Positions 1-64,000 of a DNA stretch of 64,000 nucleotides are shown piece by piece. Positions within the stretch are counted from its first letter, which is position 1; the number at the start of each line of letters is the position of its first letter. A program made the translations under genes and the position numbers. Where the stretch lies: contig UQBC01000004.1 of the NCBI GenBank assembly GCA_900539195.1, positions 9,639 through 73,638 of the forward strand, in the 5' to 3' direction. Source of the DNA: an uncultured Oscillospiraceae bacterium (lineage in GTDB: Bacteria; Bacillota; Clostridia; Oscillospirales; Ruminococcaceae). The notes below the pieces were generated by a model, which worked only from the letters and a program-made list of their open reading frames with translations, did no database searches and was not told where the DNA came from.

Positions 1-182
1 AAACCGCCATTTGGTAAATGGCAGCAGCGTCTGCATAGCCTATTTAACACAGGAGAAAGGCGGGACTGCATATACGGTAAATTATGCTCGGCAAAACAAT
101 GTGCAAGTGATAAACTTAGCTGCTCAATAGATGTGAAGAATGGGAAGATTGAAAAAAGTTCATCTCCGAATGGAAAGTATAC

Positions 183-210
183 TTGACATTTGCGCCCTCT
201 TTGCTATAAT
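183..210 (+). promoter_or_regulatory. sigma70-type promoter (TTGACA-16nt-TATAAT) upstream of XRE regulator
   Basis: TTGACA at ~183-188 and TATAAT at ~205-210 read directly; AAAGGAGG RBS follows at ~238-245. Confidence 0.5.
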
Positions 211-252
211 AGAGATATGGAAAGCTGGCTTTCCATAGAAAGGAGGCGCACC

Positions 253-456
253 GTGAAAAACCGTTTAGAGGAAATCCGGAAAGAACGGGGAATCAAGCAG
301 GAAGAACTGGCTGCCGCACTGGAAGTATCTCGGCAGACTATCGGCTCGTTGGAAAACGGACGATATAATCCTTCGATTATATTGGCGTTTAAGCTTGCAC
401 GGTATTTTAATATGAGTATTGAAGATATTTTTATTTACGAGGAGGGAAAGCAATGA
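253..456 (+). CDS. XRE-family (Cro/CI-type) HTH transcriptional regulator
   Basis: HTH_3 motif ELAAALEVSRQTIGSLENG; likely GTG start 6 nt after AAAGGAGG; track ORF 190..456 extends upstream into promoter. Confidence 0.75.
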   Translation: MKNRLEEIRKERGIKQEELAAALEVSRQTIGSLENGRYNPSIILAFKLARYFNMSIEDIFIYEEGKQ

Positions 457-872
457 AAAAGAAAACCGGAATGTATCTTGCAATCGGTATTATCGGCATT
501 GCTTTAGCTCTGATCGCAAAGTTTCTTTTACAGGACTATTTAAGTGATTCGCAAAGCGGAGCGATGATCGGGATAGGTGCCGGATTGTTCGGCTATGGGA
601 TTGCGAAATGGTGTGTCGGTCTGTGGGGCGCAAAAAATCCTGATTTGATGAAAATCAATGAAATTGAAGAAAAAGACGAGCGCAATCAGCTCATTCGCAG
701 CAAAGCACAGGCAATATCCGGCGAGATACTGCACTGGCTGCTGATGGCAGGCGCTTGGGTATGTATTTTTTTCGACGCACCACTATGGATTGTTCTTACT
801 CTTGTAGGCGCTTTCCTGCTTAAAACAATCCTTGATTTTATTTTGATGGCATATTACCAGCATAAGATGTGA
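453..872 (+). CDS. small integral membrane protein co-transcribed with XRE regulator (DUF2178-like)
   Basis: ATGA overlap with upstream gene; hydrophobic helices at N- and C-terminus. Confidence 0.45.
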   Translation: MKKKTGMYLAIGIIGIALALIAKFLLQDYLSDSQSGAMIGIGAGLFGYGIAKWCVGLWGAKNPDLMKINEIEEKDERNQLIRSKAQAISGEILHWLLMAGAWVCIFFDAPLWIVLTLVGAFLLKTILDFILMAYYQHKM

Positions 873-883
873 CGGAGGATATT

Positions 884-1594
884 ATGAAATTTGTAATTGA
901 GCATTTGTCAAAAAGCTTTGAGAAAAAGGAAGTCCTCAGAGATATTGATTTTACTTTTGATGAAGGGAAAATTTATGGGCTGCTCGGCAGAAACGGCGCT
1001 GGAAAAACAACGCTGTTTAACTGCCTGAACAGGGATTTGAAGGCGGATAGCGGCAATTTCTATATAGAAGATGAAAACGGCGTCCGCCGTGAGGTGTCCG
1101 CAGAGGACATCGGATATGTACTCTCTACCCCGACCGTGCCGGAGTTTCTTACAGGCAGGGAGTTTTTGAAATTCTTTATGGACATCAACGAGAAGTCTAT
1201 CAAAAATCCGAAAAGCATTGACGAGTATTTCGATTATATGAGTATTGAGCCGGAGGATAGGGATAAACTGCTCAAGGACTACTCCCACGGTATGAAAAAC
1301 AAAATGCAAATGCTCATCAATATCATCGCTCAGCCGAATATCCTGCTGCTCGACGAGCCTTTGACATCCCTTGATGTGGTTGTGGCGGAAGAAATGAAAC
1401 AACTGCTCCGTTCACTGAAACAAGACCGCATTACCATTTTCTCCACTCATATTATGGATTTGGCGCTTGACCTCTGCGATGAGATTGTGCTGCTTAATCA
1501 CGGCGAACTGGAGGTCGTGGAGAAAACCGATCTGGACAGCAGGGAATTTAAGGATAAAATCATTGCGGCACTCAGGGAGGAAGGAAATGAATAA
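884..1594 (+). CDS. ABC transporter ATP-binding protein
   Basis: Walker A GRNGAGKTT, Walker B LLLDEP, degenerate signature; GGAGG RBS before ATG 884 (track start 869 is GTG). Confidence 0.85.
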   Translation: MKFVIEHLSKSFEKKEVLRDIDFTFDEGKIYGLLGRNGAGKTTLFNCLNRDLKADSGNFYIEDENGVRREVSAEDIGYVLSTPTVPEFLTGREFLKFFMDINEKSIKNPKSIDEYFDYMSIEPEDRDKLLKDYSHGMKNKMQMLINIIAQPNILLLDEPLTSLDVVVAEEMKQLLRSLKQDRITIFSTHIMDLALDLCDEIVLLNHGELEVVEKTDLDSREFKDKIIAALREEGNE

Positions 1595-3164
1595 GACGCT
1601 TAAAATATCTTTTTCCCTGAAAAATACATACCGTGTCAACGGTGTCCTGTTTTCCTTAAAGCAGATACCGCTCGTAAAGCGGCTGCTTCCGGCAACGCTG
1701 TATCAGGTAAAGGGGCTGAAAATCTTTGCAAACATTTTGTCCGTGCTGTGGGAAATCGTTTCTGTATTCCTCGGCAAGTTCCTTTACTTTATCACGATGG
1801 TATGCGGTATCGGTATCCTTTATAACGGACTGCCGGAGAATGAGGTGTTCCTGCATATCCTGCTGATTCTCACGGTAATCGGCAGCTTTGTAAACACACA
1901 CCTTTTCAATCCGACAAAGGATAAATATTATGCGATGATCCTGATGAAAATGGACGCACGAGAATATACGCTTGTAAACTATTTCTACTCCATCCTGAAG
2001 GTCGTTGTGGGCTTTTTGCCCTTTACGATTCTGTTCGGTATGGACAGAGGCGTACCTTTGTGGTTTTGTCTGCTCCTGCCCCTTTGCATAGCGGGTATGA
2101 AGCTGTTTGCGGCGGCTGTTACCCTGTGGGATTATGAGAAAAGGGGATTTGGCTACAACGAAAATAAGCTGTCCAAATATGTGTGGTGCTGTATCGCCCT
2201 GCTTTTAGCCGCAGCCTATGCTCCGCCCGCCTTTGGTTTTGCTTTGCCTGCGGTCGTACCAATGGTTATATTTTTAGCGTGTATTCCCCTTGGTATGGCA
2301 AGTATCACAAGGCTCACTACCTTCCGTGATTATTACGCAATCAACAAGGAATTATTAGCCGGATTGACCAATCAGATGGACAGCACGGCACAGACAAAGC
2401 TTATCAAACAGGCAAATGAAAAGAAAATATCCGCAGATACTTCCATTAGCAGCAACCGCAAGGGCTTCGAGTATCTGAATGAGCTGTTTATCAAAAGGCA
2501 TAAAAAGATACTCTGGAACTCGACAAAGAAGATTTCCTATGTGTGCGCTTTCCTTGTCGCCGCCGTGCTGGCAGGCGTCTATCTGCTGCCCGAAGAAAAA
2601 ACCGTCATTAACGAAATCGTGATGACTTGGCTTCCGTACTTTGTATTTATAATGTACGCTATCAACCGTGGCACGAACTTTACACAGGCGCTTTTTATGA
2701 ACTGCGATCACAGCCTGCTGACCTATTCGTTTTATAAGCAGCCGAGCTTTATCCTGCGGTTGTTTCAGATTCGCCTGCGTGAGATTATGAAAATCAACGC
2801 TGTTCCGGCGCTCGTGATCGGTATCGGACTGGCGCTGATCCTGTTTGCCACCGGAGGGACGGACAATCCGCTGAACTATGTAGTGCTGGTTGTTTCCATC
2901 CTGTGTATGAGCCTGTTTTTCTCGATTCATTACCTGACGATTTACTATCTGCTCCAGCCTTACAATGCAGGGACGGAGCTGAAAAGCGGCACATATCGGA
3001 TTGTTTTGTCAGTAACCTATGTCGTCTGTTTTGCTCTTATGCGGCTGCGTATGCCGATTATGATATTTGGAATAATGACGATTGTTTTCTGTGTGCTTTA
3101 CAGTATTGTCGCCAGCATTTTGGTATACCGCCTTGCGCCGAAAACCTTTAGGCTGAGAACATAA
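1587..3164 (+). CDS. ABC transporter-associated multi-pass membrane permease
   Basis: ATGA-coupled to ATPase stop; ~525 aa highly hydrophobic with many predicted TM helices; track ORF 1467 start overlaps ATPase. Confidence 0.55.
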   Translation: MNKTLKISFSLKNTYRVNGVLFSLKQIPLVKRLLPATLYQVKGLKIFANILSVLWEIVSVFLGKFLYFITMVCGIGILYNGLPENEVFLHILLILTVIGSFVNTHLFNPTKDKYYAMILMKMDAREYTLVNYFYSILKVVVGFLPFTILFGMDRGVPLWFCLLLPLCIAGMKLFAAAVTLWDYEKRGFGYNENKLSKYVWCCIALLLAAAYAPPAFGFALPAVVPMVIFLACIPLGMASITRLTTFRDYYAINKELLAGLTNQMDSTAQTKLIKQANEKKISADTSISSNRKGFEYLNELFIKRHKKILWNSTKKISYVCAFLVAAVLAGVYLLPEEKTVINEIVMTWLPYFVFIMYAINRGTNFTQALFMNCDHSLLTYSFYKQPSFILRLFQIRLREIMKINAVPALVIGIGLALILFATGGTDNPLNYVVLVVSILCMSLFFSIHYLTIYYLLQPYNAGTELKSGTYRIVLSVTYVVCFALMRLRMPIMIFGIMTIVFCVLYSIVASILVYRLAPKTFRLRT

Positions 3165-3215
3165 CGGGGCGGTTTTACCGCCGGAAATCCATAAAAAGAA
3201 ACGGAGGATTTATTT

Positions 3216-3410
3216 ATGAGAAAGTGTCTCAGATGTGGAACGGAAATGAAAGAAAACTGCGCCATCAAGGTAGAAGGCGCAGGATACGGAATTGTAATGT
3301 CATCGGACGAAAATAAGCTGTTCGGCGGCAGAATCGGCAAGCCGAAGGTAGCAATCTATCCCAAGTGCGGCGAAGTCTCCATCTATGTGGAAGATGTAGA
3401 GAAGCTGTGA
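3216..3410 (+). CDS. small zinc-ribbon protein (CxxC...CxxC)
   Basis: CLRCG...CGE motif pairs. Confidence 0.4.
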   Translation: MRKCLRCGTEMKENCAIKVEGAGYGIVMSSDENKLFGGRIGKPKVAIYPKCGEVSIYVEDVEKL

Positions 3411-3432
3411 CGGTAAATGGAGGCGGTATGAA

Positions 3433-3882
3433 ATGAAAAAGATTTTATCTGTGTTTTTGATGTCATTCATCGTATTCGCTCTCTCTGCTTGCAATGCTGA
3501 TGTCGTGAAGATGGAAGATTATGAGTGGAAAATGAGAACGGTTATGAGCAATGATACGGAAGCTACCCAATATCAGGATGAACTCGTGGTTGCCGTAGGA
3601 GAAGCTGACGAGCTGTATCCTGACGCTGAAATCGTGGATATGACTTTGACTGCTAAAGATGGAGAAATCACGATAACGGATACCACAAACGGCAAGACAT
3701 ATAACGGCACTTATGAGGTAATGCAGAAAACGCCGAAGGGAACGGACTATGAGATTATCATTGATGGAGTGACCGGCTATGCTACCGTAGCTCCTACGGA
3801 ATACTATGATGGCTCAGAGATTCCAACACTACCAATCAATATAGATGGCTATTCCTTATACTTTATCCCAAATGAGTCGTAA
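3433..3882 (+). CDS. lipoprotein
   Basis: signal peptide with lipobox LSAC. Confidence 0.5.
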   Translation: MKKILSVFLMSFIVFALSACNADVVKMEDYEWKMRTVMSNDTEATQYQDELVVAVGEADELYPDAEIVDMTLTAKDGEITITDTTNGKTYNGTYEVMQKTPKGTDYEIIIDGVTGYATVAPTEYYDGSEIPTLPINIDGYSLYFIPNES

Positions 3883-3907
3883 TCTACTCAGGTTAGAGAA
3901 AGGCATA

Positions 3908-4558
3908 ATGATGAAGATCGAGATTGAAAAGGATTTTCCCCAGTATTTTAAGCCAGCCTATCCGGAAGAATTTGAGCTGTTCTCTCACTTTGAAGTAACA
4001 GCAGGAATACCGACCGTTCTCTTTGCTGTCACGACTTGGAAAGAGAACGGGAAACCGAATGTGTGCTTTCATTCGTGGAGCTGCTTTCACGGAGATAAGA
4101 CCGCTTTTTTCGCTGTGATGGGCAACCTGTATCAGCATACCCACACCTATGCCAATATCCAAAGAGAAAAATGCTTTTGCATTAATTTTCTCCCGATAAG
4201 CTGTTATGACAGGTTGGTAAATACCATTCATCAGAATGAATGGGACGATGACGAATTTGCAGCAGGAGGCTTTACTGTTTCCAACGCCAAAACCATTCAC
4301 GCACCTGCGATCAGCGAAGCGTTTCTCACGATGGAATGTACCCTGAAAGATATACAGGATTTAAGCGGTGCAGGTATTACGGCTATGGTCATCGGACAGG
4401 TACAGCACATCTCTGTGGAAGAAGCGTATGCACAAGGGTATGAATTAAGATATGGCAAGGACGGATTTATGCTGCTCGTGCCTGCGCCGCAAGACCTTGT
4501 TACCGGAGAGCCAAATCAGTCGGCGATTGCCACCGTGCATATTGAGAAATACGACTGA
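3908..4558 (+). CDS. flavin reductase-like (FMN-binding split-barrel) protein
   Basis: NVCFHSWS resembles N-x-M-T-x-SW motif of flavin reductase-like domain; ATG 3908 after RBS. Confidence 0.4.
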   Translation: MMKIEIEKDFPQYFKPAYPEEFELFSHFEVTAGIPTVLFAVTTWKENGKPNVCFHSWSCFHGDKTAFFAVMGNLYQHTHTYANIQREKCFCINFLPISCYDRLVNTIHQNEWDDDEFAAGGFTVSNAKTIHAPAISEAFLTMECTLKDIQDLSGAGITAMVIGQVQHISVEEAYAQGYELRYGKDGFMLLVPAPQDLVTGEPNQSAIATVHIEKYD

Positions 4559-4576
4559 TTTAAGGAGAGAGCAAAA

Positions 4577-4972
4577 ATGGCGGTTTCAAATATAAAAGCG
4601 CTGATCCCCGGCGAACTTCAAAAAGTGTGGGAGCTGGTGTTGAATACGGAGAATTACGCTGCTTGGAGAAGCGACTTGAGTAAAACAGAAGCGATAAGCG
4701 ACAAGCAATTTATCGAATATACCAAAAACGGCTACCCTACGACCTTTACCGTGACGCTTGTTAAGCCATACAGACGATGGGAATTTGATATGGAAAACAG
4801 CAATATGACAGGTCATTGGACTGGCATTTTCACTGCCAAAGGCGATGAAACAGAGATAGATTTTACGGAACAAGTGAAAGCGAAGAAATGGCTGCTGAAG
4901 CCTTTTGTGAAATCGTATTTGAGAAAGCAGCAGACACAGTTTGTTGCGGATATAATGAAAAATTTTTCATAA
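4577..4972 (+). CDS. SRPBCC-family (AHSA1/polyketide-cyclase-like) protein
   Basis: size and N-terminal pattern typical of SRPBCC ligand-binding fold. Confidence 0.4.
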   Translation: MAVSNIKALIPGELQKVWELVLNTENYAAWRSDLSKTEAISDKQFIEYTKNGYPTTFTVTLVKPYRRWEFDMENSNMTGHWTGIFTAKGDETEIDFTEQVKAKKWLLKPFVKSYLRKQQTQFVADIMKNFS

Positions 4973-5000
4973 AGACTTATATATAGGAAGGCGGTTTGTT

Positions 5001-5183
5001 ATGAAGAAGTATGAGTATATGACAGTTGATTTAAGCGCAGAGCCATCATTTAATGTTCATATTAAGCTGGATCGGTATATTGAGAAACTCAACGAATATG
5101 GAAAACAGGGTTGGCGTTTGATTTCCGGAACTGATGACTGGAAGTATTCGATCTTTGAGCGAGAAATTGATGATGAAGAATAA
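5001..5183 (+). CDS. DUF4177-like small protein
   Basis: 60 aa, family-like pattern. Confidence 0.35.
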   Translation: MKKYEYMTVDLSAEPSFNVHIKLDRYIEKLNEYGKQGWRLISGTDDWKYSIFEREIDDEE

Positions 5184-5204
5184 TAGACAGGAGGCGTATA
5201 ACCT

Positions 5205-5537
5205 ATGAAAGATATGATCGGATACTGCGGACTGGACTGCGAAAAATGCGACGCATACATAGCGACCGTCAATGACGATCAGGCTTTGCGGGAGAAAACT
5301 GCGAAGCTGTGGGCAGAGTTAAACAACGCCCCGATTCTTCCAGAGCATATTAACTGCGAAGGCTGCCGTATGAATGGGGCAAAAACGGTATTTTGTGATA
5401 GCCTGTGCGGGATTCGGAAGTGTGCGTTAAATAAAGGTGTTTCCACCTGCGGAGACTGCCCGGATTTAGAAACCTGCCCGACTGTTGGGGCAATCCTCGA
5501 AAATAATCCGGCTGCTTTGGATAATTTGAAAGGGTAA
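5205..5537 (+). CDS. DUF3795-like cysteine-rich protein
   Basis: GYCGLDCEKCDAY... multiple CxxC motifs. Confidence 0.45.
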   Translation: MKDMIGYCGLDCEKCDAYIATVNDDQALREKTAKLWAELNNAPILPEHINCEGCRMNGAKTVFCDSLCGIRKCALNKGVSTCGDCPDLETCPTVGAILENNPAALDNLKG

Positions 5538-5545
5538 TATACATA

Positions 5546-6169
5546 ATGGAAAATTTCATAGCACATTTGAAAGAAGTTATACCTGAAAAAGATAGTCTAA
5601 AACTCGTGAAAAAGGAAGCTGAAAATTATTACAAGCAGCATTCGCTTGATGAATGTTTCGCTACGGGATTGGAATTATATCAGTCGGAAAATTTTCAGAT
5701 ACAGGAAGTCGGTGTTTTCTTGGTAGGATATGCAGCCTGCAAAAATACAAGCGCATTATCATTTCTGAAAGATACCGTGAGTCAGCACAAAAGCTGGAAG
5801 GTGCAGGAAATTCTTGCAATGGCATTTGATAATTACTGCAAAATTATTGGATATGAAACAGCGATTCCGGTTATTAAGGAATGGCTAAAAAGTGATTGTG
5901 CTAATACAAGGAGAGCTGTATCAGAAGGATTGAGAATTTGGACAAGCCGCCCTTATTTTAAGGAGCATCCGCAGATGGCAATACAGTTTTTATCTTCTCT
6001 CAAAGATGATGAAAGCGAGTATGTACGAAAATCAATAGGAAATGCTTTGAAAGATATAAGCAAAAAATATCCTGAACTGGTTTCCAATGAACTGAAGCAA
6101 TGGGATTTATCGTCAAAAGAAATAAAACAGGTACATAAATTAGCAAGTGCTTATCTGAACAAGTCATAA
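5546..6169 (+). CDS. DNA alkylation repair enzyme-like (HEAT-repeat, AlkD-like) protein
   Basis: all-helical repeat protein with pattern similar to AlkC/AlkD family. Confidence 0.35.
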   Translation: MENFIAHLKEVIPEKDSLKLVKKEAENYYKQHSLDECFATGLELYQSENFQIQEVGVFLVGYAACKNTSALSFLKDTVSQHKSWKVQEILAMAFDNYCKIIGYETAIPVIKEWLKSDCANTRRAVSEGLRIWTSRPYFKEHPQMAIQFLSSLKDDESEYVRKSIGNALKDISKKYPELVSNELKQWDLSSKEIKQVHKLASAYLNKS

Positions 6170-6197
6170 ACAAATACTGTTATGCGGAGGGAACACA

Positions 6198-6611
6198 ATG
6201 CTTGAAAATACTCCTACTCAGTCAACTATGACTGAATTGCTCGGACAACCTTTGTTTGCAGTCTGGCAAGAGCTGTGTTCAGCGATTGATGAAAAATACG
6301 ATATGGAACGGCTATGGAATACAGGCGGTAAGAACTGGGTTTATGAATATAAGTACCGCAGAGGCGGTAAAACGCTTTGCAGTCTATATGCGAAAAAGAA
6401 TAGCCTTGGTTTTATGATTATCTTTGGAAAAGATGAAAGAGTAAAATTTGAGGAGATAAGGGAAACTCTTTCTGATCCCGTTTGCAGGCAATATGATGAA
6501 GCAACAACTTATCGTGACGGGAAATGGGTAATGTTTGAGCCGACTGATACTTATGAGTTCGATGACTATATGAAACTGTTGGCTATTAAAAGAAAGCCTA
6601 ATCGGAAATAA
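6198..6611 (+). CDS. hypothetical protein (DUF3788-like)
   Basis: ORF with RBS; no strong motif. Confidence 0.3.
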   Translation: MLENTPTQSTMTELLGQPLFAVWQELCSAIDEKYDMERLWNTGGKNWVYEYKYRRGGKTLCSLYAKKNSLGFMIIFGKDERVKFEEIRETLSDPVCRQYDEATTYRDGKWVMFEPTDTYEFDDYMKLLAIKRKPNRK

Positions 6612-6638
6612 CGATACTGTGTTTTGGAGAAAATTAGA

Positions 6639-7097
6639 ATGAAGTTGAAAAATCCTATGTTGGTAGTGACCGATATAGACAGATCAGTTGAATTTTATAA
6701 AAAAGTCTTTGGACTTCATATCATTATGGACTTTGGAGCAAATAAGACACTGACAGGTGGCTTAGCCCTGCAAACGGCTGAAACATATAAGGAATTTATT
6801 GGTACAAGTGACATTTCTTTTGGCGGCAACAACTTTGAGCTTTATTTTGAGGAAGATGACTTTGACAAGTTTGCTGATAAGCTGAAGGAATATGATATTG
6901 AATATGTCCACCCGATTATGGAACATTCTTGGGGGCAGCGAGTCGTTCGCTTCTATGATCCGGATAAGCATATTATCGAAGTCGGAGAGAATATGAAGAT
7001 CGTATGCAAGCGCTTTTTGGATAGTGGAATGACGCCGGAACAGGTTGCAAAGCGAATGGATGTACCTATGAAATTTGTTAATGCCTGTATGCGGTAA
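6639..7097 (+). CDS. VOC/glyoxalase-bleomycin resistance family protein
   Basis: N-terminal glyoxalase-fold pattern LVVTDIDRSVEFYKKVFG; ATG 6639 after GGAG RBS (track start 6624 is TTG). Confidence 0.55.
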   Translation: MKLKNPMLVVTDIDRSVEFYKKVFGLHIIMDFGANKTLTGGLALQTAETYKEFIGTSDISFGGNNFELYFEEDDFDKFADKLKEYDIEYVHPIMEHSWGQRVVRFYDPDKHIIEVGENMKIVCKRFLDSGMTPEQVAKRMDVPMKFVNACMR

Positions 7098-7128
7098 GGC
7101 TATTTTTTGACAAAGGAACGAGTAAAAT

Positions 7129-7638
7129 ATGAGCTACTCTATAAGGGAAATGCGAAAGGAAGAATATAGTCTGCTCAGTGATTTTTTGTACGAAGCAATT
7201 TATATTCCGGATGGTACGGCTGCGCCGCCTAAATCAGTGATAACTTGTCCCGAATTGCAAGTATACATTGCAGATTTTGGAAACAGCAAACACGATAAGG
7301 CTTTGATTGTAGAAGTTGACGGAAATATTGTAGGAGCAATATGGGCAAGGATTATGAACGACTACGGACATATTGATGAGAATACGCCTTCCCTTGCAAT
7401 GTCTGTTCTTAAAGCGTACAGAGGTATGGGAATTGGAACTTTGTTGCTTACACAAATGTTGTTAGCAGAAAAAGCTGCTGGTTATGCAAAGATTTCCTTA
7501 TCTGTTCAAAAGGACAATTATGCAGTGAAGTTATATCGAAAAGCGGGCTTTACAACGGTCAAAGAAACGACTGAGGAATACATTATGGTAGCTGACCTAA
7601 ATTCTATTTGCAAAATGGAGGAAGAAAATGGCTTTTGA
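7129..7638 (+). CDS. GNAT family N-acetyltransferase
   Basis: acetyl-CoA motif RGMGIGTLLL. Confidence 0.7.
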   Translation: MSYSIREMRKEEYSLLSDFLYEAIYIPDGTAAPPKSVITCPELQVYIADFGNSKHDKALIVEVDGNIVGAIWARIMNDYGHIDENTPSLAMSVLKAYRGMGIGTLLLTQMLLAEKAAGYAKISLSVQKDNYAVKLYRKAGFTTVKETTEEYIMVADLNSICKMEEENGF

Positions 7639-8263
7639 TTACAAGAAAGAATACAAGGAATTTTATATGCCGAAGAACAAGCCCGGAATTATAGAGATTC
7701 CAAAAATGAACTACATTGCAGTCCGGGGGAAAGGAAATCCTAACGAGGAAAACGGGGAGTATAAAAGCTCAATCGGCTTGTTATATGGAATAGCCTTTAC
7801 TATAAAGATGAGCTACAAGGGGACGCATAAAATCGAGGGATTTTTCGAGTATGTAGTGCCGCCCCTTGAAGGTCTTTGGTGGCAGGAAAATACGCAGGGA
7901 CTTGATTATGCAAGAAAAGAAGATATGCACTTTATCTCTATGATCCGGCTGCCGGATTTCGTAACGAAGGAAGATTTTGAGTGGGCAGTTCAGGAGGCAA
8001 CGAAAAAGAAAAAACAGGATTTTTCTAAGGTTGAGTTCTTCCCCTATGATGAGGGAATGTGCGTCCAGTGTATGCACATCGGCTCTTATGACGATGAGCC
8101 TGCCACTGTTGATTTAATGCACGACTATATGAAAGCGAATGGATACGAACTGGATATTACGGATACAAGATACCATCACGAAATCTATCTGAGCGATCCG
8201 AGAAAATGCGATGTGAGCCGATTGAAAACGGTCGTGCGCCACCCAATCCGGAAAGCGGAGTAA
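7628..8263 (+). CDS. GyrI-like small-molecule binding domain protein
   Basis: typical GyrI-like domain architecture ~210 aa. Confidence 0.55.
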   Translation: MAFDYKKEYKEFYMPKNKPGIIEIPKMNYIAVRGKGNPNEENGEYKSSIGLLYGIAFTIKMSYKGTHKIEGFFEYVVPPLEGLWWQENTQGLDYARKEDMHFISMIRLPDFVTKEDFEWAVQEATKKKKQDFSKVEFFPYDEGMCVQCMHIGSYDDEPATVDLMHDYMKANGYELDITDTRYHHEIYLSDPRKCDVSRLKTVVRHPIRKAE

Positions 8264-8275
8264 TCGGAGGTTAGT

Positions 8276-8899
8276 ATGCCAAAAGAAGTTGATCCCAAAA
8301 ATACGACAAGGGCTGCGGCGTATGCGCTTTGGATGAAAGCGCCCAATCCAATGGTCACTTTTTTCAAGACCTTTGATGTGACCAATCTGATCAAGGTCAG
8401 CAGGAAAAGAAGCTTGAAATTTAATATGCTGCTCGATTACTGTATCGGCAGAGCTGCCGTAAAGGTAAAGGAGTTTTATATCCTTCCGGTCGGCGAAAAA
8501 CTCATGCAGTATGACACCATAGCAGTCAATACCATAGTGAAAAACAAAGAGGGCGAAGTCAGCTCCTGCGACCTTTCTTATAAAGCCGAGCTAAATCAGT
8601 TCAACGAGGAGTATCTGAAATATACGGCACAGGTCGCCGCAAGCTGTCAGGACAGGGACTTATCCGAAAACAGTATGGTCATCGGCACTTCCGCCATCAT
8701 AGATACGGAAATCGACGGAGCTGTTGGTATGAACAGCGGCATTTTTAATAATCCCTTTATTATTTAGGGCAGATACAAAAAGAAATGGTTTCGGTATTAC
8801 CTGCCACTCTCTTTCCAGTTCCATCACACGCAGATGGACGGCGCACACGCAGGCGTATTTTTGAAGAACTTGCAAAACGAGATCAATCTGTTGAAATAA
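8276..8899 (+). pseudogene. cat: chloramphenicol O-acetyltransferase (CatA-type) gene disrupted by a frameshift
   Basis: frame 1 ends at TAG 8765-8767; the C-terminal CAT motif HHxxxDGxHxGxF (FQFHHTQMDGAHAGVFLKNLQ) continues in another frame to TAA ~8897-8899. Confidence 0.6.
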
Positions 8900-8923
8900 T
8901 GGCTGAAAGAAAGGAGTACGCTT

Positions 8924-9121
8924 ATGGAAGAATTGGAAGCGATTATGCAGAAATTCGCTGCATCGGGTTGGGACTTAATAGCTGTCCCGGCTCAGGAATG
9001 GCTGGACGGAAAAGCCGATAAGGATACTTTGGTATCAGCAATCAAACAGGCTGATAAAGAATGTGGGAACTGTGGATGTGAGTTAGATCCGCTGTATAAA
9101 AGAGCTATGGAGCTTCTTTAA
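8924..9121 (+). CDS. hypothetical small protein
   Basis: ORF with upstream AGGAG. Confidence 0.25.
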   Translation: MEELEAIMQKFAASGWDLIAVPAQEWLDGKADKDTLVSAIKQADKECGNCGCELDPLYKRAMELL

Positions 9122-9140
9122 TCCCATAGGAGGTATAAAT

Positions 9141-9548
9141 ATGTTAAGCTTAGAAAAAGTAAAAAACGAATTGAAAACCTTTGGTTATGAATATGCTAAC
9201 AATATTCTATGCGGACATACTAAATCTAAGGTAAAATGGGTTTTGCCAACAGGGATTGTCAATGTAATGGCATTTGAACAAGCAACATCTTATTTGTTCG
9301 GATTTAGCGATAACGGGATTAACCTGTTTCCTGTTCACGGCGATTGGGACATTGCAGACAATTTATTCATTCCGTGGAGTGAAATAACAAGTTTCAAAAT
9401 GAAAAATGGATTATTAGAAAATGAAATGATCCTGTCAACATCAGCAATGAAAATAGAAATGAAAATCAACAAAGTAGTAGCGAATAATTCGTGGGTTAAG
9501 GATAATTTGAATTATTTGAAAGCCAAGAATTATTTTTATCATCAATGA
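9141..9548 (+). CDS. hypothetical protein (AT-rich ORF)
   Basis: ORF with GGAGG RBS. Confidence 0.3.
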   Translation: MLSLEKVKNELKTFGYEYANNILCGHTKSKVKWVLPTGIVNVMAFEQATSYLFGFSDNGINLFPVHGDWDIADNLFIPWSEITSFKMKNGLLENEMILSTSAMKIEMKINKVVANNSWVKDNLNYLKAKNYFYHQ

Positions 9549-9592
9549 CTCAGGTTGAAAATCATCTAAAATGAATAAGATCATAGGTCAGA

Positions 9593-9630
9593 AAAACCGT
9601 AGGGCTTTCATTGAAGCTCTACGGTTTTTA
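9593..9630. terminator. bidirectional rho-independent terminator between convergent genes
   Basis: AAAACCGTAG...CTACGGTTTT stem flanked by A/T runs. Confidence 0.5.
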
Positions 9631-9634
9631 ACAT

Positions 9635-11041
9635 TTATTGAGTATGACTATCCTTTGGAATAGGGAAAGAAATTGTAACGGTAAATCCACCTTGTTTACC
9701 GTGATCGAAAGACACTGTACCCTTATGGGCGGAAACGATCTGTCCGACAATCAAAAGCCCTAAGCCGTGCCGTGGCTCGGTTGTCCCGCTGTCACTCATC
9801 ATATAGTGGGGCGTAGTCCTGAGTTTCTCTAACTTTTCATCGGTAACGCCGACGCCGTTATCTTCTACGACTATTTTATATTCTGTATCGCTTTTTCGGA
9901 CGCATACTGAAATCGTACAGCCATCAGGATTGTGCGTTTGAGAATTTGTAATCAGATTTCCGATTGCCCGCCGCAACAACTCTTTATCTCCATTTATGGC
10001 ACAGGCAGTCAATGCTTCATCTGTATTCCATTCTATCGGATACTTTTCTTCCATATCTAAATTGATAAAGTCAACAACGCTTTGTCTTGCGATTGCTACG
10101 AGATTGACAGGCTCTGGATGGATCGGCTGCATATTATATTCTAACTTCGAGGCAAGATTCAGGTCATTGATGAGATTTTTCATTTTTGTACTTTGCTGAC
10201 GGATAATCCGTGCCTTTTTCCTTTCGCTTTCCGGCAGGCTTTCATTGTCCTCAATCTGTCCGGCATATCCCATTACCATAGAAAGTGGTGTGCGAATGTC
10301 GTGAGAGACTCCGGAAATCCAGTTTGCTCTTGCTGTTTCCTTTCTTTGCAGGTTTCGCTTCTGTTTTTGGAGAATATCCGATGTTTGATTGATTTTAGCG
10401 GCAAGGTCGGATAAAAGTCCTTTTTCCTTGACATAAACAGGCTCACCTGAAGGTAGCGCCTGTATGCCGTTTGTAATCGGTTTAACGGATTTCAGCAGCT
10501 TGGAATTGGCGATCATATAAATCAGGAAAATCAAAAAAACATTCACACCGATTACAATCAGGACAGTATACGGGGCGTTTTTGATGAAATCATAATCCCA
10601 ACTCGGAGACATATGTTTCCAATATCGGTCTTTCGGATAGCCGACAACGACCAATCCATTTTCGCATTCTCCCGTATAGGTCGGGTATCCATCAATATAT
10701 CCTCGTGTCAGACTTGCAATGTCGGAGATCGTATAGTGCAGAGGAACGGTATCCGGCAGATTTTCCGTGTGCCATTTTACCTCTAATGTGTCATTATCTA
10801 TATAGATTGCCCACGCATTCTCCCCGCTTAACCGCTCCGTCATATCGCCGGATAAGATATATCCCGTTTCTGTTTTCTGTAAAGCTTCAGCAGTTTCTTT
10901 TGCAGTCGTCCACGGTCTGCCATTTGCCGTTTGACTTGCGGAAATAGCAGCAAGAATAATAATGTTAAGGACGATGACCAAGACTGTGCTTAACAGCAAT
11001 ATGCCTACAAACCGCCGAATGAGTTTCGTAATATCTTTCAT
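9635..11041 (-). CDS. sensor histidine kinase
   Basis: two N-terminal TM helices, HisKA SHDIRTPL, HATPase_c G-boxes. Confidence 0.85.
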   Translation of the reverse strand: MKDITKLIRRFVGILLLSTVLVIVLNIIILAAISASQTANGRPWTTAKETAEALQKTETGYILSGDMTERLSGENAWAIYIDNDTLEVKWHTENLPDTVPLHYTISDIASLTRGYIDGYPTYTGECENGLVVVGYPKDRYWKHMSPSWDYDFIKNAPYTVLIVIGVNVFLIFLIYMIANSKLLKSVKPITNGIQALPSGEPVYVKEKGLLSDLAAKINQTSDILQKQKRNLQRKETARANWISGVSHDIRTPLSMVMGYAGQIEDNESLPESERKKARIIRQQSTKMKNLINDLNLASKLEYNMQPIHPEPVNLVAIARQSVVDFINLDMEEKYPIEWNTDEALTACAINGDKELLRRAIGNLITNSQTHNPDGCTISVCVRKSDTEYKIVVEDNGVGVTDEKLEKLRTTPHYMMSDSGTTEPRHGLGLLIVGQIVSAHKGTVSFDHGKQGGFTVTISFPIPKDSHTQ

Positions 11042-11042
11042 A

Positions 11043-11747
11043 TCATTTCCCCGTTAATACTAACTTGTAGCCTAAGCCTTTTACCGTAATGAGGGATACC
11101 GGCTTTGACGGGTTAGCTTCAATTTTTTCTCGGATTCTGCGGATATGCGCCATCAGCGAGTTTTCATATCCGTATGGATTATCTCCCCACGCAGCTTCGC
11201 AGAGCTGATCGATGGTTACAATTCTTCCCGCATTGCGGTAGAGCGCCAGCAGTATATCGTGTTCTTTTGCAGTCAGCGGGAAATGATTATTTTCTTTTAT
11301 CACTTCGGCACGGTCAAAGTCAATTTGGCTTCCGGCAAGTTGGACGATAGGATCTTCGCCTTTGTAGTACCGCCGCAGAATGATTCCGATACGCAGGGAT
11401 AATTCTTTTGGCAGGAACGGCTTTACCATATAATCATCTGCACCAAGTCCCAATCCTTTCAGCTTGTCCTCATCTTCTCCACGGGCAGTTAAAAAGAGAA
11501 CTGGGACTTCGGTAAAAGTCCGCATTTGTTCAAACAGAGAAAAGCCGTTCCCATCGGGCAGCATTACATCGAGAATGGCAAGATCAGGCTCCCAATCCCT
11601 GCATATTTTCAGAGCTTCGGCTACTGTTCCAGCAGTCTTGATTGTTTTGAAACCGTCCTGCTCTAAAATAGATGTTACCATTTCACGCAGATCAGCCTCA
11701 TCATCTACGATGAGGATTTTTTTGTATTTTAAGTAATCATAGTCCAT
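11043..11747 (-). CDS. OmpR-family response regulator
   Basis: receiver domain with phospho-Asp DVMLPDGNG; winged-helix C-terminus. Confidence 0.9.
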   Translation of the reverse strand: MDYDYLKYKKILIVDDEADLREMVTSILEQDGFKTIKTAGTVAEALKICRDWEPDLAILDVMLPDGNGFSLFEQMRTFTEVPVLFLTARGEDEDKLKGLGLGADDYMVKPFLPKELSLRIGIILRRYYKGEDPIVQLAGSQIDFDRAEVIKENNHFPLTAKEHDILLALYRNAGRIVTIDQLCEAAWGDNPYGYENSLMAHIRRIREKIEANPSKPVSLITVKGLGYKLVLTGK

Positions 11748-11808
11748 AATGCAATTCTCCTTTTTCTATATTATAGCATATCATTCCTGCATTTTCGCAG
11801 TGCAGTTC

Positions 11809-11846
11809 AAATGTAAGGTAAATGTAAGGTAGAGAGAAGGTTGACA
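11809..11846 (+). promoter_or_regulatory. tandem 11-bp direct repeat (AAATGTAAGGT x2) abutting -35 TTGACA of ABC operon promoter
   Basis: read directly; OmpR-family regulators bind direct repeats upstream of -35. Confidence 0.4.
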
Positions 11847-11897
11847 CAAGGTTGCGCCTTTATACTAAAGACAACAAAGGAAAGGAGATTTCACAAT

Positions 11898-12653
11898 ATG
11901 AATATAATCGAAACTCAAAATCTGACGAAAACCTACGGCGATTTCACGGCAGTATCCCATCTGAATCTCCATATTCGCAAAGGAAGCGTTTATGGATTTT
12001 TAGGTCCGAACGGGGCGGGAAAATCCACAACGATGAAAATGTTTCTCGGTTTGACGCAGCCGACAGAAGGAAGCTTTCATATTGACGGAAAAACATACCC
12101 TTCAGACCGAGTTCCCATTTTGAAGGAAGTTGGTTCATTTATTGAAGCACCCGCCTTTTACGGGAATCTGAGCGGAGAGGAAAACCTTGAAATTATACGG
12201 AAAATTCTTGGGCTTCCAAAAAGCTGTGTCGATGACGCTCTGGAGCTTGTCGGCTTAACTGAATTTAGAAAAAGACTGGCAAAAAAATACTCTCTTGGTA
12301 TGAAGCAGCGTTTAGGTTTAGCAGGCGCATTGATCGGCAGACCGCCGATCCTGATTCTCGACGAGCCGACCAATGGGCTCGATCCGGTGGGTATTCACGA
12401 GATACGCACCCTGATTCGTTCCCTGCCGCAGAAATATGACTGCACGGTATTGGTTTCTTCTCACTTGCTTCCTGAAGTAGAACTTATGGCTGACGATATT
12501 GGTATTCTGAATCACGGTCATCTGCTGTTTGAAGGAACAAAGGAAGAATTGAAAACAAACGCTCGTGCCGCCGGATTCCCGACGGATAATCTGGAAGATA
12601 CTTTCCTTGCTATGATTGATGAAGATAATCGCAGGAGAGGAGGTACGGTATGA
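11898..12653 (+). CDS. ABC transporter ATP-binding protein (lantibiotic/bacitracin-type LanF-like)
   Basis: Walker A GPNGAGKST, signature variant YSLGMKQRL, Walker B ILILDEP; ATG 11898 after AAAGGAG. Confidence 0.85.
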   Translation: MNIIETQNLTKTYGDFTAVSHLNLHIRKGSVYGFLGPNGAGKSTTMKMFLGLTQPTEGSFHIDGKTYPSDRVPILKEVGSFIEAPAFYGNLSGEENLEIIRKILGLPKSCVDDALELVGLTEFRKRLAKKYSLGMKQRLGLAGALIGRPPILILDEPTNGLDPVGIHEIRTLIRSLPQKYDCTVLVSSHLLPEVELMADDIGILNHGHLLFEGTKEELKTNARAAGFPTDNLEDTFLAMIDEDNRRRGGTV

Positions 12654-13375
12654 GTCTCTTAATAGAATCCAAAAAGCTGAAGCGCACAGGCTATCTTCCT
12701 GCTTTTTTGGCAGGTGGCTTTCTTGCAGCAGCTTTTCCGGTTGTCTATATGATGGTAAAAGCAGAGGAAATGACTGCACTCGCAGGCAATCCGATTAACA
12801 TACTGATGTCTGCGAACTGGCAGATGATGGCGATGTTGAATATTCTCATTTCCATTTGCGGCGCTTGTATGATGTACCACACGGAATATGCCGATAACGG
12901 TATGCAGAAAATGTCGGTGCTGCCCATTCGTCAAGGTAGTATGTTCTTTGGAAAATTTCTAATTGCCGCTTTGGTATTATCCGCAATGGTGGTCATAGAA
13001 ATGGCAGTCTTAGTCGGCTGTGCAAAGTATTGGTTTCCAAGTTATGTGTTTGACCTGACCGAAATATTGAAAACCGCAGGTTTCCAAATTATAGTTACGC
13101 TGCCGACTGTAATGCTTATGCTGGTTATTGCGTCTGCCTGTAAGAATATGTGGGTATCCCTTGGTATTGGCGTGATTTTAGTATTTACGCTTTCCATTCT
13201 TCCGCAGGATAATATTGTGTTGAGCCTGTTCCCGTTTGCTTCCCCGTATCAAATGCTCTCTGCGGCAGTGGAAAATAGCCGTACAGCCTTATTTTTAGCT
13301 GTTTGCGGGATTGAAACGGTCGTGTTCGGTATTGCAGAAGTCCTTTATCTGCAAGTAAGGAGGTGTTTTGAATGA
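12650..13375 (+). CDS. ABC-2 type permease (LanE-like)
   Basis: 6-TM hydrophobic 241-aa protein ATGA-coupled to ATPase. Confidence 0.6.
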   Translation: MSLLIESKKLKRTGYLPAFLAGGFLAAAFPVVYMMVKAEEMTALAGNPINILMSANWQMMAMLNILISICGACMMYHTEYADNGMQKMSVLPIRQGSMFFGKFLIAALVLSAMVVIEMAVLVGCAKYWFPSYVFDLTEILKTAGFQIIVTLPTVMLMLVIASACKNMWVSLGIGVILVFTLSILPQDNIVLSLFPFASPYQMLSAAVENSRTALFLAVCGIETVVFGIAEVLYLQVRRCFE

Positions 13376-14142
13376 ATTTCTTATCATTAGTCGGAGTGGA
13401 ACTCAAAAAAATCCGCCGCTCCAAAATCTTATTGATCTTGCTGATCCCTGTCATTATGATGTGGATTCCAAGCATTATCAATGCGGATATGAACTTCGAC
13501 CTGAGAGGAATCCCGATTACGCCGGAAAACAACTTTTTCATTCAGGGCTTTATGGGTATGGTTTGGTTTATGATCCCGGCGTCGCTGGTCATCTGTACGG
13601 TACTGCTGAATCAAACGGAACGCTCCAATAAAGGGATTTTGAAAATGCTGTCCCTGCCGATTAGCACAACGAAACTATGTCTTGCTAAATTCACAGTCCT
13701 GATTTTGTTGGCGGCATTTCAGATGGTTATGTCCATAGGAGCGTACTATATCTGTGCGGCAATCGTTACCCATACGCAGGATTATAATTTTATCCTTGAG
13801 CCATTATATGTCTGCAAAAATGTATGTAGTATCTATGCCGCTGCAATTCCAATGGCTGCTGTATACCTTGCGGTTTCCACTTTAATTCAATCTCCCATTT
13901 TTTCGGTCGGTATCGGTCTGGCTTCGATTGTACCTTCCGTGCTTATGATAAACACAAAAATCTGGTTTGCCTACCCGATGAGCTACCCGTTCTATCTGAT
14001 AATGGTGGCGTATGGGAGAGCTGCTGAAGGTGTTTATGAAACACAAATCGCTTGGCTTCCGTGGTTGCCTGTTGCAGTCGGAATCACTATTTTGGCACTT
14101 GTCGTATCCTGTATGCGATACGGCGCATCTGAAAGGAGATAA
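13372..14142 (+). CDS. ABC-2 type permease (LanG-like)
   Basis: second 6-TM permease translationally coupled. Confidence 0.6.
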   Translation: MNFLSLVGVELKKIRRSKILLILLIPVIMMWIPSIINADMNFDLRGIPITPENNFFIQGFMGMVWFMIPASLVICTVLLNQTERSNKGILKMLSLPISTTKLCLAKFTVLILLAAFQMVMSIGAYYICAAIVTHTQDYNFILEPLYVCKNVCSIYAAAIPMAAVYLAVSTLIQSPIFSVGIGLASIVPSVLMINTKIWFAYPMSYPFYLIMVAYGRAAEGVYETQIAWLPWLPVAVGITILALVVSCMRYGASERR

Positions 14143-14147
14143 CTACA

Positions 14148-14435
14148 ATGAAAAACAAAATTTTAACTGCGATTTCTACCATTATGCTCTTTGTCCCGTG
14201 GACGATCCTGCCACTGCGTACCTTTGATTGGGCGCTGGAATCCCCGGTAGCGGAGATTATGGTTTACAGTTACGCCGCCTTTATGATTTTTTCAGGTATC
14301 TTTTCCATTCTCAGCTATACCAAAGGAAAAGTAAAATCCAAACTTATGCAGGTATGTGTCGTGATTAACAGTATTTATGCGGTTGGTGCAATCGCAATTA
14401 TCGGTATGAATATTGTAACGAGGATTGGCGGGTGA
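14148..14435 (+). CDS. small membrane protein
   Basis: three hydrophobic helices. Confidence 0.35.
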   Translation: MKNKILTAISTIMLFVPWTILPLRTFDWALESPVAEIMVYSYAAFMIFSGIFSILSYTKGKVKSKLMQVCVVINSIYAVGAIAIIGMNIVTRIGG

Positions 14436-14916
14436 TGATATGAAAAAAATAAAAATTCTGACTGCCGTTTTGCTTTCCTTATGTTTGGCTTTTGCTGTTA
14501 CAGGGTGCAGCGGCGACAACCTGAAAGATAGTGTTATAAACGGCTTTAATGATATGCTCCAGCATTTCAGCAAATATGCCCTTACGGACGAAAAAGATTT
14601 GCAGGGCGATAAGACCAAAGGGGAAGATACCTATACCGGCTCCTATACAGCAGATTATGAGGATTTCAATGATAAAGAATATATCTTTGGAGGTACTGCG
14701 TTAGAACGGGATAAAGGAAGTGAGCTTACTGTAACTTACGAGTTGACGGTTGATTCCGGCACGGCAAGGCTTTACTGGCTTGATAAGGGCGAGGAAAAAA
14801 TGATTGTCGATACAAGTAAAAACGGAACATATTCCGTTACCCTTGACGAAGGCGACAACTATCTTACTTTAGAAGGTAATGATTTTTGCGGCTCATTGCA
14901 GGTGGTTGTGGAATGA
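14425..14916 (+). CDS. lipoprotein
   Basis: signal peptide with lipobox VTGC. Confidence 0.45.
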   Translation: MAGDDMKKIKILTAVLLSLCLAFAVTGCSGDNLKDSVINGFNDMLQHFSKYALTDEKDLQGDKTKGEDTYTGSYTADYEDFNDKEYIFGGTALERDKGSELTVTYELTVDSGTARLYWLDKGEEKMIVDTSKNGTYSVTLDEGDNYLTLEGNDFCGSLQVVVE

Positions 14917-15159
14917 TTGCAAAAGCAAGAACAAATCCGCTAAATCTTTGTGCTATGCCTAATACTTTGGAATGTTCGATAAACCGCTAATTCACTCTTG
15001 TTCAGATAAAGCAGAGCTGGATTTAATTCGCCATCTACTTTGCCATTGTCGCCATTTCACTCGCCATTTAATTTGCCATTCCGTATTGTCGCATTGAGCA
15101 TAAAAGCGTTATCAATTTTATTTCCCCATTTTTTAGCATAACATTGAGTAGTGAAAAGA

Positions 15160-15200
15160 ATGAAAACCGCAGGACTTCGATATATAGCTCTGCGGCTTTC
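15160..15200 (-). terminator. rho-independent terminator downstream of DUF1016 gene
   Basis: GCCGCAG...CTGCGG stem followed by U-run on minus strand. Confidence 0.4.
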
Positions 15201-15214
15201 AGCTTTTCGATATT

Positions 15215-16225
15215 TTAGTCTCTTTTGATATGCTTTTGTATATCTTCCACAGACGGGAGCTGTTTGCTCAAAGCTTCAGGAAGCTCACTTGTAACTTTGT
15301 ATTCGCTGACACCGATTGGCTTTGACATATCTTTTAAGGCATATTCAGCGACTAATGCGTTTTTGCTTTTGCACAGCAACAGACCGATAGAAGGATTGTC
15401 ATTATCCTTTTTCAAAATCCCGTCAACGGCTGAGAGATAAAAGTTAAGCTGTCCAGCATATTCCGGCTTAAATTCTCCGGTTTTCAGCTCAATCACAACA
15501 TAGCAGCGAAGATTAAGGTTGTAGAACAGAAGATCAATGTAAAAATCATCGCCGCCGACATTGAGATGATATTGATTGCCGAGAAACGCAAATCCCGTTC
15601 CCAACTCTAAAAGCAGCTTCGTTACATCCTGAACAAGAGCCTGCTCTATATCCCGTTCTACCATATCTTCCTTGAAAGGGATAAAATCAAAAATGTATGG
15701 ATCTTTCATTGTTTGTACGGCAAGCTCACTCTGCGGCGAAGCAAGTCGACTTTCAAAGTTTGAAATCTTATCAGCAATAGCCTGCCGTTCATATAAGCCG
15801 CTTTCAATCTGATGAATCAAGACATTATGCGACCAGCCATTTTCTGCGGTCTTTCGTATATACCACTCTCTTTGCTTTTCTCCTTTAACCTTATCCAAAA
15901 TTGCAACATTGTGCGACCACGGAATTTGTGCAGACACCGTCTGCACAAATTGCTCATCAGGATAAGTGCTTGCAAATTTTGACATATATTTAAGGTTGCG
16001 AACAGAATAGCCCTTTGCGTTCGGGAACGAGAGCTTAATATCAGCCGCCAGATTTTCAATAAATTTATTGCCCCAAGATTTATGCTCGTTTATGATTTTT
16101 CCGATATTGTAATACAGCATAATCAGCTCTTTATTTACACTTAAAGTAGCTTTGTACTGCGCCTGCTGAATTTCCTGTTTGATAGTTTGCACCAAATCAA
16201 GATATTCGTTATTATTCATCAACAT
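15215..16225 (-). CDS. DUF1016 (YhcG-like) PDDEXK-family nuclease
   Basis: C-terminal D...ELK restriction-endonuclease-like motif (IDLLFYNLNLRCYVVIELK); YhcG-type N-terminal domain. Confidence 0.65.
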   Translation of the reverse strand: MLMNNNEYLDLVQTIKQEIQQAQYKATLSVNKELIMLYYNIGKIINEHKSWGNKFIENLAADIKLSFPNAKGYSVRNLKYMSKFASTYPDEQFVQTVSAQIPWSHNVAILDKVKGEKQREWYIRKTAENGWSHNVLIHQIESGLYERQAIADKISNFESRLASPQSELAVQTMKDPYIFDFIPFKEDMVERDIEQALVQDVTKLLLELGTGFAFLGNQYHLNVGGDDFYIDLLFYNLNLRCYVVIELKTGEFKPEYAGQLNFYLSAVDGILKKDNDNPSIGLLLCKSKNALVAEYALKDMSKPIGVSEYKVTSELPEALSKQLPSVEDIQKHIKRD

Positions 16226-16244
16226 CTTTATACCCTCCAGTTAT

Positions 16245-16832
16245 CTATTTCAAAAATTGATTGCGGTATTCCTGATGACGGAAACGGTAGCCCTGTGCGA
16301 TCAGCGTATCCGTTTTCAATGCGACCAAGTTTATATCCGAGTGCATTGCCCGTGCGATTTGCTGAATATCATACCCATTTTCGATATATTCCAGTATTTC
16401 ATCATCAGGCAGGGAGATTTGGGAAGCAAAGATGTTTGCCTCGTACTCCATCCGGCTTTGCCGCATATCGAAAATATTAAATTCCTTGAAGCCGCCGGCT
16501 TTGACCGCTTCTTCTCTATGTAATGCGTCGTGTCCAATCTCATGCAGCATTACGATACGCTCCATTACAGGGTGCAGATCGTCTTTTATGAAGATAAAAC
16601 GGTTACGCATTAAAACCTTGTATGCCCCTCGCTGTTTCTTGAAGGCTAATGGGATAACTTCTATGCCCAGTTCTTGTGCGATTCTATGCGGATCTCTTGT
16701 GCAAAGGTCATTTGCCAGCCGATTCGCCTTTCTGACAATCTCTAAAGTCTGAATATCCAAGAGCAAACACCCCCATTCTACTGCCAGTAAGTATATCTTA
16801 TCAAATACACTGTCCGAAAAAGAGGACATCAA
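16245..16832 (-). CDS. ImmA/IrrE-family metallopeptidase
   Basis: HEIGH HExxH motif; overlaps upstream XRE gene by 4 nt. Confidence 0.75.
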   Translation of the reverse strand: MMSSFSDSVFDKIYLLAVEWGCLLLDIQTLEIVRKANRLANDLCTRDPHRIAQELGIEVIPLAFKKQRGAYKVLMRNRFIFIKDDLHPVMERIVMLHEIGHDALHREEAVKAGGFKEFNIFDMRQSRMEYEANIFASQISLPDDEILEYIENGYDIQQIARAMHSDINLVALKTDTLIAQGYRFRHQEYRNQFLK

Positions 16833-16835
16833 GCG

Positions 16836-17240
16836 TTATTTCCGGTATTTTTTGGGAGTGTACTTTTTATTCTTCTCTTTGGCGATCCAGTACGCTTCCT
16901 GAATGCCTTTCATCATCTCGTCCAAATCCTCATCTGCAAGCTCGCCGCCTGCAAAAAGCCCCGTAACCTCTGCCATAAGCTCCTTTGCCTGTCTTGCGCC
17001 TTTGCTTCCGTATTTGGATTCAGCGTTCAGCAGAAATTCCTCGTCATCGGTAAGCAGATAGTTGACATCGACCTTCAGGACTTCCGCCATCTTATAATAG
17101 GTTTCCCTTTTTTTCGGGTAGCGGGTGCCAGCCTCATAATTCGATACTGTCCGCAGAGAAACGCCGATTGCTTTTGCAAACTCATCTTGCTTTAAGCCTG
17201 CCTTCGTGCGGGCTTCTTTTACTTTCTCACAGAATTTCAT
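16836..17240 (-). CDS. XRE-family repressor (ImmR/Tn916 Orf9-like)
   Basis: HTH_3 KQDEFAKAIGVSLRTVSNYEAG; ATG at 17240 with GGAGG RBS (track ORF extends to 17390 through promoter region). Confidence 0.75.
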   Translation of the reverse strand: MKFCEKVKEARTKAGLKQDEFAKAIGVSLRTVSNYEAGTRYPKKRETYYKMAEVLKVDVNYLLTDDEEFLLNAESKYGSKGARQAKELMAEVTGLFAGGELADEDLDEMMKGIQEAYWIAKEKNKKYTPKKYRK

Positions 17241-17281
17241 TTCATCTGACCTCCAAATTATTCGACCTGATTTGAAAATAT

Positions 17282-17390
17282 CTTGCGTATCTATATTGAC
17301 AAGCGCAAGTAAATTTCGTATAATGTCAATACGCAAGTAAGTTGCGTATATATAATAACCGAACTTGCGTGTTTTGTCAAGGGAGTTCAA
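17282..17390. promoter_or_regulatory. divergent promoter/operator region (lysogeny-switch-like)
   Basis: + strand TTGACA(17296)-17nt-TATAAT(17319); palindrome TACGCAAGTAAGTTGCGTA at ~17330-17348; repeated CTTGCGTA/ACGCAAG half-sites; minus-strand TTGACA-17-TATTAT near 17340-17380. Confidence 0.55.
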
Positions 17391-17453
17391 TCAATTAGCT
17401 TGAACTTTTATCTACCAACAAATGATACCCGTTTTAAGGATTGAGGCGAACAG

Positions 17454-18020
17454 ATGGGACGGAAAGATACAATCGCTGCGAAAAGTATTCGGAAAATGTA
17501 CGAGCAGCTTAATTTGAATCAATCGGATATATTCTCGAAAACAAAATTGCTTCTTGGCGTATACCGTGATGTGGTCTGGATTACGCTGAGCGAGTCTGCC
17601 CGTGTGAATGAGGAGCTGGCATATTACGGAGAAGAACTGGACAGCGCCCTTGTCTATTTGGAGCTGTTTGCGCCGGATACCGAGAAGCAGGAGTTTGAGA
17701 GCCGTATCAGCGCTTTGTTTGAGAACAAGTGGATGGTTGACCTGATTGATACCGCTATGGCGAAAATATATGACTACCATAACAACGGCAGGCTGTACCA
17801 CGAAATCATATCGAAAAGCTACCTGACAGCATTTCGGTATACGGAGAGCGAACTGCTCGATCTCTTGAATATGGAGCGCAGTACCTTTTACGACCGGAAA
17901 CGGGAAGCGATTTTGCTTCTCGGCGTATCTCTGTGGGGATATGCGATTCCGTGCTTCAAAGGAATCTTTAATATGAAGGGAGCTGATGAAAGCGGCGATA
18001 TTCCCGATTTTTTCAAATAA
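17454..18020 (+). CDS. HTH/sigma-like transcriptional regulator (Tn916 Orf7-like)
   Basis: C-terminal region resembling sigma-70 region 4/ArpU HTH; position divergent from repressor. Confidence 0.4.
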   Translation: MGRKDTIAAKSIRKMYEQLNLNQSDIFSKTKLLLGVYRDVVWITLSESARVNEELAYYGEELDSALVYLELFAPDTEKQEFESRISALFENKWMVDLIDTAMAKIYDYHNNGRLYHEIISKSYLTAFRYTESELLDLLNMERSTFYDRKREAILLLGVSLWGYAIPCFKGIFNMKGADESGDIPDFFK

Positions 18021-18506
18021 AGGCTTGTCCGACTAAAGTCCGACGAAATCCCTACTGAATGTCCGACCTTGCGTATGCTACACTGTGTATGCTGCCCGAA
18101 GAACGGCTTTCGTTTACAGAACGAGGCTGAAAACGAAATGGCAGAAAATTGGCACAGTTTTGCCGATGATACGGAAAAGCAAATCTGTTACAATTAGTAT
18201 GCCTAAAGCTTTGAGAATTTTTCTTGATTTTCAAATGCTGGTTGAATATCTTTTAGGCGGCAATACAGCAGCTTAGGCAAAACGAATTGAATATGTGTTT
18301 TGAAGAAGCAGTTATAGCTTTCAGCCTTCGGGCGTGAATGTTATAGCTGCTTTTTTTGTGCAGCCCTTTTCGCTTTTGTCAAGCGGAAAGGGAGCTTTAT
18401 GTCTATCACAGTATGGCAGGCGTTTGTATGTAGGTATCCGTGATCTCCGGAGTTTTTGATTGTGACCTTATATATCAAAAATTCCAAATTTAAGGAGATT
18501 ACGGAA

Positions 18507-19091
18507 ATGAAAAAACTTACAGTAAAAAAGCAGGTAGAATTATTTGCACAGGATTGTAAACTCATCAACCTTCAGTATGAGTATAGTGGTTTCACTGGAA
18601 CGGAAAAATGGGCAATTATAACGGAGCTGTCCGAAGAAGCATTGTGGGATAAGTACCCTGATGTCATCAGCAGGTATACGCCTTTTATACTTCTGTCAAT
18701 GGCACAGGGAGAAGTGATTAGTGAATCACATAGAAATAATGATAAATATGAAAAGCGCAGCAAAAGGACGATAGATGTATACGGTTACGAAGATGATATT
18801 TTTGAGCAGTTCCATCCGAAATCTATCGCACCGTTTATTGATCCGTTTGATAAAGCGGAGGAGGAACAGATCGAGGAAGAAAAAGAAAAGCTGCGGCAAT
18901 TAGAACTTTCTAAGGTAAGACAAGCGTTAAGTATGCTGCAACCTGTTCAAAGGGAGCGCCTTCTTAAATCCGTTTTGCTTGGGATTAGTTCAAGGAAAAT
19001 TGCGAAAGAGGAGGGCATAAATTATAGCTCCGTAGATAAGTCAATCGCTGCCGCAATAAAAAATTTCAAAAAATTTTATGAAAACCTCTGA
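18507..19091 (+). CDS. sigma-70 region-4-like HTH protein (Tn916 Orf8-like)
   Basis: C-terminal LLKSVLLGISSRKIAKEEGINYSSVDKSIAAAIKNF resembles sigma70_r4; ATG 18507 after AAGGAG. Confidence 0.5.
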   Translation: MKKLTVKKQVELFAQDCKLINLQYEYSGFTGTEKWAIITELSEEALWDKYPDVISRYTPFILLSMAQGEVISESHRNNDKYEKRSKRTIDVYGYEDDIFEQFHPKSIAPFIDPFDKAEEEQIEEEKEKLRQLELSKVRQALSMLQPVQRERLLKSVLLGISSRKIAKEEGINYSSVDKSIAAAIKNFKKFYENL

Positions 19092-19200
19092 TTTTGGGTG
19101 TGCATTTCGCACCCCTTTGTCCAAATGAGTGAAGGGGTATTTCTATTCCGGATATGAAATGCGCTTTCAAAACTCAATGAACAGAGAGGTTATACATAAA

Positions 19201-19752
19201 ATGAAGAAAACAGAAATCAGGCGTGGAGATATATTTTCCTACGATTTTGGCACAAGAATCGGCTCTATCCAATCAGGTGTAAGACCTGTGCTGGTAATTC
19301 AGGCAGACAATTTCAATGCGAATGCGCCTACTGTTATTGTTGCGTCCATTACGAGTGTAATAAAAAAGAGGTATTTGCCGTCCCACATTATTTTAGGCGA
19401 GGATTTTGGTCTGACGAAGCCTTCAATGGTGTTGCTTGAGCAAATACAGACTGTGAATAAAGATGATTTGACAGAGTATATTGGCTTTGTTGATGATGAG
19501 CGCCTTTGGAGACAGATTAACGCAGCCTTGAAAAAAACATTCGGTCTATGGCTTTACAACACTAACAGGATCGGCGACATTCGCTGCCTGTGTCCGAAAT
19601 GCTTAAACGACTATTTTCGCAATCCGAACTATGTTGTCAGACGCCTTGATCCTTTCGCTAAAAGTAAAGGCACTTGTGATAAGTGCAATGATAGAGGTTG
19701 GGATTATATCGTTTATGATAAACGCACCTCTTTCAAAGGGAAAGGGGTATAG
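19201..19752 (+). CDS. MazF/PemK-family toxin (mRNA interferase fold) fused to C-terminal zinc ribbon
   Basis: IRRGDIF...GSIQSGVRPVLVIQ...TVIVASITS PemK signature; C-terminal CLCPKC...CDKC; ATG 19201 after AGAGAGG. Confidence 0.6.
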   Translation: MKKTEIRRGDIFSYDFGTRIGSIQSGVRPVLVIQADNFNANAPTVIVASITSVIKKRYLPSHIILGEDFGLTKPSMVLLEQIQTVNKDDLTEYIGFVDDERLWRQINAALKKTFGLWLYNTNRIGDIRCLCPKCLNDYFRNPNYVVRRLDPFAKSKGTCDKCNDRGWDYIVYDKRTSFKGKGV

Positions 19753-19754
19753 GG

Positions 19755-19976
19755 ATGTCGCAAAGCAGGGAAAGGAAACGGAAGTTTGACATTCCTATAT
19801 GGTGTAAGGCAAATCTGTCGATTGAAGAAGCCGCAGCCTATTCCGGTATCGGAATGGCAAAGCTTTATGAGATGACAGAAAGTGAGGATTGCCCATTTGT
19901 CTTATGGATAGGTAGCCGGAGAATGATTAAGCGAAAAGCTTTTGATGAGTATATAGAGCGGCAATACTCAATTTAA
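19755..19976 (+). CDS. xis: excisionase, Tn916 Xis family (HTH_17), copy 1
   Basis: IPIWCKANLSIEEAAAYSGIG...WIGSRRMIKRKAFDEYI matches Tn916 Xis pattern. Confidence 0.7.
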   Translation: MSQSRERKRKFDIPIWCKANLSIEEAAAYSGIGMAKLYEMTESEDCPFVLWIGSRRMIKRKAFDEYIERQYSI

Positions 19977-20073
19977 TGAAAAAGTCAAGCCTGCGATGAG
20001 CCGATTCGCATAATTGGCTTATCGCAGGATATTGACTATGCTGTAACTACCAAAAGCAAGGAGGTACAGCAAT

Positions 20074-20295
20074 ATGCTTAGCAAAAAGCACAATCCGGAT
20101 ATGTCGAGAGTCCCGTTGTGGAAGAAAATGAATTTGACGGTGGAAGAAGCCGCCGAATACTCAGGAATAGGCGTATCTAAAATTAAAGAAATTTCAAATC
20201 AAAAAAACTGTCCCTTTGTCCTATGGAATGGAACAAAGCGGTTGATTAAAAGAAAACAATTCGAGGATTATCTCGAAACACAATATTCCGTCTGA
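20074..20295 (+). CDS. xis: excisionase, Tn916 Xis family, copy 2
   Basis: VPLWKKMNLTVEEAAEYSGIG...WNGTKRLIKRKQFEDYL. Confidence 0.7.
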   Translation: MLSKKHNPDMSRVPLWKKMNLTVEEAAEYSGIGVSKIKEISNQKNCPFVLWNGTKRLIKRKQFEDYLETQYSV

Positions 20296-20310
20296 GAGGA
20301 GGACAAGCTA

Positions 20311-20547
20311 ATGGATAATAAACTGACTGAAACAAGCAGTTCCAACAGGCGTGTGGCTGCTGTTCCAATTTGGGTAAAACCTTATTTGACGATAGAAGAA
20401 GCGGCAGAGTATACGGGAATAGGTAGGGATAAGCTTTATGAAATGACGAGCCTTGCCGATTGTCCGTTTGTGCTGTGGGTAGGCAATCGGAGAATGATTA
20501 AGCGCAGGATTTTTGATGAATACATTGAGCAAATGTATTCAATATGA
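20311..20547 (+). CDS. xis: excisionase, Tn916 Xis family, copy 3
   Basis: VPIWVKPYLTIEEAAEYTGIG...WVGNRRMIKRRIFDEYI. Confidence 0.7.
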   Translation: MDNKLTETSSSNRRVAAVPIWVKPYLTIEEAAEYTGIGRDKLYEMTSLADCPFVLWVGNRRMIKRRIFDEYIEQMYSI

Positions 20548-20557
20548 TGGAGGTTGT

Positions 20558-20797
20558 ATGGACGAAAAAATTTTAGCTTACAGAAGTGAACTCCAAAAGA
20601 GGTCGGAAAACACACAGTTTTGGACGAAAACGATTTTAACCGTTGAAGAAGCTGCCGCATACACCGGAATCGGAAGGGCAAAAATCCGCCAAATCATTTC
20701 ACAAGGGAATTGTCCTTTCACGGTAAATAACGGCACACAAATCTGTGTGATCCGAGAAGCGTTCATTGATTATCTTGATAAGCAGTTTCGCATATAG
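20558..20797 (+). CDS. xis: excisionase, Tn916 Xis family, copy 4 (most divergent)
   Basis: TKTILTVEEAAAYTGIGRAKIRQI...NNGTQICVIREAFIDYL; ATG 20558 after GGAGG. Confidence 0.65.
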   Translation: MDEKILAYRSELQKRSENTQFWTKTILTVEEAAAYTGIGRAKIRQIISQGNCPFTVNNGTQICVIREAFIDYLDKQFRI

Positions 20798-20811
20798 GAG
20801 GAGAGAGAATT

Positions 20812-22068
20812 ATGCCGAGAACAAAAAGAAAAGACAAGTCGAGAGCCGTGCTTCGGACAGGCGAATCGCAAAGGGCTGACGGAACTTATCAATTCCGATG
20901 GACTGACAGCAATCATAAGAGGTTTTGCGTATATGCCAAGACGCTTGATGAATTGCGCTACAAGGAAGAACAAATTAAAAAAGATAAGAGCGATGGCATT
21001 AAAGCCGAAGCCCGATATACGACGGTCAATGAGGTCTATGAGCTTTGGAAGGAACTGAAGCGAGGGCTGAAGAACAACACCTTTGAGAATTATAAATATA
21101 TGTATGAAACCTTTGTCCGTCATCAAATAGGCTCAAAAACAGTTTCATCGCTGAAAAAAACAGATATAAAGAGGTTTTATAATTACCTTACAGACGAACG
21201 CCAGCTAAAACCCTCGACCATTGACAGTATCCATACGGTATTACATCAAATTTTGGATATGGCGGTTGATGATGATTATATAAGAAATAATCCGTCAGAT
21301 AATGTACTTAGAGAGCTGAAGCAAGCACATTGCTTCAAAACAGAAAAGCGCAGAGCCTTAACCCGTCCCGAACAGGAATTATTTTTAAGCTACTTGAAAA
21401 ATACTCCCGCCGCACAATATTGGTATCCAATCTTTGCGGTTTTGTTAGGAACAGGACTTCGAGTTGGAGAACTTACCGGATTAAGATGGTGTGATGTCGA
21501 TCTGGAGAATGATGTTATTGATGTAAATCATACTTTGGTTTACTATGACCACCGCACCGATGGAAGCAAAAAAGGCTGCTATTTTAATGTCAATACGCCG
21601 AAAACTCCGGCTGGAAAGAGAAAAGTGCTAATGCTCAGCTTTGTGAAAGAGGCAATTATAATGGAAAAGGAAAGGCAGGAGCTGCTCGATCTTCATTGTA
21701 CCGCTACCATTGACGGATACACAGATTTCATTTTTATCAATCGCTTCGGCAATCCACAACATCAGGGAACGCTCAATAAAGCAATCCGCCGCATAATTCG
21801 TGACTGTAATGATGAGCAGTTTTTGAAGAACGAAAATCCCGAAGTGCTGCTTCCGCATTTTAGCTGCCATTCATTAAGACATACATTTACAACGAGAATG
21901 TGCGAAGCAGGAGTGAATGTCAAGGTCATTCAAGATACGCTTGGTCATAAGGATATTTCAACAACGCTTAACATCTATACCGATGTGACGAAGGAGCTTA
22001 GGCAGTCCGAGTTTGAAGGTCTTGACTCATATTTCAAAAGCGAGTATAATAAAGTGTCTAACGAATAA
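20812..22068 (+). CDS. int: tyrosine site-specific integrase, Tn916 Int family
   Basis: N-terminal LRTGESQRADGTYQFRW (Tn916 Int-like arm-binding domain); C-terminal R...HSLRHT...Y catalytic motifs. Confidence 0.9.
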   Translation: MPRTKRKDKSRAVLRTGESQRADGTYQFRWTDSNHKRFCVYAKTLDELRYKEEQIKKDKSDGIKAEARYTTVNEVYELWKELKRGLKNNTFENYKYMYETFVRHQIGSKTVSSLKKTDIKRFYNYLTDERQLKPSTIDSIHTVLHQILDMAVDDDYIRNNPSDNVLRELKQAHCFKTEKRRALTRPEQELFLSYLKNTPAAQYWYPIFAVLLGTGLRVGELTGLRWCDVDLENDVIDVNHTLVYYDHRTDGSKKGCYFNVNTPKTPAGKRKVLMLSFVKEAIIMEKERQELLDLHCTATIDGYTDFIFINRFGNPQHQGTLNKAIRRIIRDCNDEQFLKNENPEVLLPHFSCHSLRHTFTTRMCEAGVNVKVIQDTLGHKDISTTLNIYTDVTKELRQSEFEGLDSYFKSEYNKVSNE

Positions 22069-22231
22069 GTGGCATTTCTTGAGCGAGGATAAAAGCTTCT
22101 ACACCATTTACACCAATTTATACTCCAATCCACCGAAAAACTACACGAATTTATAGGGATATGGCGATTCAGGAAGAAACCCCGTTTAGACCTATTATGA
22201 GATATGAGGAGGTTTAGGAGAGATTGAAAAG

Positions 22232-22702
22232 ATGGTTGCTTTCGTCCCGACAATGAAGAGCCTTGATTCCGACAAGAAGCCGTCGGGTATTCCGAAAACC
22301 AAGGACGCTGTTGTTGAAGAAAAGATTGATTTTTCAAAGGTGAAGGTTGAGCCTTTGTTTGAAGAATATGTTGATTTTGAAACATTCTCAAAGTCAGATT
22401 TCCGTGCAGTAAAGGTTAAGGCTTGCGAGGCTGTTAAGAAGTCGAAGAAGCTTTTACAGTTCACTCTTGATGACGGCACAGGCACAGACCGCACAATTTT
22501 AAGCGGTATCCACGCTTATTATGAGCCTGAAGAGCTGGTTGGAAAGACTCTTATCGCTATCACAAATCTTCCGCCGAGAGCAATGATGGGCATTGACTCC
22601 TGCGGTATGCTCCTCAGTGCAGTTCACGAGGAAGAAGGCGAAGAAAAGCTCCACCTCCTCATGGTCGATAACCATATCCCCGCAGGTGCAAAGCTTTATT
22701 AA
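22232..22702 (+). CDS. tRNA-binding domain protein (MetRS C-terminal/CsaA/Trbp111-like)
   Basis: FRAVKVKACEAV...LVGKTLIAITNLPPRAMMGIDSCGMLLSA matches tRNA-binding OB-fold of MetRS C-terminus; own RBS and in-frame stop upstream. Confidence 0.7.
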   Translation: MVAFVPTMKSLDSDKKPSGIPKTKDAVVEEKIDFSKVKVEPLFEEYVDFETFSKSDFRAVKVKACEAVKKSKKLLQFTLDDGTGTDRTILSGIHAYYEPEELVGKTLIAITNLPPRAMMGIDSCGMLLSAVHEEEGEEKLHLLMVDNHIPAGAKLY

Positions 22703-22791
22703 AATATGATGTAAAAATGTACCGTTTACAAAATAGATTGATGCAGAAATCGGTGCAAGCAAGGAAAAATCGCATAATTAGTGCAATGAGT

Positions 22792-22820
22792 GGGCAATTC
22801 CAATCGGGATTGCCCATTTT
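22792..22820 (+). terminator. rho-independent terminator
   Basis: GGGCAATTCC-AATC-GGGATTGCCC hairpin followed by ATTTT. Confidence 0.4.
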
Positions 22821-22887
22821 CAGAAAGAAAAAGACAAATCGGAATTTGAGAAGGTAAGTGAATGGGATACCATGGAGGAATATGATA

Positions 22888-24231
22888 ATGTCGAAAGATG
22901 AGTATTTGATAACCGATACGCCCCTCAAAGCGTTGACGGTTTTTGCAATGCCAATGATTCTTGGAAGTTTTTTTCAGCAAATATACAATATGGCCGACTC
23001 TATTATTGTCGGTCAGTTTGTTGGTTCTTCCACACTTGCAGCTGTCGGTGCATGTGCAGCATTGACCAATGTGTTCATTTGTGTGGCACTGGGAGCCGGT
23101 GTCGGAGCCGGTGTGCTTGTGAGCCGTTATTTCGGAGCCAGGGAGTATGGCAAAATGAAAACAATCGTGTCAACCTCCTTGATTAGCTTTTTGCTTCTAA
23201 GTATAGTCCTTGGTGTTTTTGGCTTTTTCTTTGCCAACTCGATGATGAGTGGACTGCAAACCCCTGCCGACATACTGGATGATGCAGTACTGTATCTGCG
23301 GGTCTATTTTGTGGGCTTTCCGTTTCTGTTTATGTATAACATTCTTTCTACCATGTTCACCTCAATCGGCGAATCCAAAATTCCGCTGGGACTGCTGATT
23401 TTTTCGTCCATCCTGAATATTTTAATGGATCTTTGGATGGTAGCCGGGCTAGGTCTCGGTGTGTTCGGTGCGGCTATTGCAACCCTGATTGCACAGGGAA
23501 TTTCCGCAGTGTTTTCGTTTTTGATTTTCTTTGCACGGATGCAGCAATATAAAAGCCCCTTTAACAGGTTTGAACGGCAGGAGCTGTATTCCATGCTTCG
23601 CATTGCGGTGCCGTCGGTTTTACAGCAGTCCACAGTGTCCATCGGTATGATGATTGTGCAGGCAGTGGTAAATCCTTTCGGTACACAGGCACTCGCCGGG
23701 TACACAGCAACGATGAGGGTGGAAAATGTTTTTTCATTGATCTTTGTATCCATCGGCAATGCGGTTTCGCCGTATGTTTCCCAGAATCTTGGTGCAAAGA
23801 AAATTGATCGTATCAAAAAAGGCTACCATGCTGCACTGGTGCTGAATCTGTGCTTTGCGGTCATTGCGTTTGTGACCATTGAAGCGCTGCATACGCAGAT
23901 CTCCTCACTGTTCTTAGGAAAAGACGGAACGGCGTTTGCCTATCAGGTGTCCGGTGATTATATGAGGTGGCTTGGTTACTTTTTCATCTTCATGGGTATC
24001 AAGATGGCAACCGATGGAGTTCTTCGCGGTCTCGGAATTATGCGTCCGTTCCTCGTTGCAAACATAGTGAATCTTGCGATTCGTCTGTCCGTTGCCCTAA
24101 TCTGTGCACCACGTTTCGGCATTGCCTTTGTCTGGCTTGCGGTACCGGTTGGCTGGCTTGCAAACTTTTTAATCTCCTATGTGGCTCTTAGGAGATCATG
24201 GCCGACTGATAAAATGGCATCCATTAGTTAA
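22888..24231 (+). CDS. MATE family efflux transporter
   Basis: 12-TM protein with MATE N-terminal pattern (PMILGSFFQQIYNMADSIIVGQFVG); ATG 22888 after GGAGG. Confidence 0.8.
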   Translation: MSKDEYLITDTPLKALTVFAMPMILGSFFQQIYNMADSIIVGQFVGSSTLAAVGACAALTNVFICVALGAGVGAGVLVSRYFGAREYGKMKTIVSTSLISFLLLSIVLGVFGFFFANSMMSGLQTPADILDDAVLYLRVYFVGFPFLFMYNILSTMFTSIGESKIPLGLLIFSSILNILMDLWMVAGLGLGVFGAAIATLIAQGISAVFSFLIFFARMQQYKSPFNRFERQELYSMLRIAVPSVLQQSTVSIGMMIVQAVVNPFGTQALAGYTATMRVENVFSLIFVSIGNAVSPYVSQNLGAKKIDRIKKGYHAALVLNLCFAVIAFVTIEALHTQISSLFLGKDGTAFAYQVSGDYMRWLGYFFIFMGIKMATDGVLRGLGIMRPFLVANIVNLAIRLSVALICAPRFGIAFVWLAVPVGWLANFLISYVALRRSWPTDKMASIS

Positions 24232-24515
24232 CTTCCAGTTTTGATTTGACTTAATTCATAACATTTATTAACTGTTATATCTTATCCTCGTGAAGTCCGC
24301 AACCCCTTGAAAATGCTAAATTTGTAGCAAGTGAGTTTGCCCTTATGCTTTCCCTTGTGTTATATCCTTTTCCCTCATGTTACGAATGCTCGCAAGGGCA
24401 AAATCAAGGGAAAGAAAATCCAGTAACAAATTATAACATGAAATGAAAATGGCAGTAAGAACGGATTGAAATGCTTTCAAAACTTTTAGAAAATTAAGGA
24501 AAGGACAGATAAGAT

Positions 24516-24755
24516 ATGAGATTGATTTATGCAAGATATAATCCGCAATGTAATAGCATAGATGTAACCACGTTTGAAAATGTAGTGCTTAGAATTGATT
24601 GCAATAAGGCAGAGGAAGGATTGAGAACTACTCCCGGCTCCCAGTGTTCGTTGAATGCTTTGGCTATTGATAATCCATTAGAATATGCAAGATTATACTT
24701 GGATGGAGAAATGCAAGTATGGGTTGATGCAGAGGATCGTTTAGATACGTGGTGA
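24516..24755 (+). CDS. hypothetical protein
   Basis: ORF with AAGGAAAGG RBS. Confidence 0.25.
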   Translation: MRLIYARYNPQCNSIDVTTFENVVLRIDCNKAEEGLRTTPGSQCSLNALAIDNPLEYARLYLDGEMQVWVDAEDRLDTW

Positions 24756-24923
24756 TTTTGCTAATATAATATCATGATAGAGGTCTAGTACTAAAAATTC
24801 CAGAAAAATATATAGAACGTACGGTTATTCCATAATAAGAGGCAGGAATCTTAAGTTTCTAGATGTTTGAATTTTGCCTTAAGGTAAATAGAGAGGACAC
24901 ATTGATTTTTCAGTGTGTCCTCT

Positions 24924-25003
24924 CTATTTAAAAATATTTTTAAATAGTCCTTGTAAAAAGACAAAATGTATGCTAAAATCTATTTAAAGAGATTTTTAAA
25001 TAG
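24924..25003 (+). promoter_or_regulatory. ArsR-family promoter with two palindromic operators
   Basis: perfect palindrome CTATTTAAAAATATTTTTAAATAG (24924-24947), TTGTAA-17-TAAAAT promoter, second IR TATTTAAA-N6-TTTAAATA (24980-25003) just before ATG 25013. Confidence 0.45.
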
Positions 25004-25012
25004 GTAAAAGAT

Positions 25013-25282
25013 ATGAGAGAAACTAACATTTTTAAAGTGTTGGCAGATAGCCAGAGAAGAGCCATTCTTATGATGTTGAGAAATGAGCGATTAAATGCCG
25101 GAGAGATTGCTGAAAAATTACAGATCACACCGGCTGCTCTTTCTTATCATTTAAAATTATTAAAAAACGCAGATTTGATATCTGAATATAAAGAGAAAAA
25201 CTTTGTTTATTATGAAATCAACACTACGGTTTTCGATGAATTAATTATATGGGTTAACCAGTTTGGAGGAAAAAAAGTATGA
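25013..25282 (+). CDS. ArsR/SmtB-family transcriptional regulator (SdpR-like)
   Basis: HTH_20 pattern LADSQRRAILMML...GEIAEKLQITPAALSYHLKLLKNADLI. Confidence 0.75.
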   Translation: MRETNIFKVLADSQRRAILMMLRNERLNAGEIAEKLQITPAALSYHLKLLKNADLISEYKEKNFVYYEINTTVFDELIIWVNQFGGKKV

Positions 25283-25965
25283 AAAAAATAATGTGGACAG
25301 TAGCAATGATTCCAGTTGTAGTTACAAGTGTGGTACTACAGTTTATGCCTGATATTATACCTATGCATCATGACTTGGAGGGAAACACTGACAGATGGGG
25401 AAGTAAAACAGAAAGCTTTATTTTTCCGGTAATTATTTTGTTTATTACACTGTTTTGGCACTTGCTAATCTATGTGTTTGAGAAAAAATCAAAAAATGCA
25501 AATACAGAAAAGGAACAGATGGAAGCAAAATCTTCTGCAAAGGTATTATGTGTGGTAGGAATTTCGCAAGCAATCATGTTCGGGATTATGCATTATTTTA
25601 TTCTTTATTCTTCTTGGATACAGGCAAATGCAGGTGGTGAATATGCGGTTATTGACATTGCAAAAGTTTCATGTATTTTGTGTGGTATTATATTTATTGT
25701 ATTAGGAAATTTTATGACAAAGGCAAAACGAAATGCAGTAGTGGGAGTTCGAACCGTTTGGAGTATGCACAATGATAATACATGGAGAAAGAGTAACCGC
25801 TTTGGTGCAATATGTATTATTATTACGGGGTTATTGACTATCATTACAACTGTATTTACAAGTGGGATGACTGGCACAATCTTTATGTTGATTTATTTAT
25901 TATTAGCAACAATTGTAACTGTGGTATACTCAAAAAAGATATATGATAAGGAAATAAAAAAATAA
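25279..25965 (+). CDS. SdpI/YhfL-family (DUF1648) membrane protein
   Basis: ATGA-coupled to ArsR gene; 6 TM; N-terminal DUF1648-like segment. Confidence 0.5.
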   Translation: MKKIMWTVAMIPVVVTSVVLQFMPDIIPMHHDLEGNTDRWGSKTESFIFPVIILFITLFWHLLIYVFEKKSKNANTEKEQMEAKSSAKVLCVVGISQAIMFGIMHYFILYSSWIQANAGGEYAVIDIAKVSCILCGIIFIVLGNFMTKAKRNAVVGVRTVWSMHNDNTWRKSNRFGAICIIITGLLTIITTVFTSGMTGTIFMLIYLLLATIVTVVYSKKIYDKEIKK

Positions 25966-26010
25966 TTTGTATCTTTATGCGAGAGGGTGAAATTCCAGTC
26001 TTTTACGGAG

Positions 26011-26054
26011 AGATAACAAACGAAGGGAGGCAATTGCCTCCCTTCGTTTGTTAT
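26011..26054. terminator. 44-nt perfect palindrome; bidirectional terminator between convergent genes
   Basis: GATAACAAACGAAGGGAGGC-AATT-GCCTCCCTTCGTTTGTTATC. Confidence 0.5.
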
Positions 26055-27577
26055 CTACTCCTTCCACGGTTTGGTGGAGAATATGGTCTTGTTAACTCTC
26101 GCTCCTTTATGTCCTGTTTCTTAGATATAAGCCTATCGTGTAGAGACTGTGGCTTTTCTCCATACCGTTGTTTCCAATTCTTAAGGCTGTCCTGATAATC
26201 CCCATAAGCTGTCTCTGACTTATGAAATGCTTTGTAGAAGGCTTCCGCATTCTGATACCCGTATTCCTTTACGATATGGGATAATCGGGCTTTCATTCGG
26301 GAAATACGTTCCTCCAATCCGGCTATCTCTGTTGAAAGTTCGGAACGCCTTTTTGCTTTGAAGATACCTTTGCTGTCGGACAGTTCAATTTCAAGGTCAC
26401 TTCGCTGTTTCTCGAGTGCAAAAATTGCTTTATTCTGTTCTTGCAGCTTTTGATAAATTTCGCATAAGTGCTTGTAAGAAACTGCTTCCGGTGATGGCTG
26501 TGGTCTTGGCGGTATGGCAGGCTTTGGTGTATCTGTCTGCTTTCTGCTTTCTTCTGGTACAGCTTTCTGCTCTTTGAAATCTGTGTTCTCCGGTCTTGCT
26601 TCAAGCTCTTTGGAAATTACTTTATCTGCAAGCTCCAGAGTTTTGAGAAATACTTTGGAGATTAACAGTTCTAATACTGCAATGGCAGTACCGATAATGG
26701 AAGATAACAGATTCGGTCTGTTTCCGTAAAGCCATACGGATTCCACAATCTTGTCCGTTATCCGTTCCTTTTTTATCTGCATGATTTCTGACTTGGAAAC
26801 ACCCGTTACAATCGCTCTGTCAACAGTCTGATTCCACAAGGTGCGTTTACTGTTGTCTGCCTCAATCTCGGTGGCTTTCGGATTGTTCTTACCAATCTTT
26901 TTGGTGGCAAGATACATACCGCCACGCTCAAAAACTTCTAACCGCTGGCTTTTATCCCACACATACTGATTGATAAGATTGGTATAATCCTGCTTGACGG
27001 TATCAAGGAAATTTTCAGCCTTGAAGTGTTTATTCTTAATGGAGAAAATCTGTCTTTCGTATACCTCACCTTTGTGAATCACCTTACACCTTTTACGGAT
27101 ATTTCCTTCTTCATCAAGTATCTCTTTCTTGGTGCGTACATGATTTCCCTTTTCGTCATAGAACATATTGCGGGTGGCAACCTTTTCTATGGGCTGTTCC
27201 AAGAGTGTACGCTCCGAAAAAATGAGATGGATGTGATAGTTGGTTTTCCGCTTATTGTGATGCAGGGCTGCGATACAGTCCGTTCCGTAAGTCTGTCTGA
27301 AATGGTCTGTAAATATCTGCAACAGTCTGTCTGGAGGATACTCCGTAAAAGATTCCGGCAGGGCTATGATCAATTCCCTTGCCTCAATACATTTCCCCTC
27401 CGTACCGTTTTTTTTAAATTCTGCCTGATTATATTTTGCAAGGTCAGTCCAAAAATTACGGTCTGTGGTTTCATATACCGCATACAGATTTTCCTGTTTC
27501 TTTGGGCTTGAAATATAATAAATTCTTCCCCGGACATTGTGGAGCTTCGTCATCTGAATAAATGAATTTCTTGGCAT
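26051..27577 (-). CDS. mobilization relaxase (MOB superfamily, 3-His motif, C-terminal coiled coil)
   Basis: HHNKRKTNYHIHLIF (H-x-N..N-x-H-x-H); N-terminal Tyr region RGRIYYIS; AAGGAGG RBS before MPRNSF (track start 27604 is TTG). Confidence 0.6.
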   Translation of the reverse strand: MPRNSFIQMTKLHNVRGRIYYISSPKKQENLYAVYETTDRNFWTDLAKYNQAEFKKNGTEGKCIEARELIIALPESFTEYPPDRLLQIFTDHFRQTYGTDCIAALHHNKRKTNYHIHLIFSERTLLEQPIEKVATRNMFYDEKGNHVRTKKEILDEEGNIRKRCKVIHKGEVYERQIFSIKNKHFKAENFLDTVKQDYTNLINQYVWDKSQRLEVFERGGMYLATKKIGKNNPKATEIEADNSKRTLWNQTVDRAIVTGVSKSEIMQIKKERITDKIVESVWLYGNRPNLLSSIIGTAIAVLELLISKVFLKTLELADKVISKELEARPENTDFKEQKAVPEESRKQTDTPKPAIPPRPQPSPEAVSYKHLCEIYQKLQEQNKAIFALEKQRSDLEIELSDSKGIFKAKRRSELSTEIAGLEERISRMKARLSHIVKEYGYQNAEAFYKAFHKSETAYGDYQDSLKNWKQRYGEKPQSLHDRLISKKQDIKERELTRPYSPPNRGRSR

Positions 27578-27717
27578 GTGCTTCCTCCTTTCCGTATCTG
27601 CCAAGTACGAAGCTGCAAGAAATGAGGATGGGAAACTTTCTAATGTGAAAGTGAGTAGGCTACATAGGTAGCCTGTCTACGAACATATCCGCCTGTCGGC
27701 GAAAAGCTCCCAGCAGG

Positions 27718-27769
27718 GCGAAATACACAGAGTACAAATCGTAAGATTTGTGCGAGGGGTGTATTTCGC
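27718..27769. repeat. nested inverted repeats upstream of relaxase gene (candidate oriT)
   Basis: GCGAAATACAC...GTGTATTTCGC enclosing ACAAATC-GTAA-GATTTGT. Confidence 0.3.
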
Positions 27770-27928
27770 TCTCAAACGCCGAGGGCTTGTATAAAAAAGT
27801 TTCTTCCCCACTTCTTAAATTTCCGGTTGTATCTTAGAGGAAGCACATGGTATAATCTATTTGCGTGTAGGTATATCATGGCTTCGGTCAGATACATACC
27901 TTAGGGATGGTCTTAGGACTGTCCCTAT

Positions 27929-28159
27929 TTAATTTGTCACATTTCTTGTGACAGCTCTGACATTTCCTTTGTCCCTTAAGTCCCTGCCTTCATTGGCGGT
28001 CATGAACTTTTCAAGCATATCCGTTTTGATAAGGACTTTCCGTCCTACCTTCAATACCGGAAGCTTTTTCCATTCTACCAGTTTCCGCAGGGTATTTCTG
28101 CCGATACCCGTATAGTCGGCAGCTTCCTCAATGGACAGTGCAATCTTCACTTCTGTCAT
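27929..28159 (-). CDS. excisionase-family DNA-binding protein (HTH_17)
   Basis: LSIEEAADYTGIGRNTLRKLV...KVGRKVLIKTDMLEKF. Confidence 0.65.
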   Translation of the reverse strand: MTEVKIALSIEEAADYTGIGRNTLRKLVEWKKLPVLKVGRKVLIKTDMLEKFMTANEGRDLRDKGNVRAVTRNVTN

Positions 28160-28334
28160 TAAAACACCTCCTCTTGAATTGCATAATGCAATTTTGTAAC
28201 TATGCCTACTATATAACTTTTATATCTTCTTGTCAAGCGTTACGAAATTTTAAAAGTAATTATTAACTTGCATATTGCAATGCTACTTTTACTGTGTTAT
28301 ACTTTAGCCATACCGAAAAAGGAGGCGTATCAGA

Positions 28335-28955
28335 ATGAAAGATAAAGAATTACGCAAGTTAATCGGTAGCAGGGCAAAACAACGCAGACTGGAATTAGGT
28401 GTCAACCAGCCTTATATAGCAGAAAAGATGGGAGTTACCGCTTCCACCATACAGCGGTATGAGGCAGGAACGATTGACAACACCAAGAAGCTTGTTCTGG
28501 ATGGTCTGTCGGAAGCACTTCATGTATCAGTGGAGTGGTTGAAGGGCGAGACGGAAGAAATGACAAGTGATGTTACGGATAAAAGGGAATTACAGATTCG
28601 TGATACCATGACTTCCATTCTCTCCAAACTTCCTTATGATATGAAGGCAGACGAAGCGGATTTTTCCAAAGATTTACTGCTGCTGATGTTGAAGGAATAC
28701 GAATTATTCGTTGATTCCTTTCAATATGCCTGTAAGAATTTTAAAGGGAATACGGAAGATGCCACAATCGCAAAAGTAATGGGGTTTGAATCCAATCAGG
28801 AATATAATGAGATTATGTTCCTTAGGGAAATCACCCATACGGTAAATGCACTGAACGACATGGGCGACATTGTAAGGCTCTATTCCAAGAATCCCGAAAC
28901 GGCAGCCGTAAGGCTTGCAAATCTTCTTTCAGAGAAAGACTCCGAACCGGTATAG
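28335..28955 (+). CDS. XRE-family HTH regulator with C-terminal extension
   Basis: HTH_3 QPYIAEKMGVTASTIQRYEAG. Confidence 0.7.
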   Translation: MKDKELRKLIGSRAKQRRLELGVNQPYIAEKMGVTASTIQRYEAGTIDNTKKLVLDGLSEALHVSVEWLKGETEEMTSDVTDKRELQIRDTMTSILSKLPYDMKADEADFSKDLLLLMLKEYELFVDSFQYACKNFKGNTEDATIAKVMGFESNQEYNEIMFLREITHTVNALNDMGDIVRLYSKNPETAAVRLANLLSEKDSEPV

Positions 28956-29038
28956 ATAGACAACCGGAGTTATGATATACTTACACGCAGAAAGCATTTC
29001 ATCAGTTCCGATTGTCGATATCGAAAGGAGAAACGATT

Positions 29039-30337
29039 ATGGCAAAAGGTTCTGTAAGAAAGAAAGGCAAGAAATGGTACTACCGCTTCTATGTGGAAGA
29101 TGCAAGCGGTAACCTGGTACAGAAGGAATTTGCTGGTACGGAAAGCAAAAGCGAAACGGAAAAGCTGTTAAGGCAGGCAATGGAGGATTATGAAGCCAAG
29201 CGGTTTGTTGCAAAGGCTGACAACATTACTCTCGGAGAGCTGCTTGACCTGTGGGCTGAGGAAGAATTAAAGACAGGCACATTAAGTAATGGAACGGTCG
29301 GTAATTATCTTCAGGCTATTGGAAGAATCAAACAGCACCCCATTAGTAAAAGGAAGCTGAAAACAGTGACTTCAGTACACCTGCAGGAGTTTATGGATTT
29401 GCTGTCATTTGGTGGTACTGTCGGAGATTTTATTTCCAAAGGCTATTCCATTGATTATGTAAGGTCGTTTTCAGCAGTATTGCAACAGTCATTCCGGTTT
29501 GCGGTATTTCCGAAACAGTTTATTACCTTCAATCCAATGCAGTATGTGGTGATGAGGCATAAAAAGGAAGAAACGGATTTGTTTGCGGATGAAACAGCCA
29601 CAGACAGAGATAAGGTTAAACCGCTTTCCTTTGAAATGTACCGGAAACTGATTGAACAGCTTGGAAAACGAAGCGGGGATGCGATTCTTCCGGTTCAGAT
29701 AGCATACTTTACAGGTCTCAGACTTGGAGAGGTAGCAGGTCTGACATGGCAGGATATCAACCTTGAAGAACAGTATCTCACTGTACGCAGGAGCATCCGC
29801 TACAATGGGGCTACCCATAAGCACGAAATCGGTCCGACAAAGTGGAAAAAGATCAGGGTTGTTGACTTTGGCGATACTCTCGCAGATATTTTGAGGAATG
29901 CAAAAAAGGAACAGCACAAAAACCGTTTTCAGTATGGGGAACTCTACCAGCGGAATTTTTACAGAGAAGTAATGGAAAAGAATCGGGTGCATTACGAGTA
30001 TTATCATTTGGGAATGACAGAGAATGTGCCGGAAGATTACACCGAAATCTTCTTTGTATGCTTAAGGGAGGATGGCTGTCTGGAACTTCCGGCAACCATA
30101 GAAACAGCCTGCCGGACAGCAGGAAGAAAAGTACCGGAACTTGAAGGCTTCCATTTCCACACACTGAGGCATACCTACACGACTAACCTCTTATCCAACG
30201 GGGCACAACCGAAAGATGTGCAGGAACTGTTAGGCCACTCAGACGTGAGTACCACCATGAATGTCTATGCCCATGCTACAAGGGAAGCAAAGCGGACTTC
30301 CGCAAGACTTCTTGATAAAGTGGCAGGCAACGATTAA
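29039..30337 (+). CDS. int: tyrosine site-specific integrase (phage integrase family)
   Basis: C-terminal HTLRHT...LLGH...Y motifs; ATG 29039 after AGGAG (track start 29012). Confidence 0.85.
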   Translation: MAKGSVRKKGKKWYYRFYVEDASGNLVQKEFAGTESKSETEKLLRQAMEDYEAKRFVAKADNITLGELLDLWAEEELKTGTLSNGTVGNYLQAIGRIKQHPISKRKLKTVTSVHLQEFMDLLSFGGTVGDFISKGYSIDYVRSFSAVLQQSFRFAVFPKQFITFNPMQYVVMRHKKEETDLFADETATDRDKVKPLSFEMYRKLIEQLGKRSGDAILPVQIAYFTGLRLGEVAGLTWQDINLEEQYLTVRRSIRYNGATHKHEIGPTKWKKIRVVDFGDTLADILRNAKKEQHKNRFQYGELYQRNFYREVMEKNRVHYEYYHLGMTENVPEDYTEIFFVCLREDGCLELPATIETACRTAGRKVPELEGFHFHTLRHTYTTNLLSNGAQPKDVQELLGHSDVSTTMNVYAHATREAKRTSARLLDKVAGND

Positions 30338-30580
30338 ACAACTGAATAATGAATTTTCCCTTGTAATTATCCCATAAGGGCAAAAACAAGGGAAAAGGAT
30401 ACATATATAGAATTTTCAATGGCGGGAAGCCTTGAAAATACGGGAAAGTTAAGAGAGTTAATAGATAAATTCCAGTTTGTAGGGATGACATGAAAAATGA
30501 AGTTTAAGGAACAGAGCTTTACCCTGTTTACCTATACAAATTATAGGACAATTCAAGGTTATCACAGGCTCGAACCACTG

Positions 30581-30661
30581 GATTTTAAGGGAAAAGGTGC
30601 GTTCCACCATTTCCTTGTACAATAGGGGGTGAGTATGTTTTTCGTTGAACAACCGAGCCAT
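30581..30661. repeat. 81-bp direct repeat, copy A (~105 bp upstream of CAAX protease gene)
   Basis: ~93% identical to 31655-31736. Confidence 0.6.
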
Positions 30662-30769
30662 ATAGAAACTGTCGCATTATTGGCTAAAATATAGAATAAT
30701 ATAATTAATTTAGTTAGAAAGTAGTGCAATGAATAACATGAAATATATTCAGATTTTGGAGACGGAACG

Positions 30770-31540
30770 ATGAAAAAAAGAAGTACAACCGTAGTGATAG
30801 TTACATTAACACTAATAATGACATTTATGGAAATGACCGCTTTGCCATCAGTGTTATTTTGCAATGTAAAAATTAAGGACATAAACCCGATTTATATTAC
30901 ATTGATGTTGAATTTTTTATTGGCTTTCGCAATTTGTTGGATATGCAAAAAGATTTTTATAAAAGATTGGGAGTTTGGTTTAAAGTTTAAAGGAGTTTTA
31001 TCGGGACTAAAAAAATATGGATTACCTGCGGTAATTGCGACTGCATTAGTTACAATTGCTTTCTGTATCGGATTGACACCATTCGATAACAAGCCAACAA
31101 TATGGAGAGTTATTGTTGAAGGCATTGTATATTACATAGGTGTTGGCATTATGGAAGAACTGTATTTGAGAGGTTTATTGCAGAATATTATTAAAATATG
31201 GTTTGGAAAGAGAAAAAATGCAACATTATATGCAATTTTAATTTCCTCTGTATTATTTGGTTTAGGACATATTTTTGGAGCTTTGGGACAGCCAATTGTG
31301 ACAATAATAGCCAAAACAGTTTGGGCAACTGCACTTGGCATTTATTTCGGGGCAGTTTATGCTGTAAGTAAAAACCTTTGGGTTTCAATTATACTACATT
31401 TAATAATAAATCTATGTGGTATTCCGTTTTGCTTTTCAACAAGTAATCAGTACCCGACAATAGCTTTGATAACTTGTCTTGTGTCTTACATTTTACTTGC
31501 AATTTACGGTACATATATTGCAATAAAAAATAATGTGTAG
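30770..31540 (+). CDS. CPBP-family (CAAX) intramembrane metalloprotease
   Basis: EELYLRGLLQ (EExxxR) and FGLGH motifs; AT-rich gene. Confidence 0.7.
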   Translation: MKKRSTTVVIVTLTLIMTFMEMTALPSVLFCNVKIKDINPIYITLMLNFLLAFAICWICKKIFIKDWEFGLKFKGVLSGLKKYGLPAVIATALVTIAFCIGLTPFDNKPTIWRVIVEGIVYYIGVGIMEELYLRGLLQNIIKIWFGKRKNATLYAILISSVLFGLGHIFGALGQPIVTIIAKTVWATALGIYFGAVYAVSKNLWVSIILHLIINLCGIPFCFSTSNQYPTIALITCLVSYILLAIYGTYIAIKNNV

Positions 31541-31654
31541 TATTAATACTTGAAACTTTCAGTTTGCAAAAATGAAAGCAGAGATTTTAATTGCAGTAAA
31601 TTTGCCTATACAAACAATAAGGCATATCAAACTTGTAACTGGCTTGATGCCCCA

Positions 31655-31736
31655 GATTTTAAGAAGAAAGGTGCGTTCCACCATTCCCTTGTACAATAGG
31701 GGGGTGGGTATGTTTTTCGTTGAACAACCGAGGCAT
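31655..31736. repeat. 81-bp direct repeat, copy B (~90 bp upstream of metallophosphoesterase gene)
   Basis: matches 30581-30661. Confidence 0.6.
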
Positions 31737-31821
31737 GTTGAGTATGGGGTTTCGATGCCGAGAAAAGCGCAGTAAATCGGGGTATGTGGCTTAACGGTGC
31801 GGTTTGTGAAAGGAGTTTACA

Positions 31822-32514
31822 ATGATAATTTACTGTATGAGTGATATCCACGGTTGCCTTGCGGAATTTGAGAACGCACTTTCACTTGTTCTCGATAATA
31901 TAGAACAGGGCAAGGCGAAGCTCGTTCTTCTCGGCGATTATATCCACGGCGGTCCGGATAACCGTGGTGTTCTGGACAGGATAATGAAGCTCCGGGAACG
32001 TTTCGGTTCGGACAGAATTATTGCTCTGCTCGGCAACCACGATGAATGGGTAGTCAACGGATCATCAACCATAAGCAACAATTCTGTATATGCCCGTATA
32101 GAAGAGTGGGAGGATGAGAGCGATGATGACGAGTATATCAACTGGCTTTCTTCCCTTCCGCTGTATTATGTGGAGGGAAACACGATTTTCGTTCACGCCG
32201 GTATTGATGAAGAAGCGGGTGATATGTGGGAATGGGAAACATCGGAAGATGTATTCACCTCAAAATATCCCGCTGAAACCGGCAAAATCGAGGGGCTTGA
32301 TATGAAAGTAGTCGCAGGTCATGTCGGCACCGCCGAAATATCCGGCGACAAGTTCTTCCACGACATTTATTTCGACGGAGAATCTCACTATTACGTAGAC
32401 GGCACTGTTCTCGACAGCGGAGTTATTCCGGTACTTATGGTAGATACGGAAAATGATAAGTATTATCAGGTGACAGACTCGGGTAAACGGCTGATTGAAC
32501 CTTACGAAGAATAA
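31822..32514 (+). CDS. metallophosphoesterase (calcineurin-like Ser/Thr phosphatase/ApaH-like)
   Basis: DIHG, GDYIHGGPDNRG, GNHDEW motifs. Confidence 0.7.
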   Translation: MIIYCMSDIHGCLAEFENALSLVLDNIEQGKAKLVLLGDYIHGGPDNRGVLDRIMKLRERFGSDRIIALLGNHDEWVVNGSSTISNNSVYARIEEWEDESDDDEYINWLSSLPLYYVEGNTIFVHAGIDEEAGDMWEWETSEDVFTSKYPAETGKIEGLDMKVVAGHVGTAEISGDKFFHDIYFDGESHYYVDGTVLDSGVIPVLMVDTENDKYYQVTDSGKRLIEPYEE

Positions 32515-32815
32515 GGCTTAAGGAACGATCAAATAAAAGGGCAAGGGGCGGATATGCGGAAGTGGTGTGACTGTGGGCGGGAGATATATATTCAAAACGT
32601 CATATTACAAATGAAAATGAAGCAGCAAAAATGTATGCAATTATAAAGCAGGCAAACGGACAATCATATACGTGAATGGTTTTCGGATATTATTGCCCGG
32701 TACAATCTCAAGATGGTTATGATCGCTATCTTGAAAGTATTCACAATCAGTTTTATATCACGATGCTTAACAAATGTAATCCTACAGACTGAACAGGCGG
32801 AACACTTCGATAATA

Positions 32816-32844
32816 TTGCAATCGGTCACAAAATGTGGTATACT
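32816..32844 (+). promoter_or_regulatory. sigma70 promoter TTGCAA-17-(TG)TATACT
   Basis: read directly upstream of LytTR gene. Confidence 0.4.
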
Positions 32845-32883
32845 ATCGTGTAATAAACAGAAATATGTAAAAGAGGCTTCACC

Positions 32884-33690
32884 TTGACTAATTTCAATAA
32901 ATCAGAGTATATCACAATAATAAGTGAGCGGCGGAAAGTGGTGATTTCCGTCGGCTCTATACTATATATAGTAATGGAAGGCAAATCAGCCGAGATACAC
33001 CTGTCGGACGGAAAGATACATAAAACAAGAATGACCTTTGCAACTCTTGAAGAGATGCTGGGTGACGGTTTTATCAAGGCACACAGAGGATGTATCGTAT
33101 CCGCTATGGCTATTCACGAAATATCCGATATGATAGACCTTGTAAACGGCGAAAAGCTCGAATATGCACGCCGCAGGAAGAATGCCATAATCGAAAGCCT
33201 GCAGACGAGCAGAAAAAGGATAATAAAAGGCTTTGATCATGACGGTGTGCCGGATACCGAAGAGCAGTATCACGACTATTATCGCTCCTTTGATGCTATG
33301 CCGTTTGCGTTTACCGATATTGAGATGATATTCAACGATGAGTGTAAAGCGGTCGACTGGATATTCCGCTATGCAAACGAAGCGCTTGCAAGGCTGGAAA
33401 AGCTCCCGCTCGAAAAGCTGATCAGTCGATCATTCGGTACACTGTTCAGCAATATGGACGCTAAGTGGCTGAAAGGATATGAGCGTGCCACGCTTTACGG
33501 CGAAACGCTCGAGCTTATGGACTACAGCCCCGAGATAGATACGCATCTTAAGGTAATATGCTTTCCTACCTTCAAGGGACATTGCGGATGTATCCTGTTT
33601 GACGTTGATAAGATATGGTTTGAACAGCACAGCGATGATTCCGTAAAGACATTGGCAAGATATTACGCAAAGCTACCGAATAACAAGTAA
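32884..33690 (+). CDS. LytTR-family DNA-binding protein (no receiver domain), TTG start
   Basis: N-terminal LytTR pattern ...ILYIVMEGKSAEIHL...ATLEEML...FIKAHRGCIVS; C-terminal 150 aa unassigned. Confidence 0.55.
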   Translation: MTNFNKSEYITIISERRKVVISVGSILYIVMEGKSAEIHLSDGKIHKTRMTFATLEEMLGDGFIKAHRGCIVSAMAIHEISDMIDLVNGEKLEYARRRKNAIIESLQTSRKRIIKGFDHDGVPDTEEQYHDYYRSFDAMPFAFTDIEMIFNDECKAVDWIFRYANEALARLEKLPLEKLISRSFGTLFSNMDAKWLKGYERATLYGETLELMDYSPEIDTHLKVICFPTFKGHCGCILFDVDKIWFEQHSDDSVKTLARYYAKLPNNK

Positions 33691-33703
33691 AATAGCCGGA
33701 TCT

Positions 33704-33725
33704 ATGCCGCCCGTCAGGGCGGCAT
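33704..33725. terminator. bidirectional terminator hairpin
   Basis: ATGCCGCCC-GTCA-GGGCGGCAT between convergent genes. Confidence 0.45.
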
Positions 33726-33781
33726 TTCAGCTTGTAGAAAAAGTATGTTTGGTTACAAAATGAAGCGCTGCACAGTTCAGT

Positions 33782-35287
33782 TTATATCTCCCCGAACTCC
33801 TCTAGCCTCTGCATAATTTCCTTGCTTCTGTCATTAAACAACAGAGCCTTGTTATGCTCGTAATACTCCTTACAGCCAAACTCGGAAATAAATCTCGCCG
33901 TGTGGCTGTTTGCAGTAAGCTCAGTTACAAGTATCAGCATTTCCTGTCCGTCGGTGTACACGTCATTGCAGAAAATAAATGCGTTTGACATCTTATCCTG
34001 TGCCGTTTTTGCCGAAATTTTAAGCTCAGACACAAGACTGTCATATCTGTTTCTGATATCTGCAAACGCCGTTTTTCCGTCCTTGCCGACTGTGAGCGCA
34101 GTCATATTCTCAAGCTGTGATATTGCTCTTGCAAGTGTTTTCTGACGTGATACGGAAATGCTTGACGACTGCTTGCCGTTTTCAAGCTCCTTTTTCTTTA
34201 CCGCTATAAGCTCATTCATCAGCTTTTCTGCGGAAATATCGCTGTCATGCGTTCTCAGTTTGAATTCTTTCAGCGTTACAAGCGTTTCACGGAGCATATC
34301 CTCGCCGTCCGTGACCTGCTTTGCCGATGCCGTAACACTGTCAAGGATAAGTCCGAGCAGGGATAAACGCTCGTCAAACTTTGCGTTTTTAGCCCTGTCT
34401 TTTATGCTGTCACTTGCATTGCCGCTGAGTATCTCGTCTATCTGATAGTCGCTCCTGTACTTATTGAACAGGTCGTAATATGCCGCAAAGCTTCTCGCTG
34501 TCCTGTCGTGCTGTATGTACTGACGAATAAGCTTTATGTCGACCTTAATATTATTCTTCTCGTACAGGGTTATCATCTGCGATAGGTCTTCCCAGCCTCT
34601 CGCCGTAACGAACGATTTTCCGTCAACCGTACTTTCTATGCGGTAAAAATCCGCTTTCTTAATTTCAAGATAGGTAAGCACAGAGGCATGAACGCCTGCC
34701 CTGTAAGCATACTCTTTCCACGCCGTAAAATCAGGCTCGATGTCAATTCTTTTCAGCCTGTCCCACGTTACAATGTCAAACTCACGGACGGAATTATTGT
34801 ATTCGGGCGGATTTCCCGCAGTGACTATTATCCAGCCGTCAGGCACTCTGTGTCTGCCGAACACCTTGTATTGCAGGAACTGGAGCATAATCGGAGCAAG
34901 CGTTTCGGACACGCAGTTTATCTCATCGAGGAACAATATGCCCTCTTTTACACCTGTGTTTTCCATAAGGTCATACACTGCCGAAATGATCTCCGACATA
35001 GTGTACTCCGACACATCATATTCCTTACCGCCGTAATTCTTGTGTACAATGAACGGCAGTCCCAGTGCGGATTGCCTTGTGTGGTGCGTCATAGAGTACG
35101 ATAACAGACCTACTCCCATTTCCGACGCTACCTGCTCCATTATCGCAGTCTTGCCTATTCCGGGAGGTCCCATCAGAAATACAGGGCGTTGTTTTTCAAC
35201 AGGAATCGCATAGTCGCCAGTTTCGTCCTTTGTGAAATATGCCGTCATGGCATTTTTTATCTGTTCTTTTGCTTCTTTGATATTCAT
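33782..35287 (-). CDS. MoxR-like AAA+ ATPase (AAA_5) with long C-terminal extension
   Basis: Walker A GPPGIGKT, Walker B FLDEIN; 501 aa. Confidence 0.7.
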   Translation of the reverse strand: MNIKEAKEQIKNAMTAYFTKDETGDYAIPVEKQRPVFLMGPPGIGKTAIMEQVASEMGVGLLSYSMTHHTRQSALGLPFIVHKNYGGKEYDVSEYTMSEIISAVYDLMENTGVKEGILFLDEINCVSETLAPIMLQFLQYKVFGRHRVPDGWIIVTAGNPPEYNNSVREFDIVTWDRLKRIDIEPDFTAWKEYAYRAGVHASVLTYLEIKKADFYRIESTVDGKSFVTARGWEDLSQMITLYEKNNIKVDIKLIRQYIQHDRTARSFAAYYDLFNKYRSDYQIDEILSGNASDSIKDRAKNAKFDERLSLLGLILDSVTASAKQVTDGEDMLRETLVTLKEFKLRTHDSDISAEKLMNELIAVKKKELENGKQSSSISVSRQKTLARAISQLENMTALTVGKDGKTAFADIRNRYDSLVSELKISAKTAQDKMSNAFIFCNDVYTDGQEMLILVTELTANSHTARFISEFGCKEYYEHNKALLFNDRSKEIMQRLEEFGEI

Positions 35288-35298
35288 ATTCTGCTCCT

Positions 35299-36726
35299 TT
35301 AGATTTCATCCGACGGAAGAACAAGCTTTATCGCCCACGGCGGAACTACGGGATTGTTGTACTCATCGTCTATGAATACAAATGCCGTTTCATACGGCGG
35401 TTTTCTTTCGGGAAAATCCCCGTATCCGTCTGTAAGATATATAAGCCCCTTGAGATTTGTAAACTCTTTGCTTTGTATCAGCTTATCAACATAAGCGAAT
35501 ACCGGGCGGAAATCAGTACCGCCGAATCCGTGCAGTTTCATTGCAGCAAGATAATCGTCAAACTCTTCCTGCGAGGTTATCTTTCTGTCCTCCTGTATGT
35601 CCGTGTCGCACTGAATAACATGAAGATTTATCTTTGTGAAAAAGCTTTCCTCGTTTTTGAGGATATTGTACGTCTTCTGAATGAATTTCTGTACAAGCTC
35701 TCCTGATACCGATCCCGATGTATCGATCGCTATAACAAATTCCCTTATCCGCTTTACTTCCTTGAATTCAAGCGGTTCTATAAGCGGCATACGCTCATAT
35801 AGTTTCAGTCCGTAGGTATAGAAGATATAATCAAACTCATCATCGTTTACACGCATGGCTTCTCCCATTACGGAGAACTTTTTAAGAAATTGCGTATAGT
35901 CGTATTTCTCACGGTTGACAGCGTTCAGATTCTGAATGAAGCTGCCCTTTGTGTCGCCTTTTTCCTTTGAAAACGCTTCTATTTCGATCTGCATTTTCTC
36001 CGAAATTTCTTTCCAGTCCTTTTCAAGCTGTGAGGCGGTTTCAGCTGACATCTGCATATCATTTCCCGTTTCATCTTCATTTCCGGGATTTTCTGCGTTA
36101 CCGTTTCTGTTGTTGCCATTGCTGTTATCCGTATCATTACCCGACGGTCCGTTATCAGAATTCATGTCATTACTGTTCCGGCTGTTGCCGTCCTTGCTGT
36201 CCGGATTGCTTTTGATCTGCATTGAAGCTTCTGTTTCAGGCGGCTTTGCATACCAGATTCTGTGGTCGTCTTCCGCAAACAGCTCCGACCAGGCATAGAC
36301 CTGCAAATCGTCAACATTTCTCAGAAGATAATCATATATCTTCTCTGCGGTGACAAACCGGCAATCCGTTTTGATTTTGTCGATAATACTACCCTGTCTG
36401 ACTTGTCGAGGCGAAGAAAGCGCCTTTATATCGAGCTCATTCATGATATTCTCAGCAGCGATATCGCACGCCAGATTCCACCTGAGCGTGTCTACAAGCG
36501 TACCGACAATATTGTGACGGAACACGCAATGAAGCATCATATGAAGATATGCCCGTGTTATGTTATATCCGGATTTATAGCTTTTCAGCACATAGCTTTC
36601 GTCATAGAAAATGTATCTGCCGTCAGTAGCAACAGTTTCGGTTATGATCGAGGTTTTGAGCGGCAGCATATTAATTGCGTTGTCAAGAAATCTGAGATTT
36701 ACGGCAAGCGTATTGCGGGACAGCAT
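35299..36726 (-). CDS. vWA-domain protein with DUF2201-like N-terminus and Asn/Gly-rich linker
   Basis: MIDAS DTSGS (VIAIDTSGSVSG); N-terminal putative metallopeptidase-like region with HMMLH; 11-nt gap to AAA gene. Confidence 0.65.
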   Translation of the reverse strand: MLSRNTLAVNLRFLDNAINMLPLKTSIITETVATDGRYIFYDESYVLKSYKSGYNITRAYLHMMLHCVFRHNIVGTLVDTLRWNLACDIAAENIMNELDIKALSSPRQVRQGSIIDKIKTDCRFVTAEKIYDYLLRNVDDLQVYAWSELFAEDDHRIWYAKPPETEASMQIKSNPDSKDGNSRNSNDMNSDNGPSGNDTDNSNGNNRNGNAENPGNEDETGNDMQMSAETASQLEKDWKEISEKMQIEIEAFSKEKGDTKGSFIQNLNAVNREKYDYTQFLKKFSVMGEAMRVNDDEFDYIFYTYGLKLYERMPLIEPLEFKEVKRIREFVIAIDTSGSVSGELVQKFIQKTYNILKNEESFFTKINLHVIQCDTDIQEDRKITSQEEFDDYLAAMKLHGFGGTDFRPVFAYVDKLIQSKEFTNLKGLIYLTDGYGDFPERKPPYETAFVFIDDEYNNPVVPPWAIKLVLPSDEI

Positions 36727-36816
36727 AAGTATGTCAGTTGCAAGCGCCGAGAGCTTCTCGGCACGCTCCTTTGCCTTTTCATATTCCTTATCCGTAAAAT
36801 CACTTCCTTTGTCGAT

Positions 36817-37617
36817 TCAATAAGTTATCCCGTTGTACCAATCGGTTATTTCATTGCCTGTCTGAGATGAGTAAATATGTATTTTTTCGCAACCGTAAAA
36901 AATTCTCCGTGAAATAAAGGTATTTTCACTTAGCGTCACCTTTTCAAGGGAAGTACAGTTTGCAAATGCGTGTTGCTCTATAACTCGCACCGTATCGGGA
37001 ATAGTCAGCTCCTTCAGCGAGGTACATCCCGCAAAAGCGGCACCGTGTATATTACGAAGATTTCTGCCGAAAATCACATTTTTCAAAGAAGTGCATTTTT
37101 CAAAAGCAGATAAACGTATTTTGATAAGGCTGTCCGGCATGATAACTGTTTCCAGATTTGTGCAGGAATAAAATGTACCGGCAAATATTTCGCTTATACC
37201 ATCAGGCAGTTTCACCGATTTAAGCGTATTACATTCATAAAAAACGCAGGCTGATATTGCACGTATATTGTCAGGTATAATGAGGTTTTCTTCATTTCCG
37301 TTATATTTCATCAGAATACCGCCGACACTGACGAACTCTTCCTTGCGGTTTTCAAGAAATCCTGTACCGTCAAATGCTTTACTGTCGATAAATGTGACGC
37401 TCGACGGTATAACCAGTTCCTCAAGGCTTACACAGTCGCAGAATGTACAGTCAAGTGACTTTACTCCGTTCGGTATGACGATCCGCTTTATTGAACCGCA
37501 CCCCCGAAAGGCATTTTTATCTATCATAAAAATGCCTTTCGGGACAATGATCTCCGTATCATCGGATTCCGGTGTGCATTTCAGCAGATTGAAGTCTTTA
37601 TAATAAAATTTAACCAA
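36817..37617 (-). CDS. BspA-type leucine-rich repeat (LRR_5) protein, cytoplasmic
   Basis: repeats IPDxVxxIxxxAFxxCTSLxxV; no signal peptide. Confidence 0.7.
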   Translation of the reverse strand: MVKFYYKDFNLLKCTPESDDTEIIVPKGIFMIDKNAFRGCGSIKRIVIPNGVKSLDCTFCDCVSLEELVIPSSVTFIDSKAFDGTGFLENRKEEFVSVGGILMKYNGNEENLIIPDNIRAISACVFYECNTLKSVKLPDGISEIFAGTFYSCTNLETVIMPDSLIKIRLSAFEKCTSLKNVIFGRNLRNIHGAAFAGCTSLKELTIPDTVRVIEQHAFANCTSLEKVTLSENTFISRRIFYGCEKIHIYSSQTGNEITDWYNGITY

Positions 37618-37676
37618 AGAAAACTCCTTTCCGAATTATATCACAAACAGCCTCCGATAAAAGTCACATATAAGGC

Positions 37677-38864
37677 TTATAGTTCCAGTGATGACAGCAG
37701 ATTGCAAAAATTGTCGTGTTCCGGACTGTTTGCAACCGTCAGAAGAAATGCGGCGGCAGAGGTATTACCCTGCTCGTCTGCAAATTCAATAAGCCCTGTT
37801 ACATTCCCGGCGGTGATCAAGCCGTTTTCCTTGCATATTTCAAGTAGCTCCGCACTGTCCTGCGTAATACAGTAACGTACGGCGTTTTCCGCATTATTAT
37901 GCAGGAAATCAAGGTAATGCTCCTCTGCTGCGGCGCTGAGATTCACTCTGTACATAAGACGTGAAAACGCTATCGCATATTGAAGATTTTCGTCCTGCAA
38001 AGCGGGGAAATAATTATCCTGCGCCGTAAAATCAAAACCGCCTTTGTCCCAGATATTACGCAATATAAAATTGTACGCCGATGATCCGTCGGTCGCCGTA
38101 ACTGCTTTATAAAGCGGTTTCCCGCTGATTGTGCTTCTGACAGTAACGCTTACGCAATCGGAAAATGCGTCGCCGCCGACTGAAATTATGCCGTCCGGAA
38201 TCTCAAGTTCATTCAGGCTTTCACACATAAAGAATGCCTTTTCTCCTATGCTTTCCAACCTATCGGGAATATTTACCGATCTCAGGCTGTGACAGTTCAG
38301 AAATGCCATATTTCCTATTTTAAGCAAACTATCCGGAAGTGTGATATAAGCAAGGCTTGTACACTCTTTGAAAGCTCGCTCATCAAGCTCTGTGACTGTA
38401 TCGGGCAGAGATACCGATATCAGCGACAGGCAACTTCCGAAAAGATTATACCCTATTTTAGTGATGCCTGCAGGAATGTCAATACTTTCAAGGCTTGTGC
38501 ACCCCCAGAAAGCAGAATTCCCGATTTCCGTAAGTTTATTATCAAGATATATTGTATTGAGTGCACTGCACTGGGCGAAAGCACAGCTTCCGAGCCGATC
38601 AACACTGCCCGGCAACGTGACAGAAGTCAGCGATGAACAGCCGTAGAATGCGCCGTCGTTTATGACTTTCAGACTTTCCGGGAGCGTAACGGCAATAACG
38701 CTCTGTAAGCCGCAGAGGGCGTCCTTGCCTATGGTCGTTACACCGTCAGGCACGGTAATGACAGTTTCGTCCTCTTTTAGCAGACATTTTTTCAGTACAG
38801 CATCCTTTATATCAAATTGTGCCAAAGCAATTACCTCTTCCTGCTGTAGTATAAAAAAGTTCAT
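37677..38864 (-). CDS. BspA-type leucine-rich repeat (LRR_5) protein with C-terminal helical domain
   Basis: same repeat family; paralog of the downstream gene. Confidence 0.7.
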   Translation of the reverse strand: MNFFILQQEEVIALAQFDIKDAVLKKCLLKEDETVITVPDGVTTIGKDALCGLQSVIAVTLPESLKVINDGAFYGCSSLTSVTLPGSVDRLGSCAFAQCSALNTIYLDNKLTEIGNSAFWGCTSLESIDIPAGITKIGYNLFGSCLSLISVSLPDTVTELDERAFKECTSLAYITLPDSLLKIGNMAFLNCHSLRSVNIPDRLESIGEKAFFMCESLNELEIPDGIISVGGDAFSDCVSVTVRSTISGKPLYKAVTATDGSSAYNFILRNIWDKGGFDFTAQDNYFPALQDENLQYAIAFSRLMYRVNLSAAAEEHYLDFLHNNAENAVRYCITQDSAELLEICKENGLITAGNVTGLIEFADEQGNTSAAAFLLTVANSPEHDNFCNLLSSLEL

Positions 38865-39512
38865 TCTTCTTTGTTTACCGCAATAATTCTATATGTCGAT
38901 ATCATTATCGTCAACAAGCGGAATTCTGACTTTTTTACAGCAAACAATGTCAATTCTGCACAGGTCGTTTAATTCACTGAGCTATTTGCTGAATTATCAG
39001 CGTTTTGTTCATTCGGAACATCATAGGACATTTTCTGATGAACAGTAAAGAAAAATGTACTGTATTTTCCGTGTTCGCTTTCAGCGCTTATCGTTCCGTT
39101 CATCTTCTCGGTACAATATTTACTTGCCGCAAAAACGATGCCCGTACCTTCTTTGCTGTGCTTTTTCCCGTTAAAGCACTTCGTAATTGGAAAAGCACAT
39201 ATTGTTATGTGTTTTCCGATGTGATTGCTTGTACCCGGTATGCCGATAAAGACCTACAGCATAATCAACATAAAATACTTCATTATCCGAACGCACCGAG
39301 TGCTGATACTACCATAACTATAACAAGCACCGGATAGGCGCAAACATTTTTTGCTGTGACGTTATTTATTTTACGGGTATTTTTTCAAACACGGCATTCC
39401 CTCCGATATTTAGAAAATTCATCATAAGCAAGGTTTATGAGTTTTATATCTTTATGGCTTAAGTATATCACAACGTAGCTGAATATTCAATATTTAATCA
39501 ATGTCCGCAACA

Positions 39513-39545
39513 ACAGAAAAACCGCACCGATATAAAGGTGCGGTC
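39513..39545 (-). terminator. rho-independent terminator downstream of FGGY kinase gene
   Basis: ACCGCACC-tttatatc-GGTGCGGT followed by U-run on minus strand. Confidence 0.45.
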
Positions 39546-39558
39546 TTTCTTGAACTTA

Positions 39559-41154
39559 TCAAAGATTGTCGACTGCCGAACGTTCAACCGCAAGGCATTT
39601 TGTATAGCTTTCCATAAATTTATCAAAGCCGTTGACATCTTCGGGGTCGGGTGCGACTACTGTTGTCTGAGCAGACGAGAATACATTTACAGCAAGCCAG
39701 CTGTCAAGCGTCATGTCGGATTTATCATTCATATATGCCGCAAGAAGCGCCATGCCCCATGCTCCGCCCTCTCCTGCGGTACTCATAACGGTAACAGGTG
39801 CATTTACAGCGGCGGCAAGTATCGACTGTCCGACATTTTCCGTCTTGAAGAAGCCTCCGTGACCTGTAACACTGTCTATAGGTACACGCTCTTCCTTTGT
39901 CAGTATATCAAGTCCCGTCTTAAGTGCACCAAGCGTTGTATAAAGCTGGGTACGCATAAAGTCGGCAAGCCCGAGATGTGCGTCGGGACGTCTTGCAAAA
40001 AGCGGTCTTCCCTGCTCAAATCCTGTAACGTGTTCTCCCGAAAGATAGTTATATGATATCATTCCGTCACAGTCCTTTTTGCCTTCGAGCGCCTTTTTGA
40101 ACAGCAGTTCATAAAGTGCGCCGCTATCTATTTCAAAGCCTGCCGCAGCGGCAAATTCCTTAAACAGACCCGCCCACGCATTAAGTTCGGATGTACAGTT
40201 ATTGCAGTGAACCATAGCGACCGCTTCGCCCGATGGTGTAGTTACCATATCAATCTGCTTATGGAGCTTTGCAAGCGGCTTTTCAAGAACAACCATAGCA
40301 AATACAGATGTACCGGCAGAAACATTACCCGTTCTAGGTGCAACGCTGTTTGTAGCCACCATACCGGTTCCTGCATCGCCCTCCGGCGGACAGAACGGTA
40401 TTCCGGCTTTAAGATTTCCCGATATATCAAGAAGCTTTGCGCCGCTTTCGGTAAGCGTGCCTGCATTGATTCCTGCTGTGAGCACTTCCGGGAGCAATGA
40501 TAAAACAGGCTTGTCAAAGCCGTGGGAACGAGCAATTTTATCAAATTTCTCCGACATAAGCGAATTATATGTAAGCGTAGCTGAATCTACAGGGAACATT
40601 CCCGACGCTTCGCCTATTCCAAGCACACGCCTGCCTATCAGCAGATAATGTATATATCCTGCAAGTGTGGTAAGATGCTCTAAATGCGCAAGGTGTTCTT
40701 CGCCGCCGAGTATGCACTGATAAAGGTGCGCTATACTCCATCTCTGAGGCACAGGGAAGCCGAAAAGCTCCGTCAGCTCATCGCTTGCCTGCTCTGTCAT
40801 TGTATTGCGCCATGTCCTGAAAGGGGTGAGCAGTTTGTCGTTTTTGTCAAACGCCATATATCCGTGCATCATAGCGCTTATTCCTACGGAGCCGTATGTT
40901 GTCGGCACAACCCCATACTTTGATTCGATATCCTTTACAAGCGACGCATAACAGTCCTGCATACCTGTGATAATATCATTTTCGCTGTAGGTCCAGATGC
41001 CGTTTTCAAGTCTGTTTTCCCACTCATGTGAGCCTGTTGCCGCAGGTGAATTGTTACTGCTGATAAGTACAGCCTTTATTCTTGTAGAGCCGAACTCGAT
41101 CCCGAGCGCTGTTTTTCCGTTTACTATATCATTTTTGATTTTAAGTATATCCAT
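39559..41154 (-). CDS. FGGY-family carbohydrate kinase
   Basis: N-terminal GIEFGSTRIKAV actin-like ATPase motif; ~530 aa. Confidence 0.6.
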   Translation of the reverse strand: MDILKIKNDIVNGKTALGIEFGSTRIKAVLISSNNSPAATGSHEWENRLENGIWTYSENDIITGMQDCYASLVKDIESKYGVVPTTYGSVGISAMMHGYMAFDKNDKLLTPFRTWRNTMTEQASDELTELFGFPVPQRWSIAHLYQCILGGEEHLAHLEHLTTLAGYIHYLLIGRRVLGIGEASGMFPVDSATLTYNSLMSEKFDKIARSHGFDKPVLSLLPEVLTAGINAGTLTESGAKLLDISGNLKAGIPFCPPEGDAGTGMVATNSVAPRTGNVSAGTSVFAMVVLEKPLAKLHKQIDMVTTPSGEAVAMVHCNNCTSELNAWAGLFKEFAAAAGFEIDSGALYELLFKKALEGKKDCDGMISYNYLSGEHVTGFEQGRPLFARRPDAHLGLADFMRTQLYTTLGALKTGLDILTKEERVPIDSVTGHGGFFKTENVGQSILAAAVNAPVTVMSTAGEGGAWGMALLAAYMNDKSDMTLDSWLAVNVFSSAQTTVVAPDPEDVNGFDKFMESYTKCLAVERSAVDNL

Positions 41155-41240
41155 ATATTACCTCCTGATACGTCGCATTATGCGTTTAAATAACAGTATA
41201 GCACATTGCCGTGATAAAAACAAGGCAACTTTTTATGCAG

Positions 41241-41270
41241 AAAAAAGAGGGACAGTGTACACAGTCCCTC
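41241..41270 (-). terminator. rho-independent terminator downstream of cysteine desulfurase gene
   Basis: GAGGGACTGTGTACACTGTCCCTC hairpin + U6 on minus strand. Confidence 0.45.
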
Positions 41271-41280
41271 AGGTGCATTT

Positions 41281-42420
41281 TTAATTGTTACCGTACTTTC
41301 TGTATAAAAGGTCGGTTAGCCGTATTATATCGGTTCGGGTATTGAAAACAGACGGGGCAAGACGCACCGTGCCGGTTTCAAGCGTTCCCTGCTTTTTATG
41401 GGCGAGAAAATTGCAATGAAGCCCTCCGCGCAGATAAAATCCGTTCTGCGATAACATATCCGCCGTAACCGAGCTTGATTCACCGTTTGCCGTGAATGAT
41501 ACCACAGGCAACGACTTTGTGTTCATACAACGGTATATTTGAATGCTGTTCATTTTTTCACAGCGTTTTATAAAAAGCTCGCACAGTGACATTTCATGAG
41601 AATAGATCCTCTCAACTCCTTTTGAATTTACAAACTCGACGCCCCTGCCGAGCGCTATTGCGCCGGGCGTGTTTATAGTTCCGCTTTCAAAGCTGTCGGG
41701 CAGAAAATCAGGTTGATTGATATCGCCGCTTGCACTTCCAGTCCCGCCCTCAATAAGCGTACTTAGTGGATATTTTCCGTCGGTTACGAGTACACCCGTT
41801 CCCATAGGTCCGTAAAGTCCCTTATGGCCCGGAGCGCAGATGATATTTATTCCGTCAGACAGACTGAGCGGTATCACCCCTGCCGCCTGTGCGCAGTCCG
41901 CAATAAGACAGATATTGTGCTTTCTGCAAAGCTTTGCGATTTCAACAAGCGGAGTTACTCTGCCGTTTACATTACAGCCTGCGGTTATAATGATCACGGC
42001 AGTGTCACGGCGGATAAGCCGCTCAAGTGACGCAATCAGTTCGCCATCGCTTTCGCCGCTGTCTGCTATGCTGTAATTTATTCGCTTCTGTTTATATAAT
42101 GCGTGCAGGGGTCTTATAACCGAATTATGTTCAAGATCGGAAGTTATGACATGGCAATGCCCGACAGCCTGACATACTCCTTTGAGTGCGAAATTTATAG
42201 CATGGGTACAGTTAAGCGTAAACACGGTATTTTCTGTTTCTCCGCCAAAAAATACCGCACACTTCTCCCTTGCGTTGAACACCTGCTTTGACGTTTCCAG
42301 CGAAAGCCTGTGACCTGCTCTGCCGGGATTGGCGCCGTAATCGTAAAGTGCCTTTTCCGCTGTATGGAGCACCGAAACAGGCTTCGGGTATGTGGTAGCG
42401 GCATTGTCCAGATATATCAT
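41281..42420 (-). CDS. cysteine desulfurase-family aminotransferase (class V, PLP-dependent)
   Basis: PLP-lysine motif PGHKGLYGPMGTGVL; N-terminal YLDNAATT. Confidence 0.75.
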   Translation of the reverse strand: MIYLDNAATTYPKPVSVLHTAEKALYDYGANPGRAGHRLSLETSKQVFNAREKCAVFFGGETENTVFTLNCTHAINFALKGVCQAVGHCHVITSDLEHNSVIRPLHALYKQKRINYSIADSGESDGELIASLERLIRRDTAVIIITAGCNVNGRVTPLVEIAKLCRKHNICLIADCAQAAGVIPLSLSDGINIICAPGHKGLYGPMGTGVLVTDGKYPLSTLIEGGTGSASGDINQPDFLPDSFESGTINTPGAIALGRGVEFVNSKGVERIYSHEMSLCELFIKRCEKMNSIQIYRCMNTKSLPVVSFTANGESSSVTADMLSQNGFYLRGGLHCNFLAHKKQGTLETGTVRLAPSVFNTRTDIIRLTDLLYRKYGNN

Positions 42421-42632
42421 CCCGCATCACCGCCGTTTCTTATTTCAAGACAGTCAAGTCCGCCGAGCGCAAGCAGACGGCAGGTCTTGTCAGGGTCGTT
42501 TTCCGTATAAATGCCGAAACGGCAACCCTTTGAAGTCGTTATTTTTCCCGTTGACGATGATATCTTATAACCGCCGAGAATGCGTCGTGCCTTCTCGGCG
42601 GCAGTAGCCGAGCGCAGTACAATGAAATACAT
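42417..42632 (-). CDS. DUF3343-family small protein (putative S/Se carrier)
   Basis: 71 aa, overlaps desulfurase start; pattern YFIVLRSATAAEKA.. Confidence 0.5.
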   Translation of the reverse strand: MYFIVLRSATAAEKARRILGGYKISSSTGKITTSKGCRFGIYTENDPDKTCRLLALGGLDCLEIRNGGDAG

Positions 42633-42819
42633 AACGTATACCCCTTTTCAATTTATTCACCGGTTTATTATATGCTATGCGCTCCACTGTGGTGAAACCT
42701 GTTTTTATAAACGGCAGACATATGTACGGCACAGGAGATCAAAAAAATTTCCGATAAGAAATACATAGTATTTCGGTATTATAATACACAATGTGACCGC
42801 TTTTTCGCACAAGGCGTTC

Positions 42820-42848
42820 TTGACATTCCGGCGGTTATGTTGTAAAAT
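42820..42848 (+). promoter_or_regulatory. sigma70 promoter TTGACA-17-TAAAAT within long rnj leader
   Basis: read directly. Confidence 0.4.
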
Positions 42849-43358
42849 ATATGTTAAATGCGGTAGTTACCGCTTTCTGCCCGTTTACACGGTGACAGCG
42901 TGACATTTTTCTGTGCATACTCGGCTATTGTTTGCGGCGGAATGAATAACGGATTTATTTAAAGTAAATTATAAAACAAAAGAATAACGGAAAAGCGGCT
43001 AAAAGAAATTATATATTTTCCTTATGACACAGCATTTTAATTTCGATAGCACGAAAAGTCAGTATATTTCGGGTTTATGGATTGTAAGATAAAACCACTC
43101 TGACTGTACTTATGACATATTGACAATGCCGCTTGCAGTGAAAAGCCTGTAAATTACCTGTAAAAGGTTACGGGTCAGCTTTGCTTTGTTTCAAAAGGGG
43201 GAGGTATGCCCTTGGCAGAGGTATAACCTTTGCCGGTGTTATAAAAGCAAGCATATTCACTGCCTGATTTGTGGGCGAGATTATATATTGCCGCTTTTCC
43301 GTCTGTAAGGACGTGTACATAAGATATAAGCGTCCGACGGAAGGAATGGTATTTTTAA

Positions 43359-45479
43359 ATGGGAATTATTGACTCAAAGAACTTATTGACAGCAACGGAA
43401 AGCATAAAGCCTAAGAATCCGAAGCCTTACTCAAAGCGTAAGAAAAACCCTTTTGCCAAGCAGTTCAAGCTTACCGACAGAAATGCGTCCGAAAACCATG
43501 AAAATGACGCAATAAGGAATACAAAGCCTGTAACCGGCGGCAAGAAGGTGCTTACCGATAAAAGAGGTCCTGTGCTTACAGACAACAGGCAAGGCGGTAA
43601 AAAGCCTGTGCTTACAGACAACAGAAAAAGCGAAAAGAAACCCGTGCTTACCGATAACAGGCAAAACGAAAAGAAGCTTGTTCTGACCGATAACAAAAAC
43701 AACAAGAAGCCTGTCCTCACCGACAACAGACCTCACTCAGGCAAGAACGACAACAAGCAGGAAACAAGAAAGCAGGAATATCCCTCTTTCTTTGCCGAGG
43801 ACGACAAGAAAGACAGCAGAAAAACGCCTGTAAGGATAATGTCGCTCGGCGGTGTGAATGAGATAGGCAAGAATATTTATGTTTATGAGTGCTGTAACGA
43901 TATTTTCATCATTGACTGCGGACTTGCATTCCCCGACGATGATATGCTCGGCGTAGACCTTGTTATACCCGATTTCACCTACCTTGAAAAGAACAAGGAA
44001 AAGATTAGGGGCGTGGTACTCACCCACGGTCATGAGGATCATATCGGCGCACTCCCCTACTTCCTCAAAAAGATAAACGTACCCGTATACGGCACAAGAC
44101 TTACTCTCGGACTTGTAGAGGGCAAGCTCCGTGAGCACGGCATATTGTCGCAGTGCTCACTGAACGTGGTTGTACCCCGTCAGAACGTCAGAATGGGCTG
44201 TATGAGCGTTGAATTTATCAGAGTAAACCACTCTATACCCGACGCCTGCGCCATGGCAGTGCATACGCCTGCAGGCGTGATAGTGCACACCGGCGACTTC
44301 AAGGTCGACTATACGCCTATCGAGGGCGGTATAATTGACCTTGCAAGGTTCGGCGAACTTGGAAACAAGGGTGTTCTCGCATTGCTTTCAGAAAGCACGA
44401 ATGCAGAGCGTCCGGGCTATACGGCTACAGAAAGAAAGGTCGGAGAGAGCTTCAAGAGTCTGTTTGCAGGGGCTGACGGCAAGAGAATAATCGTTGCCAC
44501 ATTCTCCTCAAACATTCACAGAATACAGCAGATTATCAACAATGCGGAGGCATGGGGCAGAAAGGTTGCCGTTTCGGGCAGAAGTATGCTCAACGTGCTT
44601 ACTACCGCAATTGAACTCAATTATATCAAGGTACCTCAGGGTATGCTTGTAGATATAGAAGATGTAAACAAATATCCTCCCGAAAAAATGGTAATTATCA
44701 CAACCGGAAGCCAGGGCGAACCGCTTTCCGCACTTTCGAGAATGTCATCGGGAGATCACAGACAGGTATCTATAACACCGAGCGACCTTATCATTATTTC
44801 GGCTACTCCGATACCGGGCAACGAGAAGTTTGTCGGCAAGCTCGTAAACGAGCTGATGAAGCAGGGTGCAGAGGTCGTATACGAGGCTATGTACGAGGTG
44901 CACGTTTCGGGTCATGCCTGCCAGGACGAGCTTAAAATGATGCTTGCGCTGACAAAGCCGAAGTTCTTTATACCGATCCACGGCGAATACAAGCATATGA
45001 AAAAGCACGAGGGTCTTGCAATAAAGATGGGCATACCCGAAGAAAATATATTCCTTCTGAATATCGGTCAGGTAGTCGAAACCGACAGCGTTGAAATGAA
45101 GATAGTAGGTCAGGTGCCTGCAGGAAAGGTGCTGGTCGACGGTCTTGGCGTCGGCGATGTCGGCTCGGTCGTACTGCGTGACAGAAAGCATCTGTCCGAG
45201 GACGGTCTTATTGTAGTTGTAACTACTATCAACCGTGAAACAGGTATGGTAGCCGCAGGACCCGATATCGTATCAAGAGGATTTGTATATGTCAGGGAAT
45301 CCGAGGAGCTTATGGATGAGGCTAAACAGCTTGTCAAGAAAACGCTCCAGACTTGTGCAGACAGGAACATCAGAGAATGGGGCAATATAAAGTCTAACGT
45401 AAGGGATGAGCTTGGCAACTTCATATTCCAGAGAACCAAGAGGAATCCTATGATACTGCCTATTATAATGGAAGTATAA
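43359..45479 (+). CDS. rnj: ribonuclease J with ~160-aa N-terminal Lys-rich repeat extension (alternative start ~43840)
   Basis: MBL motif HGHEDHIG, beta-CASP; canonical RNase J N-terminus (MSLGGVNEIGKN) begins ~43840 with its own AAGGA RBS. Confidence 0.85.
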   Translation: MGIIDSKNLLTATESIKPKNPKPYSKRKKNPFAKQFKLTDRNASENHENDAIRNTKPVTGGKKVLTDKRGPVLTDNRQGGKKPVLTDNRKSEKKPVLTDNRQNEKKLVLTDNKNNKKPVLTDNRPHSGKNDNKQETRKQEYPSFFAEDDKKDSRKTPVRIMSLGGVNEIGKNIYVYECCNDIFIIDCGLAFPDDDMLGVDLVIPDFTYLEKNKEKIRGVVLTHGHEDHIGALPYFLKKINVPVYGTRLTLGLVEGKLREHGILSQCSLNVVVPRQNVRMGCMSVEFIRVNHSIPDACAMAVHTPAGVIVHTGDFKVDYTPIEGGIIDLARFGELGNKGVLALLSESTNAERPGYTATERKVGESFKSLFAGADGKRIIVATFSSNIHRIQQIINNAEAWGRKVAVSGRSMLNVLTTAIELNYIKVPQGMLVDIEDVNKYPPEKMVIITTGSQGEPLSALSRMSSGDHRQVSITPSDLIIISATPIPGNEKFVGKLVNELMKQGAEVVYEAMYEVHVSGHACQDELKMMLALTKPKFFIPIHGEYKHMKKHEGLAIKMGIPEENIFLLNIGQVVETDSVEMKIVGQVPAGKVLVDGLGVGDVGSVVLRDRKHLSEDGLIVVVTTINRETGMVAAGPDIVSRGFVYVRESEELMDEAKQLVKKTLQTCADRNIREWGNIKSNVRDELGNFIFQRTKRNPMILPIIMEV
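43537..43738 (+). repeat. six tandem ~33-bp in-frame repeats encoding KKPVLTDNRxx
   Basis: direct reading of DNA and translated repeats. Confidence 0.6.
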
Positions 45480-45506
45480 TCGTAAAAAGCAAAGGAGGCG
45501 CGGAAA

Positions 45507-47519
45507 GTGAAGAATTTTTATCGTGACGGCGGACTTGTCATATCGGTTTCGGCACTGGTTATCGCACTGGTGATAATGCAGGGCTATATATACACAAAGG
45601 ATATAAATGTATTCTGGCTGTCTGCGCCGTTTGTGGTTCTTATCGGCGGCTTTGCTATCGGTAAGCTCATACAGGTAACAAGAAAAACTTTCCAGTACTA
45701 TGCACGAATAGACGATGAGCTTGAAGCGAAAATGCATATGTCGGTACACAACTTTCCTATGTCTGCCGTGATCATCGACAGTGCGGGAAGAATCGTATGG
45801 ACAAACGGAAAGTTCACCGAGGAGTTTCCCGAATGCTGTGAGTACGGCAAGGAGCTGTCAGATATCACGGATATACCTGCGGCTGATTTTTTCACCGACA
45901 ACGGTGTTACGATAACATATAAGGACAGCGTATATCAGGTGTTTGCAAGAGTTCCTGATGAAGAAGAAGCAAAGGAGCTAACCTTGCTGTTCTTCAAGAA
46001 TATCACCGATATTACAGCGCTCAAAACCGAGAAAAAGCTCTCACAGCCAGTTGTTATACTGTTTATGGTGGACGGCTACGAAGAGCTTATAAGCGGTTGC
46101 CTTGAAAGCGAAAAGGCTCACGTTTCGGTACAGATAGACAAGCTGCTTGAAGATTTTGCGGGACAGACGACCGGCGTACTCAGAAAGAACGCATCGGACA
46201 GATTTATAGCGGTGATTGAGGAAAGACACTTACAGGAGATCCTGAGCAACAAAGTCGAAATTCTTGACAAGGCAAGAGAAATATTCGTAAACGACAGGCT
46301 CAATGTCACTATGTCGATAGGTATCGGCAGAACCGGCAAGACTCTTAAAGAAAGCGAACAGTTCGCACGTCAGGCACTTGAAATGGCTCTCGGACGAGGC
46401 GGCGATCAGGCGGCTGTAAAGACCGAAAACGGCTTTGAGTTCTACGGCGGCGTTTCAAAAGGTGTTGAACGCCATACAAAGGTAAAGACACGAATTATCG
46501 CAAACTCACTGCTTGAGCTTGTTGACAATGCGGACAGAATATTCATAATGGGACACAAGTACAGCGACCTTGACAGTGTCGGCTCTTCTGTCGGTCTTAC
46601 CTGTGCGATACGAAACCTCGGCAAGAGTGCATGGGCAGTCTGCGACTACAGCACATCTCTCGCAAAGGTGCTTATCGACAGATTTCCCCACGTTGACGGA
46701 GAAGAACCGCTGTTCAGAGAACCGTCGGACTCTATCGAAGAACTCACAGATAACTCACTGCTGATCATCTGCGACACACACAATCCGCTGATAATTGAAA
46801 GCAAGGAGCTTTACGAAAAGGCAAAGAAGGTAGTTGTCATCGACCACCACAGGAAGATGGTAAACTACATAGACAATGCGGTCATATTCCACCACGAACC
46901 GTATGCGTCTTCCGCATCTGAAATGGTAACGGAGTTGATACAGTATTTCGGCGAAGCAGGAAAGCTCAGAGCCGTACAAGCTGAATGTCTGCTTGCAGGC
47001 ATTATGCTTGACACAAAGAATTTCGTTATGAAAACGGGCGTAAGAACATTTGAGGCGGCGGCTGTACTGCGTAAGATGGGTGCAGATACGATAACCGTAA
47101 AGAAGATGTTCTCAAGCTCGATAGACAGCTACAAGAGAAAGACCCAGATAGTAGCGGAAGCGGAGATATACCGCAAGTGCGCTATCGCTCCGTGCGACTT
47201 CTATGCGGACGACCTCAGAATTGTTGCTCCCCAGGCGGCAGATGAGCTGCTGACTATCAAGAACGTTGACGCATCGTTCGTGCTGTACAAGACAATGAGC
47301 AATGAGATATCAATAAGTGCAAGAAGTATGGGCAACTTAAACGTCCAGCTTATAATGGAAGCTCTGGGCGGCGGCGGTCATCAGACTATGGCAGGCGCAC
47401 AGCTTAAAAACGAGACACTCAGCGAAGCGCTTGAAGTGCTGAAAAAATCAATTGACGATTACTATTTAAGCCTTATAAAGGTAAATTCAAACGATAACAA
47501 GACTGCACAGCGCAGTTAA
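45507..47519 (+). CDS. gdpP: GdpP-type cyclic-di-AMP phosphodiesterase (DHH/DHHA1, N-terminal TM)
   Basis: two N-terminal TM helices, DHH motif VIDHH, DHHA1 GGGGH; synteny gdpP-rplI-dnaB; GTG start after AGGAGG. Confidence 0.8.
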   Translation: MKNFYRDGGLVISVSALVIALVIMQGYIYTKDINVFWLSAPFVVLIGGFAIGKLIQVTRKTFQYYARIDDELEAKMHMSVHNFPMSAVIIDSAGRIVWTNGKFTEEFPECCEYGKELSDITDIPAADFFTDNGVTITYKDSVYQVFARVPDEEEAKELTLLFFKNITDITALKTEKKLSQPVVILFMVDGYEELISGCLESEKAHVSVQIDKLLEDFAGQTTGVLRKNASDRFIAVIEERHLQEILSNKVEILDKAREIFVNDRLNVTMSIGIGRTGKTLKESEQFARQALEMALGRGGDQAAVKTENGFEFYGGVSKGVERHTKVKTRIIANSLLELVDNADRIFIMGHKYSDLDSVGSSVGLTCAIRNLGKSAWAVCDYSTSLAKVLIDRFPHVDGEEPLFREPSDSIEELTDNSLLIICDTHNPLIIESKELYEKAKKVVVIDHHRKMVNYIDNAVIFHHEPYASSASEMVTELIQYFGEAGKLRAVQAECLLAGIMLDTKNFVMKTGVRTFEAAAVLRKMGADTITVKKMFSSSIDSYKRKTQIVAEAEIYRKCAIAPCDFYADDLRIVAPQAADELLTIKNVDASFVLYKTMSNEISISARSMGNLNVQLIMEALGGGGHQTMAGAQLKNETLSEALEVLKKSIDDYYLSLIKVNSNDNKTAQRS

Positions 47520-47537
47520 AAGAAAGGACGATATAAA

Positions 47538-47984
47538 ATGAAGGTAATTTTCACACAGGACGTGGCAGGCTCAGGCAAGAAGGGCGAGGTAAAGGAAGTA
47601 AAGGACGCTTATGCAAGAAACTGCCTTATAAAGAAGGGTCTTGCGGTCGAGGCTACAAACGAGAACCTTAACCACCTCGAAGGGCAGAAGGCGTCCGCAC
47701 AGCACAAGCTGGACGTTGAGGCGGCTAACGCAAAGAAGATAAAGGAAACTATCGACGGCAAGGTACTTACATTCAAGGCTAAAGCAGGTCAGGGCGGAAA
47801 GCTGTTCGGCTCTGTCACAGGCAAGGATATAAGTGCGCTTATCAAACGTGATTTCGGCTTTGACGTTGACAAGAGAAAGATAGTAACAAAGAGCGATATC
47901 AAGACATTCGGCACTTTCAGCGCAGAAGCAAGACTGTTTACGGGTATCGTTGCACAGTTCAGCGTAAAGGTTGAGGAAGAATAA
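47538..47984 (+). CDS. rplI: 50S ribosomal protein L9
   Basis: [21 protein letters not shown] conserved N-terminus. Confidence 0.9.
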
Positions 47985-49336
47985 TGGCTGATATTGAGCT
48001 TACGGGAGCAAATCTCCCGTACAGTCTTGACGCAGAGCAATCCGTACTCGGCGCTATACTGCTTGACGGCAATGCAAATATGCCTAAGGCATCGGCAAAA
48101 CTTCACCCCGAACATTTCTATGTCAAAATGCACAGCGACATATACACTGTTATGACGCAGATGTTTGCTGCAAGCGACAGCATAGATGTGGTAACCGTGC
48201 TCGAAAACTGCATGAAGCAGAATGTCTTTGAGTCGCAGGAAGAGGGACGCACATATCTTGTAAAGCTTATGGAAACCGTCCCGAGCATATCGAGCATTGA
48301 CAGATACATCGAGATAGTCGAGGATAAGTACACAAGACGACTTCTTATAAGCATTGCAGGAGATATTCTCGAAAACGCAAACGAGGGGCAGGCAGAAACC
48401 TCCACCCTGCTTGAACTTGCGGAAAAGAGAATATACGAGGTACGAAATGAAAATCAGGTAAAAGGTCTTACTAAGCTTAACGGTATAGTTGTAGGAATAC
48501 TGAACGAGCTGTCCGAGCTTTGTGCAAACCCCGACAAGCAGGGTATACAGGGACTGAAATCCGGATTTCCGTCGCTTGATAAGTACATACACGGACTGAA
48601 TAAATCTGATTTGCTGATAGTTGCGGCACGTCCCGGTATGGGTAAAACATCGTTCGCCATGAACATGGCAACTAACGTTGCAAAATATCACCCTGATAAA
48701 ACAATCTGTGTATTCAATCTCGAAATGTCAAAGGAACAGCTTGTAAAACGTATGCTGTCCTCAGAGGGCAGAATTTCGAGCGAGCTTATGTCTACCGGAC
48801 GTTTTGACCCTGCGCAGTGGAGAAATCTTGCCGACGCCGCATTCGTACTGTCGAATATGAATATCTACATAGACGACAGCTCGGCGATAACGGTCAATGA
48901 AATGAAGGCAAAGCTACGCCGTGTCGATAATCTCGGACTGATAGTAATAGACTATCTTCAGCTTATTTCTTCGGGCAGAAGAGATCTTAACCGTGTAAAC
49001 GAAATTTCGGAAATGACACGAAACCTCAAGATAATGGCGAAAGAGCTTAATGTTCCGATAATAGTACTGTCACAGCTTGCACGTTCAGCCGAGAAAAAGG
49101 ACGACAAGCGCCCTATGCTGTCAGACCTGCGTGATTCGGGTTCTATCGAGCAGGACGCAGATATAGTTCTGTTCCTGTACCGTGACAGCTATTATAACAA
49201 AGAGGCAGAGGATCAGAGAGCCTGCAAGTGTATAGTTGCAAAGAATCGTCACGGCGAAACAAACGACGTAAATATGATATGGGACGGTCAGTACACAAGA
49301 TTTACAGATGTGGAGTATGTCCATGCCGAGCAGTAA
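47984..49336 (+). CDS. dnaB: replicative DNA helicase (DnaB-family; DnaC in Bacillus nomenclature)
   Basis: N-terminal domain LPYSLDAEQSVLGAIL; Walker A GARPGMGKTSFA. Confidence 0.9.
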   Translation: MADIELTGANLPYSLDAEQSVLGAILLDGNANMPKASAKLHPEHFYVKMHSDIYTVMTQMFAASDSIDVVTVLENCMKQNVFESQEEGRTYLVKLMETVPSISSIDRYIEIVEDKYTRRLLISIAGDILENANEGQAETSTLLELAEKRIYEVRNENQVKGLTKLNGIVVGILNELSELCANPDKQGIQGLKSGFPSLDKYIHGLNKSDLLIVAARPGMGKTSFAMNMATNVAKYHPDKTICVFNLEMSKEQLVKRMLSSEGRISSELMSTGRFDPAQWRNLADAAFVLSNMNIYIDDSSAITVNEMKAKLRRVDNLGLIVIDYLQLISSGRRDLNRVNEISEMTRNLKIMAKELNVPIIVLSQLARSAEKKDDKRPMLSDLRDSGSIEQDADIVLFLYRDSYYNKEAEDQRACKCIVAKNRHGETNDVNMIWDGQYTRFTDVEYVHAEQ

Positions 49337-50297
49337 TTTGAAAATTTCCGTTAAAAATACTATAGAACGGTATTCGATGATAAATAAGGGCGATACTGTA
49401 ATTGCGGCGGTAAGCGGCGGCGCAGACAGCGTTGCTTTGCTGTATGTACTGTATTCGCTGAAAGACGAACTCGGCTTTTCGCTTGCCGCCTGCCACGTAA
49501 ATCATAATCTGCGTGGCGAGGAGAGCGACGGGGACGAGAGATTTGTCCGCAGAATGTGCAGATTTCTCGATATTCCGCTGTATGTGGCAAGCATAAAGGT
49601 AAACGACCTCAGGCAGAAGCACGACAGCCTTGAGGAATGTGCAAGACGACTGAGATATGATTTTTTTGAAAGCATAAGCAAGGGCAGGCTGATAGCGACC
49701 GCCCACACCGCATCGGATAACTGCGAGACCATTCTCATAAATATGGTCAGAGGCACTGCACTCTCAGGTATATGCGGAATTCCCGCAAAGCGTGACAATA
49801 TAATCCGTCCGCTGTTGTACAATACCCGTGAGGAAATCGAAGAGTACTGTGCGGAAAACTCGCTTGATTATGTCACAGACAGTACAAATCTGTCGGACGA
49901 TTATACCCGGAACAAGATCAGGCATAAGGTCGTACCGCTGCTGAAAGAAATAAATCCTGCACTTTTCAGTGCAATAAGCAGACTGTCGCAGTCTGTTTTT
50001 GATGACGACAGATATCTTGACAAAATCGCTTCGGAGCTTATGGAAAAGGCGCATAAGGCAGATGATAAGTATGATGTCAACGTGCTGTATACGGCTGACG
50101 AATGTATACTGCGACGTATAGTCACTATGATTTTCAAAGATAACGATATACCGCCTAATATGAAAGCGGTTGAAAGCTGCGTAGGAATTATAAGAGCAAG
50201 ACAGGGAAAGATAAATCCGTGTCAGTTCAAATTCGTGATGATAAGAAAGAAAAAGCTGTTTGTTATGACTGACCGTGAGAAATTCAGACGAAATTAA
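49308..50297 (+). CDS. tilS: tRNA(Ile)-lysidine synthetase
   Basis: PP-loop SGGADS; start ambiguous among ATGs at 49308/49317/49323. Confidence 0.8.
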   Translation: MWSMSMPSSNLKISVKNTIERYSMINKGDTVIAAVSGGADSVALLYVLYSLKDELGFSLAACHVNHNLRGEESDGDERFVRRMCRFLDIPLYVASIKVNDLRQKHDSLEECARRLRYDFFESISKGRLIATAHTASDNCETILINMVRGTALSGICGIPAKRDNIIRPLLYNTREEIEEYCAENSLDYVTDSTNLSDDYTRNKIRHKVVPLLKEINPALFSAISRLSQSVFDDDRYLDKIASELMEKAHKADDKYDVNVLYTADECILRRIVTMIFKDNDIPPNMKAVESCVGIIRARQGKINPCQFKFVMIRKKKLFVMTDREKFRRN

Positions 50298-50421
50298 TGT
50301 GATAAACAGCTTAAAAGTGATTATCACCGTTGCTTTTCGAGGGCATTCGTGCTATAATTGCAGTATTGCGGATTTTGTTCCAATCGCTTAATATTTATTT
50401 AACATAAGCGATGTATTATTT

Positions 50422-50994
50422 ATGATAAAGAAAAAGACGGAGAAACAAGACTTGGAAAAAAGCATACACAATGATATTGAAAGAGTGCTTTTCACAAGCG
50501 AAGAGCTTATGAAAAGAGCCGAAGAGATAGGAAAACAGATCACCGAGGACTATAAGGGCGAGGAAGTAACAATAATAGGTATACTTAAAGGCTCGTTTAT
50601 GTTCTTATCTGACGTTATGAAGAATATCGATCTTTACACAAGACTTGACTTTGTAACGGTACAGTCATACGGAAACGGTACAACATCCGGTGAGCTTAAG
50701 CTCACAAAGGATATTACTGCGGATATCAAGGGCAAACACGTTATACTCGTTGAAGATATACTCGACAGCGGAAAGACGCTTAAATTTGTAAAGGATCTCT
50801 TCCTTAAAAGAGAACCGGCGTCAATAAAGGTGTGTACTCTTCTCAACAAGAAGGTAAGAAAATCCGAAGTTATAAAAGCTGACTATATCGGCTTTGACGT
50901 TGACGATGTATTTGTAGTGGGCTACGGACTGGATTACGCTCAGCTTTACAGGAATCTTCCTTACATAGGTGAGCTCAAGGTCGAGGCACGCTGA
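50422..50994 (+). CDS. hpt: hypoxanthine phosphoribosyltransferase
   Basis: PRPP-binding VILVEDILDSGKTL; synteny tilS-hpt-ftsH. Confidence 0.85.
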   Translation: MIKKKTEKQDLEKSIHNDIERVLFTSEELMKRAEEIGKQITEDYKGEEVTIIGILKGSFMFLSDVMKNIDLYTRLDFVTVQSYGNGTTSGELKLTKDITADIKGKHVILVEDILDSGKTLKFVKDLFLKREPASIKVCTLLNKKVRKSEVIKADYIGFDVDDVFVVGYGLDYAQLYRNLPYIGELKVEAR

Positions 50995-51080
50995 TCACAG
51001 GCAACTAAGCAGCCGTAATAATATAACCGTAAAGACGGTCGGGTGCAATATGCAGATACGACCGACAGAAAGGGAAACTG

Positions 51081-53042
51081 ATGAATCAGAACAACAAATT
51101 CAAAGGCATTTTCATTTACCTTGCAGTTATCGTTCTGCTTGTCATAGGTATGGTGACAATGCTCCAGATGAGCGCAACACCGGGCGAACGTACAAGATAT
51201 TCGCAGGTGATAAGCGAATTTGACAACTACAACGTTTCAGGCTATACGCTTGATTTAGGCTCAGGCGAATTACAGTACACATTAAAGAGCGACAGTACAA
51301 AGAAGTATAAGTACTCTGTACCGAATGTAAGCCTGTTCTTGCAGGATACGCAGGGCTACAGAAAGGCATATAACGAGAAGAATCCCGACAGTCCGCTCGT
51401 TGAGGACTTCTACCCCGTTTCCGACAACTCATTCTTACTGAGCTTCCTGCCTTATCTGCTTATGGTTGCACTGATGATCGGCTTTACATTTGTCATCATG
51501 CGTCAGGCAGGCGGCGGCGGAAAGATGTCGCAGTTCTCAAAGGCAAACGCCAGAACTCAGCCTGCAAACGGTCCTAAAATAACGTTTGCTGATGTTGCCG
51601 GTGCCGAAGAAGAAAAGGAAGAGATGAGTGAGATCGTCGACTTCATGAAAAACCCCAGAAAGTATCAGGAGCTTGGCGCCAAAATTCCGCGCGGCGTTCT
51701 TCTGCTGGGTCCTCCCGGTACTGGTAAGACGTTACTTGCAAAGGCTGTTGCAGGTGAAGCAAACGTTCCGTTCTTCTCCATAAGCGGTTCGGACTTTGTT
51801 GAAATGTTCGTCGGCGTCGGTGCGAGCCGTGTAAGGGATCTGTTCGACCAGGCGAAGAAACACACACCTTCTATTATCTTCATAGACGAGATTGACGCAG
51901 TAGGTCGTCAGAGAGGTACCGGTCTTGGCGGCGGTCACGATGAGCGTGAGCAGACGCTCAACCAGTTACTCGTTGAGATGGACGGTTTCACTGACAATCA
52001 GGGCGTAATAGTTATTGCGGCTACCAACAGACGTGATATTCTCGACCCCGCACTGCTCCGTCCCGGTCGTTTTGACAGACAGATTACTGTCGGATATCCC
52101 GATATAAAGGGCAGAGAGGCGATCCTTCGTGTTCATACAAAGAATAAAAAGCTTGCGCCCGATATCAGTCTTGCCACTATCGCAAAGGGTACGGCAGGAT
52201 TTACCGGTGCAGACCTTGCAAACCTTGTAAACGAGGCGGCTCTGCTTGCGGCAAGAAACAACAGAAAGGCTATCACACAGCCCGATATAGAAGAAGCTAC
52301 CATCAAGGTGGTTGCAGGTCCCGAAAAGAAGTCGAAGGTTGTCAGCGAAGACGAAAAGCGCCTTACGGCATTCCACGAGGCAGGTCACGCTGTCTGCACG
52401 TTCCACTGCAAGACGCAGGACCCCGTACACCAGGTTTCTATCATACCCAGAGGTATGGCAGGCGGCTACACAATGTCGCTCCCCGAGCATGACAGGAGCT
52501 TCAGAAGCAAGACACAGATGGAAGAAGAGATTATTGTTCTTCTCGGCGGACGTGTTGCCGAAAAGATTGTGCTTGACGAAATCTCGACAGGCGCAAGCAA
52601 CGATATTGAACGTGCTACCGACCTTGCGAGAAGCATGGTAACAAGATACGGCTTCTCCGAAAAGCTCGGTCCTATCGTATACGGACACGATAACTCTGAA
52701 GTATTCCTCGGCAGAGATTATTCTCAGGGCAGAAACTACTCCGAAAACGTTGCGGCAGAAATTGACGGCGAGATCCGCGAGCTTATAGACACAAGCTATG
52801 AAAACGCAAAGCAGATACTTTTAAATCACAGAGATCAGCTCGACAAGGTTGCTCATTACCTTATGGAACACGAAAAGATCGACGGCGAGGATTTCTACAA
52901 GCTTATGAATGGCGAACCGCTTGACGATAACACGGGCGCACCTGTTCAGAACGAAAACGATGCTGCATCCGCAGTTTCTGAAGATACTGCTCAGGTTATC
53001 GGCGATAACGTTGATAACAGCAACAACGAAACAAATCAATAA
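51081..53042 (+). CDS. ftsH: ATP-dependent zinc metalloprotease FtsH
   Basis: AAA Walker [17 protein letters not shown] zinc motif; N-terminal TM. Confidence 0.95.
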
Positions 53043-53053
53043 TGTTTTTTTCA

Positions 53054-53086
53054 GTCGCTCCCGATTTTTCGGGAGCGATTTTTATA
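53054..53086 (+). terminator. rho-independent terminator after ftsH
   Basis: TCGCTCCCGA-TTTTTC-GGGAGCGA + TTTTTAT. Confidence 0.55.
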
Positions 53087-53277
53087 TTACCGGGACAAGT
53101 GGTTATTTGTCACAATAAACGGCAGTCCGGACGCCATTTTTTCGGATAATGTCGGGGCGGATTGAAATTGACATAGCGCTTTCGATATAGTATAATAATA
53201 TACTGAAAAGGGTTTGCCTGAAATCAGACAGACGCAAAAATACAGACATTAAAGCTGCAAAAGAAAGGACGATACAG

Positions 53278-54681
53278 TTGATATTCGCCGATTTATTTTT
53301 CCTGTACTTCTTTATGGCGCTGTGCTTTATAGCATATTTCATCTGCCGTAAGACAGTATACCGCAACTGGGTGCTTATCGTATTCTCAATGATATTCTAC
53401 GCATGGGGAGAACCCGTATGGGTGTTCCTGCTTGTCGGAAGCGTCACGGTAAACTACTTTGCGGGGCTGCTTATAGATAAGTTCCGTGACACAAAGAAAG
53501 CTACAGCAGTAACAGCTTGTGCACTTATATTCGACATAGGGCTTCTGATGTTCTTCAAGTATACAGGCTTCTTTGTTGAAAACTTCAACGCAATAAGTCC
53601 CGTTGATCTGCCCGTCCCGCACATAGAAATGCCAATAGGTATAAGTTTCTTCACATTCCAGATAATCTCTTATATTCTTGACTGCTACTGGGGCAAGATA
53701 AAGGTACAGAAAAGCTGGTACAAACTGCTCATGTACATCTCAATGTTCCCCCAGCTTGTCGCAGGTCCTATTGTCCGCTATGCCGTAATCGAAAACGAGA
53801 TAGACAACAGAGTTATAACCTCTGCCGATGTAAGCGAGGGTATCACAAGGATTTGCATGGGTCTTGGTAAAAAGGTCATCCTTGCAAACAACCTCAGCAC
53901 TATCGTCGATACGTTCTTCAAGACCGGCGATCTTGCGTCTTTGTCCGTTGTCGGAACGTGGTACACGGTAATAGCCTACGCTATGCAGGTTTACTTCGAC
54001 TTCTCCGGATATTCCGATATAGCGATAGGTCTTGGACGCATATTCGGCTTCCACTTTGACGAAAACTTCCGCTATCCGTTCGTCAGCAAGAATATTACGG
54101 AATTCTGGCAGAGATGGCACATCTCACTCGGTACATTCTTCCGTGATTATCTTCTTTATGTGCCTATATTCGGCAAGAGAAGAAAGTACCTCAACCTCTT
54201 TCTCGTATGGTTCTGCACGGGCTTCTGGCATGGCGCAAACTGGAACTACATCATATGGGGTCTTTACTTCGGACTGTTCATTCTTATAGAGCGTACTATC
54301 GGCAACAAGAACATGAGGAAAATGCCCAGGGCGCTTGCGCATATATACAATACGATAGTAGTCGTTGTGGGTTTCGGTATCTTCTACTTCACCGATTTAG
54401 GCAAGCTTGGCACATTTCTCGGAAACCTTGTCGGAATGAACGGCAACTCGTTTGTTGACCAGATCTCAACACAGAATATGATGGCAAACGCATGGCTTGT
54501 TATTGTCAGCATTGTGCTTTGTATGCCTGTTGTACCGGCGATTAAAAAGAAGCTTGAAAGTATGAATCTTTACCTTGCAACCTCGGTAGGTCAGACGGTG
54601 CTCAATGTGGCAGTGTTTGCGCTGAGCAGTATACTGCTTGTAAACGCTACCAACAACCCGTTTATCTACTGGCAGTTCTGA
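53278..54681 (+). CDS. MBOAT-family membrane O-acyltransferase (AlgI/DltB-like), TTG start
   Basis: multi-TM with conserved His region WHISL/FWQRWHISLGTFFRDY. Confidence 0.8.
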   Translation: MIFADLFFLYFFMALCFIAYFICRKTVYRNWVLIVFSMIFYAWGEPVWVFLLVGSVTVNYFAGLLIDKFRDTKKATAVTACALIFDIGLLMFFKYTGFFVENFNAISPVDLPVPHIEMPIGISFFTFQIISYILDCYWGKIKVQKSWYKLLMYISMFPQLVAGPIVRYAVIENEIDNRVITSADVSEGITRICMGLGKKVILANNLSTIVDTFFKTGDLASLSVVGTWYTVIAYAMQVYFDFSGYSDIAIGLGRIFGFHFDENFRYPFVSKNITEFWQRWHISLGTFFRDYLLYVPIFGKRRKYLNLFLVWFCTGFWHGANWNYIIWGLYFGLFILIERTIGNKNMRKMPRALAHIYNTIVVVVGFGIFYFTDLGKLGTFLGNLVGMNGNSFVDQISTQNMMANAWLVIVSIVLCMPVVPAIKKKLESMNLYLATSVGQTVLNVAVFALSSILLVNATNNPFIYWQF

Positions 54682-54698
54682 GAAAGGAGTGAGTAACA

Positions 54699-56432
54699 AT
54701 GTCAGACCATATCGACGACAAGGAGCTTGAAGAGCTCAATGAGATATACCGTCGCAAGATGGAAGCTCAGAAAAGCCACGAGTCAAAAAAAGCTAAACAC
54801 GAAAAATCCGACAAAATCGTAAAAAACGAAAACACTCATTCCGAAAAGGGCTTGAACGACAAAAAAACGGTAATTTCCGCCAAGTCGGAAAAGCCTGCCA
54901 GGACTGAAAAACAGATCAAAGTCAAACCCGAAAAGCAGGATAAGGAAGAAAAAGCTCAGCAGGAAAGCAAGCCGCTGACCGATGACGAACGCAAGAAGAA
55001 ACTTGCGTTAAGGATAAATATCGGCGTATGCACGGTATTCTTTGCTGTAGTGGCTGTCGGACTGCTTGTACTCCCCCGCCCGACTGTATCGGAATCGGAA
55101 AAACGTAACCTTGCCACATTTCCCAAGTTTACATGGGACACTTACTGGAACGGTGACTATACAGAGGATATAAGCTATTTCTTCAATGATACCGTACCGT
55201 TCAGAGATACCTTCAAATCTATCGGTGCAGGCTTCCGCTCGCTGTTCGGTTTTTCAATAAACGGTGCGGAGATCAAGGGCAGCGTTTCGCAGGTGAACAG
55301 CGGTTCATCACAGACCGAGGTTACAACTGCATCCACTAAGCCTATCGCTATTGTTACCCCTGCTCCGTCCGATACATCAAGCGATGCTCCGGAAAGCAAA
55401 GACGAAACCTCGTCAAAGGATAACTCGAATGACAGCAAGGCTGACACTTCCAAAGCCGAAACAAGCTCCAAACCCGATGAAAGCAGTAATTCGTCTAAGC
55501 CCGAAAACGTGTATATAGCGCCCTCAGACCCCGATGCGCAGGTGCTTTATGAAGAGGGCTCACAGCTTGTATATCAGAGCGGCGACACAATATACGGAGC
55601 ACAGCTCTACAATGGAAACCGTGACAATGCCGAGGACTATGCAAATACCCTCAACACACTGAAAACACTGCTTCCCGATGCAAATGTATACAGTATGCTT
55701 GCACTTACCCAGAATACGTTTATAACTCCTGCAGAACTTGAAAAGACAAAGTATACGGAACTGAGCGATTCGGAATATATCTCAAATATGCTGGACAAGA
55801 ATATCAAGGTCATAGACACTATGAATGCGCTTCTCCCGCATCAGAAAGAGAATCTGTTCTTCCTGCGCGACTGTCACTGGCAACAGCTCGGAGCTTATTA
55901 TGCGGCTCAGAGTTTTGCAAAATCGGCAGGCGTAAACTTTGCGAAGCTGTCGGACTATGACAAGTATGAAGAGGACTGCCTCGGTTCTGTCTATGCGGCA
56001 ACCCAGTATGAAGGACTTATGTACGAGGGCGAAACATTCACCTATTATGTTCCGAAAAACGAGTACACAACAGATTACTACAACGAAGACTACGAATATC
56101 AGTTTGAATATCCGCTGATGCCGAGATCAGACTACAATACAACAGCATTCTACAGCCTGTTCATGGTGGCTGACAGCTACATAAAGCATATCACTACCGA
56201 TGTAAATAATGACAGAGTTCTTGTTGTACTGAAAGACGATTATCCCAGCGCTATGATACCCTGTCTTACCTCATCATTCAGCGAAATATACGTTATAGAT
56301 GTGCGCTACTGTAATTTCAACGTGGCTGACTTCTGCGTAGAAAAAGGCGCTACAGACGTACTTGTAGGAATGACAACAGAGAATGCACTCGGTGAAATAG
56401 GCGATACCCTTTCGTATCTTCTGAATATATAA
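54699..56432 (+). CDS. DHHW-family (AlgJ/AlgX-like) protein with N-terminal disordered region and one TM
   Basis: variant DHHW motif RDCHWQQLG; pairs with MBOAT gene. Confidence 0.55.
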   Translation: MSDHIDDKELEELNEIYRRKMEAQKSHESKKAKHEKSDKIVKNENTHSEKGLNDKKTVISAKSEKPARTEKQIKVKPEKQDKEEKAQQESKPLTDDERKKKLALRINIGVCTVFFAVVAVGLLVLPRPTVSESEKRNLATFPKFTWDTYWNGDYTEDISYFFNDTVPFRDTFKSIGAGFRSLFGFSINGAEIKGSVSQVNSGSSQTEVTTASTKPIAIVTPAPSDTSSDAPESKDETSSKDNSNDSKADTSKAETSSKPDESSNSSKPENVYIAPSDPDAQVLYEEGSQLVYQSGDTIYGAQLYNGNRDNAEDYANTLNTLKTLLPDANVYSMLALTQNTFITPAELEKTKYTELSDSEYISNMLDKNIKVIDTMNALLPHQKENLFFLRDCHWQQLGAYYAAQSFAKSAGVNFAKLSDYDKYEEDCLGSVYAATQYEGLMYEGETFTYYVPKNEYTTDYYNEDYEYQFEYPLMPRSDYNTTAFYSLFMVADSYIKHITTDVNNDRVLVVLKDDYPSAMIPCLTSSFSEIYVIDVRYCNFNVADFCVEKGATDVLVGMTTENALGEIGDTLSYLLNI

Positions 56433-56562
56433 AATACAGATATGCCCTTAGCATAAAAGCCAAGGGCATTCTGCATATATCGGTTATCGCTTAATATTCG
56501 GTTAAATCAAGAAGAATATAATTAGATAATTAAATACGGTTAAAGAAAACGGAGGAAATAAT

Positions 56563-57240
56563 ATGTTTCATATAATGGTCGCAGAGGATGATACAAATAC
56601 AAGAAAACTGATGTGCACCGTACTCAAGCAGAACGGATATGAGCCTGTACCTGCCGTTGACGGCATTGACGCACTTGATATACTTGACAGACAGCACGTC
56701 GACCTTATACTGCTTGACGTAATGATGCCCAGAATGGACGGTTATGAGTTTGTAAAAACGCTCCGTGAGGGCGGCTGTAATACGCCTGTGCTTATGGTTA
56801 CGGCAAGAGAGACCTCTGCAGATAAGATTGCAGGCTTCCGTGCAGGCACTGACGACTATATGGTAAAGCCTGTTGACGATGAGGAAATGCTTCTTCGTAT
56901 CTCAGCACTGCTTCGTCGCAGTAATATTGCAAACGAACACAAGCTTCACGCAGGAAACACAGTGCTTGACTATGACGCACTGACAGTGACAAGCGACGGC
57001 AATACATATGAACTTCCGAACAAGGAGTTCATGCTGCTGTTCAAGCTTCTGAGCTATCAGAACAAGATATTTACCCGCCGACAGCTTATGGACGAGCTGT
57101 GGGATATGGAAACAGAAACAGACGAGCGTACTATAGATGTACACATAAACCGTCTGCGTGACAAATTCCACAACAACCCGGATTTCGAGATAGTTACAGT
57201 CAGGGGACTGGGCTACAAGGCTGTTCTGAAACAGCATTAA
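56563..57240 (+). CDS. OmpR-family response regulator
   Basis: receiver D with DVMMPRMDG; winged helix. Confidence 0.9.
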   Translation: MFHIMVAEDDTNTRKLMCTVLKQNGYEPVPAVDGIDALDILDRQHVDLILLDVMMPRMDGYEFVKTLREGGCNTPVLMVTARETSADKIAGFRAGTDDYMVKPVDDEEMLLRISALLRRSNIANEHKLHAGNTVLDYDALTVTSDGNTYELPNKEFMLLFKLLSYQNKIFTRRQLMDELWDMETETDERTIDVHINRLRDKFHNNPDFEIVTVRGLGYKAVLKQH

Positions 57241-57257
57241 GTATCAGGAGGATTCTG

Positions 57258-58382
57258 ATGCACAGAAAAATCAGTGATGAGGAAAAGCGACTGCGCTCCA
57301 TAAACACCTATGTTGTATTGTTCGTATTCTTCATAATGGTATCGGCAGGCGTTATCTGCGTGCTGATATTCAATATACTTGACGCATTCGGACTGATGAA
57401 GCACATAGGAGTAGTACCTATGCTCCTGCCGTTTATTATGCTGTGCGCCTGTATAATAATCGGCAGTATACTGTCTGCTATGCTTTCGGGTATATTGCTC
57501 CGCCCGCTCAACGACCTCAAGGAAGGTCTGCTTAAAGTATCAAAGGGCGACTTTACTGTACGACTTGAGGAAAACGGAAACAGCGAACTTTCGCATATAC
57601 AGGAAAACTTCAACATAATGGTAAAGGAGCTTAGCAATACCGAGCTTTTCAGAAATGACTTCATAAACGACTTCTCACACGAATTCAAAACTCCTATGGT
57701 TTCCGTATACGGCTTCGCAAAACAGCTTAAAAAAGGCGGTCTTACAAAGGAGCAGGAACAGGAATACATCGATATAATCATAAACGAGTCGCAGCGGCTC
57801 ATAAATATGTCAAGTAATATTCTTATGCTCAGTAAGCTCGAAAACCAGGAAATAATCACCGACAAAAAAGAATTCTCGCTCGATGAGGAACTGCGCAGGT
57901 GCGTTCTGCAATTACAGGGACAATGGGGAGAAAAGAACCAGGAGGTTATACCTGACCTTTGCGAGATTACCTATTACGGCAACAGCGAAATGCTGAAACA
58001 GGTGTGGCTGAATGTTATCGGTAACGCTATAAAGTATACACCTGAGGGCGGTACAATTGAAGTTAAGCTTGATATCAACCCGAAGAATGAACAGGAAGTA
58101 AGAGTGCGTATCACCGATAACGGCATCGGTATGGATAAGGCTACTACCGAACGTATTTTTGAAAAATTCTATCAGGGCGACAGCTCACACGCAACAGGCG
58201 GAAACGGTCTGGGTCTTGCTATGGTAAAACGTATAGTTGAGCTGTGCGGAGGCAGAATACGGGTCAAGAGCGAACTTTATAAAGGCACTCAGTTTACGGT
58301 TTATCTTCCGATAGAAAACAAGGAAAAAGAAGATAAGAAAAAGAAAAGTTTAAATGCGGTTAACACAGCAGCCTTAAAATAA
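57258..58382 (+). CDS. sensor histidine kinase (2 TM, HAMP, HisKA, HATPase_c)
   Basis: SHEFKTPM H-box; N/G boxes. Confidence 0.85.
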   Translation: MHRKISDEEKRLRSINTYVVLFVFFIMVSAGVICVLIFNILDAFGLMKHIGVVPMLLPFIMLCACIIIGSILSAMLSGILLRPLNDLKEGLLKVSKGDFTVRLEENGNSELSHIQENFNIMVKELSNTELFRNDFINDFSHEFKTPMVSVYGFAKQLKKGGLTKEQEQEYIDIIINESQRLINMSSNILMLSKLENQEIITDKKEFSLDEELRRCVLQLQGQWGEKNQEVIPDLCEITYYGNSEMLKQVWLNVIGNAIKYTPEGGTIEVKLDINPKNEQEVRVRITDNGIGMDKATTERIFEKFYQGDSSHATGGNGLGLAMVKRIVELCGGRIRVKSELYKGTQFTVYLPIENKEKEDKKKKSLNAVNTAALK

Positions 58383-58451
58383 GCTGCAAACTTTCAGATA
58401 AATCTACGGCAAAAGCCGTTTGAATCAATTAATAACGAAAAGGACAAAACT

Positions 58452-61109
58452 ATGCTTCAGCTGAAAAACATAACCAAGGATTATAAAGTCGGCGACGAAA
58501 AGGTACACGCACTGAGAGGCGTCAGCATAGACTTCCGTGAAAGCGAGTTTGTATCGATACTCGGTCAGTCCGGATGTGGAAAAACAACGCTTCTGAATAT
58601 TATCGGCGGCCTTGACAGATATACGGACGGCGACCTTATAATCGGCGGAAAATCAACAAAGGAATTCAAAAACGCCGACTGGGATACTTACCGTAATCAT
58701 TCGATAGGTTTCGTATTTCAGAGCTATAACCTTATTCCTCACCAGACAGTGTTGGCAAATGTCGAGCTTGCACTGACACTATCAGGCGTATCAAAAGCCG
58801 AAAGAAGACAGAGAGCAAAGGACGCACTTATAAAGGTAGGTCTTGGCGACCAGTTCAGGAAAAAGCCCAATCAGATGTCGGGCGGTCAGATGCAGAGAGT
58901 TGCAATTGCCAGAGCGCTTGTAAACGAGCCGGACATACTGCTTGCCGATGAGCCGACAGGCGCACTTGACAGTGAAACAAGCATTCAGATAATGGAGCTT
59001 TTAAAGGAAATATCGAAAGACAAGCTCATTATCATGGTAACTCATAACCCGGAACTTGCCGAGAAATATTCCAACAGAATCATAAGACTTCTTGACGGTA
59101 AGGTAGTCGATGACACAAACCCTTATGACCGTAATATTGTCGAGCCTATCGAGAATAAAAAAGGCAAGGAAAAGAAGATAAAGAAACCGTCAATGTCATA
59201 CTTTACTGCACTGTCACTGAGTTTAAACAACCTAATGACCAAAAAGGGCAGAACGTTTATGACCTCTTTTGCGGGAAGTATAGGCATTATCGGCATTGCG
59301 CTTATTCTGTCAATATCAAGCGGCGCACAGCTTTATATAAAATCGGTCGAGGAAGAAACCCTTGCAAGTTATCCTATAGCTATTGAACGCAACGCAATGG
59401 ATATGTCTTCTATGATGACCTCAATGATGAAAGACAACAAGAGCGACAGTAGCGATGACGGAAAGATACATTCAAACAATATAATGGGCAATATGGTAAA
59501 CACCATGCTCACTCAGCTTAAAGCCAATGATTTAAAGAGCTTCAAGACTTATCTTGAAAATGACGGAAAAGAGATAAACGATTATGTCAGCGATATAAAG
59601 TATAGCTATTCCACTCCGCTCAATATTTTCAGAAACGATAAGGATAAAGGCATAATTCAGGTAAACCCCGCTACCCTGTTTGAAGATATGGGTATGACTA
59701 ACGCAATGTACGACTCACAGCTTATGAGCAACGTTGTAAGCACAAGCTATGACACCTGGACAGAGCTTCTTGACAATGATAAGCTGTTAAACGAGCAGTA
59801 CAAGGTGCTTGCAGGAAGAATGCCGAGTGCTTACAATGAAGTTGTCGTAATGGTAAACAAGGATAACGAGATTTCCGACTACAGCCTTTACTGTATGGGA
59901 CTTATGGACAGCGACGAGCTTGTCAATGCAGTAAAAAGCGCTATGAGCAACAATAACGAAAAGGTCGACTTCACAAGCAAATTACAGACCTACACCTACG
60001 ACGAGCTTCTCGGACTTGAATTCAGACTGGTAACCAACCCCGAATTTTATGAAAAAGAAAACGGTGTATGGATAGACAAGAGCGATGACAAGATTTATAT
60101 GACAAAGGTTGTCGAGGATGCCGAGCCTATAAAGGTTGTCGGCATTATAAAGCCCGAAGAGAACAGCATTATGTCGTCAAGCTCGTCATCCGCAATAGGC
60201 TACACTCACGAGCTTACAGAGTATCTTGTAAACAAGGTAAATGACAGCGAGGTTGTAAAGGAGCAGAAAAGCTCTCCCGACACCGATATTTTCACCGGCA
60301 AGGAATTTGCAAAGGACGAGGATAAAAAGGCTGTCACAATGGATGATATAAAGGCATATATCGCAACACTGCCCGAGGAACAACAGGCAGAAATTATGTC
60401 ACAGCTTCAGCAGGCACAGCAGATGGGTATGACCGAACAGCAGATAATCGATGCGTTCTCTCAGCAGATGAATACAGAGTCCGACGCCACCTATGACGGA
60501 AATATGACGCTCCTCGGAGTTGCGTCGCTTGACGAACCGAGCCGCATAAACATCTACCCCAAGGACTTTGACGCAAAGGAAAAAATCGAAGAAATCATCA
60601 GCACTTATAACGATAAAGTCAAAGCCGACGGCAACGAAAACCTCAAGATTGAATACACAGATATTGTCGGTCTTATGATGAGCTCGGTATCAACGATAAT
60701 TGACGCTATCAGCGTTATCCTTATCGCCTTTGTAGCAATCTCACTGGTTGTATCATCTATAATGATAGGCATTATCACCTACATTTCCGTGCTTGAGCGT
60801 ACAAAGGAGATCGGCATACTTCGTGCTATGGGCGCAAGCAAGAGAGATATTTCCCGTGTGTTCAACGCAGAAACGCTCATTGTCGGCTTTGCCGCAGGCG
60901 CGATCGGTATCGGTGTAACACTGTTACTGCTTATCCCTGCAAACGCAATAGTATACAGTCTTACAGGCATTTCAGGTATGTGCGTGCTGCCATGGCAGGG
61001 TGCTGTTATACTGGTAATAATCAGTATGCTCCTTACCCTTATCGCAGGACTTATCCCCTCACACTATGCAGCTAAGAAAGATCCTGTTCTCGCACTCAGA
61101 AGCGAATAA
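58452..61109 (+). CDS. fused ABC ATPase-FtsX permease (MacB-like) transporter
   Basis: Walker A GQSGCGKTT, signature MSGGQMQRV, C-terminal 4-TM FtsX domain with large extracytoplasmic loop. Confidence 0.8.
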   Translation: MLQLKNITKDYKVGDEKVHALRGVSIDFRESEFVSILGQSGCGKTTLLNIIGGLDRYTDGDLIIGGKSTKEFKNADWDTYRNHSIGFVFQSYNLIPHQTVLANVELALTLSGVSKAERRQRAKDALIKVGLGDQFRKKPNQMSGGQMQRVAIARALVNEPDILLADEPTGALDSETSIQIMELLKEISKDKLIIMVTHNPELAEKYSNRIIRLLDGKVVDDTNPYDRNIVEPIENKKGKEKKIKKPSMSYFTALSLSLNNLMTKKGRTFMTSFAGSIGIIGIALILSISSGAQLYIKSVEEETLASYPIAIERNAMDMSSMMTSMMKDNKSDSSDDGKIHSNNIMGNMVNTMLTQLKANDLKSFKTYLENDGKEINDYVSDIKYSYSTPLNIFRNDKDKGIIQVNPATLFEDMGMTNAMYDSQLMSNVVSTSYDTWTELLDNDKLLNEQYKVLAGRMPSAYNEVVVMVNKDNEISDYSLYCMGLMDSDELVNAVKSAMSNNNEKVDFTSKLQTYTYDELLGLEFRLVTNPEFYEKENGVWIDKSDDKIYMTKVVEDAEPIKVVGIIKPEENSIMSSSSSSAIGYTHELTEYLVNKVNDSEVVKEQKSSPDTDIFTGKEFAKDEDKKAVTMDDIKAYIATLPEEQQAEIMSQLQQAQQMGMTEQQIIDAFSQQMNTESDATYDGNMTLLGVASLDEPSRINIYPKDFDAKEKIEEIISTYNDKVKADGNENLKIEYTDIVGLMMSSVSTIIDAISVILIAFVAISLVVSSIMIGIITYISVLERTKEIGILRAMGASKRDISRVFNAETLIVGFAAGAIGIGVTLLLLIPANAIVYSLTGISGMCVLPWQGAVILVIISMLLTLIAGLIPSHYAAKKDPVLALRSE

Positions 61110-61127
61110 GCTGTTATTTTGTATTCC

Positions 61128-61161
61128 AACCGCTGTTTCAGGACAGCGGTTGCTCTTTTTT
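61128..61161 (+). terminator. rho-independent terminator
   Basis: AACCGCTGT-TTCAG-GACAGCGGTT + GCTCTTTTTTT; second GC-rich hairpin at ~61168-61203. Confidence 0.6.
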
Positions 61162-61234
61162 TACTCGGCAGACCCCCCGACAGATAAACTGTCGGGGGGT
61201 CTGCTGTAAGGTGTATATAAACTTTAACTTGTAA

Positions 61235-63166
61235 TCATGCGTTCGCAGTCATATTACCGTTCTGAACGCCGTTCATATCAGGAGGATTGCCTCCGGCAAA
61301 GCCGCCTTGATTGTTACCGCCTGGACGGTTACCGCCGCCGAAGCCTCCGTTTCCTCCGGGCTGTCCGCCCATGCCGCCTCCGCCGAATCCGCCGCCCATG
61401 CCGCTGCCGTAGATATAGCCCGACATAGTGATCTCCTGTGTGCTGTCCCCGACTGTCAATGTATAAGTTCCGTCAGATTTGATATCGGGAGTGCTTATAA
61501 CGACTGTCTGGAATGATACTGTAGGTGTGAACTCTGCAATTACATTACCGTTTGAATCGGTGAGCTTCACGGTCGTTCCCGCACTTGCGTTACCTGTGCT
61601 TGCAAGTATCGAACCTTGCGTTGACTCCGAGCCGAAGTTCATAGCCATACCGCTTGAGCCTGCCATAATTACCGTACCGCCTGTTATCACAGCGTTATTT
61701 TCATAATCGAGCGAGCCGTTACCATTGCTTGTAGGACCGTATACATAAACCGTACCGCCCGATATTTCAATATCGCCGTTCGAGTCAAGTCCGTCGCCGC
61801 TTGCACTGACGTGTATTTCACCGCCCGTTATAGTAATTTTAGCTTCGCTGTCGGCTGAGAATGAGTCGGGGCCGAAGCCTCCGCCCACGCCCTGATTGTC
61901 GCCGCCTGCGGCATTGATTCCATCGTCCGATGACGTAAGTGTTACCTTGCCGCCGCTGACCGTTACCGTCTGACCTTCAAGACCTTCATAGCATTTTTCA
62001 ATGTTGATTTCGCCGCCGCTGACAACTGTGTTGTTGCCGGAGTGAATGCCGTCGTCGCCCGTGCTTATGTCAAGCGTACCGCCCGATACCGTAACGTCTG
62101 CGTTGCTGTGGATTGCATCGTCAAGCGTATCAATATCAAACGTACCACCCGATATTGTCAGCACACCGTCAGCCTTTATGCCCTTATATGACTCGGTGCT
62201 GTCGCCTTTTGTCTTTTCGGACGAACCGCCTCCTGCCTTAAGTGTGAATGTTCCGTCCTTTATGTCAACCGTACCCGATGCGTCAATGCAGTCCTTGCCG
62301 CTTGTGATGTTCAGCGTACCGCCTGAGATATATACATATCCCTTTTCGGTATCGTCTGTGTTTTCGCTGTGGATTCCGTCCGTTCCGGATGTAACGGTAA
62401 TATTACCGCCTGCGATTCTTACGCTGTCCTTGCCCGAAAGACCCTGTGATGCGGAGGTGATGTTATATGTTCCACCCGTTATCTTGAGGTCGTCCTTTGT
62501 TACAATGCCGTGCTTGCTTTCGCACTTTACGCTCAGAGTACCGCTGCCGTTGAAGGTTATATCCGATTTTGAGAATATCGCACCGTCAACGTTTGTTGCA
62601 TCATCTGATGAAGCAAATTCACCCGTGCTTGAAAGCGTGTTCTCTGTTCCCTTTACCGTTGTTATAAATACCTTGTCGGCATTTATGATATAAAGCGCCG
62701 CACTTCCCTCTTTAGTGATATTTGCATTGTCAAAAACAAGCTGTACCTTGTCGCTGTCGCCGGCATTCACGATTATCTGACCCGTGAACGTTCCGCTGAG
62801 CTTATATGTTCCGGCTTTGGTTATGACGACCGAGCCGTCTGCAACCGTTACCGAGCTATCCGAACAGCTTGCGGTGCTTTTGCTTAACGTAATATCTGTG
62901 CATTCCGAGTAATCGCCCGACAAATCACGGTCGGAGAACATATCGTCCGCTGTAAGCTGTTTATCGCTGTCAGAACTGCTGTCCGAAGTCCGGCTGTCCG
63001 ATGCCGAGCTTGCATCTGTGCCTGAAGAAGCGCTGTCAGCGCTGACGGTCGTACTGCTTTCAGCCTGTGATTCCTGCGAATCTGATGATGCGTTGTTATC
63101 GCATGATGTAAAGCATGAAACTATAAGCGCTGCAGCAACTATTACAGCTAATATTTTCTTTTTCAT
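61235..63166 (-). CDS. secreted lipoprotein with Cthe_2159-like beta-helix repeats and Gly-rich C-terminal tail
   Basis: lipobox FTSC, Ser-rich linker, repeats GGT.NITSG.DGIHS, C-terminal GGGFGGGG tract. Confidence 0.55.
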   Translation of the reverse strand: MKKKILAVIVAAALIVSCFTSCDNNASSDSQESQAESSTTVSADSASSGTDASSASDSRTSDSSSDSDKQLTADDMFSDRDLSGDYSECTDITLSKSTASCSDSSVTVADGSVVITKAGTYKLSGTFTGQIIVNAGDSDKVQLVFDNANITKEGSAALYIINADKVFITTVKGTENTLSSTGEFASSDDATNVDGAIFSKSDITFNGSGTLSVKCESKHGIVTKDDLKITGGTYNITSASQGLSGKDSVRIAGGNITVTSGTDGIHSENTDDTEKGYVYISGGTLNITSGKDCIDASGTVDIKDGTFTLKAGGGSSEKTKGDSTESYKGIKADGVLTISGGTFDIDTLDDAIHSNADVTVSGGTLDISTGDDGIHSGNNTVVSGGEINIEKCYEGLEGQTVTVSGGKVTLTSSDDGINAAGGDNQGVGGGFGPDSFSADSEAKITITGGEIHVSASGDGLDSNGDIEISGGTVYVYGPTSNGNGSLDYENNAVITGGTVIMAGSSGMAMNFGSESTQGSILASTGNASAGTTVKLTDSNGNVIAEFTPTVSFQTVVISTPDIKSDGTYTLTVGDSTQEITMSGYIYGSGMGGGFGGGGMGGQPGGNGGFGGGNRPGGNNQGGFAGGNPPDMNGVQNGNMTANA

Positions 63167-63198
63167 AAAATTACCGCCTTTCGTATCAGAACGATTTT

Positions 63199-63891
63199 TC
63201 AGAGCTGTTCTCTGCCGTCTGTACTTTGTGATGTTATGTTTATTTCAAGATTGCCGTTTCTGCATCTCAGCTCGTCTATCATCTGCTTTTCACAGCCTGC
63301 CTTGCCGAGCGTGATATTATAGGTCAGCTTGTTGAGGCTGCCGAGATTCGTTGTTTTTACCTGAATCATTTTGTACTGCGATAAGTATTTTACAAATATA
63401 TCGTCAAATATTCCCGCATATTCAAGATCCTCCGGAACAGTTATATGCAGTACCCTGTCAAGCTCGTTTTTCTTTGATTCTCCGAAGGAGGTTGCGGTAA
63501 GCACTATGTTTGCAATACCCATTATCACCGCAAAGATAAGAGCGTACAGCGGATAGCCCATTCCGCACGCAAGTCCTACCGCCATTGCAAGAAAGATAGA
63601 GCCTATTTCCTTTGCCGTACCCGGTACAGAACGGAATCTTACAAGAGAGAATGTTCCCGCTACCGCAACGCCTGCGCCTATCGAACCGCTCACCATCATA
63701 ATAACTATGCTGACTATCGCAGGAAGTGTGGCAAGCGTTATTGCAAAGCTCTTTGTGTATTTGTTTTTGTACATATACATAAAAGCCATCGATATTCCGA
63801 GTACCAGCGCCGAGCCTACGCCGATAAGAAAGCCGCCCAGTGTTATATCAGCCGTACTGCTGAAAATTCCTTGTATTACCGTATCAAACAT
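63199..63891 (-). CDS. DUF4956-family membrane protein
   Basis: 4 TM N-terminal half + soluble C-terminal domain typical of DUF4956. Confidence 0.5.
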   Translation of the reverse strand: MFDTVIQGIFSSTADITLGGFLIGVGSALVLGISMAFMYMYKNKYTKSFAITLATLPAIVSIVIMMVSGSIGAGVAVAGTFSLVRFRSVPGTAKEIGSIFLAMAVGLACGMGYPLYALIFAVIMGIANIVLTATSFGESKKNELDRVLHITVPEDLEYAGIFDDIFVKYLSQYKMIQVKTTNLGSLNKLTYNITLGKAGCEKQMIDELRCRNGNLEINITSQSTDGREQL

Positions 63892-64000
63892 TTACTGTTA
63901 CCTCACTTTTTACTTTTTTTGTTCTTATTCCCATGCTTCGTCTGAGCATTGTCATATATGCCATTCCGTACTTTGAGAACGAAATCTGATTTATTTTTCT

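What the first reader, a model, noticed from the sequence alone, without database searches (positions are those of the whole stretch)
14950..22230. Tn916-like regulation/recombination module without a conjugation or mobilization module, carrying a DUF1016 PDDEXK nuclease under ImmA/XRE control
The element has an Orf9-like XRE repressor, Orf7/Orf8-like sigma-type HTH proteins, Xis and a Tn916-family Int. There is no relaxase, FtsK-like protein or T4SS gene between the proposed ends. Its cargo is an operon of XRE, ImmA and a YhcG-like PDDEXK nuclease (overlapping or closely spaced genes on the minus strand) and a MazF-like toxin. A nuclease placed under an ImmR/ImmA-type, possibly damage-responsive, switch is suggestive of a defence or abortive function hitch-hiking on a minimal integrative element.
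Basis: partly seen in the sequence, partly recalled or inferred. Interest (0 to 1): 0.55.

Follow-up and report, generated by a model that had tools for sequence, protein, structure and literature searches.

The report
Right end of a large conjugative element
The flagged 7 kb is not a stripped-down mobile element but the control-and-excision end of a much larger self-transmissible DNA element inserted in the lysyl-tRNA synthetase gene, a known kind of element that is very widespread in gut Clostridia and has an unusual row of four excisionase genes.

Summary
There are four tandem Tn916-type Xis genes, not one. The MazF-like gene is a conserved part of the module, not cargo.

The window starts inside the element. 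A contig 99.2% identical to window 1-1572 carries MobC, a MOB_P relaxase, a VirD4 coupling protein, TrbL, PrgI, VirB4 and a CHAP hydrolase directly upstream, all on the same strand.

The right end is real. Copies 99.4-99.9% identical stop matching at window 22258. The crossover core, GTCCCNACNATGAAR, encodes the conserved FPTMK end of the LysRS catalytic core. In a sister lineage the left end lies in lysS, with matching arm repeats.

There is no element end at 14950. So 14950-22258 is the regulation and recombination module of an ICE of at least 41.5 kb, specific for lysS, with a Tn1549-type conjugation module.

XRE and ImmA are the element's own switch, and they are present in relatives that lack the nuclease. 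YhcG is a lineage-specific passenger and a PADLOC defence candidate (PDC-S02). Its close homologues sit elsewhere without XRE/ImmA.

This is a new member of a known kind. The array of 2-5 Xis genes seen across the family is the noteworthy feature.

The parts
1..14916 (+). Accessory (cargo) region of the same ICE. It holds a DUF2178/ABC pair, a run of small detoxification-type genes (flavin reductase, SRPBCC, DUF3795, DNA-alkylation repair, DUF3788, glyoxalase, GNAT, GyrI-like, truncated CAT), a two-component system (9635-11747, minus strand), an ABC-2 transporter (11898-14142) and a lipoprotein (14440-14916).
   Evidence: Pfam. The same order and 98.9-99.9% identity are seen in contigs with different right flanks. 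Window position 1 continues into the conjugation module.
15030..15085 (+). Five direct GCCAT(T) repeats (CGCCATC, TTGCCATT, TCGCCATT, TCGCCATT, TTGCCATT). Their role is unexplained. They may be a fossil arm-type site cluster or a scar from module fusion. They are not an active element end.
   Evidence: Four YGCCATT copies lie within 40 nt, against 12 on this strand in the whole 64-kb window. No copy of the core lies nearby.
15153..15195 (-). Hairpin (CCGCAG...CTGCGG) followed by a T-run on the minus strand. It is the likely terminator of the XRE-ImmA-YhcG operon.
   Evidence: Read directly from the sequence. The terminator scan missed it because the loop is 17 nt.
15215..16225 (-). YhcG-family PDDEXK nuclease (DUF1016_N + YhcG_C), the third gene of the repressor operon. 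It is a passenger specific to this lineage.
   Evidence: Pfam E 2e-65. PADLOC PDC-S02 E 2e-147. Absent from the relatives whose Int is 88% identical. Homologues of 84-85% identity sit elsewhere without XRE/ImmA.
16245..16832 (-). ImmA-like M78 metallopeptidase (anti-repressor protease).
   Evidence: Pfam Peptidase_M78 E 2e-16. Orthologues of 71% identity occur in related elements.
16836..17240 (-). XRE/ImmR-like HTH repressor (134 aa from the ATG at 17240).
   Evidence: Pfam HTH_3 E 3e-13. Called as 134 aa in public contigs.
17275..17385 (.). Divergent promoter and operator region. On the plus strand: TTGACA-17-TATAAT (17296-17324). On the minus strand: TTGACA-17-TATTAT (17380-17352). There are 4-5 copies of TTGCGTAT/ATACGCAA, including a perfect 8-bp inverted repeat.
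   Evidence: Promoter scan, 12/12 and 11/12 matches. Sequence read directly.
17454..18020 (+). 188-aa protein, the first gene of the plus-strand operon. It may be an ArpU/sigma-like regulator in the Orf7/Orf8 position.
   Evidence: No Pfam hit above threshold. Weak NCBIfam ArpU hit, E 0.004, below cut-off.
18507..19091 (+). Sigma-70 region-4 protein (Tn916 Orf7-like position). It is flanked by terminator-like hairpins at 18364-18392 and 19111-19138.
   Evidence: Pfam Sigma70_r4_2, 28.7 bits against a cut-off of 25.7. Present in 40 of 44 related loci. Hairpins.
19201..19752 (+). PemK/MazF-like RNase with a C-terminal extension of about 70 aa carrying CxxC...CxxC. There is no adjacent antitoxin gene. 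It is a conserved member of the module.
   Evidence: Pfam PemK_toxin E 1e-23. Present in 44 of 50 related loci. dN/dS 0.06 against L038.
19755..20797 (+). Array of four Tn916-type Xis paralogues: Xis1 19755-19976, Xis2 20074-20295, Xis3 20311-20547, Xis4 20558-20797.
   Evidence: All four are above the PF09035 gathering score. Paralogues are 37-67% identical, while orthologues in L038 are 71-82% identical, with dN/dS 0.08-0.14 for Xis2-4 (not computable for Xis1). Across the family there are 2-5 copies, and the copy next to Int is nearly always the Xis4 type.
20812..22068 (+). Tyrosine integrase of the Tn916/Tn1549 family. The catalytic residues R (GTGLRVGEL), H-x-x-R (HSLRH), H (LGH) and Y (LNIY) are all present.
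   Evidence: Pfam PF02920 + PF00589. PDB 6EMY, E 8e-36, with aligned motifs.
22022..22050 (+). Outward-facing promoter-like site (TTGACT-17-TATAAT) at the 3' end of int. It points across the element end.
   Evidence: Promoter scan, 11/12. This is a consensus match only.
22101..22130 (+). Arm-type direct repeats in the right arm: ACACCATTT, ACACCAATTT, ATACTCCAAT.
   Evidence: These are the only two ACACCAWTT sites on the plus strand of the window. The same motif (TACACCAAT, two copies) lies in the left arm beside lysS in L196 and L202.
22244..22258 (+). Crossover core and right end of the ICE (attR): GTCCCGACAATGAAG, encoding VPTMK. It corresponds to the FPTMK end of the LysRS catalytic core.
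   Evidence: Copies 99.4-99.9% identical stop aligning at 22258/22259. Flanks diverge right after ATGAAR. The core is found 180-336 nt after Int in 60 of 70 related loci. The same core lies inside lysS in L196 and L202.
22232..22702 (+). Orphan tRNA_bind ORF (156 aa). It is the displaced C-terminal domain of LysRS. The ICE end supplies its ribosome-binding site and first codons (MVAFVPTMK). The part after 22258 is not ICE DNA.
   Evidence: Pfam tRNA_bind E 2e-23. LysRS carries this domain as a C-terminal fusion in L196 and L202. Alleles differ between hosts carrying the same ICE.

Best explanation
Window 14950-22258 is the regulation and recombination module at the right end of a large integrative conjugative element (ICE). 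The ICE is at least 41.5 kb, and the window starts inside it. It is inserted site-specifically in lysS, at the codons for the conserved FPTMK end of the LysRS catalytic core.

Shown:
- A mobilisation and conjugation module (MobC, MOB_P relaxase, DUF3801, ArdC-like, VirD4 coupling protein, TrbC/TrbL/PrgI/VirB4, sortase, CHAP hydrolase) lies on the same strand directly left of the window.
- Next comes a long cargo region (window 1-14916), then the module in question.
- The right end is at 22244-22258.
- In a sister lineage the left end lies in lysS, with the same core and the same arm-type repeats.
- The same ICE, 99-99.9% identical, sits next to different flanks and is reported from several Clostridia families.

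Inferred mechanism:
1. The XRE repressor binds the TTGCGTAT/ATACGCAA operators between two back-to-back near-consensus promoters. It holds the plus-strand operon off while transcribing itself, ImmA and YhcG.
2. On a signal, the ImmA-like protease inactivates XRE, as in ICEBs1.
3. Transcription then runs through the 188-aa protein, the sigma-like protein, the MazF-like RNase, the four Xis proteins and Int.
4. Int bridges the arm repeats and the core. With the Xis proteins as directionality factors, it recombines attL with attR and releases a circle.
5. All conjugation genes share this orientation, so read-through across the joined ends can switch on transfer, as in Tn916.
6. YhcG is a passenger expressed together with the repressor, that is, in the quiescent state. 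This resembles prophage defence genes carried in repressor operons, and it may act in defence or exclusion.
For: Conjugation genes contiguous with the window:
- Window 1-8899 matches L110 9549-18447 at 98.9%. Upstream in L110-L115 lie TrbC, TrbL_2, PrgI, VirB4 (777 aa), sortase and CHAP.
- Window 1-1572 matches L120 19263-20834 at 99.2%. The same contig carries MobC, a PF03432 relaxase, DUF3801, an ArdC-like gene and the T4CP.

The element moves as one block:
- 17.8 kb at 99.4-99.9% identity ends exactly at 22258/22259 in L021 and L029, followed by unrelated DNA. Other copies are followed by diverse tRNA_bind alleles.
- ICE proteins are annotated MULTISPECIES or assigned to Christensenellaceae, Coprococcus and Dorea.

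Target site:
- The core lies inside lysS in L196 and L202 (...IRDVLLFPTMK|...).
- Arm repeats TACACCAAT lie after the ICE-borne tRNA_bind copy.
- Identity between the two hosts steps from 72-74% before the core to 87% after it.
- The core follows Int in 60 of 70 related loci.
- lysS is a published ICE target (PMC4701971).

Switch:
- Promoters match 12/12 and 11/12, with operator repeats between them.
- XRE and ImmA are conserved in relatives without YhcG.

Int and Xis family membership.
Against: - The genome this window comes from is not available beyond the window. The upstream conjugation module and attL are inferred from public contigs 96-99% identical to the window's first kilobases, not read from the same molecule.
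- The left end was seen only in a sister lineage: L202, 96.5% identical to L116, and the L196-L200 deletion derivatives.
- L116 and L119 lack the relaxase block, so some copies may not be self-transmissible.
- In L196 and L202 the arm repeats lie about 500 nt from the core, which is unusually far.
- No excised circle (attP) or empty attB for this exact ICE was found among the fetched loci.
- Every regulatory step (repressor cleavage, read-through, the role of each Xis) is inferred by analogy.
Confidence: 0.85

Rival explanations
1. One reading: 14950-22230 is an autonomous minimal integrative element (an IME without a relaxase). It has its own ends and carries the nuclease operon and MazF as cargo.
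For: - No transfer genes lie between these coordinates.
- Five direct GCCAT(T) repeats at 15030-15085 resemble the arm-type repeats of family members. They lie where a left arm would be expected.
- The module behaves as an exchangeable block. In relatives whose Int is 88% identical, an 8-kb ImmA-to-Int block has a sharp left breakpoint in L038. In L027 the Xis/Int part is replaced by other integrases.
Against: - No copy of the core lies near 14950.
- The repeats differ from the ACACCAWT motif of the right arm, whereas that motif is found beside lysS.
- In every one of about 35 contigs that cover this junction, the DNA to its left is the same ICE cargo.
- Identity of 99.2-99.9% runs uninterrupted across 14950.
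- In the relatives whose Int is 88% identical, the left breakpoint varies (3457, 3236, 662, <2), so it is a cargo boundary and not an end.
Confidence: 0.04
2. The ICE copy in this genome is a fixed, decayed remnant. It can no longer excise or transfer, and its module is a fossil.
For: - attL was not seen for this genome.
- Deletion derivatives exist. L196-L201 lack most of the T4SS, and L116 and L119 lack the relaxase.
- The CAT-like cargo gene is truncated in the window, 163 aa against 207 aa.
Against: - Int has all catalytic residues.
- All module genes are intact, and orthologue comparisons give dN/dS of 0.03-0.14.
- The promoters are near-consensus.
- Near-identical copies next to different flanks argue for recent movement of this lineage.
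- The closest upstream proxy, L120 at 99.2%, has the relaxase and T4CP.
Confidence: 0.12
3. XRE-ImmA-YhcG is a self-contained, damage-inducible anti-phage system: a CapH/CapP-like regulator pair controlling a PDDEXK effector. It merely resides in the ICE.
For: - YhcG matches PADLOC candidate PDC-S02 (E 2e-147).
- XRE and ImmA give weak CapH and CapP hits (E 1e-9 and 2e-10).
- The three genes are tightly packed and share one terminator.
Against: - XRE and ImmA, with the divergent promoter facing the sigma-Xis-Int operon, are conserved in relatives without YhcG. The pair therefore belongs to the element's switch.
- In both contexts examined, YhcG homologues of 84-85% identity lie in other conjugative elements, between an adhesin gene and DUF6809/LPD28/SNF2-methylase genes, with no XRE/ImmA.
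- YhcG lies in the repressor's own transcript, so repressor cleavage would not obviously induce it.
- PDC-S02 is a candidate only.
Confidence: 0.12

Closest known systems
Tn1549 / Tn5252-superfamily ICEs of Firmicutes (vanB Tn1549 as the type)
   Same: - Int is closest to the solved Tn1549 integrase (6EMY, E 8e-36).
- Xis is of the Tn916 type.
- The conjugation module has MobC, a PF03432 (MOB_P) relaxase, DUF3801, a VirD4-type coupling protein, TrbL/PrgI/VirB4 and a CHAP hydrolase.
- Cargo lies between the transfer genes and the sigma-like/xis/int end.
   Different: - Integration is site-specific in lysS. From my own knowledge of the literature (not tested here), Tn1549 has a low-specificity preference for AT-rich sites.
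- There are two to five Xis genes instead of one.
- An XRE/ImmA pair and a MazF-like gene sit in the module.
- The cargo is different, with no van operon.
Tn916
   Same: - The Int N-terminal arm-binding domain (PF02920) and Xis (PF09035) match.
- The layout is shared: an XRE gene transcribed away from sigma-like genes, followed by xis and int at the element end.
- All transfer genes are oriented so that read-through across the circular joint is possible.
   Different: - The conjugation module is not of the Tn916 type. It has a VirD4 T4CP and a PF03432 relaxase, not the FtsK-like Orf21 and Rep_trans Orf20.
- The target is one specific gene.
- It also has an ImmA protease, a MazF-like gene and a multi-copy Xis array.
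Streptococcal ICEs integrated in the 3' end of lysS (Ambroset et al. 2016, PMC4701971)
   Same: - A tyrosine integrase targets the end of lysS.
- Short direct repeats are involved. Here at least 12 nt are shared (CCCGACAATGAA), against 13-17 bp reported.
- The element restores the gene end.
   Different: - The hosts are Clostridia, not streptococci.
- The conjugation module type differs (ICESt3-type in streptococci).
- Here lysS often carries an extra C-terminal tRNA_bind domain, so the site is internal. The ICE carries a replacement domain and leaves the host's domain as an orphan ORF.
ICEBs1 ImmR/ImmA switch
   Same: An HTH repressor gene is directly followed by an M78 metallopeptidase gene. 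Both are transcribed divergently from the excision operon, with repeated operators between the promoters.
   Different: - int is not in the repressor operon. A PDDEXK nuclease occupies that place.
- Extra sigma-like regulators lie downstream.
- Repressor cleavage and the inducing signal are untested.
PADLOC PDC-S02 (DUF1016/YhcG single-gene defence candidate) and CapH/CapP-regulated defence systems
   Same: YhcG is a full-length match to the PDC-S02 models. The XRE/ImmA pair resembles CapH/CapP in domain content.
   Different: - PDC-S02 is an untested candidate.
- The regulator pair here is conserved with the ICE, not with the nuclease.

Membership tests
Tn916-family recombination module | Tyrosine integrase with the Tn916-type N-terminal arm-binding domain and an intact catalytic domain | tested here: met
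   PF02920 E 8e-19 and PF00589 E 9e-30. The R, HxxR, H and Y residues align with Tn1549 Int.
Tn916-family recombination module | Tn916-type excisionase next to int | tested here: met
   Four ORFs exceed the PF09035 gathering score. Xis4 matches 1Y6U at E 4e-5.
Tn916 family (whole element) | Tn916-type conjugation module (FtsK-like coupling protein, Rep_trans/MOB_T relaxase) | tested here: not met
   The coupling protein is of the VirD4/TraG type (T4SS-DNA_transf, E 5e-64). The relaxase is PF03432.
Tn916 family (whole element) | Low-specificity insertion into AT-rich targets with variable coupling sequences | tested here: not met
   The same core, GTCCCNACNATGAAR in lysS, is found in 60 of 70 related loci.
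Integrative conjugative element (ICE) | Integrase, relaxase, coupling protein and VirB4-containing T4SS within one pair of att sites | tested here: inconclusive
   All components are present on contigs 96-99% identical to the window's start (L110, L120). The right att site is defined. The left att site was seen only in the sister lineage L202/L196, not in this genome.
Integrative conjugative element (ICE) | Excision to a circle and conjugative transfer | not testable with these tools
   There is only indirect evidence: near-identical copies next to different flanks and in several families. No attP junction was found among the loci.
   There is no core or matching arm site at about 14950. High identity continues across 14950 into cargo and then into the T4SS genes.
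ImmR/ImmA-type switch | HTH_3 repressor gene adjacent to an M78 peptidase gene, divergent from the excision operon, with operators between | tested here: met
   Pfam. Promoters and repeats.
ImmR/ImmA-type switch | Signal-dependent cleavage of the repressor by the peptidase | not testable with these tools
   This needs biochemistry or genetics.
CapH/CapP-regulated defence system | The regulator pair is conserved together with the effector it controls | tested here: not met
   YhcG homologues of 84-85% identity lack XRE/ImmA neighbours. XRE/ImmA occur without YhcG in relatives.
PADLOC PDC-S02 | Full-length match to the family models | tested here: met
   E 1.9e-147, residues 4-334. The family is itself only a candidate defence system.
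Type II MazEF toxin-antitoxin | MazF/PemK toxin domain | tested here: met
   PF02452 E 1e-23. The residues I take, from my own recollection of E. coli MazF, to be the catalytic Arg and Thr appear in GVRPVLV and ITS. This was read by eye with no reference alignment.
Type II MazEF toxin-antitoxin | Adjacent small antitoxin gene | tested here: not met
   The upstream gene is the 194-aa sigma-like protein and the downstream gene is Xis1. No MazE/PemI-type ORF is present.
lysS-targeting ICEs | Crossover inside the conserved 3' end of the lysS catalytic core, with the gene end restored by the element | tested here: met
   FPTMK core. An ICE-borne replacement tail is present, and identity steps up at the core. 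Precedent in PMC4701971.

The most novel reading that the evidence does not exclude
The conserved array of two to five Tn916-type Xis paralogues, together with an orphan MazF-like RNase fused to a zinc ribbon, may be a multi-component directionality and regulation system not described for Tn916/Tn1549-type elements. The copy next to Int is nearly always of one type, and the upstream types vary in number. Different Xis paralogues might bind different sites in unusually long arms, since the core-to-arm distance is about 500 nt at attL. They might choose which pair of cores recombines when several lysS-targeting elements sit in tandem. They might also double as transcription factors that couple excision to transfer.
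Probability: 0.3. Interest if true: 0.55.

Novelty: new member of a known kind. Interest (0 to 1): 0.3.

Why it matters
The finding itself is ordinary: the integrase end of a conjugative element. It would be an annotation error to call this region a minimal mobile element or a stand-alone defence island.

Three things give it some value.

1. This ICE is extremely common in human-gut metagenomes. Single ICE proteins occur in thousands to tens of thousands of collection blocks. It crosses family boundaries within the Clostridia, and it carries a large set of detoxification and resistance-type cargo. Close relatives carry a Tet ribosomal-protection gene.

2. It shows a tidy solution to integrating in an essential gene. 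The element brings a replacement C-terminal tRNA-binding domain for LysRS and leaves the host's own domain as an orphan ORF. That ORF is currently annotated as 'methionine--tRNA ligase subunit beta'. In hosts whose lysS has a short tail, the ICE would add a domain to LysRS.

3. The family-wide multi-Xis array and the orphan MazF-like gene are testable oddities in an otherwise well-understood recombination system.

Tried and rejected
- I searched the window for a second copy of the junction, using the 24-mer with up to 3 mismatches and the degenerate 15-mer with up to 2. Only the attR copy turned up, plus chance-level hits. There is therefore no attL in the window.
- I first read the invariant left side and hypervariable right side as a possible integron-like capture site with a fixed integrase. 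I rejected this once the left side proved to be the ICE itself and the right side proved to be different hosts or tandem neighbours.
- I looked for arm-type repeats on the left in relatives whose Int is 88% identical, within 10 kb of Int. None were found, and the left breakpoints vary, so those elements are also large.
- Walking left through the DUF4379 protein gave only deletion derivatives (P0037) or a contig that ends there (P0043). The ParA route, through P0317, reached lysS.
- A relaxase was not found in L116 or L110 by Pfam, NCBIfam or PDB. The 295-aa gene next to the T4CP is ArdC-like, not a relaxase. The relaxase block turned up in most close relatives, including L120.
- No attP-type junction (Int, core, the ICE's own left end) was found among the fetched loci.
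- Rfam at gathering threshold gave no RNA family in the window. There are no tRNA genes.
- Literature searches for tandem or multiple excisionase genes in such elements found nothing relevant. Absence from this open-access library does not prove novelty.
- PADLOC gave no hit for MazF-like, sigma-like, the 188-aa protein or Xis1.

Full report
**What is at the coordinates**

ORF listing and Pfam confirm the gene calls.

On the minus strand:
- a YhcG-family PDDEXK nuclease (15215-16225; DUF1016_N + YhcG_C)
- an ImmA-like M78 peptidase (16245-16832)
- an XRE HTH_3 protein (16836-17240)

On the plus strand:
- a 188-aa protein with no domain above threshold (17454-18020)
- a sigma-70 region-4 protein (18507-19091)
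- a PemK/MazF-like protein with a C-terminal Cys-rich extension (19201-19752)
- four consecutive Tn916-type Xis genes, not one (19755-19976, 20074-20295, 20311-20547, 20558-20797; all above the PF09035 gathering score)
- a 418-aa tyrosine integrase with the Tn916 N-terminal DNA-binding domain (20812-22068)

The integrase is most similar to the solved Tn1549 integrase (6EMY, E 8e-36), with all catalytic residues aligned. Its N-terminus matches the Tn916 Int arm-binding domain. Xis4 matches the Tn916 Xis structure 1Y6U.

**The right end is real and precisely placed**

Exact-protein look-ups for the integrase, the downstream tRNA_bind ORF and the upstream lipoprotein returned about 30 public contigs. 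All have the same gene order to the left of int and very different content to the right.

Alignment shows identity up to window 22258, 190 nt after the int stop codon, and abrupt divergence after it. Two contigs are 99.4% and 99.9% identical over 17.8 kb and stop aligning at 22258 and 22259.

The junction sequence is TTCGTCCCNACNATGAAR. The only polymorphic positions are the two third-codon positions. The same core lies 180-336 nt downstream of int in 60 of 70 related loci from many Clostridia genera.

Between int and the core lie direct repeats ACACCATTT/ACACCAATTT (22101-22130). These are the only such sites on this strand of the window.

**What the target is**

The core encodes (F/V)PTMK. 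In contigs L196-L200 and L202 the same core lies inside lysS, at ...IRDVLLFPTMK, the end of the class II LysRS catalytic core. There it is followed by a linker and a tRNA_bind domain fused to LysRS. About 40 nt after the stop come the repeats TACACCAAT in two copies, which match the window's right-arm motif. ICE genes follow: DUF4379, ParA, ParB.

L202 8533-10720 is 96.5% identical to L116 1-2180, the lineage that continues into the window.

Between the two hosts L202 and L196, lysS is 72-74% identical before the core and 87% after it. This places the element boundary at the core.

The element therefore carries a replacement C-terminal tail for LysRS at its left end. The ORF at 22232-22702 is the displaced host tail. 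The ICE end supplies its ribosome-binding site and first nine codons (MVAFVPTMK). This explains why the 'tRNA_bind protein' has many alleles next to the same ICE.

Many hosts have a short lysS tail (...PTMKSLDK*). In those hosts the ICE would add a domain to LysRS.

The 3' end of lysS is a published target of streptococcal ICEs, with 13-17-bp direct repeats (PMC4701971).

**The left boundary at 14950 is not an end, and conjugation genes are contiguous**

No second copy of the core exists in the window.

Window 1-8899 matches L110 9549-18447 at 98.9%. In all six contexts shown for the window's first gene, the upstream 10 kb holds, all on the plus strand: TrbC-like, TrbL_2, PrgI, a 777-aa VirB4, sortase, Cys_rich_VLP, a 578-aa CHAP hydrolase, then PadR/HAAS, XRE and YpsA.

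Further left, in L116, lie an ArdC-like protein and a 597-aa VirD4/TraG coupling protein.

L116 itself lacks a relaxase. Most close relatives carry DUF3991, YodL/DUF3846, MobC/NikA-like, a PF03432 relaxase and DUF3801 immediately upstream of the ArdC-like gene.

The closest proxy for the window is contig L120. Window 1-1572 matches L120 19263-20834 at 99.2%, and L120 has MobC, relaxase, DUF3801, the ArdC-like gene, T4CP and TrbL on the same molecule.

The element thus spans at least 19.3 kb left of the window plus 22.3 kb inside it, at least 41.5 kb in total. A composite of L202, L116 and L110 gives about 43 kb for the variant without a relaxase.

**The family**

Integrase relatives of 76-100% identity were fetched from 80 genome contigs of Oscillospiraceae/Ruminococcaceae, Lachnospiraceae and other Clostridia. 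Nearly all share the order sigma-like, MazF-like, two to five Xis, Int, core.

Among 60 loci with enough upstream sequence, the Xis copy number was 0 (1 locus), 2 (2 loci), 3 (19 loci), 4 (34 loci) and 5 (4 loci). The copy next to int is of the Xis4 type in nearly all loci.

Paralogues in the window are 37-67% identical. Orthologues in L038 are 71-82% identical. dN/dS is 0.08-0.14 for Xis2-4 and could not be computed for Xis1. dS is saturated, so these values are rough but well below 1.

A subgroup whose Int is 88% identical to the window's is 95-99% identical in DNA across genera. In that subgroup a Y-family polymerase lies between XRE and the sigma-like gene, and a Tet ribosomal-protection gene lies left of ImmA. 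YhcG is absent. The XRE/ImmA pair therefore belongs to the element backbone, and YhcG is an add-on specific to this lineage.

**The switch**

Between XRE and the 188-aa gene lie two back-to-back promoters:
- plus strand, TTGACA-17-TATAAT at 17296-17324 (12/12)
- minus strand, TTGACA-17-TATTAT at 17380-17352 (11/12)

Four to five copies of TTGCGTAT/ATACGCAA are interleaved with them, including a perfect inverted repeat.

By analogy with ICEBs1 ImmR/ImmA and Tn916, I infer the following sequence. XRE represses the plus-strand operon. ImmA inactivates XRE on a signal. The operon then expresses the sigma-like proteins, the MazF-like RNase, the Xis proteins and Int. Excision follows. Read-through across the circular joint reaches the conjugation genes, which share the same orientation.

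A promoter-like site at 22022-22050 points outward across the end.

YhcG is in the repressor's transcript. Its terminator is a hairpin plus T-run at 15153-15195, read. On this model YhcG is expressed in the quiescent state rather than induced.

**The nuclease and the defence idea**

YhcG is a full-length match to PADLOC candidate PDC-S02 (E 2e-147). XRE and ImmA give weak CapH and CapP hits.

However, both YhcG homologues examined (84-85% identity), whose contexts proved to be essentially the same element, lie in other conjugative elements. They sit between a SpaA adhesin gene and DUF6809/LPD28 and a giant SNF2-methylase gene, with no XRE/ImmA.

The association is therefore not a conserved three-gene system. 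I rate a stand-alone damage-inducible defence module at about 0.12.

**Unexplained or incidental**

- Five direct GCCAT(T) repeats at 15030-15085 resemble the family's arm-type consensus, but they have no core nearby and differ from this Int's motif. They may mark an old module fusion.
- The sequence after the orphan ORF (22703-22837) is homologous to the ICE left-arm region of L196, including degenerate repeats. The orphan may itself be a relic of an earlier element.
- In several contigs the ICE's right core is followed by the left arm of another element with its own repeats: TTACGCCAAT, TTGACCAA, TTGACAACAA or TTACACCA. This indicates tandem accretion at lysS.
- A second small element, with a MobA_MobL relaxase, an XRE and a tyrosine integrase, lies at about 24.5-30.4 kb.

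**Verdict**

The interpretation as a conjugation-less minimal element is wrong.

The region is the regulation and recombination end of a large, widespread ICE that is specific for lysS and has a Tn1549-type conjugation module with Tn916-type Int/Xis. It is a new member of a known kind.

The most interesting residue is the conserved multi-Xis array with its MazF-like companion. I found no published description of it, but the search covered only an open-access library.

Noticed in passing
window 19755-20797; also L030-L109: Tandem arrays of Tn916-type Xis paralogues upstream of Int: four in the window and 2-5 across the family. The copy next to Int is nearly always the Xis4 type. Xis2-4 are under purifying selection (Xis1 not computable). 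I found no description of this in the searched literature.
   Followed up: partly
window 19201-19752: A MazF/PemK-like RNase with a C-terminal extension of about 70 aa carrying CxxC...CxxC and no adjacent antitoxin. It is conserved between the sigma-like gene and Xis in 44 of 50 related loci. The likely catalytic Arg and Thr appear retained.
   Followed up: partly
window 22232-22702; L196 6154-8085; L202 5564-7615: The ICE splits a LysRS-tRNA_bind fusion. It brings its own tRNA_bind tail for lysS and leaves the host tail as a 156-aa orphan ORF, annotated in NCBI as 'methionine--tRNA ligase subunit beta'. In hosts with a short lysS tail (..PTMKSLDK*) the ICE would add a domain to LysRS.
   Followed up: partly
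window 15030-15085: Five direct GCCAT(T) repeats lie between the lipoprotein gene and the YhcG terminator. They resemble the family arm-type consensus AC(A/G)CCA(A/T)T, but no core lies nearby.
   Followed up: partly
window 22703-22837: The sequence after the orphan ORF is homologous to the ICE left-arm region of L196, including degenerate arm repeats and the same terminator hairpin. The orphan may be the fossil left end of an older lysS-targeting element.
   Followed up: no
L013 ~1600-1730; L029, L030, L032, L034 just after the core: In several contigs the ICE's right core is followed by the left arm of another element with its own direct repeats (TTACACCA, TTACGCCAAT, TTGACAACAA, TTGACCAA). 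This indicates tandem accretion of different elements at lysS.
   Followed up: partly
window 24516-30337: A second small mobilisable element: DUF6061, ArsR, SdpI, a MobA_MobL relaxase (26051-27604, minus strand), XRE (28335-28955) and a tyrosine integrase (29012-30337). A related element with an RM system sits at a different position in L002.
   Followed up: no
window 30527-30666 and 31601-31741: Direct repeats of about 140 nt (79-90% identical) flank a single CAAX-protease gene just downstream of the second integrase. They may be an att site duplication.
   Followed up: no
window 8276-8767: The CAT-like cargo gene is truncated to 163 aa here and in some copies. It is 207 aa in other copies of the same ICE (L021, L022, L023).
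   Followed up: no
L027 14706-20477: One copy of the ICE keeps YhcG through MazF-like, but the Xis array and Int are replaced by two other integrases (Arm-DNA-bind_4 type) with NikA-like genes. This is a swap of the recombination module.
   Followed up: no
L042 655-2574; L038 4706-5941: Close relatives of the module (Int 88% identical) carry a 639-aa Tet ribosomal-protection gene left of ImmA and a Y-family DNA polymerase between XRE and the sigma-like gene. They are 95-99% identical across genera.
   Followed up: partly
L116 1-6600, compared with L120 1-6600: Two variants of the ICE differ upstream of the ArdC-like gene. One has DUF3991-YodL-MobC-relaxase-DUF3801. The other has hydrolase, SnoaL, GNAT and hexapeptide-transferase cargo and no relaxase.
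   Followed up: partly
L001-L010, right of the orphan ORF: Strains with the same orphan allele differ greatly between the orphan and the MATE gene (DNA-alkylation repair, DUF7010, an RM-carrying IME, a PT-HINT protein, relaxase fragments). The region is a local hotspot.
   Followed up: no

Follow-up and report, generated by a model that had tools for sequence, protein, structure and literature searches.

The window, the whole 64,000-nucleotide stretch of DNA that was analyzed, carries four consecutive genes of the Tn916 excisionase (Xis) type upstream of a single tyrosine integrase gene, all on the forward strand: copy 1 (19755-19976, 73 aa; Pfam PF09035, E = 6e-21), copy 2 (20074-20295, 73 aa; PF09035, E = 1e-25), copy 3 (20311-20547, 78 aa; PF09035, E = 1e-18) and copy 4 (20558-20797, 79 aa; PF09035, E = 3e-14), followed by the 418-aa integrase (Int; 20812-22068; PF02920, E = 8e-19, and PF00589, E = 9e-30). 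The initial annotation had described four paralogous Tn916-Xis-type genes 5' of one Int, and the open reading frames lie exactly where it placed them, each with its PF09035 match. Scores against this Tn916-Xis family range from 53.5 to 90.2 bits (cut-off 22.9) and those against NCBIfam TIGR01764 from 33.5 to 41 bits (cut-off 28.8), and all four copies pass the gathering score of HTH_17 in Pfam. The copies are co-oriented with int and directly 5' of it, with intervals of 10-15 nt between copy 2, copy 3, copy 4 and int. For copy 4 the open reading frame list gives an upstream TTG at 20513, and an ATG preceded by GGAGG is found at 20558. A ribosome-binding site of its own had been proposed for every copy; clear Shine-Dalgarno-like sequences precede copies 2, 3 and 4 (and int), while that of copy 1 is weak. 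The sequence pattern described earlier was recovered, namely EEAA-x-Y-[ST]-GIG, then a Trp and I-K-R-[KR] in the wings of copies 1-3 (W-I-G-S-R-R-M-I-K-R-K, W-N-G-T-K-R-L-I-K-R-K and W-V-G-N-R-R-M-I-K-R-R, respectively), with the wing of copy 4 (N-N-G-T-Q-I-C-V-I-R-E) lacking the basic K-R-K motif. In public annotation, genes of Xis arrays are described just as 'helix-turn-helix domain-containing protein', so that the array pattern is invisible in databases.

Relative to copy 1, protein identity is 48% for copy 2, 62% for copy 3 and 37% for copy 4; by BLASTP, copies 1 and 3 share 64% and copy 4 shares 38-51% with the other three, in agreement with the earlier ranking of copies 1 and 3 as the closest pair and copy 4 as the most divergent. 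At the DNA level the four copies are ~66-70% identical. The same array recurs intact in independent assemblies at 94-100% nucleotide identity, all four open reading frames were called by independent gene callers in seven assemblies, and one further locus (L214) is 100% identical to the window at copy 1. Because the copies differ to this extent and the array recurs in independent assemblies, an assembly artifact is excluded. Purifying selection acts on all four copies, with dN/dS of ~0.05-0.25 for every copy (0.08-0.13 for copy 2, 0.05-0.09 for copy 3 and 0.14-0.19 for copy 4; comparison of copy 1 with its orthologs gave dN of 0.10-0.17 with dS saturated). Judged by their sequences, the four open reading frames are real, functional and anciently diverged paralogs of the winged-helix excisionase, or recombination directionality factor (RDF), type.

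In species-representative genomes 183 relatives of Int were found, and copy number was counted in 63 such genomes whose Int is related (76-100% identity) and whose sequence upstream of it is complete. Four copies are present in 38 of these genomes, three in 20, five in 4 and two in 1, and a single Xis gene in none; multi-copy arrays are also present in metagenome contigs and in independent gene calls. More distant relatives have one gene: Tn1549 and a Tn1545-like element each carry a single annotated excisionase, as does the nearest outgroup found, a Subdoligranulum element (Int 55% identical) whose only Xis is closest to copy 1 among the four (57%). One xis is thus normal in known relatives, as had been stated, but the local amplification proposed in the initial annotation gives way to an old, conserved architecture: across many genera of Clostridia, elements of the Int clade have, almost without exception, 3-5 copies. 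Between related elements the copies pair by position and not within an element, giving one-to-one positional orthology (between L009 and the window, for example, copy 1 is 82% and copy 3 is 74% identical). Canonical copies from distant arrays admit no one-to-one matching, and some of them may for that reason be interchangeable. Xis sets diverge fast (29-75% identity), as does the arm segment discussed below, and Int diverges more slowly (76-88%); against the types represented by L024-L043, copy 4 and the arm no longer align although the intervening int does. A recent tandem amplification, leaving redundant dosage copies or decaying pseudogenes, could be read from the head-to-tail arrangement alone. 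That reading, like an assembly artifact, is refuted by the divergence of the copies (37-64% protein identity, ~66-70% DNA identity), their positional orthology across species, purifying selection and intact recovery in many independent assemblies, and we give it almost no credence.

The description of copy 4 as the most divergent copy is correct and yet understates the pattern, since this copy belongs to a separate and strictly Int-proximal class, which is marked by a wing without the basic I-K-R-K motif and by a predicted extra N-terminal helix. The Int-proximal copy was canonical in 0 of 78 arrays, and all 193 classifiable copies at other positions belonged to the canonical class, as do copies 1-3 here. 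An AlphaFold2 model of copy 4 has a mean pLDDT of 77, from an alignment of 12 rows that is shallow because the homolog search returned only close relatives, and predicts an extra N-terminal helix at residues 3-23, at low confidence (pLDDT 53-58). Its best match in the PDB is Tn916 Xis (1Y6U; target-normalized TM-score 0.73, rmsd 2.1 Å over 55 columns), followed by RdfS (8DGL) and then Pukovnik Xis (4J2N), and its structural relatives also include P2 Cox and BldC. All five of these proteins are head-to-tail oligomers on DNA. For copy 2, alignment to the sequence of 1Y6U gave E = 2.5e-11. The window genes resemble the Xis proteins of Tn916, Tn1549 and Tn1545 in their PF09035 membership, their winged-helix fold and the location of xis directly 5' of a co-oriented int gene, and belong to the same fold class as lambda Xis, Pukovnik Xis, RdfS of ICEMlSymR7A, P2 Cox and 186 Apl, which work as multiple subunits arranged head to tail on neighboring sites.

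A block spanning 18434-22258 can be aligned in most related loci. The block extends into the array, and its first gene encodes a sigma-70 region-4 containing protein (18456-19091, forward strand; PF08281, E = 1e-6) that corresponds to the sigma-like regulators found in Tn916 and Tn1549; in Tn1549, too, these lie upstream. It is followed by a gene for a PemK/MazF-like protein with a C-terminal CxxC...CxxC extension (19129-19752, forward strand; PF02452, E = 1e-23; PHROG 'MazF-like growth inhibitor'), for which gene callers choose a later start that yields 183 aa. The stop codon of this gene (19750-19752) and the ATG of copy 1 (19755) lie next to each other, and the two genes are translationally coupled. 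Farther upstream and divergent from these regulatory genes, an ImmA/IrrE-type M78 peptidase (16248-16832; PF06114, E = 2e-16) and an Xre-type HTH repressor (16836-17390; PF01381, E = 3e-13) are encoded on the reverse strand, and a promoter scan located two near-consensus promoters at 17284-17380 (12/12 and 11/12 matches) with TTGCGTA/TACGCAA motifs repeated among them.

The array is also not a uniform block. In nearly all arrays the first copy, and no other, is set apart from its successors by a conserved spacer of ~96 nt (range 89-108 nt). In the window the spacer (19977-20073, forward strand; 97 nt) contains a long hairpin (~19984-20037, with core arms at 19990-20006 and 20012-20028), a promoter-like footprint (TTGGCT at 20014-20019, 17 nt, TATGCT at 20037-20042, with an invariant A at 20049) and a second, small hairpin (20039-20071) around the Shine-Dalgarno sequence of copy 2. 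The predicted RNA fold has a dG of -46.4 kcal/mol (z = -8.1) with many G-U pairs in the stem, and alignment of 25 diverse spacers identified T48, G50, C52, T71-A72-T73..T76 and A83 as invariant positions. Rfam returned nothing credible in 16000-23000, the spacer included. The idea that the spacer palindrome is an operator found at the Xre promoters as well was rejected, because matches to its half-site, TGCGATRAG, show no enrichment elsewhere (41, with 30 expected) and the Xre repeats differ. Separation of copy 1 by the conserved spacer, together with its coupling to the MazF-like gene, points to a role of its own for this copy. Two transcription units appear to be present: an upstream operon in which copy 1 is expressed along with the sigma-like and MazF-like genes, and a second unit, behind the hairpin and promoter-like spacer, that comprises copies 2-4 and int.

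This arrangement raises the question of whether copy 1 is an excision factor at all, since it could instead serve as an antitoxin or co-regulator partner of the MazF-like protein, leaving copies 2-4 as the true array. Its start lies 3 nt past the MazF-like stop, a terminator-like hairpin follows it in most relatives, and arrays in both the window clade and Monoglobus are accompanied by the MazF-like gene, which is kept 5' of arrays and is absent where Xis is single. At one locus (L056) the MazF-like protein and copy 1 are even fused in frame; this is a single contig from a metagenome-assembled genome and may reflect a sequencing error, and the two genes are unfused in the related L059. Set against these associations, copy 1 is closer than any other copy to the outgroup's only Xis, shares 64% identity with copy 3 and retains the full canonical DNA-binding wing. 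It matches excisionase/HTH_17 families alone and no antitoxin family of the MazE/PemI type, the PADLOC defense models match neither it nor the MazF-like protein, and the known MazF/PemK antitoxins have, to our knowledge, folds other than that of Xis. We consider a partnership with the MazF-like protein in place of an excision function improbable.

Int begins with a Tn916-type arm-binding domain (PF02920, Integrase_DNA) and shares its domain architecture, at ~30% identity, with the Tn1549 and Tn1545-type Int proteins of plasmid records. The region downstream of int (22069-22258, forward strand) comprises the Int-proximal attachment arm and core. Putative arm-type repeats for Int occur at 22100-22106 (TACACCA), 22109-22115 (TACACCA), 22119-22127 (TATACTCCA) and 22142-22148 (TACACGA), and TTACACCA-type repeats are kept in all arm types; after them comes a lineage-specific arm segment of ~85-110 nt, and then a shared 18-nt core at 22241-22258 (TTCGTCCCGACAATGAAG). 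An element-borne Shine-Dalgarno sequence and ATG (22232) are in frame with the split-off 3' part of metG, the gene for methionyl-tRNA synthetase. Homology between loci stops at 22258, the core is common to at least seven different right-end types, and the same 18-nt core is found in metG in dozens of genomes and contigs. Exact and degenerate searches of all fetched loci found no second core copy (attL). A metagenome scan for the core returned right-end junctions and chance matches only, apparently since the 18-mer in its exact form is the version carried by the element, and a scan of viral contigs returned three chance matches in an unrelated gene. Walking leftward from the array reaches conjugation genes, and the upstream genes include TrbC, TrbL_2, PrgI, VirB4 of the 'CD1110 family', a sortase and CHAP. 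The element is a conjugative element integrated site-specifically in metG. Strictly speaking it does not belong to the Tn916 family of transposons, given an Int only ~30% identical to those of Tn1549 and Tn1545, a CD1110-family VirB4 and metG-specific integration, where the Tn916/Tn1545 family is defined by a close Int, low-specificity insertion at AT-rich sites with coupling sequences and a single xis.

The segment between the Int repeats and the core is lineage-specific in sequence and fixed in length, at 111-115 or 125-126 nt, and its length does not change between elements with 3, 4 and 5 Xis genes, which speaks against the simple idea that each gene has one site in the Int-proximal arm. 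RDFs typically bind at series of repeats spaced by one helical turn (PMC7498355). In the Int-proximal arm we found no significant 10-11-nt periodic repeats and no candidate set of Xis sites: autocorrelation over 20 distinct segments gave z = 2.1 at an offset of 10 and z = 1.0 at 11, with maxima at offsets of 24 and 33 (z about 3), in a test to which heterotypic sites are invisible. Homo-oligomeric RDFs form a filament from one gene product on repeated sites, whereas here there are diverged paralogs and no visible arm repeat.

A distant relative in Monoglobus matches the layout of the window (sigma, MazF-like, HTH, spacer, HTH genes and integrase), although its integrase is unrelated to Int; its MazF-like and sigma-like counterparts are 40% and 47% identical, respectively, to those of the window. 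There, three Xis-like domains are fused in one 233-aa protein, which by a Rosetta-stone argument suggests that such domains work together on adjacent DNA.

We tentatively favor, at a probability just short of even, a heterotypic multi-subunit excisionase assembly formed by the copies of the array, in line with the multi-subunit or regulatory role that the initial annotation had plausibly suggested. Support comes from the Tn916-Xis identity of all copies and the superposition of the copy 4 model on Tn916 Xis, from the near-universality of 3-5-copy arrays in the Int clade and the low dN/dS of every copy, from strict positional classes and one-to-one positional orthology between related arrays, from the Monoglobus fusion, from the head-to-tail oligomers that are the closest structural relatives, and from the far faster divergence of Xis sets and arm segment than of Int. 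The four copies and Int would constitute the excision module of a large metG-inserted integrative conjugative element, in which different Xis subunits would occupy neighboring positions on the lineage-specific arm segment, and possibly also on the other arm or on promoters, bending the DNA and directing Int towards excision. Copy 4, with its predicted extra helix and non-basic wing, may be a specialized nucleating or Int-contacting subunit; in RdfS, oligomerization is driven by an extra N-terminal helix (PMC11963761), with which the predicted helix of copy 4 may be compared.

The same genes could instead divide the labor, with one copy or class as the true excisionase and the rest as AlpA/TorI/Apl/Xis2d-like transcription regulators of the int operon, of conjugation genes or of immunity. 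The apparent placement of copy 1 in another transcription unit, set off by the conserved hairpin and promoter-like spacer, fits such a division, as do an arm length that does not scale with Xis copy number and the weak matches of copy 4 to the PHROG 'excisionase and transcriptional regulator'. Established precedents for dual or purely regulatory roles exist among HTH_17 proteins, namely Apl (PMC7498355) and RdfS, which activates promoters (PMC11963761). All copies stay tightly packed with int, though, no recurring operator motif was found that links the spacer to the window's other promoters, and the triple-domain fusion of Monoglobus is easier to understand if all three domains work together on a single piece of DNA. 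On balance a division of labor is possible, but less likely than the assembly.

The usual view of excision assigns a single small excisionase protein to each element, and from Tn1549 and Tn1545, each with one xis, the element differs in its four genes, two classes, regulatory spacer and metG specificity. Further analogies are found among the accessory excision proteins of Bacteroides elements, CTnDOT (Xis2c, Xis2d and Exc), NBU1 and Tn4555, some of which double as transcription activators. These systems, from another phylum and with another integrase family, lack 3-5 same-family tandem paralogs with fixed positional classes. In these Bacteroides systems one tyrosine integrase requires more than one small element-encoded protein (PMC5704250). 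The tripartite ICE3 of Mesorhizobium likewise has several RDF genes per element, three with a regulatory cascade between them, but each serves its own integrase and att pair, whereas the array has a single integrase (PMC5882170). Full-text literature searches, in which absence is no proof, turned up no account of Tn916-type Xis genes in tandem arrays, nor of elements that target metG.

A more specific form of the heteromeric assembly would be an ordered excisionase filament with a combinatorial identity code, in which each lineage has its own fast-evolving Xis set and a matching arm segment of fixed length. Lineages that share the Int type, Int arm sites and the metG hot spot would then each excise only themselves, and expression would be gated by the conserved RNA hairpin and promoter switch, possibly with the MazF-like zinc-ribbon protein. 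We regard this fuller scheme, in its entirety, as unlikely.

The lineage is very common in Clostridia of the human and animal gut, where 3-5 diverged Xis paralogs accompany one integrase, and its elements carry resistance and defense cargo. The lineage-wide 3-5-gene arrays suggest that several proteins acting as one assembly, and not the usual single excisionase, control excision. If the heteromeric assembly is real, it would be a new way of building directionality control, could make excision specific for each of the elements in competition for one chromosomal site and would yield a set of orthogonal Int/Xis/att parts with which to engineer Clostridia genomes.

The four head-to-tail Xis ORFs that the initial annotation proposed before a single integrase (Int) are all present on the + strand, at 19755-19976 (copy 1), 20074-20295 (copy 2), 20311-20547 (copy 3) and 20558-20797 (copy 4), and the next gene encodes a 418-aa tyrosine integrase with a Tn916-type arm-binding domain (PF02920; 20812-22068). 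Every copy cleared the Pfam gathering thresholds of Tn916-Xis (PF09035; E = 6e-21, 1e-25, 1e-18 and 3e-14 for copies 1-4, respectively) and HTH_17, and each matched NCBIfam TIGR01764 ('excisionase family DNA-binding protein'). The start of copy 4 is the ATG at 20558, preceded by GGAGG; the ORF listing puts an upstream TTG at 20513. The motifs named in that annotation occur in the ORFs and its order of similarity held, with copies 1 and 3 closest (62-64% protein identity) and copy 4 most divergent (37-51% identity to the others). Because DNA identity among the copies is only about 66-70%, the array was found again in independent assemblies at 94-100% nucleotide identity, and independent ORF calls place all four genes in seven assemblies, the copies are neither chance nor collapsed assembly duplicates. 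Recent amplification or artefact is excluded as the origin of the array.

Homology between related loci ends at an 18-nt core, TTCGTCCCGACAATGAAG (22241-22258), common to dozens of loci, and the ORF after it (22232-22702) corresponds to the C-terminal tRNA-binding domain of methionyl-tRNA synthetase (MetRS), matching TIGR00399 and PRK12267 (positions 530-647); in short-MetRS hosts only 4-5 codons follow the core. An end of homology at a common core, with the C-terminal part of MetRS beyond it, shows that the element integrates site-specifically inside metG, and the use of this core by at least seven right-end types marks it as an insertion hot spot. The right end (22217-22702) provides an ATG (22232) with its own Shine-Dalgarno-like sequence, in frame (MVAFVPTMK) with the split-off MetRS domain. 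In one decayed copy (L074, CAUFXR010000061.1) the right end still lies in metG, but a deletion (relative to window 18655-21092) has taken out the entire Xis array, together with the MazF-like gene before it and the 5' portion of int. Downstream of the metG fragment, the window holds a second, separate mobile element (26054-30337) with a MobA/MobL relaxase (26054-27604, - strand), a single HTH_17 Xis-like ORF (27932-28219, - strand), an Xre-type HTH gene (28335-28955) and another tyrosine integrase (29012-30337). In another host, a locus with an identical Int (L213) has a downstream metG fragment followed by a mobilisable element in which two adjacent genes of the HTH_17-related family DUF6462 lie beside a relaxase and MobC (10502-13393), so small tandem HTH genes occur in neighbouring elements too.

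Contigs carrying the first gene of the window extend leftward into TrbC, TrbL, PrgI, VirB4, sortase and CHAP genes, and these conjugation genes imply that the left edge of the window falls within a large integrative conjugative element; in RefSeq, the nearest annotated relative of VirB4 is a 'VirB4-like conjugal transfer ATPase, CD1110 family'. The Tn916-type label stands in part: it is borne out by the Tn916-Xis genes and the arm-binding domain, but Int shares only about 30% identity with that of Tn1549 or Tn1545-type elements and integration is metG-specific. As judged from sequence, the element belongs only distantly to the Tn916-type integrase group and is not a narrow-sense Tn916-family transposon. 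Its cargo (1-16000) comprises ABC transporters, a two-component system, small detoxification enzymes and a YhcG nuclease. Among PADLOC models, the YhcG/DUF1016 PD-(D/E)xK nuclease has a strong match to the candidate defence family PDC-S02 (E = 2e-147), and the two-component system and ABC-2 transporter set is typical of peptide-antibiotic resistance modules (within 15218-16225 and 9638-14139, respectively). Upstream of the array lie an ImmA-type peptidase and Xre repressor (16248-17390, - strand), a 188-aa protein, a protein with sigma-70 region 4 (18456-19091) and, immediately before copy 1, a PemK/MazF-like protein (19129-19752) whose C-terminal CxxC...CxxC tail is zinc-ribbon-like. The divergent region between Xre and the + strand genes (17270-17390) contains two near-consensus promoters (12/12 and 11/12 matches) and repeated TTGCGTA/TACGCAA motifs that resemble operators on which the Xre/ImmA pair would act; these putative operators would suggest an ICEBs1-like derepression switch. 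In one MAG (L056, 6595-7413) the MazF-like gene and Xis copy 1 are fused in frame; in a related locus (L059) they are unfused.

When one genome per species was scanned with the Int protein, 80 loci from many Clostridia genera were recovered (76-100% identity), and a profile built from the four copies showed that essentially all have Xis ORFs in tandem immediately 5' of Int. The upstream sequence was long enough for counting in 63 loci: 38 carried four copies, 20 three, 4 five and 1 two, and none carried a single copy; these relatives, for which one or four copies had been envisaged, thus range from two to five. Metagenome contigs with the same metG core showed the same pattern across at least seven right-end sequence types. 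More distant relatives, by contrast, have a single xis, with one annotated excisionase gene in Tn1549, one in a Tn1545-like element and one Xis in the nearest outgroup found, a Subdoligranulum element (Int 55% identical). The outgroup Xis resembles copies 1 and 3 (57% and 56% identity) and not copy 4 (31%), which indicates that the canonical type, with a basic I-K-R-K wing, is ancestral; on these comparisons the array is a derived feature, conserved throughout the metG-targeting clade.

Copies in related arrays match by position, in pairwise identity and in clustering: between the window and two related loci (L009 and L069), same-position identity was 63-82%, versus 33-63% for other pairings. 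In every copy dN was well below dS (dN/dS about 0.05-0.25, with dS saturated). Two Xis classes follow a strict positional rule, the Int-proximal copy being without the I-K-R-K wing in all 78 arrays (x-I-R-E in 70, similar variants in the remaining 8) and the other positions being canonical in 193 of 193 classifiable copies. The variant class also has an N-terminal extension, modeled in copy 4 by AlphaFold2 (mean pLDDT 77) as a low-confidence helix (residues 3-23) preceding a winged helix, for which the best solved-structure match was Tn916 Xis, then RdfS, Pukovnik Xis, P2 Cox-like and BldC.

Solved relatives of the winged-helix Xis fold form head-to-tail oligomers on adjacent sites. RdfS oligomerisation uses an extra N-terminal helix (PMC11963761), and sites for recombination directionality factors (RDFs) normally consist of repeats at a spacing of one helical turn (PMC7498355). 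Just 3' of int, two to four TTACACCA-like repeats (22100-22148 in the window) are kept in all arm types, and we take them to be putative Int arm-type sites. From the last repeat to the core, the sequence is unrelated between lineages and the length is fixed at 111-115 nt (125-126 nt in types with a degenerate third repeat) in 19 arm types, with three, four or five Xis genes alike; 10-11-nt periodic repeats gave no clear signal in this segment. Xis diverges much faster than Int (29-75% versus 76-88% identity), and in comparisons of the window with the L024-L043 types, alignment is lost in copy 4 and in the arm but kept in the intervening int. As the best explanation, tentative yet quite possible, we infer a heterotypic version of head-to-tail RDF assembly in which several diverged Xis subunits would occupy the long, lineage-specific arm segment, which would explain the lack of a visible repeat, and the Int-proximal variant would be a specialised subunit.

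A spacer of 89-108 nt always separates the first and second copies, other gaps being 8-26 nt or overlaps. In the window (19977-20073) it is predicted to form a long hairpin (dG -46 kcal/mol, z = -8), the stem of which is conserved in 25 diverse spacers largely via G-U pairs, fitting a structure formed in RNA. An intrinsic-terminator-like T-run follows the stem in most relatives and is absent in the window. Over the hairpin 3' arm lies a promoter-like footprint (TTGGCT at 20014-20019, 17 nt, TATGCT at 20037-20042, and an invariant A seven bases beyond TATGCT), and the invariant alignment columns of the 25 spacers coincide exactly with T-T-G-x-C-x and T-A-T-x-x-T, which fits a candidate housekeeping promoter. 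Copy 1 begins just 3 nt past the MazF-like stop, and this coupling, with the conserved spacer, suggests two expression units, [sigma-like, MazF-like, Xis1] and [Xis2, Xis3, Xis4, Int], divided by a putative terminator and/or promoter. Placement of copy 1 in a separate unit and the constant arm length both favor the main rival, a division of labour in which a single copy is the true excisionase and the others are regulators; we regard this rival as somewhat less likely than the heterotypic assembly. The MazF-like gene is conserved just upstream of the first Xis, also in Monoglobus, and is absent where Xis is single; no antitoxin for it was recognisable. That copy 1 is instead the partner of the MazF-like protein is a narrower rival that we consider improbable.

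Joint action of the paralogues, as in the heterotypic assembly, finds its strongest indirect evidence in a Monoglobus pectinilyticus element (L212, NZ_OY725736.1), whose VirB4 is 90% identical to that upstream of the window and which shares 47% identity with the window in the sigma-like protein and 40% in the MazF-like protein. The layout is the same (sigma-like, MazF-like, one HTH_17 gene, a 107-nt spacer with a strong predicted hairpin, three HTH_17 genes, integrase), and the integrase is unrelated to Int (21% identity, without the Tn916-type arm-binding domain). Its third HTH gene (L212 41219-41920; NZ_OY725736.1 466218-466919) encodes a 233-aa protein with three HTH_17 (excisionase-type) domains in one chain, a fusion that by analogy supports paralogues acting jointly on neighbouring DNA; RefSeq names all four HTH genes 'helix-turn-helix domain-containing protein'. 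Directly after the first Xis gene, window-type spacers and this very distant element share a motif, TTGTCAA-N3-TGCGAT-N7/9-(A/T)TCGCATAATT (window 19982-20049; L212 40857-40890). In both, its TTGTCA and CATAAT are separated by 21 nt, which exceeds the spacing of a standard sigma-70 promoter, and the motif may be an operator, an RNA site or a promoter for an element-encoded sigma factor.

In the full-text literature searched, neither tandem arrays of Tn916-type Xis genes nor metG-targeting elements were described. Several excision proteins are known in CTnDOT, NBU1 and Tn4555 (PMC5704250), but these do not form a conserved paralogue array with positional classes beside one integrase; tripartite ICEs have three RDFs, each for its own integrase (PMC5882170), whereas here several RDF-type genes accompany a single one. 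The Xis array is unexpected for specialists, very widespread and open to direct test.
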